Shown: positions 1-64,000 of the stretch, in pieces
Numbering within the stretch: the first letter of the stretch is position 1
How the letters are laid out: each line of letters starts with the position of its first letter
NCBI RefSeq assembly: GCF_001194135.2
Contig: NC_069003.1
Coordinates: forward strand, 31,510,109 to 31,574,108
Source: Octopus bimaculoides
Taxonomy: Eukaryota
Reading direction: 5' to 3'
DNA: 64,000 nt
The notes under the pieces: generated by a model
Databases searched by the model: none
Told to the model about the DNA's origin: nothing
Seen by the model: only the letters and a program-made list of their open reading frames with translations
Made by a program: the position numbers and the translations under genes

Positions 1-1198
1 GTCGCTCTGTTATCATATATTTTTACTGTTTAATTAAAGTATCCTTTTCTTTAAAGGAACGAAAAAATTATTGTTTATGTTTATTATTTCGAATTTCTTG
101 CTAGATTTTCTTATTAACCATATGTACACAACCACACACATACATACATACATATGATAGGTTTCTTTCAGTTTCCATCCACCAAATCCACAGTTGGGAA
201 GCAAACTTCTTTCCACACAGCCACACTGAATAGAGAAGCCGTAGCTTCCAAAGTAAATATCAGTAAATATTTTCTTCCTTGCTGATTTTTACAAGTAATA
301 TTCCCATCTTGCAGAGCAACTGATTTCTGTGACTACCTAATTCTACATCTGTCTCAAACAAATAAATTAGCGTTGCTTATGTCTGCATCAATATTCGTGT
401 TGATACAAACATAAGTATTTAATAACAGGGTTATTCTTTATCTCGGCGCTGTCTTTCTCACAGATGGCATCGTATATTGTTTTTAGCAATGTCATGCTGC
501 ATAGAAAGACAGAAACTTAGGAGACATTTTTAAACAGCTGTTCATTATGTGGTAATATATTCCACAGAAATATGACATAATCAACGTTTTTGCTTGCATT
601 TTGGACGTTTCACCTTTTGACATTCAGATTTCTTTGTCAGATGTATTGCTTATTGAATTCACACTGTTTTGAATTAATCACAGATCATCTTGTAACTTCA
701 AGATCTCAACGATGTGTTAGTGAATTTTTAAAATGACATTGTAGGGTAGATATGGTCAGTTTTAGTATAAGACAGGTGGAATATTTGGGCTGGATATGGC
801 CAGATTAAATGCTAAAGGGTTAAGGGCTCTATTATCTCTTCAGTTCCTTAGTTATTTTGTAGCTATTTCCGGTTCTTGAATTGCAAACGTTTACCCTTCA
901 AAATGTGATGGGATGTAACAGTCACACACCCAAGTGAGGTTATACTTCTTCATATCAGTATCAACTTCATAATGTTTGCATAATCTTTTCTTCTGTATTT
1001 TGGTATGCAATATATTTCTCTCAGATTTTTGCTGAGGTATGCTTGTATACAGTTCTGAGCTAGCATGGAAGGCTGTTGCAAAGTGAATACTTGAGAAGTT
1101 CACTATCAAACCATAGGATGTTGTTCCCTTCATTTTTGAGCACCTGAATGATGTATTTGTTTCTGTTGTTGTTGTTTAATATCTTAATCTACCATGAC

Positions 1199-1530
1199 TG
1201 TGAAGGTGCATGGCTCAGTGGTTAGAGCATCAGACTCACAATCATAAGGTAGTGAGTTTGATTCTTGGACTGGGTTGTGTGTTGTGTTCTTGAGCAAGAC
1301 ACTTTATTTCATATCGCTCCACTTCACTCAGCTGTAGAAATGAGTTATTACATCAACATCACTGGTACCAAATTGGATTGGCCTTTGCCTTTCTCTTGGA
1401 TAACATCAGTGATGTGGAGAGGGGAGGCTGGCATGCATGAGCGACTGCTGATCTTTCATAAACAACTCTGCCTCGGAGGGAACCTTATAGGTTCAATCCC
1501 ATGATCATCCATGACCGAAGAGGGTCTTAA
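1199..1530 (+). mobile_element. tRNA-headed SINE family A
   Basis: Box A/B-like head (ggctcagtggttagag...gtttgattc) followed by tgtgttcttgagcaagacactt. Near-full homolog at 25010-25350 (+), partial at 6511-6750 (-). Confidence 0.8.
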
Positions 1531-2176
1531 CTTCACCATGGCCTGTTACTGGAACTCACTAGTGATGCCACATATTTTCAATCACTCTGAATACTGTTTA
1601 ATTACAATATTTCATAATTAAACTTTAACATTTAGCACTCAGGTCATCCTTGAAATCATGTCAACGATACAGAATAAAGTATTTTCTCAATTTATGAAAA
1701 TGTACCACTTGTGATGCATATGGGAGTTGTGTGAAGTTTATGATGAACCACCAATGGTACATGTGACGGTTAGAATATTAATAGATACTTGTCAAGCCGT
1801 CCAATCCACACCAGCATGGACAACTGATATCAAATGATGATGATATAGTTTCAGGAGTTATATGAATAATATAGCTATGTGGAGTTATCTTAACGATATA
1901 GGTGTGTGGGTTTACTTGAATAAAATAGTTGTGTGGGTTGCATTAACAATCGTGTGTGTGTGTGTCGGGGTTATTCATTAAGAAGTGAATCCAAATGAAT
2001 CAGAAGAGTTAGTCCAATGGCTGAGTATTATTGGATTAAGATTTTTTTGACATTTTCTTCTGGCAGAAAGGCAATCTGATCAACAGGCATGCATGCACAC
2101 CCACCACCCCATCTGCTGCTACTTACTGTTCCATCATACATACATACATATATTACACACACACACACACACAGAC

Positions 2177-2209
<33 letters not shown>

Positions 2210-2799
2210 TACATACACATACAGATATGATGAAAAAGTAAGTATTATCAAACAGGTAAGTAAGTAGCAGACAGGTTAGCAGGGTGGACCCAACTCAACT
2301 CATTCTGGTGAATGCAGATAGAAATACCAGTAAATAGTGTTGAAGAATGCAGTGCTTTTCACCAACAGTATGGTAACCTCCACATACTACAACAAAGTGC
2401 TTTCCACTTACAGTTCACTTCGCCTACAGAGCTTTCCACGAACAGCTCTCACCACCCACAGCAAAGAACACTTCATCCACAACACGACATTTTCCACCTG
2501 TAGCAACTTAGCCGCTAGACACTCCCCACCTGTAGAATAGGACCCGTCATCGATAGCACAGTGCTCTCTGTTCGCAATATAGGACCTCTATCTACAGTAT
2601 CCTGCACCAGAACAGTGTCCTTCATCCACAGTATACCCTTCATCTGCAGCACATGACAATTTTTCAACCTGCACAAGCAATCAATGTTAAAGCACACTTC
2701 TTCCCTTTCCTTTCCCTGTTCCAACCCAGAGGCTATGGCCACACTGGGGCACTGCCATTTTCATCACCTTTTCAACGGCCATTCTTAAGTGGTTGGCTT

Positions 2800-3069
2800 T
2801 CAATGAATGTGGGCTTTTGATGATAATGCTGCCCTCATTTGAGTTTCTTGACATGATATAGCCTCATCTGGAATCTTGGACAGAAGGTCAAAGTTCTTCT
2901 TGAACACAAGGGAAACACATAGCATCTGCATGGAGTTAGAGTAGACCCTAACTCCATGCAGATCCCTTGAATTTTTTGGCAAGGTATTAAACAGCCTTGG
3001 ACCCTCAAAACCCAAGTTATTGCAGTACCTGGTCCTTACTCTAAACAGGGTGCTCAGGACATCTAGCAC
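2800..3069 (-). mobile_element. Degenerate 3' end of a LINE ORF2 (CR1/L2-like)
   Basis: Translation TRYCNNLGFEGPRLFNTLPKNSRDLHGV...FKKNFDLLSKIPDE resembles the post-RT C-terminus of CR1-group LINEs (recognition from memory, not searched). Confidence 0.55.
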
Positions 3070-4105
3070 CGTTCAGGAGTTGGTATAACTCTTAATGCGA
3101 TTTAACTTATAATTTCTAAAAATCCAAATTTGTTCCTGTGAGAACATAAGAGAACGACTGTGAGTCTCTGAGTGGGGATCCTGGATAAAAATCTTATCAG
3201 GCGACAGAGGTCTTCAAGAACTGTAAATATCAATATTGTGTGTTTTATTTAAATTTTCCATTCTTCAAATTCATTTTTTAAAAAATCAATAAAGATATAT
3301 TTTAATAAGTTAATTAATATTTCAATTAATTTCCATTTGCAACAATATGCTGTCCAAGTAAAACAGTTTTTTTTTTATTTTTTAAATAACACAAAAAATC
3401 ATGTACAACTCTTGGGAGGGGAATAGNNNNNNNNNNNNNNNNNNNNNNNNNNNNNNNNNNNNNNNNNNNNNNNNNNNNNNNNNNNNNNNNNNNNNNNNNN
3501 NNNNNNNNNNNNNNNNNNNNNNNNNNNNNNNNNNNNNNNNNNNNNNNNNNNNNNNNNNNNNNNNNNNNNNNNNNNNNNNNNNNNNNNNNNNNNNNNNNNN
3601 NNNNNNNNNNNNNNNNNNNNNNNNNNNNNNNNNNNNNNNNNNNNNNNNNNNNNNNNNNNNNNNNNNNNNNNNNNNNNNNNNNNNNNNNNNNNNNNNNNNN
3701 NNNNNNNNNNNNNNNNNNNNNNNNNNNNNNNNNNNNNNNNNNNNNNNNNNNNNNNNNNNNNNNNNNNNNNNNNNNNNNNNNNNNNNNNNNNNNNNNNNNN
3801 NNNNNNNNNNNNNNNNNNNNNNNNNNNNNNNNNNNNNNNNNNNNNNNNNNNNNNNNNNNNNNNNNNNNNNNNNNNNNNNNNNNNNNNNNNNNNNNNNNNN
3901 NNNNNNNNNNNNNNNNNNNNNNNNNNNNNNNNNNNNNNNNNNNNNNNNNNNNNNNNNNNNNNNNNNNNNNNNNNNNNNNNNNNNNNNNNNNNNNNNNNNN
4001 NNNNNNNNNNNNNNNNNNNNNNNNNNNNNNNNNNNNNNNNNNNNNNNNNNNNGGGGGGGGGTGTTTTTGTTTTTTTGCAGGACGAGATGAATCTGAATGA
4101 AATAA

Positions 4106-4129
4106 TTTATTATTTTTAAATAATTTATT
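4106..4129 (-). promoter_or_regulatory. Two candidate polyadenylation signals (AATAAA) for the kinase transcript
   Basis: tttatt on the plus strand at 4106-4111 and 4124-4129. The region is AT-rich, so chance occurrence is possible. Confidence 0.3.
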
Positions 4130-4244
4130 ATTTCATTTTTAAATGGATGGAACTAAATACAATTTGATGAAGATGACTGATGATTGGATGCCGGATGCTG
4201 GATGCTAAGATGCTGTTGTTGTTTCCAAGAATATTAACACACCT

Positions 4245-4304
4245 TCAGCTTGTGGACAATCGTGAAAACAGAGGATCACATTCCATTGATACTTCAGAAT
4301 ATGT
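4245..4304 (-). CDS. Candidate alternative terminal exon (TYSEVSMECDPLFSRLSTS*) or 3'UTR exon
   Basis: ctgttatattttcag|ACA acceptor; minus-strand AATAAA at 4124-4129 and 4106-4111 lie downstream. Confidence 0.3.
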   Translation of the reverse strand, partial: TYSEVSMECDPLFSRLSTS

Positions 4305-4698
4305 CTGAAAATATAACAGGATTAGTAAAACATGGTGAAACATGAGAAATTCAGCTGTAAATCACTGATCAATTAATGAAAGATTTCAGACATGTTAGAG
4401 TGTGGTAAGAAGTTTGCTTCCCATCTACATGGTTCTCGGTTCAGTCCCACTGCATGGCAATGTGAAATGGAGTGCTTTGCTCAAGAACACAATGTACAAC
4501 AGGTCTGAGAATCGAAACTGCAATCTTGTGATCATGAGTGCAACACCCTAACCACTCACCCATGTGCCTTCACCTATAATTATATATTTCAAATAATTGA
4601 AAAATGATAATGACAATGATGATGATGACGATGATGATGATGATTTAAGCAATCCTTCTTCCACGGGTTACAAAGGAATCCTTCCTCACCTAAAAATG

Positions 4699-4857
4699 TC
4701 AGCTGTCTTGTTGTTTCAATGATTCTAATGGACTTCCTGATCCGGATTCTATAGATGAAATTCTCTCCAATAAGTCTTCACAAAATGCTTCTGATGTTGA
4801 TGGTAGTGATGATGATGATGGAACGGATTCTTCGTCAAGTGGTAGGTCAGTAAAATC
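4699..4857 (-). CDS. AATK: Candidate terminal coding exon: DFTDLPLDEESVPSSSSLPSTSEAFCEDLLERISSIESGSGSPLESLKQQDS*
   Basis: tttttaatattttgtag|GAT acceptor. Only the phase-0 frame stays open to this point, matching the phase-0 donor at 11835. Acidic/Ser composition resembles the tail. A donor TAG|gtgagg follows at 4690. Confidence 0.55.
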   Translation of the reverse strand, partial: DFTDLPLDEESVPSSSSLPSTSEAFCEDLLERISSIESGSGSPLESLKQQDS

Positions 4858-4890
4858 CTACAAAATATTAAAAATAGGTAACAGTTTATC

Positions 4891-4924
<34 letters not shown>

Positions 4925-5997
4925 AATAATCATCCTTTCTATTAAAGACACAAGACCTGAAATTTCGAGAGAGGGGACTAGTCAATTACATTGACCCCAG
5001 TACTCAGCTGGTACTTAATTTATCGACCCCGAAAGGATGAAAAGCAAAGTTGACCTTGGTGGAATTTGAGCTCAGAACACAGTGACAGGTAAAATACTGC
5101 TAAGTATTTTACCTGACATGCTAATGATTCTGCCAGCTCACCACCTTAATAATAATAATAATTATTATTATTATTATTATTTCAAATTTTTGCCACAAGG
5201 GCAGCTTGGGGGAGGTGGGGACGAGTCGATTACATCAACCCCCAGTGTTCAACTGGTACTTATATATCAACCCCAAAAGGATGAAAGGCAAAGTCGACCT
5301 TGGTGGAATTTGAACTCAGAACGTAGCGACGGGCAAAATACCACTAAGCATTTTGTCCAGTATGCTAACAATTCTTATTTCTTTATTGCCTACAAGGGGC
5401 TAAACGTAGAGGCTAAACAAGGCCAGACGAAGGGATTAAGTCGATTACATCGACCCCTGTGCGTAACTGGTACTTAATTTATCAACCCCGAAAGGATGAA
5501 AGGCAAAGTCGACCTTGGTGGAATTTGAACTCAGAACATAGCGACGGGCAAAATACCACTAAGCATTTCGCCCGGCATGCTAACAATTCTGCCAGCTCAC
5601 CGCCTTAATAATAACAACAAAAACAGAATCAATCCATATACTAATAATAGTTCTTTAAGAAAGATAAAAAATGTTTCAACTAAATACATAATCAAAACTT
5701 TAAGACTTACACTTTTACAGCATATGGGAAATAGCACTACCAAGCATAGCACGTTATGTATAGAATCCTCAGCATAATAGCACTACTAAGCACTGCACAT
5801 ATATATATGTATAGAGTATATTCGACAGAATATCACCTGATGAAATGGCTGGTAGATAACAATTATGAATTTATGTAACGTTATGTGATAAATTAAGTAA
5901 TGGACTCATATCTGAAATAAACCATGCTATTGAAACAAGGATATTAATGTTTTACATTATCCATTTGTTTTGGCGGGTTTCTTATGTAAGAAAAAGA

Positions 5998-6029
<32 letters not shown>

Positions 6030-6473
6030 AACCACGAATACTTAATGTTTTTGCCTTGTGCATTTGCCGGTGGGCTTCTGTTGGTGTAGTAGAGTATATG
6101 CTCTCTAAAAGCACCAACGGAGAATATACTTCAGCATACCAATAGCAGCCCACTAGCAAATACAAGAAGCATATATATTTACCTATCTATCTATCTATCT
6201 ATCTGTCTCTCTCTCTCTATACATACATAGATAGATAGATAGATAGATATAGATATAGCAGCGACATCTAGCAAGGCCAAGCTTCTCCAGACCTTGAAAC
6301 TAGTCTCTGGATGTTGGGTTTGTTTGGTGGAGGTGCTTATCTCCCCTGTTTGAAAACTTAAGGACGCAGATCGCTTGTGTCGCATAGCCAACCAGAAATG
6401 GTGTTTCTTGGGGCTAAATAGCAGTAACATTCTTCCCTTTCCTGGGACTACCACATTAAGTTGGCAACAAGCC

Positions 6474-6509
<36 letters not shown>

Positions 6510-6869
6510 TAACCATGGGATTGCACCTAGAAAGGCACAAGTTTGGGCAAGATTGCTTATGGAAGACCAGCATTCGCCCATGCATACCAGCCTCCCCTCT
6601 CCATGCCAGGGGGAAAAGGCAAACGCTGATACAGCTTGGCATCAGTAGCATCACAACTCATTTCTATAGTTGAGTGAACTGGAGCAATGTGAAATAAAGT
6701 GTCTTGCTCAAGAACGCAACACACAACCTGATTCAGGAAACAAATTCACTGTCTCATAATTTAATTTCACATGGATTCTGTGTGGTTTTTCTCGTAATAA
6801 TAGTTTTACTCTCTTAGCTGATTGAATACTCTACAAATTGTTGGACTTCACATCAGGCATGTATATAAA

Positions 6870-6900
<31 letters not shown>

Positions 6901-7024
6901 CCTGAAGTTATATATAAAACAATTTAACATTGAACTGAAGTGTTCTTCTGACTATTTAATACAGCTCTGAGTGATGATGGCTGGCACGTCAAAATTTTTA
7001 AATCACTACCGACCTATTTCCTTC

Positions 7025-7174
7025 TATATACGTGTGTGTGTCTGTATACACACACACACACACACGCACACACATATATATATACACACACATACATATA
7101 TATACACATGTATATATTTATATATATATATATGCACACACACATAAACACATGTATATATATATACACACACA

Positions 7175-7222
<48 letters not shown>

Positions 7223-7223
7223 C

Positions 7224-7254
<31 letters not shown>

Positions 7255-7350
7255 TACATATATATACATACATACATACGCACACACATACACACTGACA
7301 CACACACACACAGACATACACACACATACACACACACACACACACACAAC
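7025..7350. repeat. Compound (CA)/(TA) microsatellite, one of dozens in the window
   Basis: Direct inspection. Confidence 0.95.
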
Positions 7351-7592
7351 GCACACATGAATAGTGGTGATTCCTGCTACATAAGGCAGAGCATGCAATT
7401 TATAAAAATCAAAGCAATATAATTGAAGCAGGGTATATATAGCATGTATATGGCTTCTTTGCAGCCATCTGAAGTTAAAAAATGAAAGATTTATAACCAA
7501 ATCTAATTTGTTATTTGCATTCAATTATATATTCTAGACATGCAGAAAACACACGGATATATATTTATCCGAAAAAGTATAGTATCAAATAT

Positions 7593-7698
7593 CCATCACG
7601 GCTGATCTTACCAAATGGTTTCATGTAAAGAATACAATGGAGTGTTAGGTAACAATCTGATTATATAACTTCACACTCATCAGAGTTAGCTGATATGG
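7593..7698 (-). ncRNA. Type I hammerhead ribozyme motif, catalytic core intact (copy 1)
   Basis: Minus strand: aact-CTGATGA(7683-7677)-Gtgtgaag...ctttacat-GAAA(7622-7619)-CC ATTT GG-TA|agat. Predicted cleavage between 7609 and 7608. Confidence 0.75.
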
Positions 7699-7763
7699 AA
7701 GGGAATATGGTGACTGATTGAAAACCGAAGAATAACTATAATACGGGCAACGCTATTCTTCAC

Positions 7764-7807
<44 letters not shown>

Positions 7808-8012
7808 AGGTGAAGAATGAAACTGCCAGTGTTATATCTATTCTTTGGTTTTCAATCTGGCAATCATTGCAATGACATATCGGTGACAAATCAAATGTCA
7901 TGCATGATTACATGGATAAGAACAATGATACTGCCATACTGATTATATAATGTACGTTATATAAAAATAGACCCACAGCTGTTTAGTCATGACCAAATGA
8001 AGATGAGATAGA

Positions 8013-8059
<47 letters not shown>

Positions 8060-8300
8060 NNNNNNNNNNNNNNNNNNNNNNNNNNNNNNNNNNNNNNNNN
8101 NNNNNNNNNNNNNNNNNNNNNNNNNNNNNNNNNNNNNNNNNNNNNNNNNNNNNNNNNNNNNNNNNNNNNNNNNNNNNNNNNNNNNNNNNNNNNNNNNNNN
8201 NNNNNNNNNNNNNNNNNNNNNNNNNNNNNNNNNNNNNNNNNNNNNNNNNNNNNNNNNNNNNNNNNNNNNNNNNNNNNNNNNNNNNNNNNNNNNNNNNNNN

Positions 8301-8334
<34 letters not shown>

Positions 8335-10236
8335 TCTAAACAATGAAGGTGTTTTATCAATATACTATTAAATGTCTACCCACAAAGTCTAGATAATTAC
8401 TTACGAACGTGCACGTGCACACACATGCATGTGTCTATGTGCATTTGTGTATATATATATCAGTATGTATATCTGTGTGTGTTTATGTGTGTACATTTGC
8501 ATGGTTATTGTGGTATATATGTATATACTTAAACATAATTGACTTACTCACATTTGCTGCCAATTTGGCCATGTCACATCTACCTCATCATATCACAAGC
8601 ATCAATTATCATCTCTTATCATTATCATAATGATTATTATCAATAGCATAATCATTGTTTGTTTGTTTTTTGGAACAATAAATCTTGAAGCACATAATGC
8701 TATGAATAACATGTCCCATGGGCAGCCGTCAACTTTTTCTATCCAAAAGGAAATTTTCATCTCATTACTTACATGCTATCATTTATAGCTCTATCTGCTC
8801 CAAGATCCATTGTTCCAAAACATAGTTATTTCACATTCTCTCAAAAGTTTATAAATTCTTATGGCATCAATTATCATCTTTATTTTCATTATCCTTATCA
8901 GCATCCTAATTATCCTCATCATAACACAAACTCTTTCATTTTTTACTTCATTGTTTTCACCTCTGTCTCATATGTTAGTTTGGCTTTACTTATTCTGTTC
9001 TGTCTAAAGTGGAATCTGTTTGTCAGTCAGGTGAACTGAGGCACTGACTATAGTGGTGAGGCATGAACATAAAAATCACCATATTTTCCAGCATACAAGT
9101 AAAATTTCTCAGACTAAAATTTACAGCCATAAAAGTTTTTAAAAAAGGTATGTTGAATTATACACCAACACAAATTTGGAGGACCAAAAATTCCATATGA
9201 AATGCAGGAGGATTTGGAAAGATGGTAATGATGTTTGAACATTTACAATATGTTTACTTTATATGCAGGAAAATATGAAACCTAGAACTGCACCTCCTCC
9301 TCCTCATCATCATCACAACAACACTGTAGTTGGGTAATTTAAGCCTTTTGTCAATACTACCAGCATCATCATCACCATCATTAAGAGGAGATTGCCGTCA
9401 TCATTAAGAGGAGAAAGAGGTATGAAATGACTTCAGGACAGGGCAAATGGAAAATGTCACACTCATACCTCTCTCCTCACCAAAATATTAGTGAAAAAAA
9501 AAAGTGAAGGATTTTCATTGAGGATTTGAAACCTGTTTACATATTTCATTTGATGAAAATTTGCTGCCATCGCCACGTCTACCACAGTATAAAGTCTGTC
9601 TGGCTTTCAAGTCAACAAAATTAGCAGGCAGTGGAGTCAGGGACAGGTAGAGATCCCTATATTATTTTAAGAATGCAGGGCATAGGAAGCAGAGGTGACT
9701 GGGAAGCTGCAATGTTCATGCCTTTCCAGAGGGAAGCAGGGATACGGATTAGCAGCATAAGGGAAGCAAATTGTTTTCAGCGAGAAACTGAAAGCAGATC
9801 ACGTACTTCACTCACCGAGACCTTACCTCTTGCTCTAAACCGGTTGTCACTTCATTTATTCTGACATGATGGCCATAGGAGGATTGAATAAAAAATACAA
9901 ACTATTTTAAAGCAAAAGAAGAAATAAGCACTTTTCTCTCTCTCCCTCTCTCTCTCTACAAGAATATATATACACTCACACAAGGGGGGTGCTGGAAAGT
10001 TCTTGGCTTTGGGTAAAAGAAAATACAAGAGGATCAGTTAATTATGATTTTAGTCAACATACTCCCCTCTCAGATTCACACACTTATTATAACAGCCTTT
10101 CAGTTTCTCAAAGTCCTGTAAAAGAACTCAGACGGTTGGGCCTCCAACTAGGCTTATTTTGAGAAGAAGGCAAAGTTGATTATATTTACCCCAGTACCTG
10201 ACTGGTACTTTATTATATCAACCCTAAAAGGTTTAA

Positions 10237-10464
10237 CCCTTTCGTTACTGTATTTATTTTAAGATGCTCTGTGTTTCTTTCAATTACTTTAAATATAACA
10301 AAGAATTTAGTAAAATAACTTAGTTATCATTAAGCTGGTGTTAGGAACACATAAATTGTGACTAAGGTTTGGTGGAAGATATTAATTCAAAATTTATGAA
10401 AACAAGACATTTGTACTCAGAGCCAGAGCCGGAGCCAGTTTCAGCTGGGTTGGTAACAAAAGGG
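10237..10464. mobile_element. Second piggyBac-type MITE, nested in a family C SINE
   Basis: TIR CCCTTTCGTTAC / GTAACAAAAGGG (11/12); TTAA at 10233-10236 and 10465-10468. The SINE sequence resumes on both sides. Confidence 0.85.
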
Positions 10465-10572
10465 TTAAAGGTAAAGTTGGCCTCAGCAGAATTTGAACTC
10501 AGAACATAACGAATCGTAAGAAAGTCTGCTAAGCCTTTTGTCTGACATGTTATTGATTCTACCACTTTGTTG

Positions 10573-10675
10573 CCTTCTTCCTTCCATATATTAATGCTAC
10601 CTTCTTCCTTCCATATATTAATGCTACCTTCTTCCTTCCATATATATATTGCTGCCTTCTTCCTTCCATATATTC
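10573..10675. repeat. 27-bp minisatellite (ccttcttccttccatatattaatgcta) x about 4
   Basis: Unit starts at 10573 and 10600, period 27. Confidence 0.9.
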
Positions 10676-10948
10676 CTTCTATATATTAATGACCAACTTG
10701 AAGTCAGCTTTGTTAGCTTTATATTCTCTTATTCAAATGACACTAACATTCAGATTAACAAAAATTTATCTCAGACATTTAGACATTTAATCAACCTATT
10801 TATTTATTTACCATAAACACACATCTATAGACATGCATTGAGAGATGCACTAAAACACGTGGACATCATATCTCAGACATGTCCGAGTCCCACATCTTGA
10901 TGAGATGTAAAATGACCACTCGAAGACTTGTTCTTCATATTGTCTATC

Positions 10949-11112
10949 TAAGGCAAGATGCAGTGTATGTAAGGCAGGATATGGTATATGTAAGGCAAGA
11001 TATGGTGTATGTAAGGCAAGATATGGTCTGTGTGTGTAAGGCAAGATTTGGTATGTGTAAGGCAAGATATAGTGTATGTAAGGCAAGATATAGTGTATGT
11101 AAGGCAAGATAT
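10949..11112. repeat. 21-bp minisatellite (gtgtatgtaaggcaagatata) x about 8
   Basis: Direct inspection; produces 7-aa periodic spurious ORFs. Confidence 0.9.
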
Positions 11113-11194
11113 GTATTGATATATCTCTGGCAAGCTGTACTGTAGCTAAATCAGCTTATATAATTATGTCAACTGTAAAGTAAATGAGGAAAGA

Positions 11195-11590
11195 TGTAAT
11201 GTATTTGCAGCAACATGCAGAGTGTCTATTGGAACATGCAGTATGTCTATTACAACATGAAATGTGTCTAAGGAAACATGAAGTGTGTCTAAGGAAATAT
11301 GAAGTGTATCTATGGTAACATGTAATGTGTCTAAAGCAATACACGATGTAACAGTGTACTTACAGCAACACACTGTATCTATGACAACATGAAGTGTGTT
11401 TATGGCAACATGCAGTATGTCTATGGTGGCATGTAGTGCATCTATGGTGACATGCAATGTATCTATGGCAACATGCAGTGTGTCTATGGCAATGTAGAGT
11501 GTATTTATGACAATATACAGTATCTAGACCAAGATGTAGCATATCTATAGCAATATATAATGTATCTATGGCACAATATGTGTTATATCT
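11195..11590. repeat. Degenerate 21-bp minisatellite (atgcagtgtgtctatggcaac-like)
   Basis: Direct inspection; 7-aa periodic ORFs in the track. Confidence 0.8.
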
Positions 11591-11822
11591 ATGCCAATAC
11601 TCAATCTTCTAGGGTAATATCTGATGTATTTAAGATGTTAAGCAAAGAATCAAAATATAATTAAATCAAGATAATACAATCCAGTAATATAGATACTATT
11701 TCGCTACAAACTATACCTGATTATTTGTATTCAGCACCAAAAAAAATCTAACAAAATATTTGCCAATTGAAAAAAGGGAGTAACAAAGAAATAACACAGT
11801 AAATAAATGGAAATGTCTATTG

Positions 11823-13260
11823 TTAAATAAATACCTTTGATGTGTCTGAATTGCCAACTGTTGTGAGATCTTGACTGGTGGAATATTTTAAATGAAGGCT
11901 ACGTGGAATATCAAAATTGTCCATTTCAAGTCCATCGTCATCATCACCAATGTCCAGATCGATATCATTGAGAGAGGAAATTGTATAAAATGTTCGACGT
12001 GGTGGTGTTTTTTTACTAATTGGAGAGATGACCCGACTGGTCAGGATCTCCGATGCAATGGAACACGCGTTAAGTCCAGTTCCGGACGTGGAGAAACAAC
12101 TATTATCTGATTTACCAAAAGAAAATTCACTGTTTTTACCTAGATGTGGGAGCGATGCCAACGTATGTCTTCGCCTTTTATTGTGGGTAACTGGTTTGGG
12201 GTTCGAATCCATGGACCAGTCAAAGTCCAAGCTTCGACGGGGTGAGGGCACATTATCACAGCTTTTACCCACAAGCTGTCCACCAACTAGTTCATCCCAT
12301 TCGTAAGAGTCTTGTTGCGATGGAGAGTCATCAGAATTGCTTTTTATTAGCCGAGATTTATTAAAAGTCCCACTAAAACTGTCTACAGGTATACCATTTT
12401 CCGGTATTGGCGCTAAAGGCATTGCTTTCATATTGGAACGACGTAAGCCGCTTGAATTTGGACGTCTTTGAAAATAGATGTCGGCCATTTCTTCAGAGAT
12501 CTCAGGAGACGATTCATTGGCACTTTCATCACTACAAGAATGGATCGAGCTCAGATCTTGGATACGCTCTGATGAACGCTGCAGCTCAGCATCTGAGTGA
12601 GAAGGTGAAGTATTGGGAGACACGTTTGGTATTGGAGAAGGCATTCCATCTTCTTCAGTGCTATTTGCCTTTTTCACTTTGCTGGTACTGATTGGACTGG
12701 ATCCATCGACACTATCGACATCATCATGACCAGAAAGGTCAACTTTACCCTGTTTTGCAATGGCTTTTGCTGGACTTTTTGGTTCCAACTGAAACTCAGG
12801 ATCGAGATGGAGCATAGTTTCACTGTTTGGTGCATTCTTTGTTTCAGACTCTAGCTGAGCTAAAAGCTTCTCTTCAGTTTCTGTATTGATGTCGGTCACC
12901 AAATCGCTATCATTAAAGGTCAAGAGGTGACGGCTAGCCAATGGAATGGTCAGACCATTTTCTAATGGAACTTCGATGGGAATATTAAGAGCTACATCTC
13001 CTGTGTTACCGTTTGCTACAGGAGCTTCAGTCTCAGCTACAAACAATTCCAGAGCATCTGTCGCTATCTCCATGGATTCTGGGGCAATTCCATGACTTGG
13101 GCTTTCGATTTCAACTGGACTCAGAATATTCCATTTACTTTCAAAATCTGATTCTTCCATGTTCTTCAAAGAGATCTCCAGATCCAACAGATGACCATGT
13201 AATTCCTCAATTGTAGGACGCTGTTCTGGTTTCTGCCAACACATTTTCATCAGTTCGTAT
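11823..13260 (-). CDS. AATK: Coding exon 10: [16 protein letters not shown]...long disordered tail...DTSK(VFI*)
   Basis: ttttattcag|A acceptor; matches the 485-aa ORF in the track. Ends either at TAA 11823 or at a possible donor AAG|gtattt (exon end 11835). Confidence 0.93.
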
Positions 13261-16200
13261 CTGAATAAAACAAAAGACAAAAATTAAAGAGGAGTCAAAG
13301 AATTTCTCAAATTCTAAATAAAACGAATATTGTTAAAACTATATACAAACCAAGATGGTAGCATCTACATGGGTGATCAGCCTGCTAGAAATAGCAGCTA
13401 AATCCCTTGCACTTTAATCCTGTTACAATGACTCCTTATCTCTTTTTGACTTTGTGGTGTACTGGAGGTCAAACAAAAGAATGACTAGTGCAGTCTGCAG
13501 AGTAATTACTGGTACACATCAGTTTTAACTCTTTTAGCATTCAATGGGACTGAACTCAGAACCATGTGGTTGGGAAGGAAACTTTTTACCACATAGCCAT
13601 GCCTACAACAGAATGATCACAACTGGAAATTCTTTGATCAATAGTCAGCTGGATCAGGGACGACTTAGGGTTAAACAACAACATCAAAAACATTAGACAA
13701 TTTAGTATTAAATACTCAATACTCAAGAGAAGGATGAGATGGCCATGGCTGGAATGTTATTTGATCATTGATCTCCTGGATCAGAGTTGACATGGAGTAA
13801 AACAACAAGCATAGAATTTTACAGAGTATAGTCAGTGTTACGTAGAACTTACATGTTGATCTTCTGGTGCTCAGGATAATTTGGAACTGGCAGAACTTCT
13901 GTCTTCTTTAGAACAACACAGTCCAAGACTTGTTCATCGGTCAACCAATGATAGGGCTGTCGGCCAAACTGTATCAATTCCCACATGCTCACACCATAAG
14001 ACCTGGGAGTTATGAAAATAAAAAATGAAAATGATAAAAGTGTGAGAGGCTAAATCTGGCCAGTTTGAACATAAAATGTGTAGAACATCTGGGCTGGACA
14101 TGGTTGGTTTAAGTGCTAAAGGGTTAAATGTACCAGTTCTTTTGATTTTAGAAGGAAAACAAGAAGATTCTGTAAAAGACTTGAATTGAGATGCTTACCA
14201 AATATTGGCCTGAGGTGTAAAAGCCTTTGTACGCCAAACTCCTTTTTGTAAAGTAAGCGTCTCAGGAGCCATCCACCGGACTGGCAACAGGTCACACCCT
14301 GTATCATAATAATCCTCCTACAATAGACATTTTAGATATATTTATACAATTGTTGCTGAAATGATGTATAAAGAATTAAACCAGACATATACAGACCTGG
14401 TCTATTAACAACATACAAAAAATTTAACAACACATAGATAGATGTGAGTGTAGGTATGGTTGTGTGGTTAAGAAGGTTGCTTTGCAGCCATATGGGTTTT
14501 GGGTTCAGTCCCACTGTACAGCACTTGAGGCAAGTGTCTTTTGTTATATGTAACCCCAGGCCAGCAATTTATGAGGGAATTGGTTCATGGAAACTGATCA
14601 TGTGTGAACATACATATATATAAATATATCTTTTATTTTATTTTTTTTTTTTACTTGTTTTAGTCACTAGACTGCAGCCATGCTGGGGTAGCACCTTGAA
14701 AACTTTTTGGTTGAATAAATTAACCCCAGTACTTATTTTTTTCGAGCCTGGTAATTATTCTATCAGTCAGTCTCTTTTGCTGAACCACTAAGTTACGGGG
14801 GACATAAACACACCAACACCAGTTATCAAGCAATGGAGGGAGGGACAAATGCACACACACACACACACACATGTATGTATATAATGTGCTTCTTTCAGTT
14901 TCTTTCTACCAAATCCACTCACAAGGATTTGGTCAGCCCAAAGATATAGTAGAATACACTTGCCAAAGATAATAAATAAAAAGGAAGGGGTGGTCAGAAT
15001 TGGAACACATTTGATCATATGTCTGCTCAAACAGGACTGACCTGGGGTTAAACAACATCTCATCAGCCAAAGAAGCCCTGCAAAATTTATAAGAATCATC
15101 CTTGTTACTTGGAGTATATATCTCCCGCCTTTGCTGATGTGGCAACGGTTACAAGGATGAGCCCCACTGACTCACCTCCACCATTAATCAAACTAATGAG
15201 AGGAAGCCTCTTCGTTGCTAAAAATAACAGTCTAAATTTTCCTAAAGAAATTGGAAGGACACATTGGATAATTTAGTCATAAATGCATACATTGTTTGAT
15301 AGAAGAGGAGCAAAATGATTGATGGTTATGACTGAAAAACCATTTGATTATAGATCTATTGAATGAGGACTGACCAGGAGTTATGAAATAACATCAACAC
15401 CATTCCTACCTCGAGTCAATCAGGGAACTTCTTTGAGGCCAGTCACCTGTTAGAAATAACAGTCAAATCTCTCTCAAATCATGCCCTGCTGTTTACAAAA
15501 AATACATGTTGAATAATGTGGTCTTGTGTTCCTCTGCACACAATAAAAAGTTGGAATGGTCACAGTTGGAATGTATTTGATAAGGGCTATCCATTCCCTT
15601 GTAATTATGTGCCGAAAAATAAACTTCTACATCCATCATGTGACAGTAGAAAGCTATATTATTATGAGTTAAATATACCCTTTGATGAGCATTGGTGACC
15701 TTACAAGTCAACAAATGGTGACCCCCACTATAACAATGACCTGTTTGGTATGTTGACCTACATTCAAATGTTTGCAGTGTAAAAGGCGTAGGAGTGGCTG
15801 TGTGGTAAGAAGCTTGCTTCCCAACCACATGGTTCCGGGTTCAGTCCCACTGCGTGGCACTTTGGGCAAGTCTCTTCTACTATAGCCTCGGGCCGACCAA
15901 AGCCTTGTGAGTGGATTTGGTAGACGGAAACTGAAAGAAGCCCGTTGTATATATGCATATATATATATGTATGTGTTTGTGTGTCTGCGTTTGTTCCCCC
16001 CAACATTGCTTAACAACCGATGCTGGTGTGTTTACGTCCCCGTAACTTAGCGGTTCGGCAAAAGAGACCGATAGAATAAGTTCTAGGCTTCCAAAGAATA
16101 AGTCCTGGGGTCGATTTGCTCGACTAAAGGCGGTGCTCCAGCATGGCCACAGTCAAATGACTGAAACAAGTAAAAGAAATCTTTTTTTTATTGTTTGATA

Positions 16201-16610
16201 TTTTTATTTATATAGGACATAAAACATGAGATACTTTATGTGTGTGTATGCATGCATGTGTGCATGAGTGCATGCATATGTGCAGTAGTGGTGGCAGAGG
16301 GGGGAATGGAAAGCTATGTTGTGCATAATTTTGCCCAATGGGAATGAAGTGAAATGGTGACAACTAGGACGTTAATCCTTTAGCATTCAGGTTACACTGT
16401 CAAATGTAAAGCTCATTTATTTAGTAACATTGTTTTCGGTTAATCATGCGTTATCTCATAGCTTCAAGATCTCAATGATGTGATTGTTTATTTTTAGACT
16501 GATACTGTTTGGGTAGGTGTGAGAGGCAAGATCTGGCCAGTTTGAACAAAACAGGTAGAATATTTTGGCTGAATATGGCCAGTTTAAATGCTAAAGGGTT
16601 AAACCAGATT

Positions 16611-16649
<39 letters not shown>

Positions 16650-19244
16650 CTTATTCATAAATATATATAAAATACTGACCTTATACAAATCCTCAGCCAG
16701 GCCATAATCACCAACTTTTACAGACAGATCATTGGTCACCAAACAATTACGCAAAGCAAGATCACTACAAGTAAAATAAATGTGGAAAAGGAAAATGTAT
16801 TTTAAAAACAATTTCTTTTAAAGTTAGACATAAATACTTACGTGTTAAGGTCATCTCTGCAGATTTTCTGTGGAAATGATAGCCAACACTGATTTTGTTA
16901 GGATGTTTTGTATCCGAGATGCCAGATATAAACAAACAATGAGATCAAAGATGAAAAAGTGGGTAATGGGCGTATAAGCCATATTTCTGGAGTTTTTACT
17001 CCTTCATCAGCACTTACCCCAACCCATTAACCATTCACAAGTACCTTGACCTAATATGCTGCAAATCCTTTATTTTGGTTCTGTAAAAAGGGGAGGGCCT
17101 TTTTTCCCCCACTCCTTTTGCCGATCCAAAATAAGTGATTTGCAGCATATTAGGAGGTCAGGATATTTGATTCCACGCCCAAAAAAAATTCGAGTTTTTT
17201 TTTNNNNNNNNNNAAAAAAAAATTAGCAAAAAATCTAACAATGAACGTAGTTGAGACCCTGAAGACAATGATTAGATCCTGTACACACTTACCAATGAAC
17301 ATAGTTGTGACGATGAAGACAAGCCAAACCACAGGCAACATCGACAGCAAAATGTAACAAGAGTTTCCTCTCTTTATGCATTGGTAATTTATTTTCCTGT
17401 TCGATGAGGTAACTCTTCAGATCGCCCTATAATATAGAGAGAAAAAGTTAAATTCACACAGATCAACACATATAATAAAGTTCATAAGTTTCTATGCCAC
17501 GGGAGGTGAAATCATTAATGTTTTTAGTAAAGCCCTTCACCAAAATCTACGTACGCAAGCGTGCATGTACGCATGTGTGTTGGCGTGTTCTATATACATC
17601 ATAGACACACACATACATACATATATATCACTGGGTAATCTTAGGTATGTACCGAAAGATCACCATATCACTGTATTGTTTTACTGACCAGACTATCTTA
17701 TGTTGTTACACACCGCTCAGCTGGTTAAGTGGGCAGGCGAACGTTCCCCCTGAATGGGACGCCAGTCCGTTGCAGAGTGACCCATTTACAGTTGAGTGGA
17801 CTGTGGCGACTTGAAATTAATTGTTTTGCTGAAGAACACACGGTAAAGTAAAAATCTACCGAACACACAATACCGTTAGTCTGAGGATCAAACCACTACA
17901 CCACGCTCTACATACATATAATGTAATAAAAACTAGAATCCAATGAACATAGCGGTGATCTATGTGAGTACAAATTCTTTAATCGAGTTTGTAAATATGA
18001 ATAAGCTTGTATGCTGTGGGAGACAAAGATCTTGAGGTTTCGTGGGTGAAAGAAAATTTCCCCAACTATAAAGAGATAAGTTTCAGGTTGAACGGGAGAG
18101 TTGCTTCCCTTGATTTTCAATATTTGCTTGACAGATAGATTCAATGTTTTTCTTATTTATTTTAATCCTTTTCAAAGTTATTTGAATTAATATAAAAAAT
18201 ATTTCTATCGTAGTATTTTATAAGATCTTCTATTGCTCTGTTCTTTCTATACAACATATATTTATAGCGTTTGCAATTTTGAACAGATTTTATTTTTTGA
18301 ATAGATTTTATCTTTTTTTTCAGACTTATAATGCAGGTGTACCAAATAAGTAAAAAAAAAATTTTTTTTAATTATCAAACCCAATAGTCCTTCAGACTGA
18401 TTTGTAACAAAAACACTCCTTAGTAATTACTGCTTTTAATTATGACTTAGAAGTGAAAGGGGCAACACCTATGCTCCTTTGTTGAAGTTACAAAATTAAT
18501 TGGAAACGATTACTCTCATAGTTGAAAAATATTGGGAATGTGTATTATATATAATGCATGAAGCCGGAGAAATATAAGTTGGGCATCACATGTAGTTTAC
18601 AGGACAGGCAAAGGATTAATCCCTCATTCAGTTTAACATCACTCTTAGTACCATGAGCAGAGTCAGCTCGATTGTAAAGTATTTGGACAAGTCTCTGGCT
18701 TGTGTGTGTGTATGCTCACATGTGCGCGCATGTATATACACAGTCGCCATATTTAATTCCATAACGGCTATCTCTGCCGAGCGCAGGGTTACATAATCAG
18801 ACTGTTATCTAACACTCTGTTGAACCCTGCGTGAAACCGATTGATAAGATCGGCTGTAATGGATATATAATACTTTGGTTAATATATATGTATATATATG
18901 TAGGTAGACAGATAGATAGATAGACAGGCAGATAGATAGCAATATGTTATTTTTATATATACATAAAATACATATATATAATTTGAATAAGGTGACAACA
19001 AATGAATTTAGTGCATCTCATAAGAAAACCTATTCATCACAGCAAAAAAAGGGATTTCCTAAAACCACTTAGTATGCTTGAACATGCAGAGAGGGGCCCC
19101 TTCTCCATCAAGCATCGAAATTGCACCAAACTAAATGTAAACTTTATCAGTTGGTCTCTTATTCAACATGGATATGAAATGTGGAGTGTTGCAAGTTAAC
19201 ATCGATAAACAATATTGAAACCCAACCATGACTTTATGGACACA

Positions 19245-19284
<40 letters not shown>

Positions 19285-20188
19285 CTAATAAATAATGTTA
19301 ATTATAAATCATAAGAAAAAATCAAACAACTGATTGGATATACAAACCAGTGGGAAATATTCAAAGAGTATGAGGAACGGGATAGCTTCAGTACACATTC
19401 CAAGTAGTCGGAGTACGTTAGGATGATCTAATATCCTGTGGAATTAGAAAGGAAGAGACAGTACATTACAAATGAAAATATATATTTGTGTTTGTATAAA
19501 TGCGGGTGCATCTGTATGTAACTAACTGGTACCCTGTTGGTTACAATGACGAGAGTACCAGTTGATTTGGTTAATGGAACAGCCTGCTTGTGAAGTTAAC
19601 GTGCAAGTGGCTGAGTACTCCACAGTCAGATGTACCATTAACGTAATTCTCAGGGAGATTCAGCATGACATAGAGTGTGACAAGGCTGGCCCCTTTGAAC
19701 TAGAAGTGCGACTCATTTTTGCTAGCTGAGTGGACTGGAATGATGTGCCACCAAGAATCAAATTCACAACCTCACAATCATGAGCTAAAGATGCTAACCA
19801 CTAAACCATATGTCTTCACTGCATCTGAATGTATGCATACACACACACACACACATGTTTGAGTGCACAATGAAAAATGAAGCACTCAATACAAACAAGT
19901 AGCATATAATACGCATATAATCCTTTTTTCTCTCCTTTTTTTTCTCTGCTTGTTTCTCTCCTTTCTTTCTGTGGTTCTTTCTGTGGAAGAGCGTAGGCTC
20001 GAAACGTTAAAGACTTTCTCAATTCCCGTACGTTATACTAATACATCTATTTGTTTTCTACACCACCTGTCTTCGTCTGTTGTTTTTTTGTGAATTCTCC
20101 NNNNNNNNNNCAGTCCTCAGTCAAGTCGTCCAACCCATGCTAGCATGGAAAGCGGACGTTAAACGATGATGATGATGATGATGATGAT

Positions 20189-20230
<42 letters not shown>

Positions 20231-21221
20231 GCGGGACCCGTGAATATTTCACAGAATTAATGGTAAACTTATTGGGTTATTTCTGAAACTTTTTATCCAT
20301 TATATATTCTGAAGCATGTGTCTATTGAGTTCTAAGAACAGGTTATTAGTATAGTTATACTGAAACTTACCGGTAACCAGCAACTTCTTGGAGGAACTTC
20401 TGCATTTCAAGAGCGCTTGCATCATCTCGAAGTACTTGAACAACAACATTACTTTGTCTAACTCCAACCAAAACATTATCAGCAATTCCTTGGACAACCT
20501 TTGCAAAATGAAAAAGAGTTTACAGATTAACAATGTTTAAAACAACTTAGCCAATATTAGCAATAAAACAGAGAAAGATCATCATTATCATTATTATTAT
20601 AATCATTATCATTAATACAGGAAGTTGGCTGAATCATTAACATGCCAGACTAAATAATTAGTAGCATTTCAACTGTCTTTATGCTCTGAGTTCAAATTCT
20701 CCCAAAGTCAACTTTGCCTTTCATCCTTTTAGGGATCAACAAAATAAGTATCAGTCGATCACTGGGGTCAATGTAATCGACTAGTCCCCTCCCCAAATAT
20801 ATTAGGTCTTGTTCCTATTGTAGAAAGAATTACTAATATTATTAAGGTGACAAGCTAGCAGAATCGTTAGCACACCTGGTGTATTTTGACCATCGCTACG
20901 TTCTGACTTCAAATACCGCCAAGGTTAACTTTGCCTTTCATCCTTTCAGGGTCAATAAATTAATTTATTATTATTATTATTATTATTTATAAGGCGGTGA
21001 GCTGGCAGAATCATTAGCATGCCAGGCAAAATGCTTAGCAGTATTTCATCTGTCTTTACGTTCTGAGTTCAAATTCCGCCAAGGTCGCCTTTGCCTTTCA
21101 TCCTTTCAGAGTCGATAAATTAAATTCCAGTTGCGTACTGGTGTCGATCTAATTGACTGGCCTCCTCCCCAAAAATTTTGGGCCCTGTGCCTAGAGTAGA
21201 AAAGATTATTATTGTTATTTA

Positions 21222-21255
<34 letters not shown>

Positions 21256-21624
21256 GGTAGCAGGCTGGTGTAAATCATTAGGGAACTGGAAAAATACTTT
21301 CCGGCTTTTCTTCTTGCTCTTTAGAATCTGAGTTTAAAGTTATTTCTGTAAATTGTCCTTATTTCTAATGAAAGAAGTTAATATTTTGGTATTAAGATGA
21401 TGGGGCATAGTTTGAAGGAGTTATGGCTGCCATTTCTAGGTAGTTGAGTGAGTATGTAGGGGCTCCCTTGCTGGCTTGTAGTGGCCATGGCTGCAGTTTA
21501 TGTTGTTGTTTATCTCCAGGTCAAACCTGATTTAACAGACCTATTGTTGTTGATGTCATTCAGCCTTGGGTTAGCCCCATAATCACAAAGCCACTCACTG
21601 AATTAATTACATGTGTGTGTGTGT

Positions 21625-21655
<31 letters not shown>

Positions 21656-21993
21656 TGCTATTTCTAGCAGGTCAAGTAGCTAGTACTTTGATTAGAGTCT
21701 CCTTCAGGTTAATTGTTTCGAATGAATCTAAACCGAATGACATTTTTGAATTCACAAAATCATTGAAATGATGGCAGGTCATGACTCGTGTTCAGAAGAT
21801 GAGTCATAACAGGTGAATAAGAAAACTGACAGACTTGATCTTAAGAGACTGAGACGCAGAGGCCAACAGTGAGAAAGATGGGAAGATGAATTAGATAGAC
21901 CTGACGAAAATCAGCAGCTGAGTACCCAAAGGTGAAAGTTTTATTGAGAGATAAAAGTGTTCCCCTTTATCTTTTCATAACTTTCAGCTTTAT

Positions 21994-22052
<59 letters not shown>

Positions 22053-22062
22053 NNNNNNNNNN

Positions 22063-22094
<32 letters not shown>

Positions 22095-23121
22095 AAGAGA
22101 GAGCAATGATTAGTTGATTCACTGATAAAAATAATATCAGCAATACAACAATGAAGCATTATAAAAAAAATATATATATAGTGACCTTGATTGACAAACA
22201 ATTACAGAGTTTAATTGCCAGTTATTGAAGATGGCACGTAGTAAAACAGAGGAAATTTATGAGAACAATTGAAGAGATAAAGTCACAAAATGAGTTATGA
22301 ATTTGTGTGAGAGGTGGGTATAAACAGTTATTACAGACATAGTTTTATCTTAGTTTTGAGGTTACCTTTAAACAGATTCTAATCTATACGATAGGTCATT
22401 TTGACCTTCAGGTACCTGACAGGTGGTCTGATGTTCAAGCAATTTTGTGGTTGATAAAAATGAACATAAACACACCATTTTATTACATACTTACAAAGGA
22501 CAGAAATTTTAAAGAAATTTTTGTTCCCAGGTCTACACGAACCCATAGTAATCATACCTGTCAAGGTCCCAACTATGGGTATTTAATTAGTATATTATGG
22601 CTTGCCTGCCTATGCAAGTAAAGAATGGATCTGGCAGACTCTGCGGAAGAAACCTTCATGGTTCAATGGAGGGGAAGGTAGCTACAGCAGAGAGCAAGAT
22701 GAGGCAAATAAGACATTTTGGTCATCTCTTGCATCCATCTCCATCTCCAGTTGTCTTGACCTGATCTTTCTACCGGATTAAAGTTGGTCAGAGATGAGAG
22801 AGTCGGGTTTACAGTACATGACTATTCTTCACTTTAACTCTTTAGCATTCAGATTATTCTATCAAATATAATGCTTATGGTTTGAATTAATTATGCATTA
22901 TCTCATAGTTTTGAGATTTCAACGATGTCATTGTATATTTTTAGACTGACATTGTATGGTAAGTGTGAGAGGCCGAATCTGGCCAATTTGGACATAAAAT
23001 GTGTAGAATATTTGGCTTGGATATGACTGGTTTAAATTCCAAAGGGTTAAAGAAAGTCAGTGAGTAAGTTATCAGTCATCCTTAAGGATGGCTATATGGC
23101 CCTTGTCACTTCAATGGAAGA

Positions 23122-23156
<35 letters not shown>

Positions 23157-25397
23157 TATAGAGATGTAATGTATATATACTAGTTCTTTTACTTCCTTAC
23201 CTTATTAATTTGAAAGAGAGAGAGGGGGGAGGGAGAGAGAGATAGTGTTTACAGACTCTGTAATCTATCTCAGGTTAGTGGTGGAGAAGCAAGCTCACTA
23301 CAGTTCATATCCAGCTTAAACTTGTACAGATCAATCTCTGGAAAGATCAACCTCAGTAATCGGAAAATGGACCTCTGTAAGATTAAAAAAAAAAAGAACA
23401 ACAGAAAAGAGTATATATATTTACTTACCTGGCCAAACCAGCCCATCCCCATCTCAGAGAGATAGGTGAGTTGTTTACGAGGGAATGCTTGTTGGAAGGC
23501 TGCAACGAGACAGAGAACAGAGATGAGAACAAAATAATTGTATAAATAAAGAATTAAAAAAGGGTTTGTTTTTTTTCCTTCAAAAGGAACAGATAAGCAG
23601 ACTGCATGCTGCTGATAAATTAAATTTGTCATGTGAAGAACAAGACTAAAACCAAAGTATAGTATCTGTTTTTTTATCAGCTTATTATCTGATAAAGACC
23701 CATATTCAACGATATCAGATAGCAAGCTTATTTTAGAACAAGGTGGAGACTTAGGAACTACTCCATCTCTACTATGAGGAGGCCTAGTATTACATTGCAG
23801 TACTTCAAGAATTCAGCCTTTTCCACCCAAGGAATAAGAATTATTATTATCTGCCCTTGACACTTTTTTTTTTTATTTTTTTTTATTTTGTTATATTCTG
23901 TCCTTTTTAAGTCCTTGCAGTCAGTAAAAGAAATTATTGTAAACTGTGGTGGATAGTGTATGGACGAGATACCTTACCATACTTAACTGTGTCCTGTTAT
24001 GTCCTTATATTCATACAGGGAGTTTAATTCATCGATTATGGTTGTATGCTCCACCCTCTATACATCTGTCTTCCTTTGCCGAAATTAGAAATTATTATTT
24101 TAGCAGTATCACTTGAGTGTTGAACAAACAAAATACATTGTAATGTTTGTTCTAGCTCTTTATGATCTGAGTTCAAATCCAGCCTGGTTCAACTTTGTTT
24201 TCCATACTTCTGGGACCAAAAAAATAAGTATTGGCTAAGTCCTGGGTGGGACTGATATAATCAACTTTTCCCTCCTCATCAAATTTCTAGCCTTGTGCCT
24301 ATGTAAGAAATCATTTCCATGGGTAGTGGATTGGAATAATTATTAAAGCAGCAGACGAAATGCCTTGTGATATTTGTTCTGGATCTTTGCATTCTGAGTT
24401 CAAATCCCATTGAAGTTGACTTTGTCTTTCATCCTTCTGGGACTGATAAAAATTAAAATATTGTAAAAATAATTATCAATATAATTGACTGTATCCCAAT
24501 TCTCCAATTTCTGGTTACGATTTCTTTCCTCCTCCTCCTACACTAGTCTTAGTGATCTAACAGCAGTCTTAGACACAGACCTTTCCTAGTCTGATAAAAC
24601 AATTTTTGGGGGACTAAAATAAGTAATATTCCATAAAGTGTAAACTTACAGACAATTCTTGAGTTGGGTTCATTGTTGTCAGTGGCAATACAAGTGATTC
24701 TTGGTCTCAGGGCTGTGGTAGCAGGTATTGCTTTTGATAAAATGTCAGGTAACGGCTCAAAATTCACCAACGATGTATTGTCCACTTCGGGGCCAACACA
24801 ACCTTCCAAAGGACGTTCTCTTGGATTTTCTGCATCCTCTTCAAAACTCTGGAGGAAGAAAAGACAAAAAAAATTAGTACATTTATTAGTTTCAGTCATT
24901 GTCATGTGATCTGTGATAATGTATCATAATTTTACTGACCCCAGTACTTGTTCTGATCTGATACTTATTTTATTAAACCCTATTTATCAAACTGCTATGT
25001 TACAGGCTATGTGAAGGCACATGGCTCAGTGGTTAGAGTGTCAAGCTTACGATCGCGAGGTTGTGCGTTTGAATCCTGGACCGGGCTGTGTATTGTGTTC
25101 TTGAGCAAGACTCTTTATTTCACGTTGCTCCAGATCACTCAGCTGTAGAAATGAGTTGCGACGTCACTGGTGCCAAGCTGTATCGGCCCCTTTGCCTTTC
25201 CTTTGGATAACCTCGGTGGTGTGGAGAGGGGAGGCCGATATGCATGGGCGACAGCTGGTCTTCCATAAAACAACCTTGCCCGGGACTTGTGCCTGGGAGG
25301 GTAACTTTCTGGGTGCAATCCCATGGTCAGTCATGACCGAAGGGGGTCTCAGCATGTTACAAGGCATATATCACACCACACACACACACCACACACA

Positions 25398-25439
<42 letters not shown>

Positions 25440-26047
25440 TATCTTTTATGCTTCAGTCATTGGACTGTGACCATGCTNNNNNNNNNNNNNNNNNNNNNNN
25501 NNNNNNNNNNNNNNNNNNNNNNNNNNNNNNNNNNNNNNNNNNNNNNNNNNNNNNNNNNNNNNNNNNNNNNNNNNNNNNNNNNNNNNNNNNNNNNNNNNNN
25601 NNNNGCTGAACTGCTAAGTTACAGGGACAGAAACAAACCAATATCGGTCGACAGCAATGGTTGGGGATAACACAAACACACACATATATATGCAATGGGC
25701 TTCCACACAGTTTTCGTCTACCTAATTCATGCACAAGCCTGGGGCTACAGTAGAAGACACTTGCCCAAGATATTGTGCAATGGTGGGTAAAGTGAGCTTC
25801 TTAAGCACACGGCAATGCCTGCACCTGTATCACAAAGATTTTTAAAAAGGAGAACCTTTGTCTTGAACATTTTTTTTTTTTTTTTCTAATCTATAAAATA
25901 TCCAGTATTTATAAGACCATTTTCCAAAATATTGAAATAGCAACTTACTTTGAATCTTGTAGATTTTCCAAAGCAGGAGCACTGAAATGCCAAGAAGACA
26001 ATGCTGGCTAGCACCACAATAGAGACCAGTACTGTTATTTCTAGCAT
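11823..26047 (-). CDS. AATK: Lemur-tail kinase (LMTK/AATK family), spliced CDS complement(join(25949..26047,24650..24848,23429..23499,20371..20498,19348..19435,17293..17426,16680..16764,14199..14317,13853..14002,11823..13260)), 2511 nt, 836 aa
   Basis: All nine introns are GT-AG with compatible phases, and the total length is divisible by 3. Architecture: N-terminal TM, RFK|[50 protein letters not shown]...RPT, post-kinase DFESKWNIL, long acidic/Ser tail. GWFG, DLALRNC, DYG and the FExxW post-kinase motif are LMTK hallmarks (recalled from human AATK/LMTK2). The symbol denotes the family, not 1:1 orthology. Confidence 0.93.
13853..14002 (-). CDS. AATK: Coding exon 9: [49 protein letters not shown](I)
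   Basis: actcccag|G acceptor, AT|gtaagt donor, 150 nt, phase 2 to 2. Confidence 0.95.
14199..14317 (-). CDS. AATK: Coding exon 8: [39 protein letters not shown](W)
   Basis: ctattgtag|GAG acceptor, TG|gtaagc donor, 119 nt, phase 0 to 2. Confidence 0.95.
15785..16176 (+). mobile_element. SINE family B (head gtggctgtgtggtaagaagcttgcttcccaaccacatggttccgggttcagtccc, internal microsatellite, tail aaatgactgaaacaagtaaaaga)
   Basis: Full copy. Others at about 46453-46872 (+), 36152-36511 (-), 14645-14960 (-), 35395-35720 (-), 49650-50030 (-), plus many fragments. Confidence 0.85.
16680..16764 (-). CDS. AATK: Coding exon 7: [28 protein letters not shown] (catalytic loop, DYG)
   Basis: tacttgtag|T acceptor, AAG|gtcagt donor, 85 nt, phase 2 to 0. 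Confidence 0.96.
17293..17426 (-). CDS. AATK: Coding exon 6: [10 protein letters not shown]...[19 protein letters not shown](C)
   Basis: tattatag|GGC acceptor, TG|gtaagt donor, 134 nt, phase 0 to 2. Confidence 0.94.
18759..18862 (+). ncRNA. Hammerhead motif copy 2, core mutated (CTGCCGA)
   Basis: atct-CTGCCGA(18774-18780)-gcgcagggtt...aaccctgcgt-GAAA(18833-18836)-CCGATTGA-TA|agat. Confidence 0.65.
19348..19435 (-). CDS. AATK: Coding exon 5: [29 protein letters not shown]
   Basis: attccacag|G acceptor, CTG|gtttgt donor, 88 nt, phase 2 to 0. Contains the HPN..L.LLG kinase motif. Confidence 0.93.
19976..20013 (+). ncRNA. Minimal hammerhead-like motif (Penelope-type), non-canonical core
   Basis: tcttt-CTGTGGAA-gagc(gtag)gctc-GAAACGTT-aaaga: stem I tcttt/aaaga, stem II gagc/gctc, palindromic ACGT stem III. 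Confidence 0.45.
20371..20498 (-). CDS. AATK: Coding exon 4: [42 protein letters not shown] (beta2-beta3-alphaC)
   Basis: cattttgcaaag|GTT acceptor, CG|gtaagt donor, 128 nt, phase 0 to 2. This frame is absent from the ORF track. Confidence 0.92.
23429..23499 (-). CDS. AATK: Coding exon 3: [23 protein letters not shown] (Gly-rich loop)
   Basis: gttgcag|CC acceptor, CAG|gtaagt donor, 71 nt, phase 1 to 0. Confidence 0.93.
24650..24848 (-). CDS. AATK: Coding exon 2: [13 protein letters not shown]...NNEPNSRIV (juxtamembrane)
   Basis: ttcctccag|AGT acceptor, T|gtaagt donor, 199 nt, phase 0 to 1. Confidence 0.88.
25010..25350 (+). mobile_element. tRNA-headed SINE family A, less-decayed copy
   Basis: Colinear with 1199-1530 and retains CpGs. 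Confidence 0.8.
25949..26047 (-). CDS. AATK: Coding exon 1: [33 protein letters not shown] (signal-anchor TM plus CxC)
   Basis: The exon starts at 26096 after tttttcag. Two in-frame TGA codons precede ATG 26047. Donor is AAA|gtaagt, phase 0. Confidence 0.88.
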
Positions 26048-26081
26048 TATCAATCAACTGTTCAGTCAGAAGCTGTCTAAG

Positions 26082-26096
26082 TCAAGTGAAACCCAT
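26082..26096 (-). promoter_or_regulatory. uORF ATG GGT TTC ACT TGA (MGFT*) at the first base of the start-codon exon
   Basis: Read directly; out of frame with the main ATG 49 nt downstream. Confidence 0.55.
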
Positions 26097-26230
26097 CTGA
26101 AAAAGATGAAGAAGACAATGGATATGTTTAGAGATTTACCAACAGTGTGGTTATAATACATAGGATTGTGTATAGCGGAATCGTAAAATCTGATTGCTCC
26201 GGTATGGCCATAATGTATGATTGCATAGTA

Positions 26231-26485
26231 CAATGGTTGCCAACCAGGGTCTATATGAGATTTTGTTGTTAAAATTTATCGGCAATATATTGTTTATAGT
26301 TTTACAATACACAGAATATTTCAACTTTTTTATATACAATTCCTAATGATATTTAATTACAAAAATACAGGATCTTTTTTTTTTTTTATATATATATATA
26401 TATATATCGAATGGGTATGGAAGTCCAGTGGGGTAATAAAAGGAATCAAAGGGATCCATAGGCAAAAAATGATTGAGAACCACAG
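26231..26485. mobile_element. hAT-type MITE just upstream of the start-codon exon
   Basis: Ends caatggttgccaacc...gattgagaaccacag; TSD gcatagta/gcatagaa (7/8). A related copy at about 32343-33201 carries nested SINEs. Confidence 0.75.
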
Positions 26486-27009
26486 GCATAGAATATGGGT
26501 ATATATGAGAGAGTGTATGTTTAATATATGATAGTTCATTGGCCATATATAATTGCATGTGGTAGGGCTATAAAGTACATAACCGTCTGTAGTTTGGTCG
26601 TGTAAGATTTTATATTTATTACACTCTCGGAGTGGTTGGCATTAGGAAAGGCATCCAGCCGTAGACACCATGCTAAATCAGAGTGCAGTCAAGTGCAACC
26701 ATCCAACGTGCCAGCCCGGTCAAACCATCCAACCCATGCCAGCATGGACAATGGACATTAAAGGATGGTGATTATGATAATATATATATATATATATATA
26801 TATACATACACACATACAAGAGTTAAGGAATGGAGTAGATAAGATCCAGCCTACATATGTTTCAAGCAAGGTGTATACTGCAGGTTAGTCTTCAGGCCAA
26901 GGACACCTTGATTAAATGAAAGTTTACATTGTTGCAGTGAGGTACATGTTAACACATGGAAGATTCAATCAGAATGTGTAGCAAACATAGTAGGAGTGGA
27001 GAATATATG

Positions 27010-27053
<44 letters not shown>

Positions 27054-27523
27054 ATAATCCAAGTATACATTGGATATTAGATAACAGGGTGGTGGTCTAA
27101 TATATATGCTCTTCAGGGATGGCTGGTTTGAAAAACAATATGGTGATTGTTCTCTATTATTGAAGGTGTGTAAGTGTCGTATGTACTAGGTAGCTACCCT
27201 AATATCTGGTATAAAAGCAACTGATAAGATTGACTGTAATGGATCCGTGATACTTCATGCTTTGATTATTATACTCACTCTATCGACAAATATACAAGTG
27301 CCTACTTTTTCTGACTTCTGAATTATTAGACAACTATATATNNNNNNNNNNNNNNNNNNNNNNNNNNNNNNNNNNNNNNNNNNNNNNNNNNNNNNNNNNN
27401 NNNNNNNNNNNNNNNNNNNNNNNNNNNNNNNNNNNNNNNNNNNNNNNNNNNNNNNNNNNNNNNNNNNNNNNNNNNNNNNNNNNNNNNNTATATATATTAA
27501 TCAATGTATACAGTATTATATAT

Positions 27524-27629
27524 CCATTACAGCTGATCTTATCAATCAGTTTTGCACTAGGGGTTCACTGGAGTGTTAGATAACAGCCCAATTATGTAAC
27601 CCTGTGCTCATCAGAGATGGTAGTTATGG
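27524..27629 (-). ncRNA. Hammerhead motif copy 3, G12 mutated to A
   Basis: atct-CTGATGA(27614-27608)-gcacagggtt...tagtgc-AAAA-CTGATTGA-TA|agat. Confidence 0.65.
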
Positions 27630-28557
27630 ACAGCTTACATGCTCTCACATACTGCAGTGTATGATATATGATCAAATAATGAATGTGTACAGTATAGTCA
27701 TATGATTGTGCATAGTATCATCAAAAATGATTGTGTATAGTATGATCATAGATATATGACAGTGTATAGTAGCATCAGCTACAACTGTATATGGCAGAGT
27801 CCTTTACAATTGTGCATAATCATATAATATACGAGGATTGTATATTGTTATTGTCAACATCAGTTTGCATTGTACAAACCATATCTCTAAGATTGTCAAG
27901 AAGGCTGAGGATGCATTAGCACCACTCTGTAAGACCTTTGTCAGCCACTCTCCAGCTATTTATGACTATGGTATGTCCACACTTAGAGTTTGCATTACCA
28001 GTCTGGAACCACTGTTTCCAGGAAACTGTTCAGAAACATGCAACCAGATGAATACCCATCGTCAGACATCTACCATACACTGGACATTTTGTTTCGCTGG
28101 GCATGGACACACTAAAGCTCTGACATCTGGCAACTGATTTGGCAGACACCCATAAGATTATCCACCATCTTTCCAACAAGAACCTTTGTCTCCTTTTTGA
28201 ATTCCATATGTCTAACACTCATAGACATACTCACAAAATCAAAAAACAACACAACACCCAAGATTCTCGGAAACATTTTTACATGCTCAGAAAGCACAGA
28301 ATAAACTACCTGCATTAGTTGTTAGCTGTCAAGACACAACATCCTTCAAAACTTCCATGCTTCCTGAAATTCACCTGATGCACCCCACCCCCATTTCTTT
28401 CTCTTTTTTTTTTTTTTTGTCTTTTAAAGACTTATTCACTGTTCACTTCCTGTGCATATTCTACGAACTGTTCAGCAGTTTTGGTTACTTTTTCCAATGA
28501 GTTGTGATGCACCTGATCACCGCATACACTATGTTCATTATTATAGTGATAGTGGAC

Positions 28558-28774
28558 ACAATTAAACCTTGGGAGAGGCATTATGCCGGTAATAAACACA
28601 CGCACTGGTTCAGTCCTTTATTAATTTATAAACAGTATATAGTTTTTTGTTAAATCATTTCATTGCACTCTTGCAATCTCTTCAGTAACTTGTCTCTCCA
28701 CTTCCAATTAATAAAGGACTGAACCAGTGTGTGTGTTTATTACCGGCATAATGCCTCTTCCAAGATTTAATTGT
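28558..28774. repeat. 69-bp inverted repeat (66/69 identical) with a 79-bp spacer
   Basis: Arms 28558-28626 and 28706-28774. Confidence 0.92.
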
Positions 28775-31497
28775 ATTTCTTTCAACATACGTATCCACAT
28801 CAAGAATCTTGCACACGAAATACACATACGAAAAGTGATAGTGGAGTCATAGATAAGATATACAATTTGATGATATAAGCTCATATACAGTATGATCATG
28901 CAACACAAAAATGATATACATTATGGTTATCTAAAATTATATCTGTATCATACGTAATTACATCCAGTATAGTTATATACTAATAGATTATTTGAGCTCC
29001 GTATATTAGATGTGTGACTTAAGAATTTCAAGAATGTAGAACTTTAGAAATGTAACAATACCATGTTTTAACATATGTAGCTTCACAGAAGTATAAGAGG
29101 AGTATACAGGCAGAAATGGTAATAAGGGTGTGTGAAGGATAGTGAATAGCTTGTAAGTTAAATGTTAGGAAGTTATAAAGTAGGTTGCTATATCACATGG
29201 TCGTCCGGCGTGACTGTGTGGTTAAGTAATTCACTTTGCAACATTGTTTCATGTTCACTCCCACCATACAGCATCTTGGACAAGTGTTGCCTGAAATTTG
29301 GTAGACAGAAACTGGGTAAGCACTTTCCATCCTGTTGTAGGCAATATGTGTTTTTTTGTGGAGACCGGGGCCGGCAAATAGAAGGGCTGCCCTGAGTGGC
29401 ACTCACTCTAGCTACACTAGTGAGTCACAGTCTTTTCAAATTTTTGCTGCATTTTGGAATTTTAGGTCCTCCGAAGTCAGCTTGGTGTATAAGTCGACCT
29501 ACCTTTTAGCTTAGTCTGAAAAATTCAGCTTGTATGCCAGAAAATACTGCATTTTATCAAATAAAGACAGATGAAAAGCAAAGCTGACTTCAGTAAGATT
29601 TGAGTTCAGAATGCAGAGAGCCAAAATGAAGGCCACAATCTATGAGCTTTTCTAACTCACTGCTAACTCACTACCTAGGAATTACTTTCTATCCTAAATA
29701 GTGATAATGGTGTTATTCATCATCATCATCATCTTCATGTAATGTCCATTGTCTCTGCTGGCATGGGTTGGACGGTTTGACCAGGGCTGATAAGCTGAGG
29801 GGCTGCACCAGACTCCAGTCTCATTTGGCATGGTTTCTCCAGCTTCCTAACACCAAACACTCTAAGAGTGTAATGGGTGCTTTTGCTTGCCACCGGCACA
29901 GGTGCCAGTTGCATGACGCCAGCATCTGTCACAACTATGATTTCACTTGGCTTGATGGGTCTTCAACCAAAAATCAGCTCTAATCAATGTAACTTATCGT
30001 CAAAAGACATTCAAGCTATGAACAACTCATTATTTTCAGTGAATCAGGGACCATAAATATGTTCTTCCATTAAAAAAGATTTTTTTTTTAATCAGCAACT
30101 CATGAACCTGTTTTGTACCATGGACTGGTTTGATGCCAGACAATTTTTCTATGGACTGGGGCAACCAGGTGCATAACAAAACGCAACAAAGTGCATAATA
30201 TATAATGCATATAAATTACATATATTCACGACATTTATAATGTAATAACACTCTTCAGATTGCAATAGTCAATAAAATAGAAACAGAATTAAAAAATTTA
30301 TTCTTCCTGTGCAACCTAGTGTCAAATGATACAGGGTCAGGTACTGGTTTGTAGCCTGTTGATTGGGGACCCCTGATTTACAGGAAATTTGGCCATTATT
30401 TTCAGTACAGAGCTTTCTACGTAGCATGTATATCTAGTAAACACTTGTTTTACTGGTTTTGAGTCATTGGATTGTGGCCATGTTGAGGCATCACCTTGAA
30501 TAGTTTTAGTCAATTACATATACCACAATAGTCCGATATGTATTTCATTGTTCACCAAAGATATGAAAAACAAAATGGACATTCCTGTTTGAATGTACTG
30601 GCTCTCACACCATGTTGGCATAAAGATAAATAAATTGATCTCTGTTAGTTTCATTATGAATTTTCAGTTGTCTGATCAACTGACTTACCCATTCATCTGA
30701 ATTAGTATATGATGAATACTCCATGAGCATTTATGGACAAGTATACCCTTAACATGATCGTTTGGAATTAGCCTGGTGCAGTTTGTGACAAGGCGGTACC
30801 TTTATATTGGTTTCAGATTTTGGCACAAAGCCAGCAAGTTAGAGAGAGTGAGTAATTTGATTACATCAACTGGTACCATGCAGGAATGGGTTGGATGGGT
30901 CTTATTCAGCACTGCTCCACACCATTTGTTGTAACCACTTGTAATGTATTTGCCAGTGTATAAGACTTGCTCTCACATAAGGCAAATCCCTAATTTTTTA
31001 TGGACCCCCCCCCCCCCTGATAAATTTAATGTTTCACCATATACCTCATACATTTGATATCCTATTCGAAATACAGTTGCATTAGATGCATGGTGATTTT
31101 TTGTTATATTTAAGAACAAAAGAAATGCATCTAATACATGGAGGCACATGGCTTAGTGGTTAGAGTGTTGGACTCATGATCATAGGAGTGTGGTTTTGAT
31201 TCCTGGGTCAGGCAATGTGTTGTGTTTTTTAGCAAAAACAAAAAGAAAATAGCAACTCATTTCACATTGCTCCAGTCCACTCAGTTGGCAAAAAAGAGTA
31301 ATCTTGTGACAGACCGGCATCCCTTCCAGGAAGGGCTATACATGCCAGAGAAACAAGAAAACCAGCCCTATGTGGGCTAACCATCTCATACATTATCATA
31401 TACAGCAATGTCCTTCCTTAGAGTCTGTTTCCTGGGACCAATCTTCACGTCTTCCTCAGTCAGAAATATAGGATGGCTATGTTTAGAACATCTTTAA

Positions 31498-31718
31498 CCC
31501 TTTAGCATTTAAACCGGCCATATCCGGCCAAAAGTATTCTGCCTGTTTTGTGTTCAAACTGGCCAGATCTGGTCTCTCACACCAACCCTACAACATTGTT
31601 TTAAAAATTAGCAGCTACCTCATCAAAATCTCATAGCTACAAGATAATGCATGATTGGTTCAAAAGAATGTGGATGAAAAAGCATTAATTTTGGCAGAAT
31701 AATGCAAACACTAAAGGG
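31498..31718 (+). mobile_element. piggyBac-type MITE, TTAA|CCCTTTAG...CTAAAGGG|TTAA
   Basis: TTAA at 31494-31497 and 31719-31722; CCC...GGG termini. Same family at 16376-16598, 22838-23046, about 612-819, 33203-33416 (left TIR missing) and 14040-14126 (partial). Confidence 0.85.
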
Positions 31719-32428
31719 TTAATCATAAATCGACTGGGTTATAACTGACCTGTGGTTAAACAGCAACAACAACAAATAGATTTGTTTACTTCTTTGCCAT
31801 CAGTAAAAAGAAGAATGACAGGAATTTATAACTTTCTTATGAAGTGGATAAGAAAAAAAACAAACTGGGTCAGCTGAAATAGTTTTTGATAGAAACTATA
31901 GGTACTACCCACCACCACCACCACCATCACCATCTCCTGCAACCACCTTCCTCCTTGAAGGAACCCAATCACTGGCTGACACTCATCGACAATTAAATGA
32001 ACATCAGGTTTCTTTCTTAAAACTTCTTTTGTGAAAAATAAAAGTTACTTCGTGTTCAACAACAATAAATACACTCCTTTTCAAAATGAGGAGTGTGGTG
32101 AGTGATAAAGTCGACATACAAAGAAATGACACAAAATTTATTAAATTATTTCAGAACAGGTTTCTATGTTGTTTATTTTCATGTCAGCTCCTAAGTAGAT
32201 CCCTGATCAAAAAGAAATTCAAGGCCTTAAAACTACATTATCTGATATGTTTCGACCACCACTGTTTTCTCTTTTAAGGGGTTAGGATGCAGTTGAGGAA
32301 GATTTGGCTGCTATTTCTAGCAGGATTATCAATCACATAAATCAGTGGTTTCCAACTTTTTTACTACCAAGGACCCCTTTTATTTAAATGAGTTTGCTCA
32401 CAGATCCCTTTTAATATGCTTCTCCTTA

Positions 32429-32501
<73 letters not shown>

Positions 32502-32660
32502 CANNNNNNNNNNNNNNNNNNNNNNNNNNNNNNNNNNNNNNNNNNNNNNNNNNNNNNNNNNNNNNNNNNNNNNNNNNNNNNNNNNNNNNNNNNNNNNNNN
32601 NNNNNNNNNNNNNNNNNNNNNNNNNNNNNNNNNNNNNNNNNNNNNNNNNNNNNNNNNNNN

Positions 32661-32697
<37 letters not shown>

Positions 32698-34491
32698 TGG
32701 TTGGTAAGCAACCATGTGGTTGCAAACTAGCCACATGGTTCTGGGTTCAGTCCTACTGTGTGGCACCTTGGGCAAGTGTCTTCTACTATAGTCTTGACCC
32801 AACCAAATACATACACACATATATAAAAACATTACGCCCATTATTATATTAGAAGATATTATTAAGGCGCCGAGCTGGCAGAACCGTTAGCACACCAGGC
32901 AAAATGCTTCTGTCTGCCCTTCATGTTCTGAGTTCAAATGCTGCCAGAGTCGACTTTGCCTTTCATCCTTTTAGGGTCAATAAATTAAGTTCCAGTTACA
33001 CACTGGGGTCAATGTGATCAACTGGTCACCTCCCCCAAAATTTCAGGCCTTGTGCATATAGTAGAAAGGATTATTAAATATTAGCAGGAATTGTATAAAA
33101 GGAATTGATAAAATATTTTGTGTTTCGTAGAAGTATAACCAATTTATTGCAGATAAATTTCAAGAACAAAATCTTATGTGAACCCTGGTTGAGAACCACT
33201 GATTTAAACCAACCATATCCAGCTCAAATATTCTAACTGTTTTATGTTTAAATTGGCTAGATCTGGTTTCTCACACCTGTCCTACAATGTCATTCTAAAA
33301 ATAAACAATTAACATCACTGAAGTCTCAAAGCTCAAAGATAAAGTATGATTATTCAGAGACAATGTGAATAAATAAGCATTGCATTTGACAGAGTCATTT
33401 GAATGCTAAAGGATTAAGAAGTAGCAAATTGGTGAAGCCATTATAAGATAAGCTGCCTTGTGGCATACAAACGAAATGTGTAGTGGCCTTTTGTTTGTCT
33501 TTACAGTCTGAGTTCAAATTCCACCGAGGTCAACTTTGCCTTTCAACATTTCAAGGTTGATTAAAATAAGTACAGCTGGGTACTGGGGTTGATATAATCA
33601 ACTAGGCCCCCCCACCTCTTACCTCCCTCCAAATTCCAGGCCTTGTGCCTATAGAAGAAAGAGAGATATATATGTGCCAGTTCTTTGTGCCCTGTGTTTA
33701 ACCACCACCAACATCACCACTGCTGCCACTGCCACTACTACAACCACCACTAACAAACATGACCCATGACCACTGACCACTGACACCAACAATAACAACA
33801 AACAGTTTCATTGTTTGTTGTTGTTATTGACTATTTTCTTTAGCCAATACAGTGATTGCTTATAAGCTTTAAGCTCATTAAATATCATTATTATTATTAT
33901 TTACAGAAGTGTAAAACTTAGCACTGCTTATCAAATCATAGCAGAAAATACACACGCCTGTTTATAGCTACACTGACGTTGCAACTTTTGTAGAAGCGAG
34001 TGAGATGTAAACAAACACACAAATACACACACACGCGATTGTTTTCTGTGGTTTGAAAGTAAACTGCTTAATAACATTGGCATGCCCCGACCGCACTAGC
34101 TCTTATCTTTTACCTGTTTCAGTCACTGGACTGCAGCCATTCTGGGGCACTTGCTTTGAAGGGGTTTTAGCCGAATGAAGCAACCCCAGTACTAATTTTT
34201 CGAAGTTTGGCACTCTTATTTTATCAGTCTCCTTTGCCGAAACACTATGTATGTTATGGGGACATAAACAAACCAACACTGGTTGTCAAGTGTTGGTTGG
34301 GGAACAAACTGGGGTTGATTTCTTTGACTAAACCCCTCAAGGTGGTGCCCCAACATGGTTGCAATCAAATGACAGAAACAAGTAAAAGATACACGAGGTT
34401 AACCCTTTTCCAAGCTACAATAGTCTACAAGGTGAGGGTTTTAGCTCCAGTTATTATCCTAAGATGTAAGCCCTTCACAGATGATTTAGCT

Positions 34492-34792
34492 CATTGGTTC
34501 TCAACTGGGGTCCATATAGCCTCTGAGGGTCTATATAAGATTTTGTGGGGTTCAAGCAACAAAACAGGTATTTTAAGGGCTCTTGAAAAAGCAGTTTGTT
34601 TTAGATGTATTCATTGGTATGTATTGTAAAAAAAACAGCTAGGCTTCTTTCTCTCACATTTTTACAAAGTTCAACCTACACAAGTTAATATGAGAAAAAC
34701 AAAATAGGAATTTTGAAAGAAGTTTTGAGGGTCTACCAGAATAAAATAGTAATCAAAGGGGTCCATAGATATAAAATGGTTGAGAATCCCTG
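34492..34792. mobile_element. hAT-type MITE
   Basis: Ends cattggttctcaac...gttgagaatccctg; perfect 8-bp TSD ATTTAGCT on both sides. Confidence 0.85.
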
Positions 34793-37700
34793 ATTTAGCT
34801 GAACAGCAGAATGTAAGAAAATCACATGTCAATAAATGATTAGAACAAAAAAATTTGCAAAGTGGAATAAATTATTTTACCATGAGAAAGAGGAAATATG
34901 GGTGGAGCCCTTCATCAGAAAGAGATGAAATGATAACTTACAGGTGACTTGAGAAAAGTCTGATGCAATTTCCCAACAGGTGGGTTAATTGAAGCAAGCT
35001 AGATTTAGGCCTCCTGCCTTGTTGAACTGAGGTAGTCTAATTTGATACAATGACTTGAACTGGAGCCACTGCATTCACATGTGACATATACAAGCCAATA
35101 GATGATTGTCCTACATTCAGTAACAGGATATGGTGAGAAGAATGCTGTGTTCACCACATACAACTATGACCTGTACTAGCAAATGGAAGCTGGTCTAGTC
35201 CAATGGTTTGCAAACACTTTTTGTTTATGAACCTGTTTGGTATCTGTTTTAATCTACTGGATCCCCCCATAGCCATTTAATTGTTTGTAAAAATCCCATT
35301 ATATTTTTACAATTAAATATTATTAAGAATTGTTAAAAAAAAAATATTGCTAAAATATTTTGTGTATTGTAGATATATTCTTTTTTTTTTTTCTCTTAAC
35401 TTGTTTCAGTCATTAGACTGTGGCCATGCTGGGGCATAGCCTTCAATTTTTAGTCAAATGAATTGACTCCAGTACTTATTTTTTTAAAGCCTGGTACTTA
35501 TTCTATCAGTCTCTTTTGGCGAACTGCTAAGTTACAGGGACTCAAACACACCAACACTGGTTGTCAAGCAATTGTGGGGAGACAAAAGGACACACACACA
35601 TGATGGGCTTCTTTCAGTTTACATCTAACAAATTCACTCACAAGGCTTTAGTTAGCCCAAGGCTATAGAAAAAAGACACTTGCCCAAAGTACCATGCAGT
35701 GGGATTGAACTCAGAGCCATGAGNNNNNNNNNNNNNNNNNNNNNNNNNNNNNNNNNNNNNNNNNNNNNNNNNNNNNNNNNNNNNNNNNNNNNNNNNNNNN
35801 NNNNNNNNNNNNNNNNNNNNNNNNNNNNNNNNNNNNNNNNNNNNNNNNNNNNNNNNNNNNNNNNNNNNNNNNNNNNNNNNNNNNNNNNNNNNNNNNNNNN
35901 NNNNNNNNNNNNNNNNNNNNNNNNNNNNNNNNNNNNNNNNNNNNNNNNNNNNNNNNNNNNNNNNNNNNNNNNNNNNNNNNNNNNNNNNNNNNNNNNNNNN
36001 NNNNNNNNNNNNNNNNNNNNNNNNNNNNNNNNNNNNNNNNNNNNNNNNNNNNNNNNNNNNNNNNNNNNNNNNNNNNNNNNNNNNNNNNNNNNNNNNNNNN
36101 NNNNNNNNNNNNNNNNNNNNNNNNNNNNNNNNNNNNNNNNNNNNNNNNNNNGCACCGCCTTTAGTCGAGCAAATCGACCCCAGGACTTATTCTTTGTAAG
36201 CCTAGTACTTATTCTATTGGTCTCTTTTTGCTGAACCACTAAGTTACGGGGACATAAACACACCAGCATCAGTTGTCAAGCGAAGTTGGGGGCGACAAAT
36301 ACAGACACAGAAACATATACACACACATACATATATATGTATACATATATACGACAGGCTTCTTTCAGTTTCCATCTACCAAATCCACTCACAAGGCTTT
36401 GGTCGGCCCGAGGCTATAGTAGAAGAACACTTGCCCAAGGTGCCACGCAGTGGGACTGAACCCAGAACCATGTGGTTGGTAAGCAAGCTACTTACCACAC
36501 AGCCACTCCTATACCACCTTTAGTGTTGTAAATACATTCTAGGATGGGTGGAAGAAATAAATTACCCACAGAAATAAAAAGAAAAAAAAACAGGTTTTAT
36601 AATAAAAGCTCCTTACAGTGAAGAATAATGTTAAAAATGCTGATAAAAAATTTTAAACTTTGATCACTGCAGATTTTTTGTAGTAAAACTTGTTGAGAAA
36701 AGGGAGGTGGAATTTATGTCATCTTTGAATAGACGAGACATGCCTAATGGAAGAAATGGTTGGATAAATATATAAATATATCCTTGACATGGTTGTTTAT
36801 GTAGTCTAGGTTTTATAGAAATGCAACTATATTCTTTTATTCGATTCAGTCGTCGGACTGTGGCCATGCAGGAGCACCTCCTTGAAGTGTTTAGTTGAAG
36901 AAATCTTTCCTAGTACCTTTTTTTTTTTTTTTTAACATCTGGTACTTGTTCTGTTCATTCTTTTGGCTAAGTTATGGGGATATAAGCAAACCAACACCAG
37001 TTTTCAAGAAGTGGAGATAGCAGGTGTTGGTTTGTTTCCATCCCCATAACTTACTAGTTCAGCAAAAGAGACTGATAGAATAAATTACGAGGCTTTAAAA
37101 GTTAAGCAAGGGAATCAATTTGTTTGAAAAAAAACACTTCAAGATGGTGTCCCAGAATGGCTGCAATCCAATGACTGAAACCAGTAAAAGATAAAAGACA
37201 GTTACAGATAAAGGACTCGGTGAACATTTACCTGAAATGTTGTGACGTAGTCATTTATTTATACACTAAATAAACCTCAAATAAGGGTTTATAAGGTGAT
37301 CTGCACTTTATACTAAAAACAAGAAAGACAGCATAGTGCAGTAGTGTTGGTGGTGGTGGTGATGCTGATGGCGGTGGAGGTAAAGTTAGTGGTGGCTGTA
37401 GTGACGATGATAGCAAGAGAGTAGAGGTAGAAATAATATTGGAAGTAGTGGTGATGGTAGCGGTGGTGGTGGTGGTGGTGGTGGTGGTGTTAGAANNNNN
37501 NNNNNNNNNNNNNNNNNNNNNNNNNNNNNNNNNNNNNNNNNNNNNNNNNNNNNNNNNNNNNNNNNNNNNNNNNNNNNNNNNNNNNNNNNNNNNNNNNNNN
37601 NNNNNNNNNNNNNNNNNNNNNNNNNNNNNNNNNNNNNNNNNNNNNNNNNNNNNNNNNNNNNNNNNNNNNNNNNNNNNNNNNNNNNNNNNNNNNNNNNNNN

Positions 37701-38369
37701 NNNNNNNNNNNNNNNNNNNNNNNNNNNNNNNNNNNNNNNNNNNNNNNNNNNNNNNNNNNNNNNNNNNNNNNNNNNNNNNNNNNNNNNNNNNNNNNNNNNN
37801 NNNNNNNNNNNNNNNNNNNNNNNNNNNNNNNNNNNNNNNNNNNNNNNNNNNNNNNNNNNNNNNNNNNNNNNNNNNNNNNNNNNNNNNNNNNNNNNNNNNN
37901 NNNNNNNNNNNNNNNNNNNNNNNNNNNNNNNNNNNNNNNNNNNNNNNNNNNNNNNNNNNNNNNNNNNNNNNNNNNNNNNNNNNNNNNNNNNNNNNNNNNN
38001 NNNNNNNNNNNNNNNNNNNNNNNNNNNNNNNNNNNNNNNNNNNNNGGGGGGGGGGGTGCGTTATGTTGTGGTAATAAGGTGAAAGAGGTAGAGAAGGTGT
38101 GGAGCAAGTGACTGAGTAGTAGTTAATAGAACAGAGAGGAGGTAGCAGTTAGTAACAAGTGTATAGTGGTGGGGGTGAGGTTATGGTGTGGAAAAATACT
38201 GTCTTAGCCCAAACTGATAATTATATTTCATAAAAACAAAAATTTAAACGTTAAGTTGAAGAAAAAGCTTCGTAATACTTGAGAGTGTGTTTATAACAAC
38301 AGCAACAATGAATTATGTAAATAATTTGATTAGGATAGGAGCAAGTGTGGCTATGTGGTAAGAAGTGGT

Positions 38370-38605
38370 AAGGCGGTGAGCTGGCAGAAACGTTAGCACA
38401 CCGGGCGAAATGCTTAGTGGTATTTCAGCTGTCTTTACGTTCTGAGTTCAAATTCCGCCGAGGTCGACTTTGCCTTTCAGCCTTTCAGGGTCGATAAATT
38501 AAGTACCAGTTACGCACTGGTGTCGATGTGATCGACTTAATCCCTTTGTCTGTCCTTGTTTGTCCCTTCTATGTTTAGCCCCCTTGTGGGCAATAAAGAA
38601 ATAAG
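38370..38605 (+). mobile_element. SINE family C (aaggcggtgagctggcagaaacgttagc...gttcaaattccgccgaggtcgactttgcc...)
   Basis: Full copy. Clusters at about 4935-5610 (-), 20630-21290 (+), 32865-33075 (+), 44390-45040 (+), 53280-53650 (-), 63214-63579 (-). Confidence 0.85.
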
Positions 38606-39853
38606 AAGTCTGCTTCCCGACCACATGGTTCTGAGTTCAGTCCCACTGCATGGCACCTTCGGTAAATGTTGATACTACAGCTCCAGGGCCGACCAAAGCC
38701 TTGTAAGTCTCTCACTACTGCTTGACAACTCATGTTGGTTTGTTTACATCTCTGTAACTGAGTGGTTTGGCAAAAAGAGACTGATAGAATAAATACCAGG
38801 ATTCAAAATAAGTACTTGGGCCAGAGCCTCATGGAGGCAAAGAGGTTGAGTTCCTTTCGAGCGTTAGGCCTCAAGGAAGCAATGTCTGACACTTTTGGCA
38901 TTATGTTGTGCTTGAGAAGAAGACCCATCAAGCTGAGCAAAATCGCAGTTGTGGCAGATACCAGTGTCATGCTGGTGGCACATAAAAACACCCTGGAGTC
39001 ACGCAAATGGCACCTGTGCCAGCAGCATGTGAAAGCAACCATTGCACTCTCAGAGTGGTTGGCATTAGGAAGGGCATCCATCCGTAGACAACCATGCCAA
39101 ATCAGACTGGAGTCTGGCGCAGCCTTCCAGCATGGAAACTGTCCAACCCATGCCAGCATGGACAATGGACATTAAATAATGATTATGATGATGAACTTTT
39201 CAAAGTGGTGCCCCAGCATGGTCGTACCCTGAAGACTGAAACAAGTAAAAAGAATGGTAAAAGCAAAAGATGTGGGTGCATGTCTTTGTGTTTGTTCCCC
39301 GTCACCAGTTGTCAACTGGTGCTGGTTTGTTTACATCCATGTAGCTTAGTAGTTTGGCACGAGAAGTACCAGGGTTGATTTGTTCGACTAAAACCCTAGC
39401 ATGGCCACAGTCAAATGACTGAAAGACAAAAGATACCAAATCTGTGTTATTGAGTAGAGAAGGATGGGTAAGAACCATGATGAAGATTAAGTATTGTTTA
39501 GTCCTAGATCAGCCCTGATCCAATAGGCTTAAAAGATCAAAGGTCTTCAGAGGATTAATGTTTGCAGTAGTAGTGGTGATGATGTTGCTTGGTCCCAGAT
39601 CAGCCCTGATCCAGTAAGCCTATCACCAAAGGTGTTTCCGCTGTTAACCATCCTATCTGTTAAGGTGAAGTGTACCTAGAGCAGCATTGTTGAAAATGTT
39701 CTCTTTTTCAGAAGCTCACTTTGCAGTCATGTGGTTTCAGGTTCAGTCCCGCTGCGTGGTACCTTCGGTAAGTGTTTCTATATAACCCCAGGTTGGCCAA
39801 TGCCTTGTGAGAGAATTCGGTAGACGGAAACTGTGAGAGCACCATATTTCATT

Positions 39854-39959
39854 CCATAACTACCATCTCTGAAGAGTGCAGGGTTACATAACTGGACTGT
39901 TACCTAACATTCTGTTGAGCCCCTTGTGCAAAACCAATTGGTAAGATCAGCCATAATGG
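39854..39959 (+). ncRNA. Hammerhead motif copy 4, G12 mutated to A, perfect palindromic stem III
   Basis: atct-CTGAAGA(39869-39875)-gtgcagggtt...cttgtgc-AAAA-CCAATTGG-TA|agat. Confidence 0.65.
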
Positions 39960-39974
39960 ATATATTATACTATA

Positions 39975-40022
<48 letters not shown>

Positions 40023-40784
40023 ATTGTATGCCTTTGTATTTGTCCCTTCCCCCACTGCTTGACAATCAATGTTTGTTTGCTCATGTCCCTGTAACTTAGT
40101 AGTTCAGTACAAGAGACCAATAGAATAAGTACTGAACTTAGAAAATAAATGCTGGGAGTAATTTCTTCAACTAAATCCTTCATGGTAGTACCCCAGTATG
40201 ACCATAGTTCAATGACTGAAACAAGTGGGACTGAACCCAGGACCATGTGGTTGAGAAGCAAACAAATGCTTAATAGGGTCCAGTTGAGTAAAATAGGAAT
40301 CATAAGGGTCGATAGGCAAAAAAATGGTTGAGAACCATTGTTGCAGTGTGTCCATCCCGTGATACCAGATATTGATCATTGTCTGTAGTACCCTGTTTTT
40401 TTTTTGTCGTGGCAGTAGTAGTAGTAGTAGTAGTAGAAGTGATGGTTGTGGTTGTGGTAGTGGAAATGGTCGTGTCAATAGTGCTGTAGGTGGTGGTGGT
40501 GGTGGTGGTGATGTCATGGTATGAATGTAGACCACTCTCCACTATCCTATTGAGTTGGCCAGTCAGTAAAACCTCTACTACCACCTTACTAAGATGACCG
40601 CTCTGTAAATCTCTACCACCACCACCACCACTCTACTAACCTCACCAGCTGCAGTTCTCTCAATAGCATTGAATCACTGTAAAAACCAACCGACGAAACA
40701 ATGCAAGTCAATACAACTAAACAGAAGTATATTACCTATAAATGTTACTATCTGCATAAAGCAAACAGCACAAGTTGAAGTTAA

Positions 40785-41120
40785 TAAAAGAGCCTCCATG
40801 TGGTCACTCAGCCTGTTAGAAATAGCAGCAAAATCTGCCTTAGATTAGGCCTTTAAAAAGTAACACATTGGATAAATTAGTCTCAGATATATTATGCCAA
40901 CATGTTGAAATTAAGGAAAGAGCCTTTATGTTGCTACTCAACCTGTTAGAAATACCAGCAAAATCTGCCTCAGATTAGACCTTTAAAAAGATAACACATT
41001 CAATAAATTTGTCCTAGATATATTATGCCAACAAATTAAAGCTACAAAAGAGCCTTTATGTAGTTACTCAACCTGTTAGAAATAGCAGTTGAATCTGTCT
41101 TAAATTAAACCTTTAAAAGG
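40785..41120. repeat. 130-bp tandem repeat x about 2.6, derived from family H
   Basis: aaagagcc anchors at about 40790, 40920 and 41050. Confidence 0.85.
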
Positions 41121-43599
41121 TCAATAAGTTAAGTACCAGTGAAACACTGGGGTCAATGTAATCGACTAGTCCCCTCCCCACCAAATTTCAGGACTTGTGC
41201 CGTTAGTAGACAGGATTATTGTTTAACCTCCTAGATACAACAACCAAATTTCCCTCTAATTACACTTAGGGTCAAATTAATAGTGTCTAGATTGGATAAT
41301 GTAGTCCTAAATACACAATATCTGAAATGGAAGTTGGGATGGTCATGGCTGGAATATCTTTGATCATGAATCTGATAAACTAAAGCTAAAGTTAAACAAC
41401 AACAACAACTGTGTGTCTCTTTTATATATCCTAATCCTCACCCTATTAAATATCTGATTATCTCCTAAATCCATGTGAACATCTGGATTATATTGTAAGA
41501 GCCACATTGATACCACATTGCCACTCAGATAAGTCAAACTATCCTACCTTAAGATTTTTGTTTGATTTTTGTTTTTAATATTATTTACCTCATCTTTAGA
41601 AATTCTTTTAGATTTTTTTTCCGTTTATTCTTTTATTTGTTTTAGTCATTTGACAGCGGCCATGCTGGAGCACCGCCTTTAGTCGAAGAAATCGACCCCA
41701 GGACTTATTCTTTGTAAGCCTAGTACAAACACAGACACAAACATATACATATATATATATAAACAATATATGAGTATATGCATATATATGTACATGTATG
41801 TACATACCTTCATCTACATGGACAAAATGATAAACAAGGTACAAAAAACAAGCAGGCCACATAGAGAACATATCCTTCATCAGCTGCCATCATTAAAACA
41901 CCGGCGTTTCGAAACACACACACAATCTAGTTGTAGATTTTTGTCATCTGGTACACACAGTAATGTTACCTCATCAATACCTGGATATAATTGTCTTAAA
42001 TCCTAGGACACTTATGGCTAGCTATCTGGTTTCTATGGCATACAAGCGACTGAAATCACAACAAGTGGTAGTTTCCAGTTTTCCATAGGGAAATATCACT
42101 TTGCTTAGAAACCAATGAGGGTTAGCAACAGAAAGAGCATCCAGCTGTAGGAAATCTGCTTCAAAGAATCCTATTGGATCCATGCAAACTTGGAAAACTA
42201 GATATTAAATGATTATGATGATGGTGGTAATTTAAATGCCTTACACAAAATATTTTGTATTTTCAGTGAATAGTTGTCTTCTTTTTTTTTTTTTCTTTTT
42301 AGTTGGGGGATAAGAAAGATTTAAGAATTTTTTTTTTTTTTCCCCATTAATTTGTTGTTCTCAAATCAATCGAGAAGATCATTGGCAACAGCTGAAGTGA
42401 GATAATGGTTTATTCAATAACAAAGCAATTAAGTAATATAGATCTTACGTCAACTAAAATACTGATTTAAAAAATAAAAAATAAAAAATTAACAAAACAA
42501 AACAAAATAAATAGATTGCCAAAGGTAATTTACTCAGAGATGCCATCTGTATGAAAAACGTAATAGTTAAGCTAGTCTTAGCCTATTTAATATGCAGAGT
42601 ATTAAATAGCTAGTTAGGCATACTTATGCGGTGAAGAAAAGATAACATTAACTAATGCTTTCTTTTCTTCACCACATAAGTATATGTCTAATACCATAAG
42701 TATATTTCTAATGAAGGTATTTAATACTTACTAGTTTAATTGCTTACATTAACGTAACTACTGATTTCAGGCTTCGGCACAAAGCCAAACAATTCATAAG
42801 AGAAGATCTGAGATAAATCTATCGTTTCAATCTTCTCTAATACACCACTGTGTTTTTATTTACAAAGGTTTCTTCCAACTCTTTACATTCTAAGTTCAAA
42901 TCCTGCCAAGGACAACTTTCCCTTGCATCCTTTCAGGGTCAATAAGATAAAATAAGAACTAGTTGGACACAGGGGTCGATGTAATCGACATGAACCGTCC
43001 CATCAAATTGCTGGCCTTTTGCCAAAATTTGCCAAAGGATTTCGAAAGGTTAAAAAGCAATGTTGGTCCCAGCAGATTTTGAACTCAAATTAACAACATT
43101 AAATCTTATAAGGTGGTTCTGTCATCCAACCTTTAAACCTTTTTGTTACCATATTCCTGCTGAAATACACTGCCTTTGAAACAAAGAATAATATGACTAT
43201 TAAAAAAAAAAACTCAAAGGTCCTTCTTGATAGGCATATAACCCAGTTTCTGGGATTCCATAGCCTATATATCCCACCCACCCACCCTNNNNNNNNNNNN
43301 NNNNNNNNNNNNNNNNNNNNNNNNNNNNNNNNNNNNNNNNNNNNNNNNNNNNNNNNNNNNNNNNNNNNNNNNNNNNNNNNNNNNNNNNNNNNNNNNNNNN
43401 NNNNNNNNNNNNNNNNNNNCAGACTAGAGCAATGTGAAATGAAGTGTTTTGCTCGAGAACATAATGCATTGCCTAGTCCAGCAATTGAAACCACAATCTC
43501 ACAATCATGAGTGCAATGCCATAACCACTAAACCATGCACCTTCTCAATACAAGTTACAATCAATTTGATCTTTGATCTGCTATAGGTGTCATATTTGT

Positions 43600-43987
43600 G
43601 GACACCAGCAAAGTGGCCAATGCCGATGCCAGTGTTGCACAACTAGTACCCATGCCGGTGAGACATAAAAAGAACCTTTCGAGGTTTGGATCTCATGGAG
43701 GCAGCAACTAATGACCAAGACCTTCGACAGCATGCTGTGCTTGAGAAGAAGACCCATCAAGCCATGTGACAGATACTGGTGTCGTGCAAATGGTATCCAT
43801 GCCATTGGCCTGTAAAAGCACCCATAACACTCTGTGGAGTGGTTGGCATTAGGAAGGACATCCAGCCATAGAAACCATACCAAATCAAATTGGAGTCTGG
43901 TGCAGCCCTTCAGCTTACCAGCCCTAGTAAAACTGTCCAACCCATGCCAGCATGGACAACAGATGCTAATGATGATGATGATGATGA
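43600..43987 (+). mobile_element. Retroposon family D ending in a (GAT)n tail (gagtggttggcattaggaagggcatcc...acccatgccagcatgga)
   Basis: Homologs at about 38840-39192 (+), 26628-26780 (+), 29735-29960 (-), 46275-46430 (-), 20111-20190 (+). Confidence 0.75.
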
Positions 43988-45041
43988 GACAGGATTTGAT
44001 CCAGCAATTTATTTCTAAAAGGCAATAAAGCTTCTTATCCTCTAGATTACATACACACAGATAAACTGCACATTGTTTGTCAGTGATAAAATAATGTTTG
44101 ATTCAACATCGCTGGAATTACTTTAGAACTTCCCAATGCTTCTATGTGCACAGACATATCCATTTATGTATATACATTTGCATGAAGTTGTGTAGTTATT
44201 AACAGAATGTCAGCTTCGTAAAAGACAAATGAGAAAAAAGGTTAACTCTGGAGCGAGCAGAAGAGACATTAAGTTAATCATATTAAAATGTGAAGCTTAC
44301 TGATATTCATTGTCTGCTGCTACTTTTGATGTAGAGTTTAAGGTCAGCTGTTGTAGAAACATCCTATTTGTTTCTATGGTATTTAGCAACAGTCCTTAAC
44401 ATTCTGATTTCAAACCCCACCAAAGTCAACTTGAAATAATTCTTCCAGGGTCGATAAAATTAAGTAATAGTCAATTACTGGTGATGATGATAATGATGAT
44501 GATACTAGGCTCTTCTCCCCAAAACTGCTGGCTCTGTGCCTGGATCGATAAAATAAAGTACCAGCCTGTTTATTTAATTAACCTCTCTCGCCAAATGAGA
44601 ATCGTTCTAGCATCAAACTAAATGCCTTATAGTATTTGTTCAAGCTCTTTACATTCTCAGATCAAATCCTGCCAACTATGTCTTTCATTCTTTCAGGGTG
44701 GATAAAATGAAGTCAAGTCAAATGCTGGGCTTGATGTAATTGACTTGTTGCTTTTCTCACAACTGCTGGTTTTGTGCCCAAGTTAGTAACCATTGTTGTT
44801 GTTGTTGTTGTTATTATGTAAGGTGGTGAACTGGCAGAATCATTAGCACACTGGGCTAAATACTTACTGGCATTTCTTCTGTCCTTATGTTCTGAGTTCA
44901 AATTCCACCAAGGTCAACTTTACCTTCCATCTTTTCTAGGTCAATAAAATAAGTACCAGTTGAGCACTGGGGTTGATGTAATCATCTATCTCCCTCCCCC
45001 AAATTTCATACCTTGTACCTATCATAGAAAGGATTATTATG

Positions 45042-45082
<41 letters not shown>

Positions 45083-46202
45083 TAGTGCATCAGCATGGCC
45101 GCAGCTCTGAGCTGAAACTACAGCAAAAAAAAGAAAAAATTATTTTATATATATATATATATATATATTTGTGTGTGTCTGTGTTTGTCCCTCCACCATT
45201 GCTTGACAACCGATGTTGGTGTGTTTAGGTCCCTGTAACTTAGCAGTTCAGCAAAAGAGACTGATAGAATAAGTACTAGGCTTACAAAGAATAAGTCCTG
45301 CAGTTGATTTGCTCTACTAAAAGCAGTGCCCCGGCATGGCCGCAGTCAAATGACTGAATGAAGTAAACCCATGCTAGCATGGAAAGCGGATGTTAAACGA
45401 TATATATATATATATATATANNNNNNNNNNNNNNNNNNNNNNNNNNNNNNNNNNNNNNNNNNNNNNNNNNNNNNNNNNNNNNNNNNNNNNNNNNNNNNNN
45501 NNNNNNNNNNNNNNNNNNNNNNNNNNNNNNNNNNNNNNNNNNNNNNNNNNNNNNNNNNNNNNNNNNNNNNNNNNNNNNNNNNNNNNNNNNNNNNNNNNNN
45601 NNNNNNNNNNNNNNNNNNNNNNNNNNNNNNNNNNNNNNNNNNNNNNNNNNNNNNNNNNNNNNNNNNNNNNNNNNNNNNNNNNNNNNNNNNNNNNNNNNNN
45701 NNNNNNNNNNNNNNNNNNNNTTTACAGTCCAGTGACTCAAACAGGTAACAAAAGATAAAAAGAAGAATCACAAGGTGAACTTGTTGAAAGAAAAAGAACA
45801 GCAAAAGGTGTGTATATTCTGACAAACATCTTTGAAAGAAGAATGGAAGGTACAATAGCAAGGCCTGTATCTACGTTTTATTGGTCATATAAAACATTGA
45901 ATACAATAAGCAATGGGAAAAAATCATTGAAATGTTAGAAGGTATCAGACCAGGGAGGAAGAAAGGACTAATATAGATCACTATAAACAGTAATCAGAAA
46001 AAAATGTAAGTGAAATAGGACGGTACGAGAATGGCTTGCTCGTGTGTTGACAAATGTATTTTCTCAACTGCTGTTAATTAATTATATTGATTGTTATTAC
46101 ATATGTTTCGTTAGGGAAGATTTTTCTTTTAAATTGAAATTAACTATATAAATAGAAATCTGTACATGTATGTCTGTATCTGTTGTGTGTGTGTGTGGAT
46201 AA

Positions 46203-46240
<38 letters not shown>

Positions 46241-46870
46241 GGAGAGAAAGAGAAAGCGTATGTGAGAATATATATATAATCATCATCATCGTTTAATGTC
46301 CATCTTCCATGCTGGTATATGCTGGATAGTTTGATAATAAGTTGGCAAGTCAGAGGACTGCGCCACGCTCCACTGACTACTACTTTGGCATGGTTTTTAC
46401 AGCAGGATGCCCTTCCTAACACCAGCCACTTTACAGATATATATATATATATAGGTGCAGGTGTGGCTCTGTGGTAAGAAGTTTGCTTCCCAACCATATG
46501 GTTCCGGGTTCAGTCCCACTGTGTGGCACCTTGGGCAAGTGTCTTCTCCTATAGCCTTGGGCCGACCAAAGCCTTGTGAGTGGATCTGGTAGACAGAAAC
46601 TGAAAGAAGCCCATTGTATGTATATATATATATATGTACATTTATGTGTATGTGTGTATGTATTTGTGTGTCTGTCTGTGTTTGTCCACCATCGCCTGTC
46701 AACTGATGTTGGTGTGTTTACATCCCCATAATTTAGCAGTTCAGCAAAAGTGACCGATAGAGTAAGTACTGCACTTACAAAAGAATAAGTCCTGGGGTCG
46801 ATTTGTTCGACTAAAGGCGGTGTTCCAGCATGGCCGCAGTCAAATGACTGAAACAAGTAAAAGACTAAAA

Positions 46871-46910
<40 letters not shown>

Positions 46911-49853
46911 NNNNNNNNNNNNNNNNNNNNNNNNNNNNNNNNNNNNNNNNNNNNNNNNNNNNNNNNNNNNNNNNNNNNNNNNNNNNNNNNNNNNNNNNNN
47001 NNNNNNNNNNNNNNNNNNNNNNNNNNNNNNNNNNNNNNNNNNNNNNNNNNNNNNNNNNNNNNNNNNNNNNNNNNNNNNNNNNNNNNNNNNNNNNNNNNNN
47101 NNNNNNATATATATATATATATATAGTAACAAGTGTAATTAAGATATATATAACTCTGGTGTTTAACATGCGAATCACTTCTTCAGGTATTCACCATTTC
47201 AGGAAACAGATATTCACTAAACTGTAAAGTGAGGAGCTTTTTCATGCCACCACTCTAGCTGAAAATCCACAAACTATTCACAGAGTATGTATAATATATA
47301 CACACACACATATCCATTTAGTATTAACTGTTGGAAGAAAAAAATACTCAATAACAAAGTAGACATTAATAATATAGTTTATTTTGGCTGAGTCAGTCTC
47401 TTGCTACTCTGAGTTTCACCTGTGGGTGCATGGGATATGCTTGAAGATCCTGTACACTTGCAGGTGAAACACAAAACTGCAAGAGAATGACTCCACGAAA
47501 ATATGTGTGTATACACACATGCAAACATATGATTTAACTAATTCAGTTTGTTAACAGAGAAGAAGGAAAATCTGGGTCGAACAGCAGTAATGTTAATTAC
47601 TTAACTCTATTAAAGAGATTAATTAGTGATGAGTAAGAGTATTGTAAATAGGTTAATAAAATGTTCACCACACAATGTCCATCCATAGATGTGCTACGTT
47701 AACTTTTGTTGACCCAGTTCACCTATCTACAAAACAAGTTGTTTGTTCAGCTCTAGGTCAACCTTGGCAGAAAAAAAAAAAATCTATAATCAGAGGGCTT
47801 ACCAGCCACGACCAAACTGTTTTTTTCTTTAGGGATTTCTGGAATTACATTATCTAGCATGTCTTTTGTTTGAAAGAGTAAAGTGTGATTCGAGGGAGAA
47901 TTAGCTGTTATTTCTAGCAGGCTGAGTAGAGGTTCCCTCGTTTATAAATAGATTTATAGAGATTATTGTGTTTTAGCCCCAGGCAGTTTTAACAAAACAA
48001 GTTTATGATAAAAAATATTCCAGTTATGACCATCCTGTTATACTTTTCAGACTGTCTTAGATCACATTATTGAGTGTGTGGGAGAGAGAGAGAGAGTGTG
48101 TGTTTTTAAGACAGTAGAGCATGAATTAAAGGACATTTAGCTATTGTCTCTAGGAGATCAAATGATCGTGTATAGGTACCATGATTAGGCACTGCTCATT
48201 GTTGTATTTTGTAGATATTGCAGTGCTGAGTTCAAATCCTACTGAAGTACAGCTCCCTGAAGCCAGCAATGCCAATCAGCTATCAATCGATATTTTTATT
48301 TTAAGAAATGCTAATCTATCAATTATAATCAATAAATTATTAATGGTAATTATCACTGGATAAATCGATAAATAGTTTCTGATGATTCAGCTAGATGTTT
48401 GCTGTGTGGAGTTTAAATGATACAGAAGTCCTGAAGTAGGCCACAGGAAACTATTCTGAGGACAAAACCAAGGTAAATAAGAGAAGTTCTTTGGGGTTGT
48501 GCATATTGTTAGAAATAGTAGCCAAATCTCCCTTAAATTTACATTCCACTATTTTGTTAAAAAAGATAAAAAGACACAAATTAGATGACATAGTCCTAGA
48601 TGAGTATTGGCAAAACCACTCCATGGGTGTAATGGGTGCTGTTTATGTGCCACCAGCATCGGCCATGATTGTGATTTCACTTGGCTTGATGGGTCTTCTC
48701 ATGCATGGCATATTACCAAAGGTCTCAGTCACTTACCATTGCCTCTGTGAGGCCCACTGTTCAAATGGTACTTTTTACATGCCACTGGCATGGGTCCCAG
48801 TTAAGCGGCACCAGAAATTCAATATGACACAGGTACTACTCATTTTTGCAGCAAAGTGTCTCGCTTAAGAACACAATGCGCTGCCAGGAATCGAACTCAT
48901 GACCTAATGATCGTGAGCCAAATACCTCTAACCATTAAGCCACACACCTAAGTGAAGTTAACAGATTTTATGTTTCTGAATGGCTAATATATATCTTCCA
49001 TGCTACTATCATTTTAGTTTCAACACACGGTTTTAGGTTAAACAACTTGCCTGGCAAGTACAGCTCTGAAAACCTTATCTATAAACATTCACCTAAATTA
49101 TTAAAGAAATTCCAATTCTGATACCAAATAATAGATGTTTTAAGTGAAGTCAACAGTCAATGTGTGTTTCTGAATGGCTAACAGGCATCTTCCATACTGC
49201 AATCGTTTTAGCTTCAACACATGGTCTCAGATCAAATTAGTTGCCTGGCACATACACCTCCAAAAAAACCTATCTGTAAACATTTACCGCTACCCTAACC
49301 ACTGGGCCATTGCGCCTCCACTCTATTGAGAGTACAATAACATTAAAGTACACATGGATCTGACTTATGACTGAGCTGAACAAGCTGAAACAAGGCACAG
49401 ATAAAAACAAACAAAACAAAGAAAAAAAAAACAGCTATATAGTTTTCACACTGAATTCCAACCAACCAACCAATCACCATGAGCTAATGAGCGAGCATTT
49501 ACATAATTGCTCAAGCTGCTAGAAATAGCAGTGGACTCCTAAATAGTTAAAAAGAAAGATGTGCCGGTTATGGTTGAATGCCTTTGACTATATGTGTATG
49601 TGTTCAGCAACCAAGAAGTGTACTACCTTTTTTATTTTATCTTTTATCTTTTTACTTGTTTTAGTCATTCGACTGCGGCCACGCTGGGGCATTGACTCGA
49701 AGAATTTTTAGTCAAATGAATTGACCACAGCACTAATTTTTTTTTTAAGCCTTGTACTTATTCAGTCAGCCTCTTTTGCCAAACCACTAGGTTACGGGAT
49801 GTAAACACACCAACACCAGTTGTCAAGCAGTGGTGGGGGACAAACACAAAGGT

Positions 49854-49889
<36 letters not shown>

Positions 49890-51150
49890 TAGGCTCTTTT
49901 TAATTTCTATCTACGAAATCTGCTCATGAGGTTTTGGTCAGCCTGAGGTTATAGAAGAAGACACTTGCCTACGATCCCACACAGAGGGACTGAACTTGGA
50001 CCGGAACCATGTGGTTTAGGAAGCAAGCCATGCCTGAACTCTGTGTGTGTGTGTGTGTATTGAGGAAAGATGCAAGAGAACACATGTACATTTCTGTGGA
50101 TGTTTGACATAGTGAACAGCTGATACAAAATCATTTCAGATGTCAGTGATCTATCAATATTGATTTTCTTACTTTTGAAAGTTCACAGGTATTTACAGTA
50201 TATACTGTTTTTGTCTGTGTATATGTGAGTGTGTAATTATACATGCATAAGTGCACACACACACAATAAATATGAAATAAAAATTAGCTACCTTATGTAC
50301 TTAATCTAATCATTTATTAGGCTTATTTAGCAAGTCTGGCATTTCCAAAAAAAAAAAATAGATAATAATAATAATTTTTAATCCCCTATTTTGCATTAGC
50401 CTTTTTCCCAATCTACATTTTTTTTTATAGAGGATAGAAATTGCATCAGACCAAGCCTTTCTGCAATACTTGAGACACAAGAAGTAACTTTAAAAAATAA
50501 TGAAGCAATATGATTTTACCACAAACCACTTAACTTTCATCGATTTCATCAGCCAAATATATTATTCATATATACAAAATAATTGACATCGTTGCTATGT
50601 CATAAATTTTTAGTTATTCATTAATGTAGCCAACTTATAATTTTATAATTACCATTAAATGGTAATTTAATAACATTTCCAATAGAAACACTGTCTTTAT
50701 ATCAACACAGTTTGAAAACCACCAAACTCAGAGATAGTTAGACATAAACATCCACATACATATATATACCTAAACATACACACACACACATATATATATC
50801 CTATTTTTACTGCCACTTTTTCCCTGTACACTTTCTCGTTCTGCCAATGGTAGCCCCAACTACTTTTTTTTTGTCTCCCATTATTTCCTACCCCATGTAC
50901 CTTTGACTTTGTCTCTAGCACTGTGTATCTCCCAGACCACATGTATTCCACATCACTTGTGTTACCTTCTACTACATCCACTACCCCCACAATCTGATAT
51001 TCATCATTGACCATGCTACCACCCATGTTTACCATTCGTTTCATTCACATCTCTCCATCTACAACTTACCTTTCACAAACTAACCAACCCATTTATCTTG
51101 TCCAATCCTTATAAAGCTATCACTGGACGTATAAGAATAATAAATACGTA

Positions 51151-51199
<49 letters not shown>

Positions 51200-52151
51200 G
51201 TATGTATGCATGCACACCCACACACATGTATAGTTTGAAAGTAACTTGTAACTTCAAATTTGACATTAATCTTGCAATGAAATTTGAGGAAAGAGACAGG
51301 AACTTCTTAAAATGAATATTGAGATAAATAAAACAAGAAAGCACTAGATTGGATAAGTGTGGAAAGAAAAACAAGTTAATGAATAATGTGATTGAATGCA
51401 TATGCAAAGATGAAATTAACTAATTAAAACCAAATGGATAAAAACATATAAATAATGACATAATTAAATCATATTAATCACAGGTGTGTGTGTGTTAATA
51501 TATATACTGTAATGCTTCGATATACGAGTTAATTTGTTTCTGGAGACCACTCTTAAAGCTGAGCAACAATTTCCCATAGTAGCAATGTTATAAATTGTAA
51601 TTCATTCCCAGAAAAATATTTTACCTATAAAATTTATGATACTCGTAAATAAATGGCACATTCCTTTGTTAACGCGCCTAAGTGTGTTACCTTTACACCA
51701 ACGAATCAGCCTCCCCATTTCTGTCAAATTTAAGAAGTATTATAGTGCGTGCTTGTTTTTATGTAAACAAACTTCCTATATACTTTCAGTGCAAATGTTT
51801 TTTTTTTATACAGTGCCGAGTTTACTATCATGTAAATAATAATAATAATGGTATTTTTATAGAAGCTTAAAGCTTATGGCGATCACCGTGCAATGACTAA
51901 AGTAAATAGTCTAATAAAGGGGCATATAAACCCTCAACAGAATTATATACATATATATATATATGTATATATGTATATGTATCAAAACAGATGGCTGGAA
52001 AAATTTGATACATTTTGGGAATTAAACCAAATAAACCAAATTTTTCCAGTCTTCTGTTTGGTCATGTAATTGCTCTGCAAATAGAATTCACCAAAATTTC
52101 CATTTAACTCATATATCGGGGCATTACTGTATATATATATTAATACACACA

Positions 52152-52189
<38 letters not shown>

Positions 52190-52769
52190 TGTACACATAT
52201 ATCGTTTAAGATAAACCATCTATGTACATAGATTAATAGATTGCTGTGAACATACACTTGTGCCTCACAAGGACACAGCTTAGATACACAAATACAGCCC
52301 TTTATACAAATACACACACACACACACATGTATGTATGTATGCATATGTGTATGTGAATTTAGCTCTTTTATTATTGTTACAGTCAGCTTGAGGCTTAAG
52401 TTATTGGTGCATGAAAAAAAACTGTGATAAGTGTGCAAAGGAGAAACATATGGAAGAGGTAACATTTCAAAATAAAACTCCCTGCAGACTGCGATGGTCA
52501 ATAAAACAGAAACAGAATTTAAAACTTTATTCTTTCTGTGTGACTTGGTACCAAATGATCCATAGCCCAAAACAGATCAGTGGTCCGGTAGTTGGGGACC
52601 TCTGTTGTATAGGACCCCCAAAATTAGTGGGAGAGAAGAAAGGACCCAAATACACACAAATGACTTGTCTAAATGCTTGTAATAGAACGGATCAATTACA
52701 GGTACACAAGGCCCAGCTAGGAGTGTTAAACATGATGGTGGAGAATGTCTAGAAATTCAAGTTGTTGTT

Positions 52770-53153
52770 GTTGGCACTCCGTCGCTTACGACACTGAGGG
52801 TTCCAGTTGATCTGAACAACGAAACAGCCTGCTCGTGAAATTAATATGCAAGTGGCTGAGCACTCCACAGACACGTGTACCCTTAACGTAGTTCTCTGGG
52901 ATATTCAGCGTGACACAGAGTGTGACAAGGCTGACCCTTTGGAATTACAGGCACAACAGAAACAGGAAGTAAGAGTGAGAGAAAGTTGTGGTGAAAGAGT
53001 ACAACAGGGTTCGCCACTATCCCCTGCCGGAGCCTTGTGGAGCTTTTAGGTGTTTTCGCTCAATAAACACTCACAACACCCGGTCTGGGAATCGAAACTG
53101 CGATCCTATGACTGCGAGTCCGCTGCCCTAACCACTGGGCCATTGTGCCTCCA
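52770..53153 (-). mobile_element. tRNA-headed SINE (head tggaggcacaatggcccagtggttagggcagcggactcgc...ttcgattccc)
   Basis: tRNA-like A and B boxes; partial homolog at about 19530-19820. Confidence 0.75.
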
Positions 53154-53843
53154 CAAGTTGAGCTGTAACATGCAGGCTAAAGACAATAATATGATATTGA
53201 TAGGATATCAGCTGAGTTGATATAAGGAAATAATATTTAGAACAGGTATAATAAGGGTTTCAAATTTTGACACAAGGCCAGTAATTTCAGGGAAGTGGGT
53301 AAGTCAATTATATTGACCCTAGAGCTTAACTGGTACTTATTTTATCAACCCCCAAAAGGAGGAAAGGCAAAGATGACATCCGTGGAATTTGAGCTTTGAT
53401 CATAAAAAATAGATAAAACGTTGCTAAGTATTTTGTCTGACGGGCTAACGGTTCTGTCAGTTTACCACCTTTAGTACAGGTATAATACTAAATAATGGAA
53501 AATAGAAGAGGACTTATTTTATCGACCCCAAAAGGATGAAAGGTAAAGTCAACCTCGGAGGAATTTGAGCGCAGACCATAAAAACAGATGGAATGCTGCT
53601 AAGCACTTTGTCCGGCAGGCTAACGGTTTTTCCAGCTTGCCGTCTTTACTACAGGTGTGATACCAAATAACGGGAAATAACAGAGGTCGTATGCACACAA
53701 TTGACCTTCTTTCGGTTGAGTTCAACTGTGAAGTAGAGATTTCCTTCAGAAGTTGCTAGGATTGGCGACCAGAGTAAATTAACTTTTCTCTGACCTTAAA
53801 TGGTCATGATGAACAACTATCCTGGTAACTGAGATTAAGTATA

Positions 53844-53968
<125 letters not shown>

Positions 53969-54136
53969 GATTTGGTGAAAAATGTGGATGACCCATGTCA
54001 GCAAATGGTAAGTACAGAAAGCTCACAAACTGGAATTAGAATATGGAGAATAAATTAATCACAAAAATTCCCCACTTGAAATTCCTCACTTATTTTGGGA
54101 AAGGGAAATTAACTTGTATCACTTTGTGAATGTTTT

Positions 54137-54195
<59 letters not shown>

Positions 54196-54966
54196 GAGGT
54201 TTCTACACAATTTTCAGGATACAGTAATGGTTAAGTTTGTTGTGAATGGAAGAGATAATAGCTCTCTGAACTTTCTCCAGCCAATTCGTATTTTAGCAAC
54301 TATGCTTTCAGAGCATCCTTCCCCCCTGCCAGTTAGGTCAGCAAAGTAACAGAAATTATCTACTATTCAGTTTAGCATGTTAGAGGTAACCAATACTTTT
54401 ATACATAATCAATTTTACATTGAATATCTAACCTAAGATGGCAAGTAACTGTCTTCCTGCGTGAACAACCAGGTCTATCATGTTTAACAAGCTTGTTTGT
54501 GATGAGCACCTTCAATTGTTAAGAGAACTGTTTGTTCTCTCCAAGTGTTATAGGTTGTTGGTTTTGGGCCTCATTTTTGCAGCAATGTATAGGTTTTCTT
54601 GAGCACAGCAAACCATCAATTTTCATGGAATACTTTTTGAAAACCTTCCTCAACTATGACCTTTTGTTTAAAAAGACCAGTAACTTCTTCCCTACATTAG
54701 AATTAACATCTAAAGCATGCAGGCAAGAAATTCCTGGTTTTTTTAGATAAACATTTCTAAGATAGTCATACAAGTTACCTCAATCATTATGTAAGATTTT
54801 GCAACATGGTGTTAGAAGAACTGTGCAGTTTTTATGATAGCTGACGAATTTGAGAAACATTCTTGCCTTCAAATTTTGCATGGAAAACCTACTATCAAAA
54901 CCTGTAAAACGCTTCTTCAGGCTTTTAGTGAACATTAAAATAAATCTTTAAGTTATTCATAAGTTT

Positions 54967-55330
54967 TTGAGTGGCATGTTCTTTTCAAGGCTAGTAGAGT
55001 GTTGGTTCAAGAAGATGAACATTCACAGTGACCGATCACAAGCAAAAGTGTGTGTGGGGGGATTTGTGAACTCGGCCATGGGGGACTATCGTCGAATAAT
55101 TCTCCACGATGAGAATAAAGTTAACTCGTTGAACGAGTTTGACCATCATTGACAATTAGAAAATATGTCAGCAATGGCCGTGCGAAATTTGAGAACAGCT
55201 TGCACAATCTGCCTCAGCAACGTTAAGAGGTTTTATAACAATGTAACCTTCACCTAGAGACATACTTTAACGAAAGTTAAAGAGTGTTTTCACTCCCTGT
55301 GGACATAGTGTGCCGGACAACAGCTCGGAA
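54967..55330 (+). mobile_element. Possible Tc1/mariner transposase remnant
   Basis: DYRRIILHDENKVNSL resembles the Tc1 W..VIFSDE.KFNL motif; otherwise interrupted. Confidence 0.35.
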
Positions 55331-55942
55331 TTTCGAAGACTCTGCACTGTTCTTTATATATATTAACATATTTGTGTTTTTGAAGACAAACATATATACA
55401 TACGCATAAACGTATGTGCAAAGACACAGGCGTATATATGTGCAAACATATATACGTATATTTCAGTTGTCATTTCTTCTGCTGAACTTGTCAATAACTA
55501 ACTTACTCCGGGATCGATAAAATATAAACCTGTGAATACAGTGGTTTCGATATTTTTAGCGATTAGAAACGTTAGTCTTGCGTCAAAACCAAACCAACAA
55601 TTGTGGTTGCTACCCACCCGACTGAGACAGTGACAACTATTAGGTTCTTTGTAGTAACATCGTCGAATTAAACTGGAGATAGAGTAATCTAATACACAGC
55701 GGGTCATTCACATTCGCTACATTTCTATTTATTAACAAACAGTCAGCTAAATACTATGTAGTTAGGCGCTTGGGGATGGTGAACACCTATTTCACCCACC
55801 TATTTAATGAGTTAGGTGAGTCGGATGTCCTCAAGCACGTGAAAAGTTAAAGTTATCGAACCGTTCTTTGGACCAGGCATAGAAGATGCACATCGTCGGA
55901 CTCCTGATTTTAACGTACGTTGACAAACCAACAGATACAGAG

Positions 55943-55979
<37 letters not shown>

Positions 55980-56699
55980 GAGAGGTAGGTTGATAGATAA
56001 ATAGATAAACACGGAGATAACTAGGTAGGTAAATGATTAGTTAGACAAATAAATAGAAAATAGTTTATTATTTGATTGCATAGTTGTTGCATTTAGAATT
56101 ATATTTTAAAATAATAGAGGTTTTTTTATTATTTTCCTTACGAAATGATAAATTAATTTAGTAATATGTCATGCACACACACACAATATAGATGGCTTTT
56201 AAAAGTAGTAACCTAGTTACAATATTTCGATTAGACGGTTTCTAAACGTAGTAGCCCAGTTAGGATATTTCGATTATTTCAAACTTGTGCAGATTAGTTA
56301 CAACTACTTAGTACTTGCTACAACATTAGTAGTAGCTGGGACGGTTTTAGATTACACTTGGGATGAAAGCGAGCTTTTCTACACGTGACAATGTCAGGTG
56401 AACACAACGATTGCGTTTATATATCGATTGATCTTAAAGACTTCCCATCACTTACCTTTCATATAACACCGTCAAAGATTAATAAATCACGTTTCTCTCT
56501 CTCTCTGTCTCTCTTTTTTTTTTTTGCTGCATGTTTTATATATTATTAATTATACATATCTAGAGCAGCAGGGGTGTGGAGATAAATACAACATAATCTC
56601 GATCTTTTAAAAAAAATTGCAGCCAAAATCTCTCTCTCCCCACCTAAAAATCACAGCCTTGCCTTAAAATGCGCATGCATACATCGAACAACGTAGTTC

Positions 56700-56990
56700 T
56701 AGACAGATAGATAGATAGATAGATAGATAGAGTTAGATAGATAGATAGATAGATAGATAGAGAGATAGATAGATAGATAGAGAGATAGATAGATAGATAG
56801 ACAGAGAGATAGATAGATAGATAGACAGAGAGATAGATAGATAGACAGAGAGATAGATAGATAGATAGACAGAGAGATAGATAGATATATAGACAGACAG
56901 ACAGATAGATATATAGACAGACAGACAGATAGATAGACAGACAGACAGATAGATAGACAGACAGACAGATAGATAGACAGACAGACAGAC

Positions 56991-57021
<31 letters not shown>

Positions 57022-57035
57022 TAGATAGATAGATA
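56700..57035. repeat. Compound (GATA/GACA)n tetranucleotide array
   Basis: Direct inspection. Confidence 0.95.
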
Positions 57036-60000
57036 GGGAGAGAGAGAGAAATGGAAAGAATGAAACGTTCCCGTGTCATCTTTTTGTAAATCTATAGAAT
57101 TATTTTCGAAAATTCCATAGCCTGGAATTACTTTTGATCTTAGGACTACTCAACGAGGTCTAGCCAAGGGCTAAAATCAATAATAAACATACTACTAGTG
57201 GACTAGGAGATCTACACTGTCGGTCGATCTGCTATAAATAGCAACCGTATCTCCCTCAAATAACCCTCTACTGTTAAATAAGGACATTGCCTGAAAAGAA
57301 AATTAGAAAGAAAAAAAAGACAGGATGGTGATGATGGCTTGAATTGTTTAATAAAATGCTTGACTTGAGTCTAATGACAACAGCAATATATCTATCCACN
57401 NNNNNNNNNNNNNNNNNNNNNNNNNNNNNNNNNNNNNNNNNNNNNNNNNNNNNNNNNNNNNNNNNNNNNNNNNNNNNNNNNNNNNNNNNNNNNNNNNNNN
57501 NNNNNNNNNNNNNNNNNNNNNNNNNNNNNNNNNNNNNNNNNNNNNNNNNNNNNNNNNNNNNNNNNNNNNNNNNNNNNNNNNNNNNNNNNNNNNNNNNNNN
57601 NNNNNNNNNNNNNNNNNNNNNNNNNNNNNNNNNNNNNNNNNNNNNNNNNNNNNNNNNNNNNNNNNNNNNNNNNNNNNNNNNNNNNNNNNNNNNNNNNNNN
57701 NNNNNNNNNNNNNNNNNNNNNNNNNNNNNNNNNNNNNNNNNNNNNNNNNNNNNNNNNNNNNNNNNNNNNNNNNNNNNNNNNNNNNNNNNNNNNNNNNNNN
57801 NNNNNNNNNNNNNNNNNNNNNNNNNNNNNNNNNNNNNNNNNNNNNNNNNNNNNNNNNNNNNNNNNNNNNNNNNNNNNNNNNNNNNNNNNNNNNNNNNNNN
57901 NNNNNNNNNNNNNNNNNNNNNNNNNNNNNNNNNNNNNNNNNNNNNNNNNNNNNNNNNNNNNNNNNNNNNNNNNNNNNNNNNNNNNNNNNNNNNNNNNNNN
58001 NNNNNNNNNNNNNNNNNNNNNNNNNNNNNNNNNNNNNNNNNNNNNNNNNNNNNNNNNNNNNNNNNNNNNNNNNNNNNNNNNNNNNNNNNNNNNNNNNNNN
58101 NNNNNNNNNNNNNNNNNNNNNNNNNNNNNNNNNNNNNNNNNNNNNNNNNNNNNNNNNNNNNNNNNAATACAGATATAATATATGATAACTGGAAGCTAAA
58201 TCTTCTCAATCTTTACTCCGATTTTGTCGGTGTTGATCTGCGAATGATTGTGTGTATGTATGTATGTCCGTCCGTCTGCGTGTGTGTGTATACATGTTTG
58301 TGTGTGTGTACATATACATATATGCAATTGTTTTATATTATATTGTTTGAAAACCTTCCACCTCGTTCGATATTTGTGTGTGAGCGTGGCTAAGCATTGT
58401 TTTGTATGTCTGTGACAATTAAAGACAGCAAGTTCATTTTGTATCACCAAATGAAAGCTATCACATAATTATAATGTTTTTTTTTTTTTATTATCACCTC
58501 CATCCAAACAGCAAGTAAACAGTTTGAAAAATACAAAAAACTAAACAAGCCCTAACAGGCTAGGAATCGAGGGGAACAAAGATTCGCGATTAGACAAAAA
58601 CATGGAATGCGGAAAAATAAAAATAAAACACACAGACACACACACACAGAGCGCAAACGATTTTTTCAAATGTCAGACGTTGTAACAATGATACCTAACA
58701 ATAAACAGAACCAGTAAGGTGTGGAAAGAATCAAACCCTACCCATATTTAGTCAGTGCTGTTGGAAAGAACCGCTTCAAATTGTTACTTCCATAATTCGA
58801 TCAAACCTTAACGAGAGACCAGTAATTTTTTTTTTTAATCAATATTTTCTAAACGTTCGAATACAATCGGATCCTAAAAACTTCTCAAACAAACATTTCA
58901 ACGCTTGAAATAAACATTATCAATTAAAAGTAACAATCAAACCTACAGCATAATTCATATTTCATAATTATGACCGGTTATATACCTGAATATATGTTAG
59001 TTGTATCTTACCTGTATGACTCCGGTTCTGTTTCCGCAGGTTAATTGAAACTTTTGTTGGTCTCCTCTCTTTAAGCTATACACAGATTCGCTTACTATGA
59101 TAATTAATATAACTTATAAATGAAATATCAAAGAGTTTGTCACCGATTCTTAATGAACATTCGCATTAATATGAACTTTTTTCTTTGCACTGGGTAAATT
59201 AAATGCAACATCCAAAGTCAACGTGCTTCGTTCGTTAGTTAAGAGAGAAAAATTACGACGGCACATGCAGTGGAGGTATTTAGGTAAAAAGTAGGTAGGT
59301 AGGCCGATAGGTAGTGGTTGAACACATCACCTATTTCAGGCCTTTCTTCTCAAGTAAACAACTACGAAATAAGAACGTGACCAAGTTATCTCCGTAATGC
59401 TTTTAGATTATGATTAGCAACGAACGGCTGACAGAAGTTTCCACCAACGCACCTGAGCCTCACTTTAACAAAATCGTTTATTTGAATTTAAAATAAGAAT
59501 AAGAATAAAAAAAACCTTGCTTGTTAATAAACTAAGTGGTTACTACTTCAAAGTAAATGAAAAGAACCCCTATTGGTAATTTAAACGATTGGGCCACACA
59601 ATCGTTTAAATTATCAGTAAAATATGTGTGTATGTGCACACGCACACATAGACTAACACATACATACATACATACATACATGCATGCATATTTTTATGTA
59701 TGTACGTGTGTATGTATGGTATAACTACAGATTAGTGCCTCTACCGATACTCTGTTTCCTTATAACTTTCTGGAAAATACATATTTTTAAATTAAATTTT
59801 GCAGAGTTACTACATACCCAAGAGTGTAGATTGCAATTATGCTGATAAAATTTAGGGGGAAAAAATTCTTTTTTTTTTTTTACTTGAGGATTTTGGTTCG
59901 TTCTTCCCAGCACCGCCCTGAATTTGTTACCAGCATTTTCTATAAATTGAACATCTCTCTCTCAATATCGTGTAATCTACAATCTTGGAAACGTATTTCT

Positions 60001-60097
60001 GCAAAATCACATTTTAATGCATGCATTTTAATGAGAATTATGAAGAAACAACATCGCGAGAGTCACCAATCTGTGGTGTGTGTGTGTGTGTGTGTGC

Positions 60098-60131
<34 letters not shown>

Positions 60132-60254
60132 TCACACACACACCGTCTTAAAAAATAAAGAAATAAACGCCTCATCTTTTTATTTTTGGTCTCCTTAATC
60201 GGGACAATAACACCTATACATGACAGCGAAAGAAGAAATCCCGGCGCCACCGCA

Positions 60255-60447
60255 CTTCGCGCTAGAAATAGCAGTTAAATCGTTCTCATATCGCATCCTA
60301 CCGGCTTAAATAATGGTAAAGGCATATTGGTCAATGTAGTCCAAGATACTCTTTAAAAGACTGGATAGTCATATTTGGAAAGCTTGAGATCGTATATCTG
60401 CACGATCAAGGCTGACCCAAGGCTGAACTACGACCAGATACAACCTT
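60255..60447 (+). mobile_element. Dispersed repeat family H (ctagaaatagcagccaaatctccctcaaat...), often ending in (AAC)n
   Basis: Related copies at about 13380, 15210-15490, 41232-41410, 57230-57340 and 60420-60530 (-). Confidence 0.6.
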
Positions 60448-61389
60448 TAACTACAAGATGGTAGAACGTGATTTGAGATTAGGCTGCTACTTCTAGCAAG
60501 CTGTAAGATGATGTAGGGGTTCCCTAGTTGGTTAATAATTATAATTATATATATAAGAAAAAATGTTGGGGAATACAGGTGAATATTACGAACCAAGGAA
60601 TCTTTTTCCATTGACAAAGTGTCCACTTTTAGTTAAAATTTCTACACAAATGTATTGACAAAAGCGATTTCCCTTTCGGACGGGACTTTTCAAGTAGCTT
60701 TTAATGTACAATAAATATTTAGTTTCGGAAAGTAGCAACGTAAGAACTGTACAAACTGGAAGTTTGGATACGAAGAATTTCATTAGGAAAATAATAATAA
60801 TAATAATAATAATAATAAAGAAATAAAACGGTTACAGCTGTCATTTTTGTGTTTGTATGAACGTGTATAGAAAACGGGATATACCAAATAGTTGGCATGA
60901 CATTCGACCTAGAATTGAATGCTTTTACCGAAAGTTGATTTCGGGGTGTGGGTCGAAATTACGGTTGGTAAGCAGGAATCAAAGGATTGTGATAGAGGGA
61001 TCAAAAGATTTATTCTTCCAGATTAACGGATTAAAAGCAAGCTACAGGTACACATACATACATACATACACTCATTCATGTACACGTACACACATCTATG
61101 CATACATGCACGCGTAAATATACACACATGCATACATACACACATATGTATGTGTGTATTACATGTAACTTGCTCTGTACACACTATTCCTTCTCAGCTG
61201 TCGACTTGAATTATGATGATATCATCACCTTCCGACAGCATCGTTCCTTCAAGGCAATGCCAAGCAGCATTGGTGTGTCCAGGGATTGCCTTTTTACCCA
61301 CTTCTTTAATGTGGCCCCACAATTATAGTACAATTTTCCCCCTTGCCCCTCCTGTCGTCTGCACACATTTATACAGGCATCTCGCAGCA

Positions 61390-61464
<75 letters not shown>

Positions 61465-62023
61465 CATTACAGAAGAAGTCTTCACTGACACTAACACACA
61501 CCTCTCACACACTAACGCAGTCATAGACAACCTGCGGCCCGTGGGACACACTGAATGGCACGCCTAAACGAAAAAAAAATTACTTGAATTTTTTTAATAG
61601 TACATACAAGCCTGCCTGACAACGAGCCATGTCTCATGCAGCCCGCTTTCCGAAAAAGGTTGCCCATGCTTGCACTAATGCACCCACACAATACGTGTAT
61701 GCGCACATATATTGAGATACACGTATTCTCTGTCACACGCACGTACGCACACACATACACACACATTCACATAAATACGCACATATCTTATGCACTGATA
61801 AATTCACACACACACACACACACTATATGTGTATACGCACATATATGGAAATGCACGTACTCCCCCCTCTCTTTCTCTTTATCCCCTTATCTGTCTGTCT
61901 ATCTATCTATCCATGTCTCTCACACACATACACGCACATAATGCAAGTACATATCTGACACAATTGTCACCCGTAAATAAATGTTTACTTCGCTTTATGG
62001 ACAATCTAAATGCTTGCAAGCAA

Positions 62024-62072
<49 letters not shown>

Positions 62073-63027
62073 TGTCTAGATATATGTATGCATGCACGTA
62101 AATAAATAAATGTGTGTGTGTATTAGTGTGTACGTGTGTACGTGTGTGTGTGTGTGCATTCGTGTGTGTTTGTGTATGTGTGTGCATGCTTGAATTTACT
62201 TACAAAACAAGAAGCAAAATTAAAACATAGAGGTTAATATAGCATAAGAGTTAGTATGGTTCTGTGCTAATTGGTTGCTACTCCAAGTTTCGGTATGAAT
62301 CTTCGCCGATAAAGCAACTGAAAAGAGGAGAAAGGGAGTTTTTCATTTGCGTGATCAGCGCGGTTCACGAGATTCGGAGTAGCAATATATATAGAGTAAT
62401 CTCGGCACAATATATTTATATATAGATACAAATAATCAGATAGATAGACAGACAGACAGATAGATAGACAGGTAGATAGTTAGATAGATAGATAGTAATG
62501 TATTCGTATAATTAAATCAGACACTCACTTGTCGTCAACGAATAATGGTCCAGATCATAGTGTAAAGGTATAAATGGTAAAAATCATTTTGGTGTATCTT
62601 CTCGTCTTTCTGTATGTTGTTAGCAAGGTTACTACATTCAATATAGTAGCATCATTCTATGAGAGAGAGAGAGAGAGAAATACAGAGAGTTAGTTATACA
62701 TTTATATAGAGAGTGAAAGAGTGCGTGTGTGTGTGAGAGCACAGAGACGATAAATGGTTGGACGGGTTTTCAGTTAGACAGGAGTTTTCCCCCTGTTACT
62801 ATATTTATATAATTATAGACTACACGAGAAACGTGAATATTATGTGTATTGTAAATTTCATACGCACGCACACACACGCACGAATATATAATTATAAAGT
62901 TCTATAAGTGACTCAAAGGTTTCAAGTTTCGTGAAAAGCACCAAACAAATCTATGTATTGATATATGCATATGTATGCGTGTGTGGGGGTTGTATACATG
63001 TATGTGTGTATACATGCACACATATAT

Positions 63028-63094
<67 letters not shown>

Positions 63095-64000
63095 TATACG
63101 CATAGATATATTTGCATTTACATGTGCATATATATATATATGTATATACATGTATGCATATACATACATATATATGTTTGTGTCTGCCTGTCTATCTATC
63201 TATCTATCTATCTTATTTCTTTATTGCCCACAAGGGGCTAAACATAGAGTGGACAAATAAGGACAGACAAAGGGATTAAGTCGATTACATCGACCCCAGT
63301 GCGTAACTGGTACTTAATTTATCGACCCCGAAAGGATTAAAGGCAAAGTCGACCTCGGCGGAATATGAACTCAAAACGTAACAGCAGACGAAATACCTAT
63401 TTCTTTACTGCCCACAAGGGGCTAAACATAGAGGGGACAAACAAGGACAGACAAACGGATTAAGTCGATTATATCGACCCCAGTGCGTAACTGGTACTTA
63501 ATTTATCGACCCCGAAAGGATTAAAGGCAAAGTCGACCTCGGCGGAATATGAACTCAAAACGTAACAGCAGACGAAATANNNNNNNNNNNNNNNNNNNNN
63601 NNNNNNNNNNNNNNNNNNNNNNNNNNNNNNNNNNNNNNNNNNNNNNNNNNNNNNNNNNNNNNNNNNNNNNNNNNNNNNNNNNNNNNNNNNNNNNNNNNNN
63701 NNNNNNNNNNNNNNNNNNNNNNNNNNNNNNNNNNNNNNNNNNNNNNNNNNNNNNNNNNNNNNNNNNNNNNNNNNNNNNNAGGTAGATTATATTCTCAACT
63801 TCTCGTGTAAACTTTTAACAAGCTATTCTAAGCTTCATAGATATTTAGGAGCAGAGTGGATTGCATAAGTGATATGAAGTATTATCATAAATATGACTAA
63901 TTTTTAATTTTTAAATCTTTTTTTTTTAACTTTCTCCTTCCGTTATTAAAAGAGGTGTGTGCCGAACATTCAATACAAATATGTGTGTGTGTGTGTGTGT

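What the first reader, a model, noticed from the sequence alone, without database searches (positions are those of the whole stretch)
7593..7698. Hammerhead ribozyme with an intact core, in sense orientation to the kinase gene
On the minus strand this segment has every conserved hammerhead nucleotide: C3-U4-G5-A6-U7-G8-A9 (7683-7677), an 8-bp stem II base (gtgtgaag/ctttacat) extended by a long hairpin, G12-A13-A14-A15.1 (7622-7619), stem III ACC-ATTT-GGT and a GUA cleavage triplet. Stem I is aact/agat with one A.A mismatch and further pairing beyond it. If the 4699-4857 exon is real, the ribozyme lies in the last intron, 3' of an in-exon TAA alternative. Self-cleavage could then compete with splicing and favour the short C-terminal isoform; this last step is inference.
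Basis: partly seen in the sequence, partly recalled or inferred. Interest (0 to 1): 0.85.

Follow-up and report, generated by a model that had tools for sequence, protein, structure and literature searches.

The report
Decayed hammerhead-ribozyme repeat in octopus intron
The motif is real and is hammerhead-derived, but it is one worn copy of a short mobile repeat scattered through the Octopus bimaculoides genome. It happens to sit in a kinase-gene intron, and nothing shows that it regulates that gene.

Summary
A relaxed hammerhead descriptor finds only this site in the window, against 0.007 per simulated window.

It is not a unique feature of the gene. It is one of four dispersed copies, 67-82% identical, of a repeat of about 140 nt; the others are at 18754-18870(+), 27516-27634(-) and 39849-39967(+). 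The family consensus, with one decayed CpG restored, folds by unconstrained minimum free energy into a complete type I hammerhead. That fold has a long stem I, a long interrupted helix II and a palindromic helix III (ACCAAUUGGU).

The other three copies carry inactivating core changes (A6C; G12A twice). This copy keeps the core. It has lost the core-proximal part of stem I (pair probability 0.01 or less), has G.U at 10.1/11.1, and prefers another fold by 4.4 kcal/mol.

The window is Octopus bimaculoides, gene LOC106870410. The copy does lie, in sense, in the last intron of isoform X1.

Rfam models do not detect it. The copies are solitary, are followed by TA-rich microsatellite, and one is nested in another SINE. 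This fits the known hammerhead-bearing retroelements of animals (retrozyme or Penelope-like). Isoform control by self-cleavage is unsupported.

The parts
7585..7703 (-). Copy c1 of the hammerhead-bearing repeat. This is the finding; repeat homology extends to about 7716-7578.
   Evidence: blastn of the region against the window; alignments A1 and A2; covariance model R1 scores 118 bits.
7684..7699 (-). Stem I, 5' strand: outer UCCAU, an isolated C (7693), GCU, then the core-proximal AACU.
   Evidence: Read; pairing in the constrained fold. A at 7686 replaces the consensus U and gives the A.A mismatch.
7677..7683 (-). Core C3-U4-G5-A6-U7-G8-A9.
   Evidence: descriptor hit.
7623..7676 (-). Helix II: 8 bp at the core (G.U at 10.1/11.1) continued by a 7-bp, a 2-bp and a 4-bp segment closed by an ACCU loop; 54 nt in all.
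   Evidence: MFE fold; RNAalifold. Thirteen c1-specific substitutions lie here and the helix remains fully paired.
7619..7622 (-). G12-A13-A14-A15.1.
7610..7619 (-). Helix III, ACC-AUUU-GGU. The family consensus is the palindrome ACCAAUUGGU.
7608..7609 (-). Predicted scissile bond, 3' of A17 (7609).
   Evidence: Position follows from the hammerhead numbering applied to the sequence. Cleavage was not tested.
7592..7608 (-). Stem I, 3' strand: AGAU, bulged C, AGC, an isolated G (7599), then AUGGA.
18754..18870 (+). Copy c2. It is antisense to the kinase gene, in an intron. Its core reads CUGCCGA (A6C, U7C), so it is predicted to be inactive.
27516..27634 (-). Copy c4, about 1.5 kb upstream of the kinase start codon. 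CUGAUGA is kept but G12 is A, so it is predicted to be inactive.
39849..39967 (+). Copy c3. It has CUGAAGA (position 7 is free), G10.1-C11.1 and a perfect palindromic helix III, but G12 is A, so it is predicted to be inactive. It is nested in another repeat at that repeat's (TA)n tract.
4699..4857 (-). Terminal coding exon of isoform X1 (52 codons plus stop).
   Evidence: tblastn of the P0003 tail, 100% over 52 aa; acceptor ttttgtag| read.
11835..13259 (-). Large penultimate coding exon. The 5' splice site is AAG|gtattt at 11835/11834, and read-through gives VFI-TAA.
   Evidence: tblastn of P0001; sequence.

Best explanation
The segment is a relic copy of a short (about 140 nt), non-coding, interspersed retroelement of Octopus bimaculoides. 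Almost the whole of that element is a type I hammerhead ribozyme.

In the active source elements the RNA folded into a three-way junction. Stem I was long and formed by the two ends of the unit. Helix II was long and interrupted. Helix III was short and palindromic, able to extend into a 10-bp intermolecular helix in a dimer. The ribozyme would have processed the element's own transcripts, as in the hammerhead-bearing retrozymes and Penelope-like elements of other animals. New copies landed at TA-rich microsatellites.

After insertion the copies decayed neutrally. Three of the four in the window lost an essential core nucleotide. This one kept the core by luck or by being younger within its own subfamily, but it lost the core-proximal pairing of stem I.

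It sits in sense in the last intron of isoform X1 of kinase LOC106870410 simply because it landed there. Any residual self-cleavage is expected to be weak and without a selected role.

Shown: the sequence anatomy, repeat membership, consensus fold, compensatory changes and genomic position. Inferred: past catalytic activity, the retrotransposition mechanism, the link to Penelope-like elements, and present inactivity.
For: (1) Four dispersed copies in both orientations, 67-82% identical, all solitary.

(2) Columns 81-82 of alignment A2 read TG in c1 and c2 and CA in c3 and c4. These are the two decay products of a CpG. Restoring CG gives the canonical C11.1-G12, and hence G10.1-C11.1 plus GAAAC (inference).

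(3) That consensus has the complete hammerhead junction as its unconstrained MFE, at no energy cost. Pair probabilities are 0.69-0.86 for stem I, 0.71 for helix II and 0.44-0.48 for helix III.

(4) Helix II shows 6 pairs with changes on both sides among only four sequences, and 90.8% of cells are paired against 30-38% when partners are slid by 1-3 columns. In c1, 13 of its 22 differences from the consensus lie in helix II, and the helix stays fully paired, with no A.C mismatch, while no difference falls in the 11 core positions.

(5) The pairs include G.U wobbles, and model R1 scores 118-131 bits on the hammerhead strand against 10-16 on the opposite strand. The structure is therefore an RNA-level feature of this strand.

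(6) c3 interrupts a copy of an abundant repeat exactly at that repeat's internal (TA)n, and all four copies are followed by TA-rich microsatellite. (TA)n insertion bias is reported for Naiad Penelope-like elements (PMC8557442).

(7) Literature on type I hammerheads with a short palindromic helix III. They are typical of metazoan tandem retrozymes and also occur as dispersed motifs, some in pseudo-LTRs of Penelope-like elements (PMC4209133, PMC7229834, PMC7761336). Penelope-like elements are present in Octopus, with an expansion near JC distance 0.2 (PMC13282606); the copies here are at JC 0.12-0.21 from the consensus.

(8) With about 12-20% divergence per site, the chance that all 11 essential positions survive is 0.09-0.25 per copy. 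One intact core among four copies is roughly what neutral decay predicts.
Against: - Only four copies were available. The consensus has ties at two key columns, which were resolved by the CpG argument.
- No Rfam hammerhead model matches, even at E<=10.
- A 54-nt helix II is far longer than in canonical metazoan type I hammerheads (about 4 bp) or in hammerheads of Penelope-like elements (6-8 bp; PMC4209133).
- No tandem copies and no reverse-transcriptase or GIY-YIG reading frame lie nearby. The retrozyme or Penelope-like assignment therefore rests on analogy.
- No cleavage or expression data could be obtained.
- c1 is the most divergent copy yet has an untouched core (P about 0.08 if all its changes were neutral). 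This leaves some room for constraint.
Confidence: 0.75

Rival explanations
1. Co-opted intronic ribozyme. The copy still self-cleaves co-transcriptionally. By cutting the pre-mRNA between the isoform X2 terminal exon and the isoform X1 terminal exon, it shifts the output away from X1.
For: - The core is fully intact, including G12 and the GUA site.
- It is in sense in X1's last intron.
- Both candidate acceptors for the X2 terminal exon (9860 and 8994) lie 5' of it in the transcript, so a cut would separate the two alternative ends.
- c1 has no core change despite 20% divergence elsewhere (P about 0.08).
- Helix III is still 3 bp, with pair probability 0.66-0.72 in the isolated element.
Against: - Core-proximal stem I pairs have probability 0.01 or less, alone or with 50-200 nt of flank.
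- The hammerhead fold is 4.4 kcal/mol above the MFE.
- The 10.1/11.1 pair is G.U.
- No partner copy lies nearby in the same transcript for dimer formation.
- Sister copies are dead and lie in either orientation.
- The element is absent from the orthologous downstream region in L001.
- From my own knowledge of published work on ribozymes placed in introns (exon tethering to RNA polymerase II): only fast-cleaving ribozymes disturb splicing.
- In vertebrates, retrozymes are depleted from introns, not recruited there (bioRxiv 10.64898/2026.07.22.740005).
Confidence: 0.07
2. The family is a structured repeat of another kind, for example a hairpin-forming SINE or MITE, or a precursor of small RNAs. 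On this view the hammerhead-like core around the long hairpin is coincidental at the family level.
For: - Rfam hammerhead models do not score it.
- The dominant conserved structure is the 54-nt hairpin, which RNAalifold finds without predicting the core-proximal part of stem I or helix III.
- Three of four copies lack an essential core base.
- Stem I and helix III show no compensatory changes among the four copies.
Against: - The consensus carries all invariant hammerhead nucleotides in the right order and spacing around three helices, and folds that way by MFE.
- Helix III is palindromic, as in metazoan type I hammerheads (PMC4209133).
- The two variants at 11.1/12 are explained by decay of the canonical CG.
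- The chance expectation for even a relaxed motif is 0.007 per 64 kb.
- The structure is specific to one strand and contains G.U pairs, which argues against a DNA-level inverted repeat.
Confidence: 0.1
3. Pure chance: an AT-rich intron happens to contain CUGAUGA and GAAA flanked by complementary runs.
For: - The MFE z-score of the 106-nt segment is only -1.75.
- A genome of about 2.7 Gb would contain some chance matches to a relaxed descriptor (extrapolated).
Against: - There were 2 hits in 300 simulated windows, none with an 8-bp stem II.
- The motif is inherited from a repeat whose other copies and consensus show the same architecture.
Confidence: 0.03

Closest known systems
Type I hammerheads of metazoan non-LTR retrozymes (Cervera & de la Pena 2020, PMC7229834)
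   Same: - Type I topology.
- Invertebrate-style short helix III (2-3 bp plus a tetraloop) of palindromic sequence.
- Low-GC, non-coding repeat of about 150 nt that is little more than the ribozyme.
- Many copies per genome.
   Different: - Retrozymes are defined by tandem arrays of 150-450-bp units; the four copies here are solitary.
- Helix II here is 54 nt rather than about 4 bp plus a loop.
- Loop 1/loop 2 tertiary contacts cannot be recognised.
- circRNA expression is unknown.
Hammerheads of Penelope-like elements and their dispersed solo copies (Cervera & de la Pena 2014, PMC4209133; PMC7761336)
   Same: - Dispersed motifs in non-coding DNA.
- Helix II longer than canonical.
- Palindromic 15.x/16.x and loop 3.
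- High sequence variability with compensatory changes within one genome.
- Association with (TA)n sites, as reported for some Penelope-like elements (PMC8557442).
- Penelope-like elements are present in Octopus (PMC13282606).
   Different: - The minimal hammerheads of Penelope-like elements usually lack helix III and have a 4-5-bp helix I; here helix III is 3 bp and stem I extends to 14 pairs.
[quoted passage not shown]
- No pseudo-LTR or RT/GIY-YIG reading frame is nearby.
Schistosoma Sm-alpha and similar SINE-like hammerhead repeats (from my own knowledge; also discussed in PMC4209133)
   Same: A short interspersed repeat carrying a type I hammerhead, in very high copy number, with most copies decayed.
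   Different: Sm-alpha has a tRNA-like pol III head. No tRNA-like sequence was found here, and no promoter is evident.
Conserved intronic ribozymes of amniotes (hammerhead HH9/HH10; the CPEB3 HDV-like ribozyme), mentioned in PMC7761336
   Same: A self-cleaving motif in sense inside an intron of a protein-coding gene; thought to derive from domesticated retroelements.
   Different: Those are single-copy and ultraconserved across orders. This one is a member of a decaying repeat family with no evidence of orthologous conservation, and Rfam's HH9 and HH10 models do not match it.

Membership tests
Hammerhead ribozyme, type I | Invariant core: C3 U4 G5 A6 N7 G8 A9, G12 A13 A14, A15.1-U16.1, H17 (not G). 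| tested here: met
   All are present in c1 at 7683-7677, 7622-7619, 7610 and 7609. They are also present in the CpG-restored family consensus. The sister copies fail: c2 has A6C; c3 and c4 have G12A.
Hammerhead ribozyme, type I | Three helices around the core, with stem I open and helices II and III closed by loops. | tested here: inconclusive
   Consensus: all three helices form in the MFE. c1: helices II and III form, but the core-proximal stem I pairs have probability 0.01 or less and the full fold is +4.4 kcal/mol.
Hammerhead ribozyme, type I | G10.1-C11.1 base pair. | tested here: not met
   c1 and c2 have G.U. c3, c4 and the inferred ancestor have G-C.
Hammerhead ribozyme, type I | Match to the Rfam covariance models (Hammerhead_1, _3, _II, HH9, HH10) at the gathering score. 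| tested here: not met
   No hit at gathering in the window, and none at E<=10 on 401-nt and 131-nt sub-windows. My guess is that the 54-nt helix II is the cause; this could not be tested because only held sequence can be scanned.
Hammerhead ribozyme, type I | Site-specific self-cleavage giving 2',3'-cyclic phosphate and 5'-OH ends. | not testable with these tools
   An experiment is required.
Hammerhead ribozyme, type I | Loop 1/loop 2 tertiary contacts, needed for activity at cellular Mg2+. | not testable with these tools
   Bulges exist in stem I (C at 7604) and in helix II, but no known contact motif could be assigned.
Non-LTR retrozyme | Tandem repeats of 150-450-bp units, each with a hammerhead. 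| tested here: not met
   The four copies are 9-12 kb apart and solitary, and no adjacent second unit exists. A genome-wide test was not possible.
Non-LTR retrozyme | Expression as small circular RNAs. | not testable with these tools
   No transcriptome access.
Penelope-like element pseudo-LTR hammerhead | Location in the direct repeats that flank an RT/GIY-YIG reading frame. | tested here: not met
   No long non-kinase reading frame exists in the window. Solo dispersed copies of such motifs are, however, described (PMC7761336).
Penelope-like element pseudo-LTR hammerhead | Palindromic helix III/loop 3 that allows a dimeric ribozyme. | tested here: met
   The consensus and c3 have ACCAAUUGGU, a perfect 10-nt palindrome. 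c1 has ACCAUUUGGU, with one change.
Penelope-like element pseudo-LTR hammerhead | Insertion bias for microsatellites such as (TA)n. | tested here: inconclusive
   All four copies are followed by TA-rich repeats, and c3 splits a host repeat at its (TA)n. Four sites are too few, and (TA)n is very common in this genome.
Conserved (co-opted) intronic ribozyme | Orthologous conservation of the motif in the same intron across species. | tested here: inconclusive
   There is no R1 match in L001, the orthologous exon plus 10 kb downstream in a distant cephalopod with 49% amino-acid identity. Closer Octopus species could not be reached.

The most novel reading that the evidence does not exclude
Two readings go beyond the best explanation.

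(a) The octopus family could be a previously unrecognised hammerhead class with a roughly 50-nt helix II that Rfam models miss. On a crude extrapolation from one window (4 copies per 64 kb), it could number tens of thousands of copies, with younger members still making self-cleaved or circular RNAs.

(b) This particular copy could retain enough activity to cut the kinase pre-mRNA between the isoform X2 and X1 terminal exons and bias the choice of C-terminus.

The probability given is for (b), the more novel reading. I would put (a) at about 0.4 for the class being real and abundant, and about 0.15 for present-day activity.
Probability: 0.05. Interest if true: 0.65.

Novelty: new member of a known kind. 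Interest (0 to 1): 0.3.

Why it matters
Hammerhead ribozymes embedded in animal retroelements are well documented, so the find itself is not surprising. It has two modest points of value.

First, it shows a cephalopod hammerhead family that the curated Rfam models do not detect, probably because helix II is unusually long. Counts such as the 235 Hammerhead_1 loci reported for the giant squid (PMC6962438) may therefore understate ribozyme-bearing repeats in these genomes.

Second, it is a caution. A motif with a perfect catalytic core inside a gene can be a neutral relic. One intact core among four copies is about what random decay predicts, and the helices, not the core, are what this copy has lost. 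If the family proved active as circular RNA in octopus tissues, it would extend the retrozyme story to cephalopods.

Tried and rejected
- Rfam at the gathering score on the whole window, and at E<=10 on two sub-windows: no hammerhead hit. The only weak hits were miRNA-like matches to the neighbouring (AT)n palindrome.
- RNAalifold on the four copies recovers helix II and the outer stem but not the core-proximal part of stem I or helix III. It prefers a UUGGU/AGAUC hairpin instead. I kept the hammerhead model because the CpG-restored consensus folds into it unaided.
- More copies were sought in five ways.
  - Covariance model R1 with filters off on the window, L001 and L002 found only the known four; the other hits were CA/TG microsatellite.
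  - A protein search with a SINE-derived reading frame, meant to pull in other octopus contigs, found nothing.
  - The repeat has stop codons in all six frames, so it cannot be searched as protein.
  - Exact-pattern scans of the metagenome and viral collections found nothing.
  - A look-up of isoform X2 was not on record. Isoform X1 returned the same chromosome segment with the same gaps.
- ARAGORN found no tRNA-like head.
- A hammerhead-like string in L001 (5760) was examined and rejected, because no A15.1-U16.1-closed helix III or H17 can be drawn.
- ADAR-type editing was considered as the source of c1's helix II changes and rejected. The changes are G-to-A and C-to-T on both arms of one strand.

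Full report
**Observation**

On the minus strand the segment reads ...UUCCAUAUCAGCUAACU-CUGAUGA-GUGUGAAG...CUUUACAU-GAAA-CC-AUUU-GGU-A|AGAUCAGCCGUGAUGGAU....
- CUGAUGA at 7683-7677.
- An 8-bp base of helix II at 7676-7669 and 7630-7623, including two G.U pairs.
- GAAA at 7622-7619.
- Helix III, ACC-AUUU-GGU, at 7619-7610.
- A17 at 7609.
- Stem I, AACU/AGAU, with an A.A mismatch, followed by a bulged C and further pairing.

The extension of helix II is the predicted fold of that segment.

I wrote a relaxed type I descriptor and ran it on both strands. It finds this site and no other in the window. It gave 2 hits in 300 first-order Markov simulations of the window, none with a stem II of 8 bp or more. 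The motif is therefore more than chance.

Rfam does not see it. Nothing reaches a gathering score in the window, and no hammerhead family appears even at E<=10 on 401-nt or 131-nt sub-windows.

**What it belongs to**

A blastn of the region against the window shows three more copies: 18741-18874(+), 39840-39974(+) and 27630-27490(-). A covariance model built from the four copies (R1) and run without filters finds no others in the window, in an orthologous locus of another cephalopod, or in the same chromosome segment fetched from NCBI.

Shared sequence spans about 140-160 nt. The flanks are unrelated and the copies are solitary. Pairwise identity is 67-74% between c1 and the others, and 81-82% among c2, c3 and c4.

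All four copies are followed by TA-rich microsatellite. c3 interrupts a copy of an abundant octopus repeat exactly where intact copies of that repeat carry their internal (TA)n(TG)n tract.

**The family is a hammerhead**

In the alignment (A2) the majority sequence keeps CUGAUGA, GAAAC, a stem I of 14 pairs formed by the two ends of the unit, and a helix III that is a perfect palindrome, ACCAAUUGGU.

At positions 11.1/12 two copies read UG and two read CA. These are the two deamination products of CG, so the ancestor most simply had C11.1-G12. That gives the canonical G10.1-C11.1 pair followed by GAAAC. This step is an inference.

The reconstructed sequence folds, unconstrained, into exactly the hammerhead three-way junction with the core unpaired. 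Pair probabilities are 0.69-0.86 for the core-proximal stem I, 0.71 for helix II and 0.44-0.48 for helix III.

Compensatory evidence is as follows:
- Across four sequences, 6 pairs change on both sides. 90.8% of cells are paired, against 30-38% when the 3' partners are slid by 1-3 columns.
- c1 differs from the consensus at 22 positions. Thirteen lie in helix II, which nevertheless stays fully paired (C-G to U-A, G-C to A-U, or G.U intermediates, with no A.C mismatch). None falls in the 11 essential core positions.
- The pairs include G.U wobbles, and R1 scores 118-131 bits on this strand but only 10-16 on the complement. The constraint therefore acted on RNA of this polarity.

With four sequences these statistics are suggestive, not conclusive. 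Stem I and helix III show no double changes.

**State of the individual copies**

- c2 has CUGCCGA (A6C).
- c3 and c4 have A at position 12.

All three should be inactive.

c1 keeps the whole core but has several defects:
- The consensus U at 2.3 is now A (7686). This gives the A.A mismatch next to the core, so the probability of the 1.1-2.1, 1.2-2.2 and 1.4-2.4 pairs falls to 0.01 or less, with or without 50-200 nt of flanking intron.
- The hammerhead fold is 4.4 kcal/mol above an alternative in which ACUC pairs with GAGU across the CUGAUGA box.
- The 10.1/11.1 pair is G.U.
- The palindrome of helix III is broken.

At 12-20% divergence per site, all 11 essential positions survive with probability 0.09-0.25 per copy. 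One intact core in four copies is about what neutral decay gives.

**Genomic setting**

The large reading frame at 13280-11823(-) is 100% identical to Octopus bimaculoides LOC106870410, a protein with a tyrosine-kinase domain.

Isoform X1 (885 aa) ends with 52 codons encoded at 4857-4702, after a good acceptor. The last intron of X1 therefore runs from 11834 to 4858, and c1 lies inside it in sense. The NCBI chromosome record gives the same picture.

Isoform X2 ends ...SK-NK-stop. The only two acceptor-plus-AAYAARTRR matches in that intron are at 9860 and 8994, and both are 5' of c1 in the transcript.

c2 lies in another intron of the same gene in antisense, and c4 lies about 1.5 kb upstream of the start codon, so there is no orientation pattern.

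**Mechanism**

The best-supported reading is that c1 is a relic of a hammerhead-bearing, non-autonomous retroelement.

Type I hammerheads with a short palindromic helix III occur in three settings. They are the hallmark of metazoan non-LTR retrozymes (tandem units, PMC7229834). They also occur in Penelope-like elements. And they occur as dispersed solo copies (PMC4209133, PMC7761336).

Further context from the literature:
- Retrozymes have recently been argued to be non-autonomous derivatives of Penelope-like elements (bioRxiv 10.64898/2026.07.22.740005).
- Some Penelope-like elements prefer (TA)n targets (PMC8557442).
- Octopus genomes carry Penelope-like elements, with an expansion near JC 0.2 (PMC13282606), which is similar to the divergence seen here.
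- Giant-squid annotation lists 235 Rfam Hammerhead_1 loci (PMC6962438).

In the source elements the ribozyme would cut multimeric or read-through transcripts to unit length, alone or as a dimer through the palindrome. This is inferred by analogy, not shown.

**The regulatory hypothesis**

Nothing found here supports it beyond the position and the intact core. The weakened stem I, the competing fold and the absence of a partner copy argue against it. So do the dead sister copies and the absence of the element downstream of the orthologous exon in L001 (a distant species, so a weak test).

From my own knowledge of published work on ribozymes engineered into introns, only fast-cleaving variants disturb splicing, because exons stay tethered to the polymerase. 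I give the hypothesis about 5-7%.

**Limits**

I could not reach more octopus sequence. The family-level claims therefore rest on four copies. The links to retrozymes or Penelope-like elements, the copy number and any present-day activity remain to be tested as listed under next steps.

Noticed in passing
window 7746-7827 (both strands): About 45 nt upstream of the element (minus-strand sense) lies a near-perfect palindrome: CATTCTTCACCTGACAT-(AT)n-ATCAGGTGAAGAATA. It produces dozens of sub-threshold miRNA-family matches in Rfam (28-43 bits against gathering scores of 75-140). It is probably a foldback or MITE-like structure around an (AT)n microsatellite, not a miRNA.
   Followed up: partly
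window 39707-39833 and 39980-40226; similar copies at 15808-16171, 46477-46858, 36160-36470(-), 14653-14971(-), 49654-49998(-), 35399-35710(-): An abundant octopus interspersed repeat (...GGTAGACGGAAACTGAAAGAAGCCCGTCG-(TA)n(TG)n-TTTGTCCCC...CTTGACAAC...) with an internal microsatellite. Copy c3 of the hammerhead element is nested at that microsatellite. The 20 nt before the hammerhead unit (GAGAGCACCATAT, or CAGTCGCCATAT in c1 and c2) loosely resemble the host's GAAGCCCGTCGTATAT. This is unexplained; it could reflect a composite origin or microhomology at integration.
   Followed up: partly
window 4915-5623, 20613-21219, 32906-33076, 33435-33656, 38369-38590, 44819-45040, 53292-53646, 63214-63579: A second abundant SINE-like family (...GGTACTTAATTTATCGACCCCGAAAGGATGAAAGGCAAAGTCGACCTCGGCGGAATTTGAACTCAGAAC...) occurs in both orientations. 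Tandem pairs lie at 4915-5623 and at 63214-63579.
   Followed up: no
window 10920-11580: Two blocks of a 21-nt tandem repeat (GTATGTAAGGCAAGATATGGT-like) lie immediately 3' of the large kinase exon, inside the last intron or the read-through 3' UTR.
   Followed up: no
window 9860 and 8994 (minus strand): These are the only two sites in the X1 last intron where an acceptor AG is followed by AAY-AAR-stop, matching the NK-stop end of isoform X2. One of them is probably the X2 terminal exon. Both lie upstream of the hammerhead copy in the transcript.
   Followed up: partly
L001 5760-5800 (+), about 300 nt downstream of the orthologous kinase exon in another cephalopod (ENA ERZ21867824): The string CUGAAGA-A-GGCCGG-AGGACAUA-CCGGCC-GAAAC has hammerhead-like boxes, a 6-bp G10.1-C11.1 helix II and the extra base after A9 that is typical of hammerheads in Penelope-like elements. 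No A15.1-U16.1 helix III, no H17 and no stem I could be drawn, and Rfam gives no hit. It may be a fragment or a chance match.
   Followed up: partly
L001 8509-8574 (+): A weak tblastn match (E 0.015; DLLERLSSTES) to the X1 terminal exon. If real, the alternative C-terminal exon is conserved among cephalopods, and the last intron is only about 3 kb in that species.
   Followed up: no
window, many sites (for example 3420-4070, 8067-8340, 25470-25600, 35700-36200, 37500-38050, 57320-58150): Long runs of N, mostly adjacent to microsatellites. The NCBI chromosome record carries the same gaps, so further repeat copies may be hidden there; c4 abuts one such gap.
   Followed up: no

What the first reader, a model, noticed from the sequence alone, without database searches (positions are those of the whole stretch)
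20436..20438. LMTK ortholog lacks the invariant beta-3 lysine (VVVK to VVVQ): predicted pseudokinase
Codon 21 of exon 4 is CAA (Gln) where kinases, including vertebrate LMTKs (VVVKEL), have the ATP-binding Lys. The beta-2 position that could compensate as in WNK kinases is also Gln (WFGQV). The alphaC Glu, the catalytic Asp (HCD, vs HSD in vertebrates), Asn, DYG and APE are intact. A-to-I editing could give Arg (CGA) but not Lys. The rest of the gene is undamaged, which fits a scaffold or pseudokinase role rather than a pseudogene.
Basis: partly seen in the sequence, partly recalled or inferred. Interest (0 to 1): 0.7.

Follow-up and report, generated by a model that had tools for sequence, protein, structure and literature searches.

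The report
Octopus LMTK kinase lacking catalytic lysine
The octopus version of the membrane-anchored LMTK kinase really does carry glutamine where kinases normally need a lysine to use ATP, so it probably acts mainly as a scaffold; this lysine has been lost many separate times in the LMTK family, so the case is real but not exceptional.

Summary
Window 20438..20436 (minus strand) is CAA, codon 21 of coding exon 4 of Octopus bimaculoides LOC106870410. It encodes Gln144 at the beta3 "VAIK" lysine, equivalent to human LMTK3 Lys193.

- **Not an error or rare allele.** DNA contigs from three studies, about 35x raw RNA reads and spliced transcripts all read CAA. Six further coded organisms carry the same sequence.
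- **No rescue found.** No A-to-G change shows at the codon, and the window holds no alternative exon 4.
- **Rest of the gene intact.** The Gly-loop, alphaC Glu, HCD Asp, Asn, DYG and APE are present. AlphaFold models the kinase domain at pLDDT above 90, closest to LMTK3 (6SEQ).
- **Under constraint.** The domain is no more diverged than in other molluscs, and the last exon gives pN/pS of about 0.2.
- **Derived state.** Eight other mollusc orthologues keep Lys.
- **Recurrent in the family.** Of 152 LMTK-type domains, 31 lack the lysine: Arg in insects, amphioxus and a toad, Asn in iguanian lizards, Gln in several fishes and a bird.
- **Likely role.** A conserved tail motif (YEWDEL) points to a kinesin-linked scaffold.

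By the sequence definition this is a pseudokinase. Loss of activity remains untested. It is a new member of a known kind, of moderate interest.

The parts
25949..26047 (-). Coding exon 1. It holds the start codon and the N-terminal membrane anchor ([21 protein letters not shown]...).
   Evidence: The peptide was located in the window. It is identical to the N-terminus of RefSeq XP_052831845. AlphaFold predicts a helix at residues 2-22 with pLDDT about 90.
24650..24848 (-). Coding exon 2, the juxtamembrane linker ([12 protein letters not shown]...NSRIV).
   Evidence: The peptide was located and the AG and GT splice sites were read. It matches P0111.
23429..23499 (-). Coding exon 3. It encodes beta1 and the Gly-rich loop ([19 protein letters not shown]).
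   Evidence: Splice sites were read. RNA loose ends at 20500 continue into this exon in 13 raw reads and 3 contigs.
20371..20498 (-). Coding exon 4. It encodes beta2, beta3 and alphaC ([42 protein letters not shown]).
   Evidence: RNA coverage is confined to 20370-20500.
20436..20438 (-). CAA codon for Gln144, at the position of the beta3 'VAIK' lysine (human LMTK3 Lys193).
   Evidence: Sequence. Alignments. DNA and RNA reads.
19348..19435 (-). Coding exon 5. It encodes beta4 and beta5 ([29 protein letters not shown]).
   Evidence: Splice sites. RNA loose ends at 20370 continue into this exon.
17293..17426 (-). Coding exon 6. It encodes alphaD and alphaE up to the His of the HCD motif.
   Evidence: Splice sites. 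The joint 16764/17293 appears in RNA contigs of four organisms.
16680..16764 (-). Coding exon 7. It encodes the catalytic loop and DYG ((C)[28 protein letters not shown]).
   Evidence: Splice sites. The spliced joint is seen.
14199..14317 (-). Coding exon 8. It encodes the activation segment and APE ([19 protein letters not shown]...).
   Evidence: Splice sites. RNA loose ends at 16679 continue into it.
13853..14002 (-). Coding exon 9. It encodes alphaF and alphaG ([17 protein letters not shown]...).
   Evidence: Splice sites. RNA loose ends at 13260 continue into it.
11835..13260 (-). Coding exon 10. It encodes the end of the kinase domain ([15 protein letters not shown]), the [10 protein letters not shown] signature and most of the disordered tail.
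   Evidence: ORF and splice sites. RNA contigs and about 30-45x raw reads cover it fully. pN/pS against another octopus species is about 0.2.
12279..12305 (-). Tail motif YEWDELVGG, a W-acidic motif of the kinesin-light-chain-binding type. It is conserved as [FY]EWD[DE] in other molluscs and in a vertebrate LMTK2-type protein.
   Evidence: Located. Motif scan and tail alignment. The WD/WE motif and its kinesin light chain binding are described for LMTK2 in PMC11550312.
4699..4857 (-). Terminal coding exon of isoform X1 (DFTDLPLDEES...KQQDS plus stop).
   Evidence: The peptide of P0259 was located. RNA contig loose ends at 11834 read into this exon in organisms A, D and G.

Best explanation
Window 26047..4699 (minus strand) carries the single LMTK (lemur tail kinase, AATYK) orthologue of Octopus bimaculoides. 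RefSeq calls it 'uncharacterized protein LOC106870410'. The protein has an N-terminal membrane helix, a TK-like kinase domain and a disordered tail of about 450 residues.

A substitution at the beta3 lysine (Gln144, codon CAA) arose in the cephalopod lineage after it split from the other mollusc classes sampled. It is now fixed in at least seven octopus taxa.

Shown here: the change is real, the gene is expressed, spliced and under purifying selection, every other catalytic residue is kept, and a family-wide tail motif is conserved.

Inferred: Gln cannot supply the positive charge that positions the ATP alpha and beta phosphates, and it cannot form the salt bridge to the alphaC Glu. Phosphotransfer should therefore be strongly reduced or lost. 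The intact Gly-loop, Asn and DYG Asp may still allow nucleotide binding, as they do in KSR.

The protein would then act mainly as a membrane-anchored adaptor. The folded kinase domain would serve as a docking or conformational module. The tail motifs (YEWDEL of the W-acidic type, and further conserved blocks) would recruit partners such as kinesin light chain, as described for vertebrate LMTKs.

The family seems pre-adapted to this. In the LMTK3 crystal structure the DYG tyrosine fills the adenine pocket and completes the C-spine without nucleotide, and octopus keeps that tyrosine. In addition, about a fifth of the LMTK-type domains sampled have lost the lysine independently.
For: **The codon is real and fixed.**
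- Sequence.
- DNA contigs of three studies agree.
- Raw RNA at about 35x shows no variant letter, and the splice junctions are confirmed.
- The same sequence is found in organisms B to G.

**The gene is an LMTK orthologue.**
- By sequence, 6SEQ LMTK3 scores E 3e-71 against 1e-53 for the next family.
- By fold, Foldseek TM-score is 0.93 on 6SEQ.
- The architecture fits, and the gene falls in the mollusc clade of the NJ tree.

**The Gln is derived.** Patella, Gigantopelta, Haliotis, Potamilus, Mytilus, Argopecten, Saccostrea and Liolophura all have Lys.

**Other catalytic residues are intact**.

**Constraint is maintained.**
- The octopus domain is 46-50% identical to other molluscs, which are 41-65% identical to each other.
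- The differences I could place in kinase exons are 5 synonymous against 2 conservative non-synonymous.
- In the last exon, the 40 listed differences are 24 synonymous and 16 non-synonymous, over about 297 synonymous and 1044 non-synonymous sites. That gives pN/pS of about 0.19, and the indels are in frame.

**Tail motifs are conserved**.

**Vertebrate LMTKs have documented scaffold roles**, including the WD/WE kinesin light chain motif (PMC11550312).

**LMTK3 biochemistry and structure** (PMC7673765): the K193A/D295A/D313A mutant is inactive, and the DYG Tyr occupies the adenine pocket.

**The loss is recurrent.** The beta3 column holds K 121, R 18, Q 8, N 3, S 1 and Y 1 of 152. Taxa are named.
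Against: - No biochemical data exist for any lysine-less LMTK.
- Strict retention of the Gly-loop, alphaC Glu, catalytic Asp, Asn and DYG Asp is what one expects if nucleotide binding or residual catalysis still matters. A pure scaffold would be expected to let these drift.
- The LMTK3 kinase-dead construct is a triple mutant, so it does not isolate the effect of the lysine.
- The age of the substitution is unknown, because I could obtain no squid, cuttlefish or nautilus sequence. If it is young, conservation of the other residues may only reflect too little time.
- The W-acidic motif is a sequence match, not a tested interaction.
I could not check whether any other basic side chain reaches the phosphate site.
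Confidence: 0.6

Rival explanations
1. The protein is still a working kinase. Gln144, water or another residue positions ATP well enough, or the family uses an unusual mechanism in which the beta3 lysine matters less. The substitution is then nearly neutral for catalysis.
For: - All other catalytic residues are kept, and the kinase domain evolves no faster than in lysine-bearing molluscs.
- The lysine is the least conserved 'invariant' residue of the family, at 121 of 152. The HxD Asp is kept in 149, the DYG Asp in 148 and the Asn in 140. This could mean the lysine is less critical here.
- WNK and POMK show that sequence-based calls of 'dead' kinases can be wrong (PMC13519141).
Against: - There is no lysine in beta1 or beta2. 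The Gly-loop is GMGWFGQV with its third Gly intact, so WNK-type or POMK-type relocation is excluded at the sequence level.
- Mutating the beta3 lysine is the standard way to make kinase-dead proteins, and LMTK3 with K193A plus two Asp mutations is inactive.
- Gln carries no charge.
Confidence: 0.25
2. A-to-I RNA editing recodes CAA to CGA (Arg) in some tissues. This would give a KSR-like or insect-LMTK-like Arg at beta3.
For: - Cephalopods recode many neural transcripts (general knowledge).
- Arg is the commonest replacement at this position in the family, in 18 of 152 domains.
Against: - About 35 raw RNA reads over the codon show no other letter.
- RNA contigs of organisms A, B, D, E and G all read CAA.
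- No A-to-G change was seen anywhere in exon 4 or the 1.4-kb last exon in the raw-read run.
- The limits are that editing below roughly 8% would be missed, the tissue of that run is unknown, and contigs drop rare variants.
Confidence: 0.05
3. The Gln is an assembly error, a sequencing error or a rare allele of the sequenced individual.
For: It is a single-base difference from AAA, and the window comes from a draft assembly with many N gaps.
Against: Independent DNA runs from three studies agree, as do raw RNA reads and transcript contigs. Six other coded organisms carry the same codon.
Confidence: 0.01
4. The locus is a decaying pseudogene, or the lysine is supplied by an alternative, mutually exclusive exon 4.
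For: None beyond the missing lysine.
Against: - The ORF of 835 or 885 aa is intact, and every junction I checked has canonical splice sites.
- Transcripts are abundant and correctly spliced.
- pN/pS is about 0.2, and the indels are in frame.
- tblastn of octopus, vertebrate and Patella exon-4 peptides finds no second copy in the 64-kb window. The best other hit, E 0.012, is low-complexity sequence outside the gene.
- RNA reads flanking exon 4 join only exons 3 and 5.
Confidence: 0.02

Closest known systems
Vertebrate lemur tail kinases LMTK1 (AATK), LMTK2 and LMTK3
   Same: - Best sequence and fold match: 6SEQ at E 3e-71 and TM-score 0.93.
- N-terminal membrane anchor with no ectodomain, DYG in place of DFG, a non-RD catalytic loop, and a long disordered tail.
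- The FExxWxxLxP signature after the kinase domain (consensus).
- A W-acidic tail motif, FEWDDD in an LMTK2-type protein.
   Different: - Gln144 replaces the Lys (LMTK3 Lys193).
- The catalytic loop reads HCD, not HSD.
- The Gly-loop is followed by Gln, not Lys (GWFGQV against GWFGKV).
- The protein is much shorter, at 835-885 aa against roughly 1000-1700 aa for the vertebrate representatives.
- I found no clear RVxF PP1-docking motif. The aligned block reads RRTFY.
LMTK orthologues of other molluscs (Patella, Haliotis, Gigantopelta, Mytilus, Saccostrea, Argopecten, Potamilus, Liolophura)
   Same: - They form one clade with octopus in the NJ tree.
- They share the GWFGQV Gly-loop.
- They share tail blocks PLxTIPE, [FY]EWD[DE]..G..LVG[KR], SP[KR]..[DE]F.[DE]W and SFY.
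- Kinase-domain identity is 46-50%.
   Different: - All eight keep the beta3 Lys.
- Their catalytic loops read HHD, HQD or HRD, with DF[AS] instead of DLA in most.
KSR1 and KSR2 (VAIK changed to VAIR)
   Same: Only the beta3 lysine is replaced, while the HRD and DFG motifs are kept. They retain ATP and Mg binding, act as scaffolds, and show at most low activity (PMC13519141).
   Different: - They belong to a different kinase family (RAF-like TKL).
- The replacement is Arg, which keeps the charge. Octopus has uncharged Gln.
- The insect, amphioxus and Bombina LMTK proteins with Arg are the closer parallel to KSR.
WNK kinases and POMK (lysine relocated to beta2)
   Same: They have no lysine in beta3, while other catalytic motifs are present.
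   Different: WNK and POMK carry a compensating lysine in the Gly-loop or beta2 strand and are active. Octopus LMTK has no lysine anywhere in beta1 or beta2 ([12 protein letters not shown]), so this mechanism is not available.
EphB6 receptor pseudokinase
   Same: From memory, its beta3 lysine is also replaced by Gln in a membrane-anchored TK-group protein that signals as a scaffold. [quoted passage not shown]
   Different: From memory, EphB6 has also lost the HRD and DFG aspartates, whereas octopus LMTK keeps both. This comparison was not tested here.

Membership tests
LMTK (Lmr, AATYK) kinase family | The kinase domain is closer to LMTKs than to any other kinase family. | tested here: met
   By phmmer against PDB sequences, LMTK3 6SEQ scores E 3.2e-71 (243 bits). 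The insulin receptor and IGF1R score about 1e-53. Foldseek ranks 6SEQ first at TM-score 0.93 and rmsd 2.1 A. The NJ tree places the gene inside the mollusc LMTK clade.
LMTK (Lmr, AATYK) kinase family | An N-terminal transmembrane anchor, no extracellular ligand-binding domain, and the kinase domain close to the membrane. | tested here: met
   The protein starts [21 protein letters not shown]. AlphaFold predicts a helix at 2-22 with pLDDT about 90, and the kinase domain starts near residue 100. No dedicated TM predictor was available.
LMTK (Lmr, AATYK) kinase family | DYG instead of DFG, and a non-RD catalytic loop (HxD with x not Arg). | tested here: met
   The gene has VGDYGLA and HCDLALRN. 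The family alignment has Tyr in 137 of 152 sequences, and position x is mostly S, T, R or H. DYG and HSD in LMTK3 are described in PMC7673765.
LMTK (Lmr, AATYK) kinase family | A long, intrinsically disordered, Ser/Pro-rich C-terminal tail carrying short docking motifs. | tested here: met
   Residues from about 425 to 835 have pLDDT below 50. YEWDEL and three further blocks are conserved with other molluscs. [10 protein letters not shown] matches the family consensus FExRWxxLxP.
LMTK (Lmr, AATYK) kinase family | Ser/Thr kinase activity (K/E/D/D signature complete). | tested here: not met
   The K of K/E/D/D is Gln144, while E161, D241 and D259 are present. The signature is as defined for LMTK3. 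This bears on catalysis, not on evolutionary membership, which rests on homology. Activity itself cannot be tested with these tools.
Pseudokinase (sequence definition) | Absence of at least one of the VAIK Lys, the HRD Asp and the DFG Asp. | tested here: met
   The VAIK Lys is replaced by Gln. The definition is quoted from PMC13519141.
Pseudokinase (functional definition) | No phosphotransfer activity, with function through binding or allostery. | not testable with these tools
   This needs recombinant protein, ATP-binding assays and kinase assays with a Q144K revertant.
WNK-type 'with no lysine' active kinases | A compensating lysine in the Gly-rich loop or beta2 strand. | tested here: not met
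   The beta1-beta2 sequence is [17 protein letters not shown] and contains no Lys. The third Gly of GxGxxG is retained.

The most novel reading that the evidence does not exclude
Octopus LMTK, and with it the many other lysine-less LMTKs of insects, amphioxus, lizards and fishes, may still be catalytically competent without any relocated lysine. That would define a lysine-independent way of positioning ATP in a eukaryotic protein kinase. It might depend on the family-specific DYG tyrosine and the non-RD catalytic loop. It would explain why every other catalytic residue stays under strict constraint after the lysine is lost.
Probability: 0.1. Interest if true: 0.7.

Novelty: new member of a known kind. 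Interest (0 to 1): 0.35.

Why it matters
LMTKs are poorly understood neuronal trafficking kinases. It is debated how much of their function needs catalysis and how much is scaffolding of kinesin-1, PP1, cdk5/p35 and myosin VI.

A natural, fixed and selectively maintained lysine-less LMTK in an animal with a large nervous system is a ready-made experiment on kinase-independent LMTK function. So are the many independent losses in insects, amphioxus, reptiles and fishes found here. If these proteins are dead yet conserved, the ancestral core function of the family is probably non-catalytic.

There is also a practical point. The octopus gene is labelled 'uncharacterized' in RefSeq. Several mollusc and amphioxus orthologues are mislabelled 'serine-rich adhesin for platelets'.

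Tried and rejected
- **Word-indexed protein search.** Searching with the spliced kinase domain returned only proteins of 510 aa or less, and no mollusc LMTK. The index appears not to reach the long LMTK proteins, so it could not give orthologues.
- **Exhaustive search with the spliced protein.** I got round it by tiling exon translations on two scaffold hits (alignment A4), which worked.
- **Deeper cephalopod sampling.** RNA contigs of organisms H, I and J did not lay on exon 4 at 80% likeness. All cephalopod proteins collapse into the 50% cluster of P0111, and the run index finds only near-identical DNA. The state in squid, cuttlefish and nautilus therefore remains unknown.
- **Partial difference counts.** The 'other letters' table leaves out some of the differences counted in the pieces table. 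The ones it did list lay more than 40 nt from a piece end. My synonymous and non-synonymous counts for short exons are therefore partial.
- **Taxon look-ups.** The look-up of encoding contigs for P0192 and P0179 gave accessions but no taxon names. The taxa of several lophotrochozoan-like clades in the tree stay unknown. Only 23 of the 150 representatives were named.
- **Structure distances.** AlphaFold coordinates are not exposed, so I could not measure distances around Gln144. Only confidence and fold match are reported.
- **Alternative exon 4.** Rejected.
- **Assembly error.** Rejected.
- **PP1 RVxF motif.** No match to [RK]x0-1[VI]x[FW] in the octopus tail. The homologous block reads RRTFY, while Mytilus has KNVSF. 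I make no PP1 claim.
- **Literature.** No paper in the library links LMTK with octopus apart from one conference abstract book, and none treats invertebrate LMTKs.
Full report
**1. What is at the coordinates**

The gene is on the minus strand. Window 20436-20438 reads TTG on the + strand, which is CAA (Gln) on the coding strand.

I rebuilt the gene model from stop-to-stop frames and splice sites. The coding exons are:

| Exon | Window coordinates |
|---|---|
| 1 | 26047-25949 |
| 2 | 24848-24650 |
| 3 | 23499-23429 |
| 4 | 20498-20371 |
| 5 | 19435-19348 |
| 6 | 17426-17293 |
| 7 | 16764-16680 |
| 8 | 14317-14199 |
| 9 | 14002-13853 |
| 10 | 13260-11835 |
| Terminal (isoform X1) | 4857-4699 |

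The spliced product is identical to RefSeq XP_052831845 (835 aa) and XP_014771951 (885 aa). These are 'uncharacterized protein LOC106870410' of Octopus bimaculoides.

In that numbering the residue is Gln144. The alphaC Glu is E161, the catalytic loop is H239-C-D241...N246, and DYG starts at D259.

**2. Is the Gln at the lysine position?**

Three independent alignments agree:
- MAFFT with the first hits.
- phmmer against LMTK3 chain 6SEQ, where octopus '[12 protein letters not shown]' aligns with 'aqvvvkelrasag'.
- A 152-sequence family alignment.

The LMTK3 paper names Lys193, Glu210, Asp295 and Asp313 as the K/E/D/D signature (PMC7673765). The lysine of VVVKEL is residue 164 in the chain numbering. 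That equals Lys193 if the two numberings differ by 29, which I infer from the two isoform lengths.

One detail is off by one residue. From my recollection of the WNK1 sequence, the WNK compensating lysine replaces the third glycine of GxGxxG. The octopus equivalent is therefore Gly122, not Gln123. No lysine occurs anywhere in beta1 or beta2, so the conclusion is unchanged.

**3. Is it an error, an allele, or edited?**

- **DNA.** Contigs from three studies (2015, 2022, 2025) match the window exactly across 20300-20600.
- **RNA.** Raw reads at about 35x cover exactly the exon and show no other letter. Their loose ends run into exon 3 and exon 5.
- **Other taxa.** Contigs of coded organisms B, C, E and F are 100% identical over 20405-20470. 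D and G show no difference at the codon. These taxa are truly distinct: D and G differ from the window by 7 of 135 nt in exon 6 and 56 of 1427 nt in exon 10.
- **Editing.** CAA to CGA is not seen at the codon. The raw-read run showed no A-to-G change in exon 4 or exon 10. Low-level or tissue-specific editing is not excluded.
- **Alternative exon.** tblastn finds no second exon-4-like sequence in the window.

**4. Is the gene alive?**

The gene is transcribed and correctly spliced in several species.

In the kinase exons, the differences I could place between organism A and the others are synonymous, with two exceptions:
- Three synonymous in exon 6.
- One synonymous in exon 4.
- Several synonymous in the loose-end reads of exon 8.
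- Two conservative changes, E to D at the first codon of exon 8 and H to N near the end of exon 9.

In exon 10, 40 of the 56 differences from organism D were listed. Of these, 24 are synonymous and 16 are not, over about 297 synonymous and 1044 non-synonymous sites. That gives pN/pS of about 0.19. The three indels are all multiples of three.

The octopus kinase domain is 46-50% identical to other mollusc orthologues. Those are 41-65% identical to each other, so the domain is not evolving unusually fast.

AlphaFold, using a 55-sequence alignment, gives three regions: a helix at 2-22, a kinase domain at pLDDT mostly above 90, and a tail below 50. The best PDB fold match is LMTK3 6SEQ, at TM-score 0.93 and rmsd 2.1 A.

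**5. Where did the change happen?**

The exhaustive profile search returned the family as 50%-identity representatives. The nearest relatives of the octopus protein are from a limpet, a deep-sea snail, an abalone, a chiton, a freshwater mussel, a mussel, a scallop and an oyster.

All eight have Lys at beta3. They share the octopus-type GWFGQV loop, and they form one clade with octopus in a neighbour-joining tree.

The Gln is therefore derived on the lineage leading to octopuses. I could not obtain squid, cuttlefish or nautilus sequences, so its age within cephalopods is open.

**6. The wider pattern**

In the alignment of 152 LMTK-type domains, which includes a few cluster members of the same species, the beta3 column holds:

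| Residue | Count |
|---|---|
| K | 121 |
| R | 18 |
| Q | 8 |
| N | 3 |
| S | 1 |
| Y | 1 |

By contrast, the HxD Asp is kept in 149, the DYG Asp in 148, the Asn in 140 and the three loop glycines in 144-148.

The named lysine-less members are:
- **Arg in insects:** Lycorma, Laodelphax, Homalodisca, Panstrongylus, Cimex, Tribolium, Exocentrus and Athalia.
- **Arg elsewhere:** a pseudoscorpion, a springtail, amphioxus and Bombina LMTK2.
- **Asn:** LMTK2 of iguanian lizards. Two species were in the census, and a third was a member of the same 90% cluster whose beta3 residue I did not read.
- **Gln:** Paramormyrops LMTK2 and unnamed or hypothetical proteins of Gymnothorax and Dallia (fishes), plus a budgerigar protein.

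On the tree these fall in at least eight separate places. Some singletons may be annotation or assembly errors, and I did not check their reads. The octopus case is thus one instance of a recurrent event in this family.

**7. How it most likely works**

*Established knowledge.* The beta3 lysine binds the alpha and beta phosphates of ATP and pairs with the alphaC glutamate. Replacing it is the usual way to make a kinase-dead mutant that can still bind ATP (stated in PMC7673765, and PMC13519141). KSR, with Arg at this site and intact HRD and DFG, still binds ATP and Mg and acts mainly as a scaffold.

*Inference.* Gln144 removes the charge, so phosphotransfer should be strongly reduced. The intact Gly-loop, Asn246 and Asp259 could keep nucleotide binding.

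*Why the family may tolerate this.* In the LMTK3 crystal structure the DYG tyrosine sits in the adenine pocket and completes the C-spine without nucleotide. Octopus keeps that tyrosine.

*Support for a scaffold role.*
- Vertebrate LMTKs scaffold kinesin-1 light chains through a WD/WE motif. They also scaffold PP1, cdk5/p35 and myosin VI (PMC11550312).
- The octopus tail carries YEWDEL at window 12305-12279.
- Seven of the eight other mollusc orthologues have FEWDD[FY] at the homologous place. The chiton Liolophura gave no hit. A vertebrate LMTK2-type protein has FEWDDD.
- Three further tail blocks are shared among molluscs. The tail is about 93% identical to that of another octopus species.

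I found no clear PP1 RVxF motif.

My best estimate is that this is a membrane-anchored adaptor whose kinase domain serves as a folded docking or switch module, with little or no catalysis (confidence 0.6). The main rival is retained activity by an unconventional route (0.25). That rival is favoured by the strict conservation of every other catalytic residue.

**8. Comparison and novelty**

By homology this is a member of the LMTK family. By the sequence definition it is a pseudokinase.
- **Most like:** KSR, and the Arg-bearing insect LMTKs, in having lost only the lysine.
- **Unlike:** WNK and POMK, because no lysine has been relocated.

The library holds no paper on this protein, or on invertebrate LMTKs in general.

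It is a new member of a known kind. Lineage-specific conversion of a kinase to a pseudokinase is common, so a specialist would be mildly rather than greatly surprised.

The family-wide lability of the lysine is the more interesting result. It makes the question 'do LMTKs need to be kinases?' directly testable.

Noticed in passing
Proteins (for example P0176 Lycorma, P0152 Branchiostoma, P0184 Sceloporus, P0171 Paramormyrops): The beta3 lysine has been replaced many times independently across the LMTK family. Of 152 domains, 18 have R, 8 Q, 3 N, 1 S and 1 Y. The other catalytic residues are 92-98% conserved.
   Followed up: partly
Window 17293-17295 with 16764 (split codon); family column: The residue between His and Asp of the catalytic loop varies widely in the family. 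It is Cys in octopus, Ser in vertebrates, His or Gln in other molluscs and Thr in insects. All are non-RD kinases. Most other molluscs also have DFA or DFS where octopus and vertebrates have DLA.
   Followed up: no
Window 12305-12321 and 12101: Organisms D and G carry an in-frame 18-nt insertion directly upstream of the YEWDEL motif. From my own translation it encodes PSQQDS and looks like a tandem duplication of SPSQQDS. They also carry an in-frame 3-nt deletion at 12101. The aligner places the insertion at 12305 in one contig and at 12321 in the other, as expected for a tandem repeat.
   Followed up: no
Window 11835 joined to 4857 (terminal exon 4857-4699): RNA contigs of organisms A, D and G splice exon 10 to the distant terminal exon of isoform X1. 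The intron is about 7 kb. The short 'NK*' ending of isoform X2 was not located in the window and not seen in these contigs.
   Followed up: partly
(Patella XP_050394125, Haliotis XP_046581877, Branchiostoma XP_035694587): Several clear LMTK orthologues are named 'serine-rich adhesin for platelets' in RefSeq, presumably because of their Ser-rich tails. The octopus gene is 'uncharacterized'. These look like annotation errors.
   Followed up: no
Window, for example 46717-46400, 16009-15767, 15840-15496 and 39848-39711 (minus-strand frames): An interspersed repeat recurs in introns and flanks. Its translated fragments look like '...GLNPEPYGWEANFLPQSH...' and '...[14 protein letters not shown]...'. 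It is probably a SINE-like or transposon-derived element.
   Followed up: no
Window 20200-20228, and many N runs (for example about 37500-38050, 35720-36150, 57400-58180): A (TA)n microsatellite lies about 140 bp downstream of exon 4 in the intron. The window holds many assembly gaps and many TA, CA and TCTA-type simple repeats. None touches a coding exon of this gene.
   Followed up: no
(method): The 'other letters' table of read laying listed fewer differences than the pieces table counts (for example 3 of 7 in exon 6). The listed ones all lay more than 40 nt from a piece end. Variant lists for short exons are therefore incomplete.
   Followed up: yes
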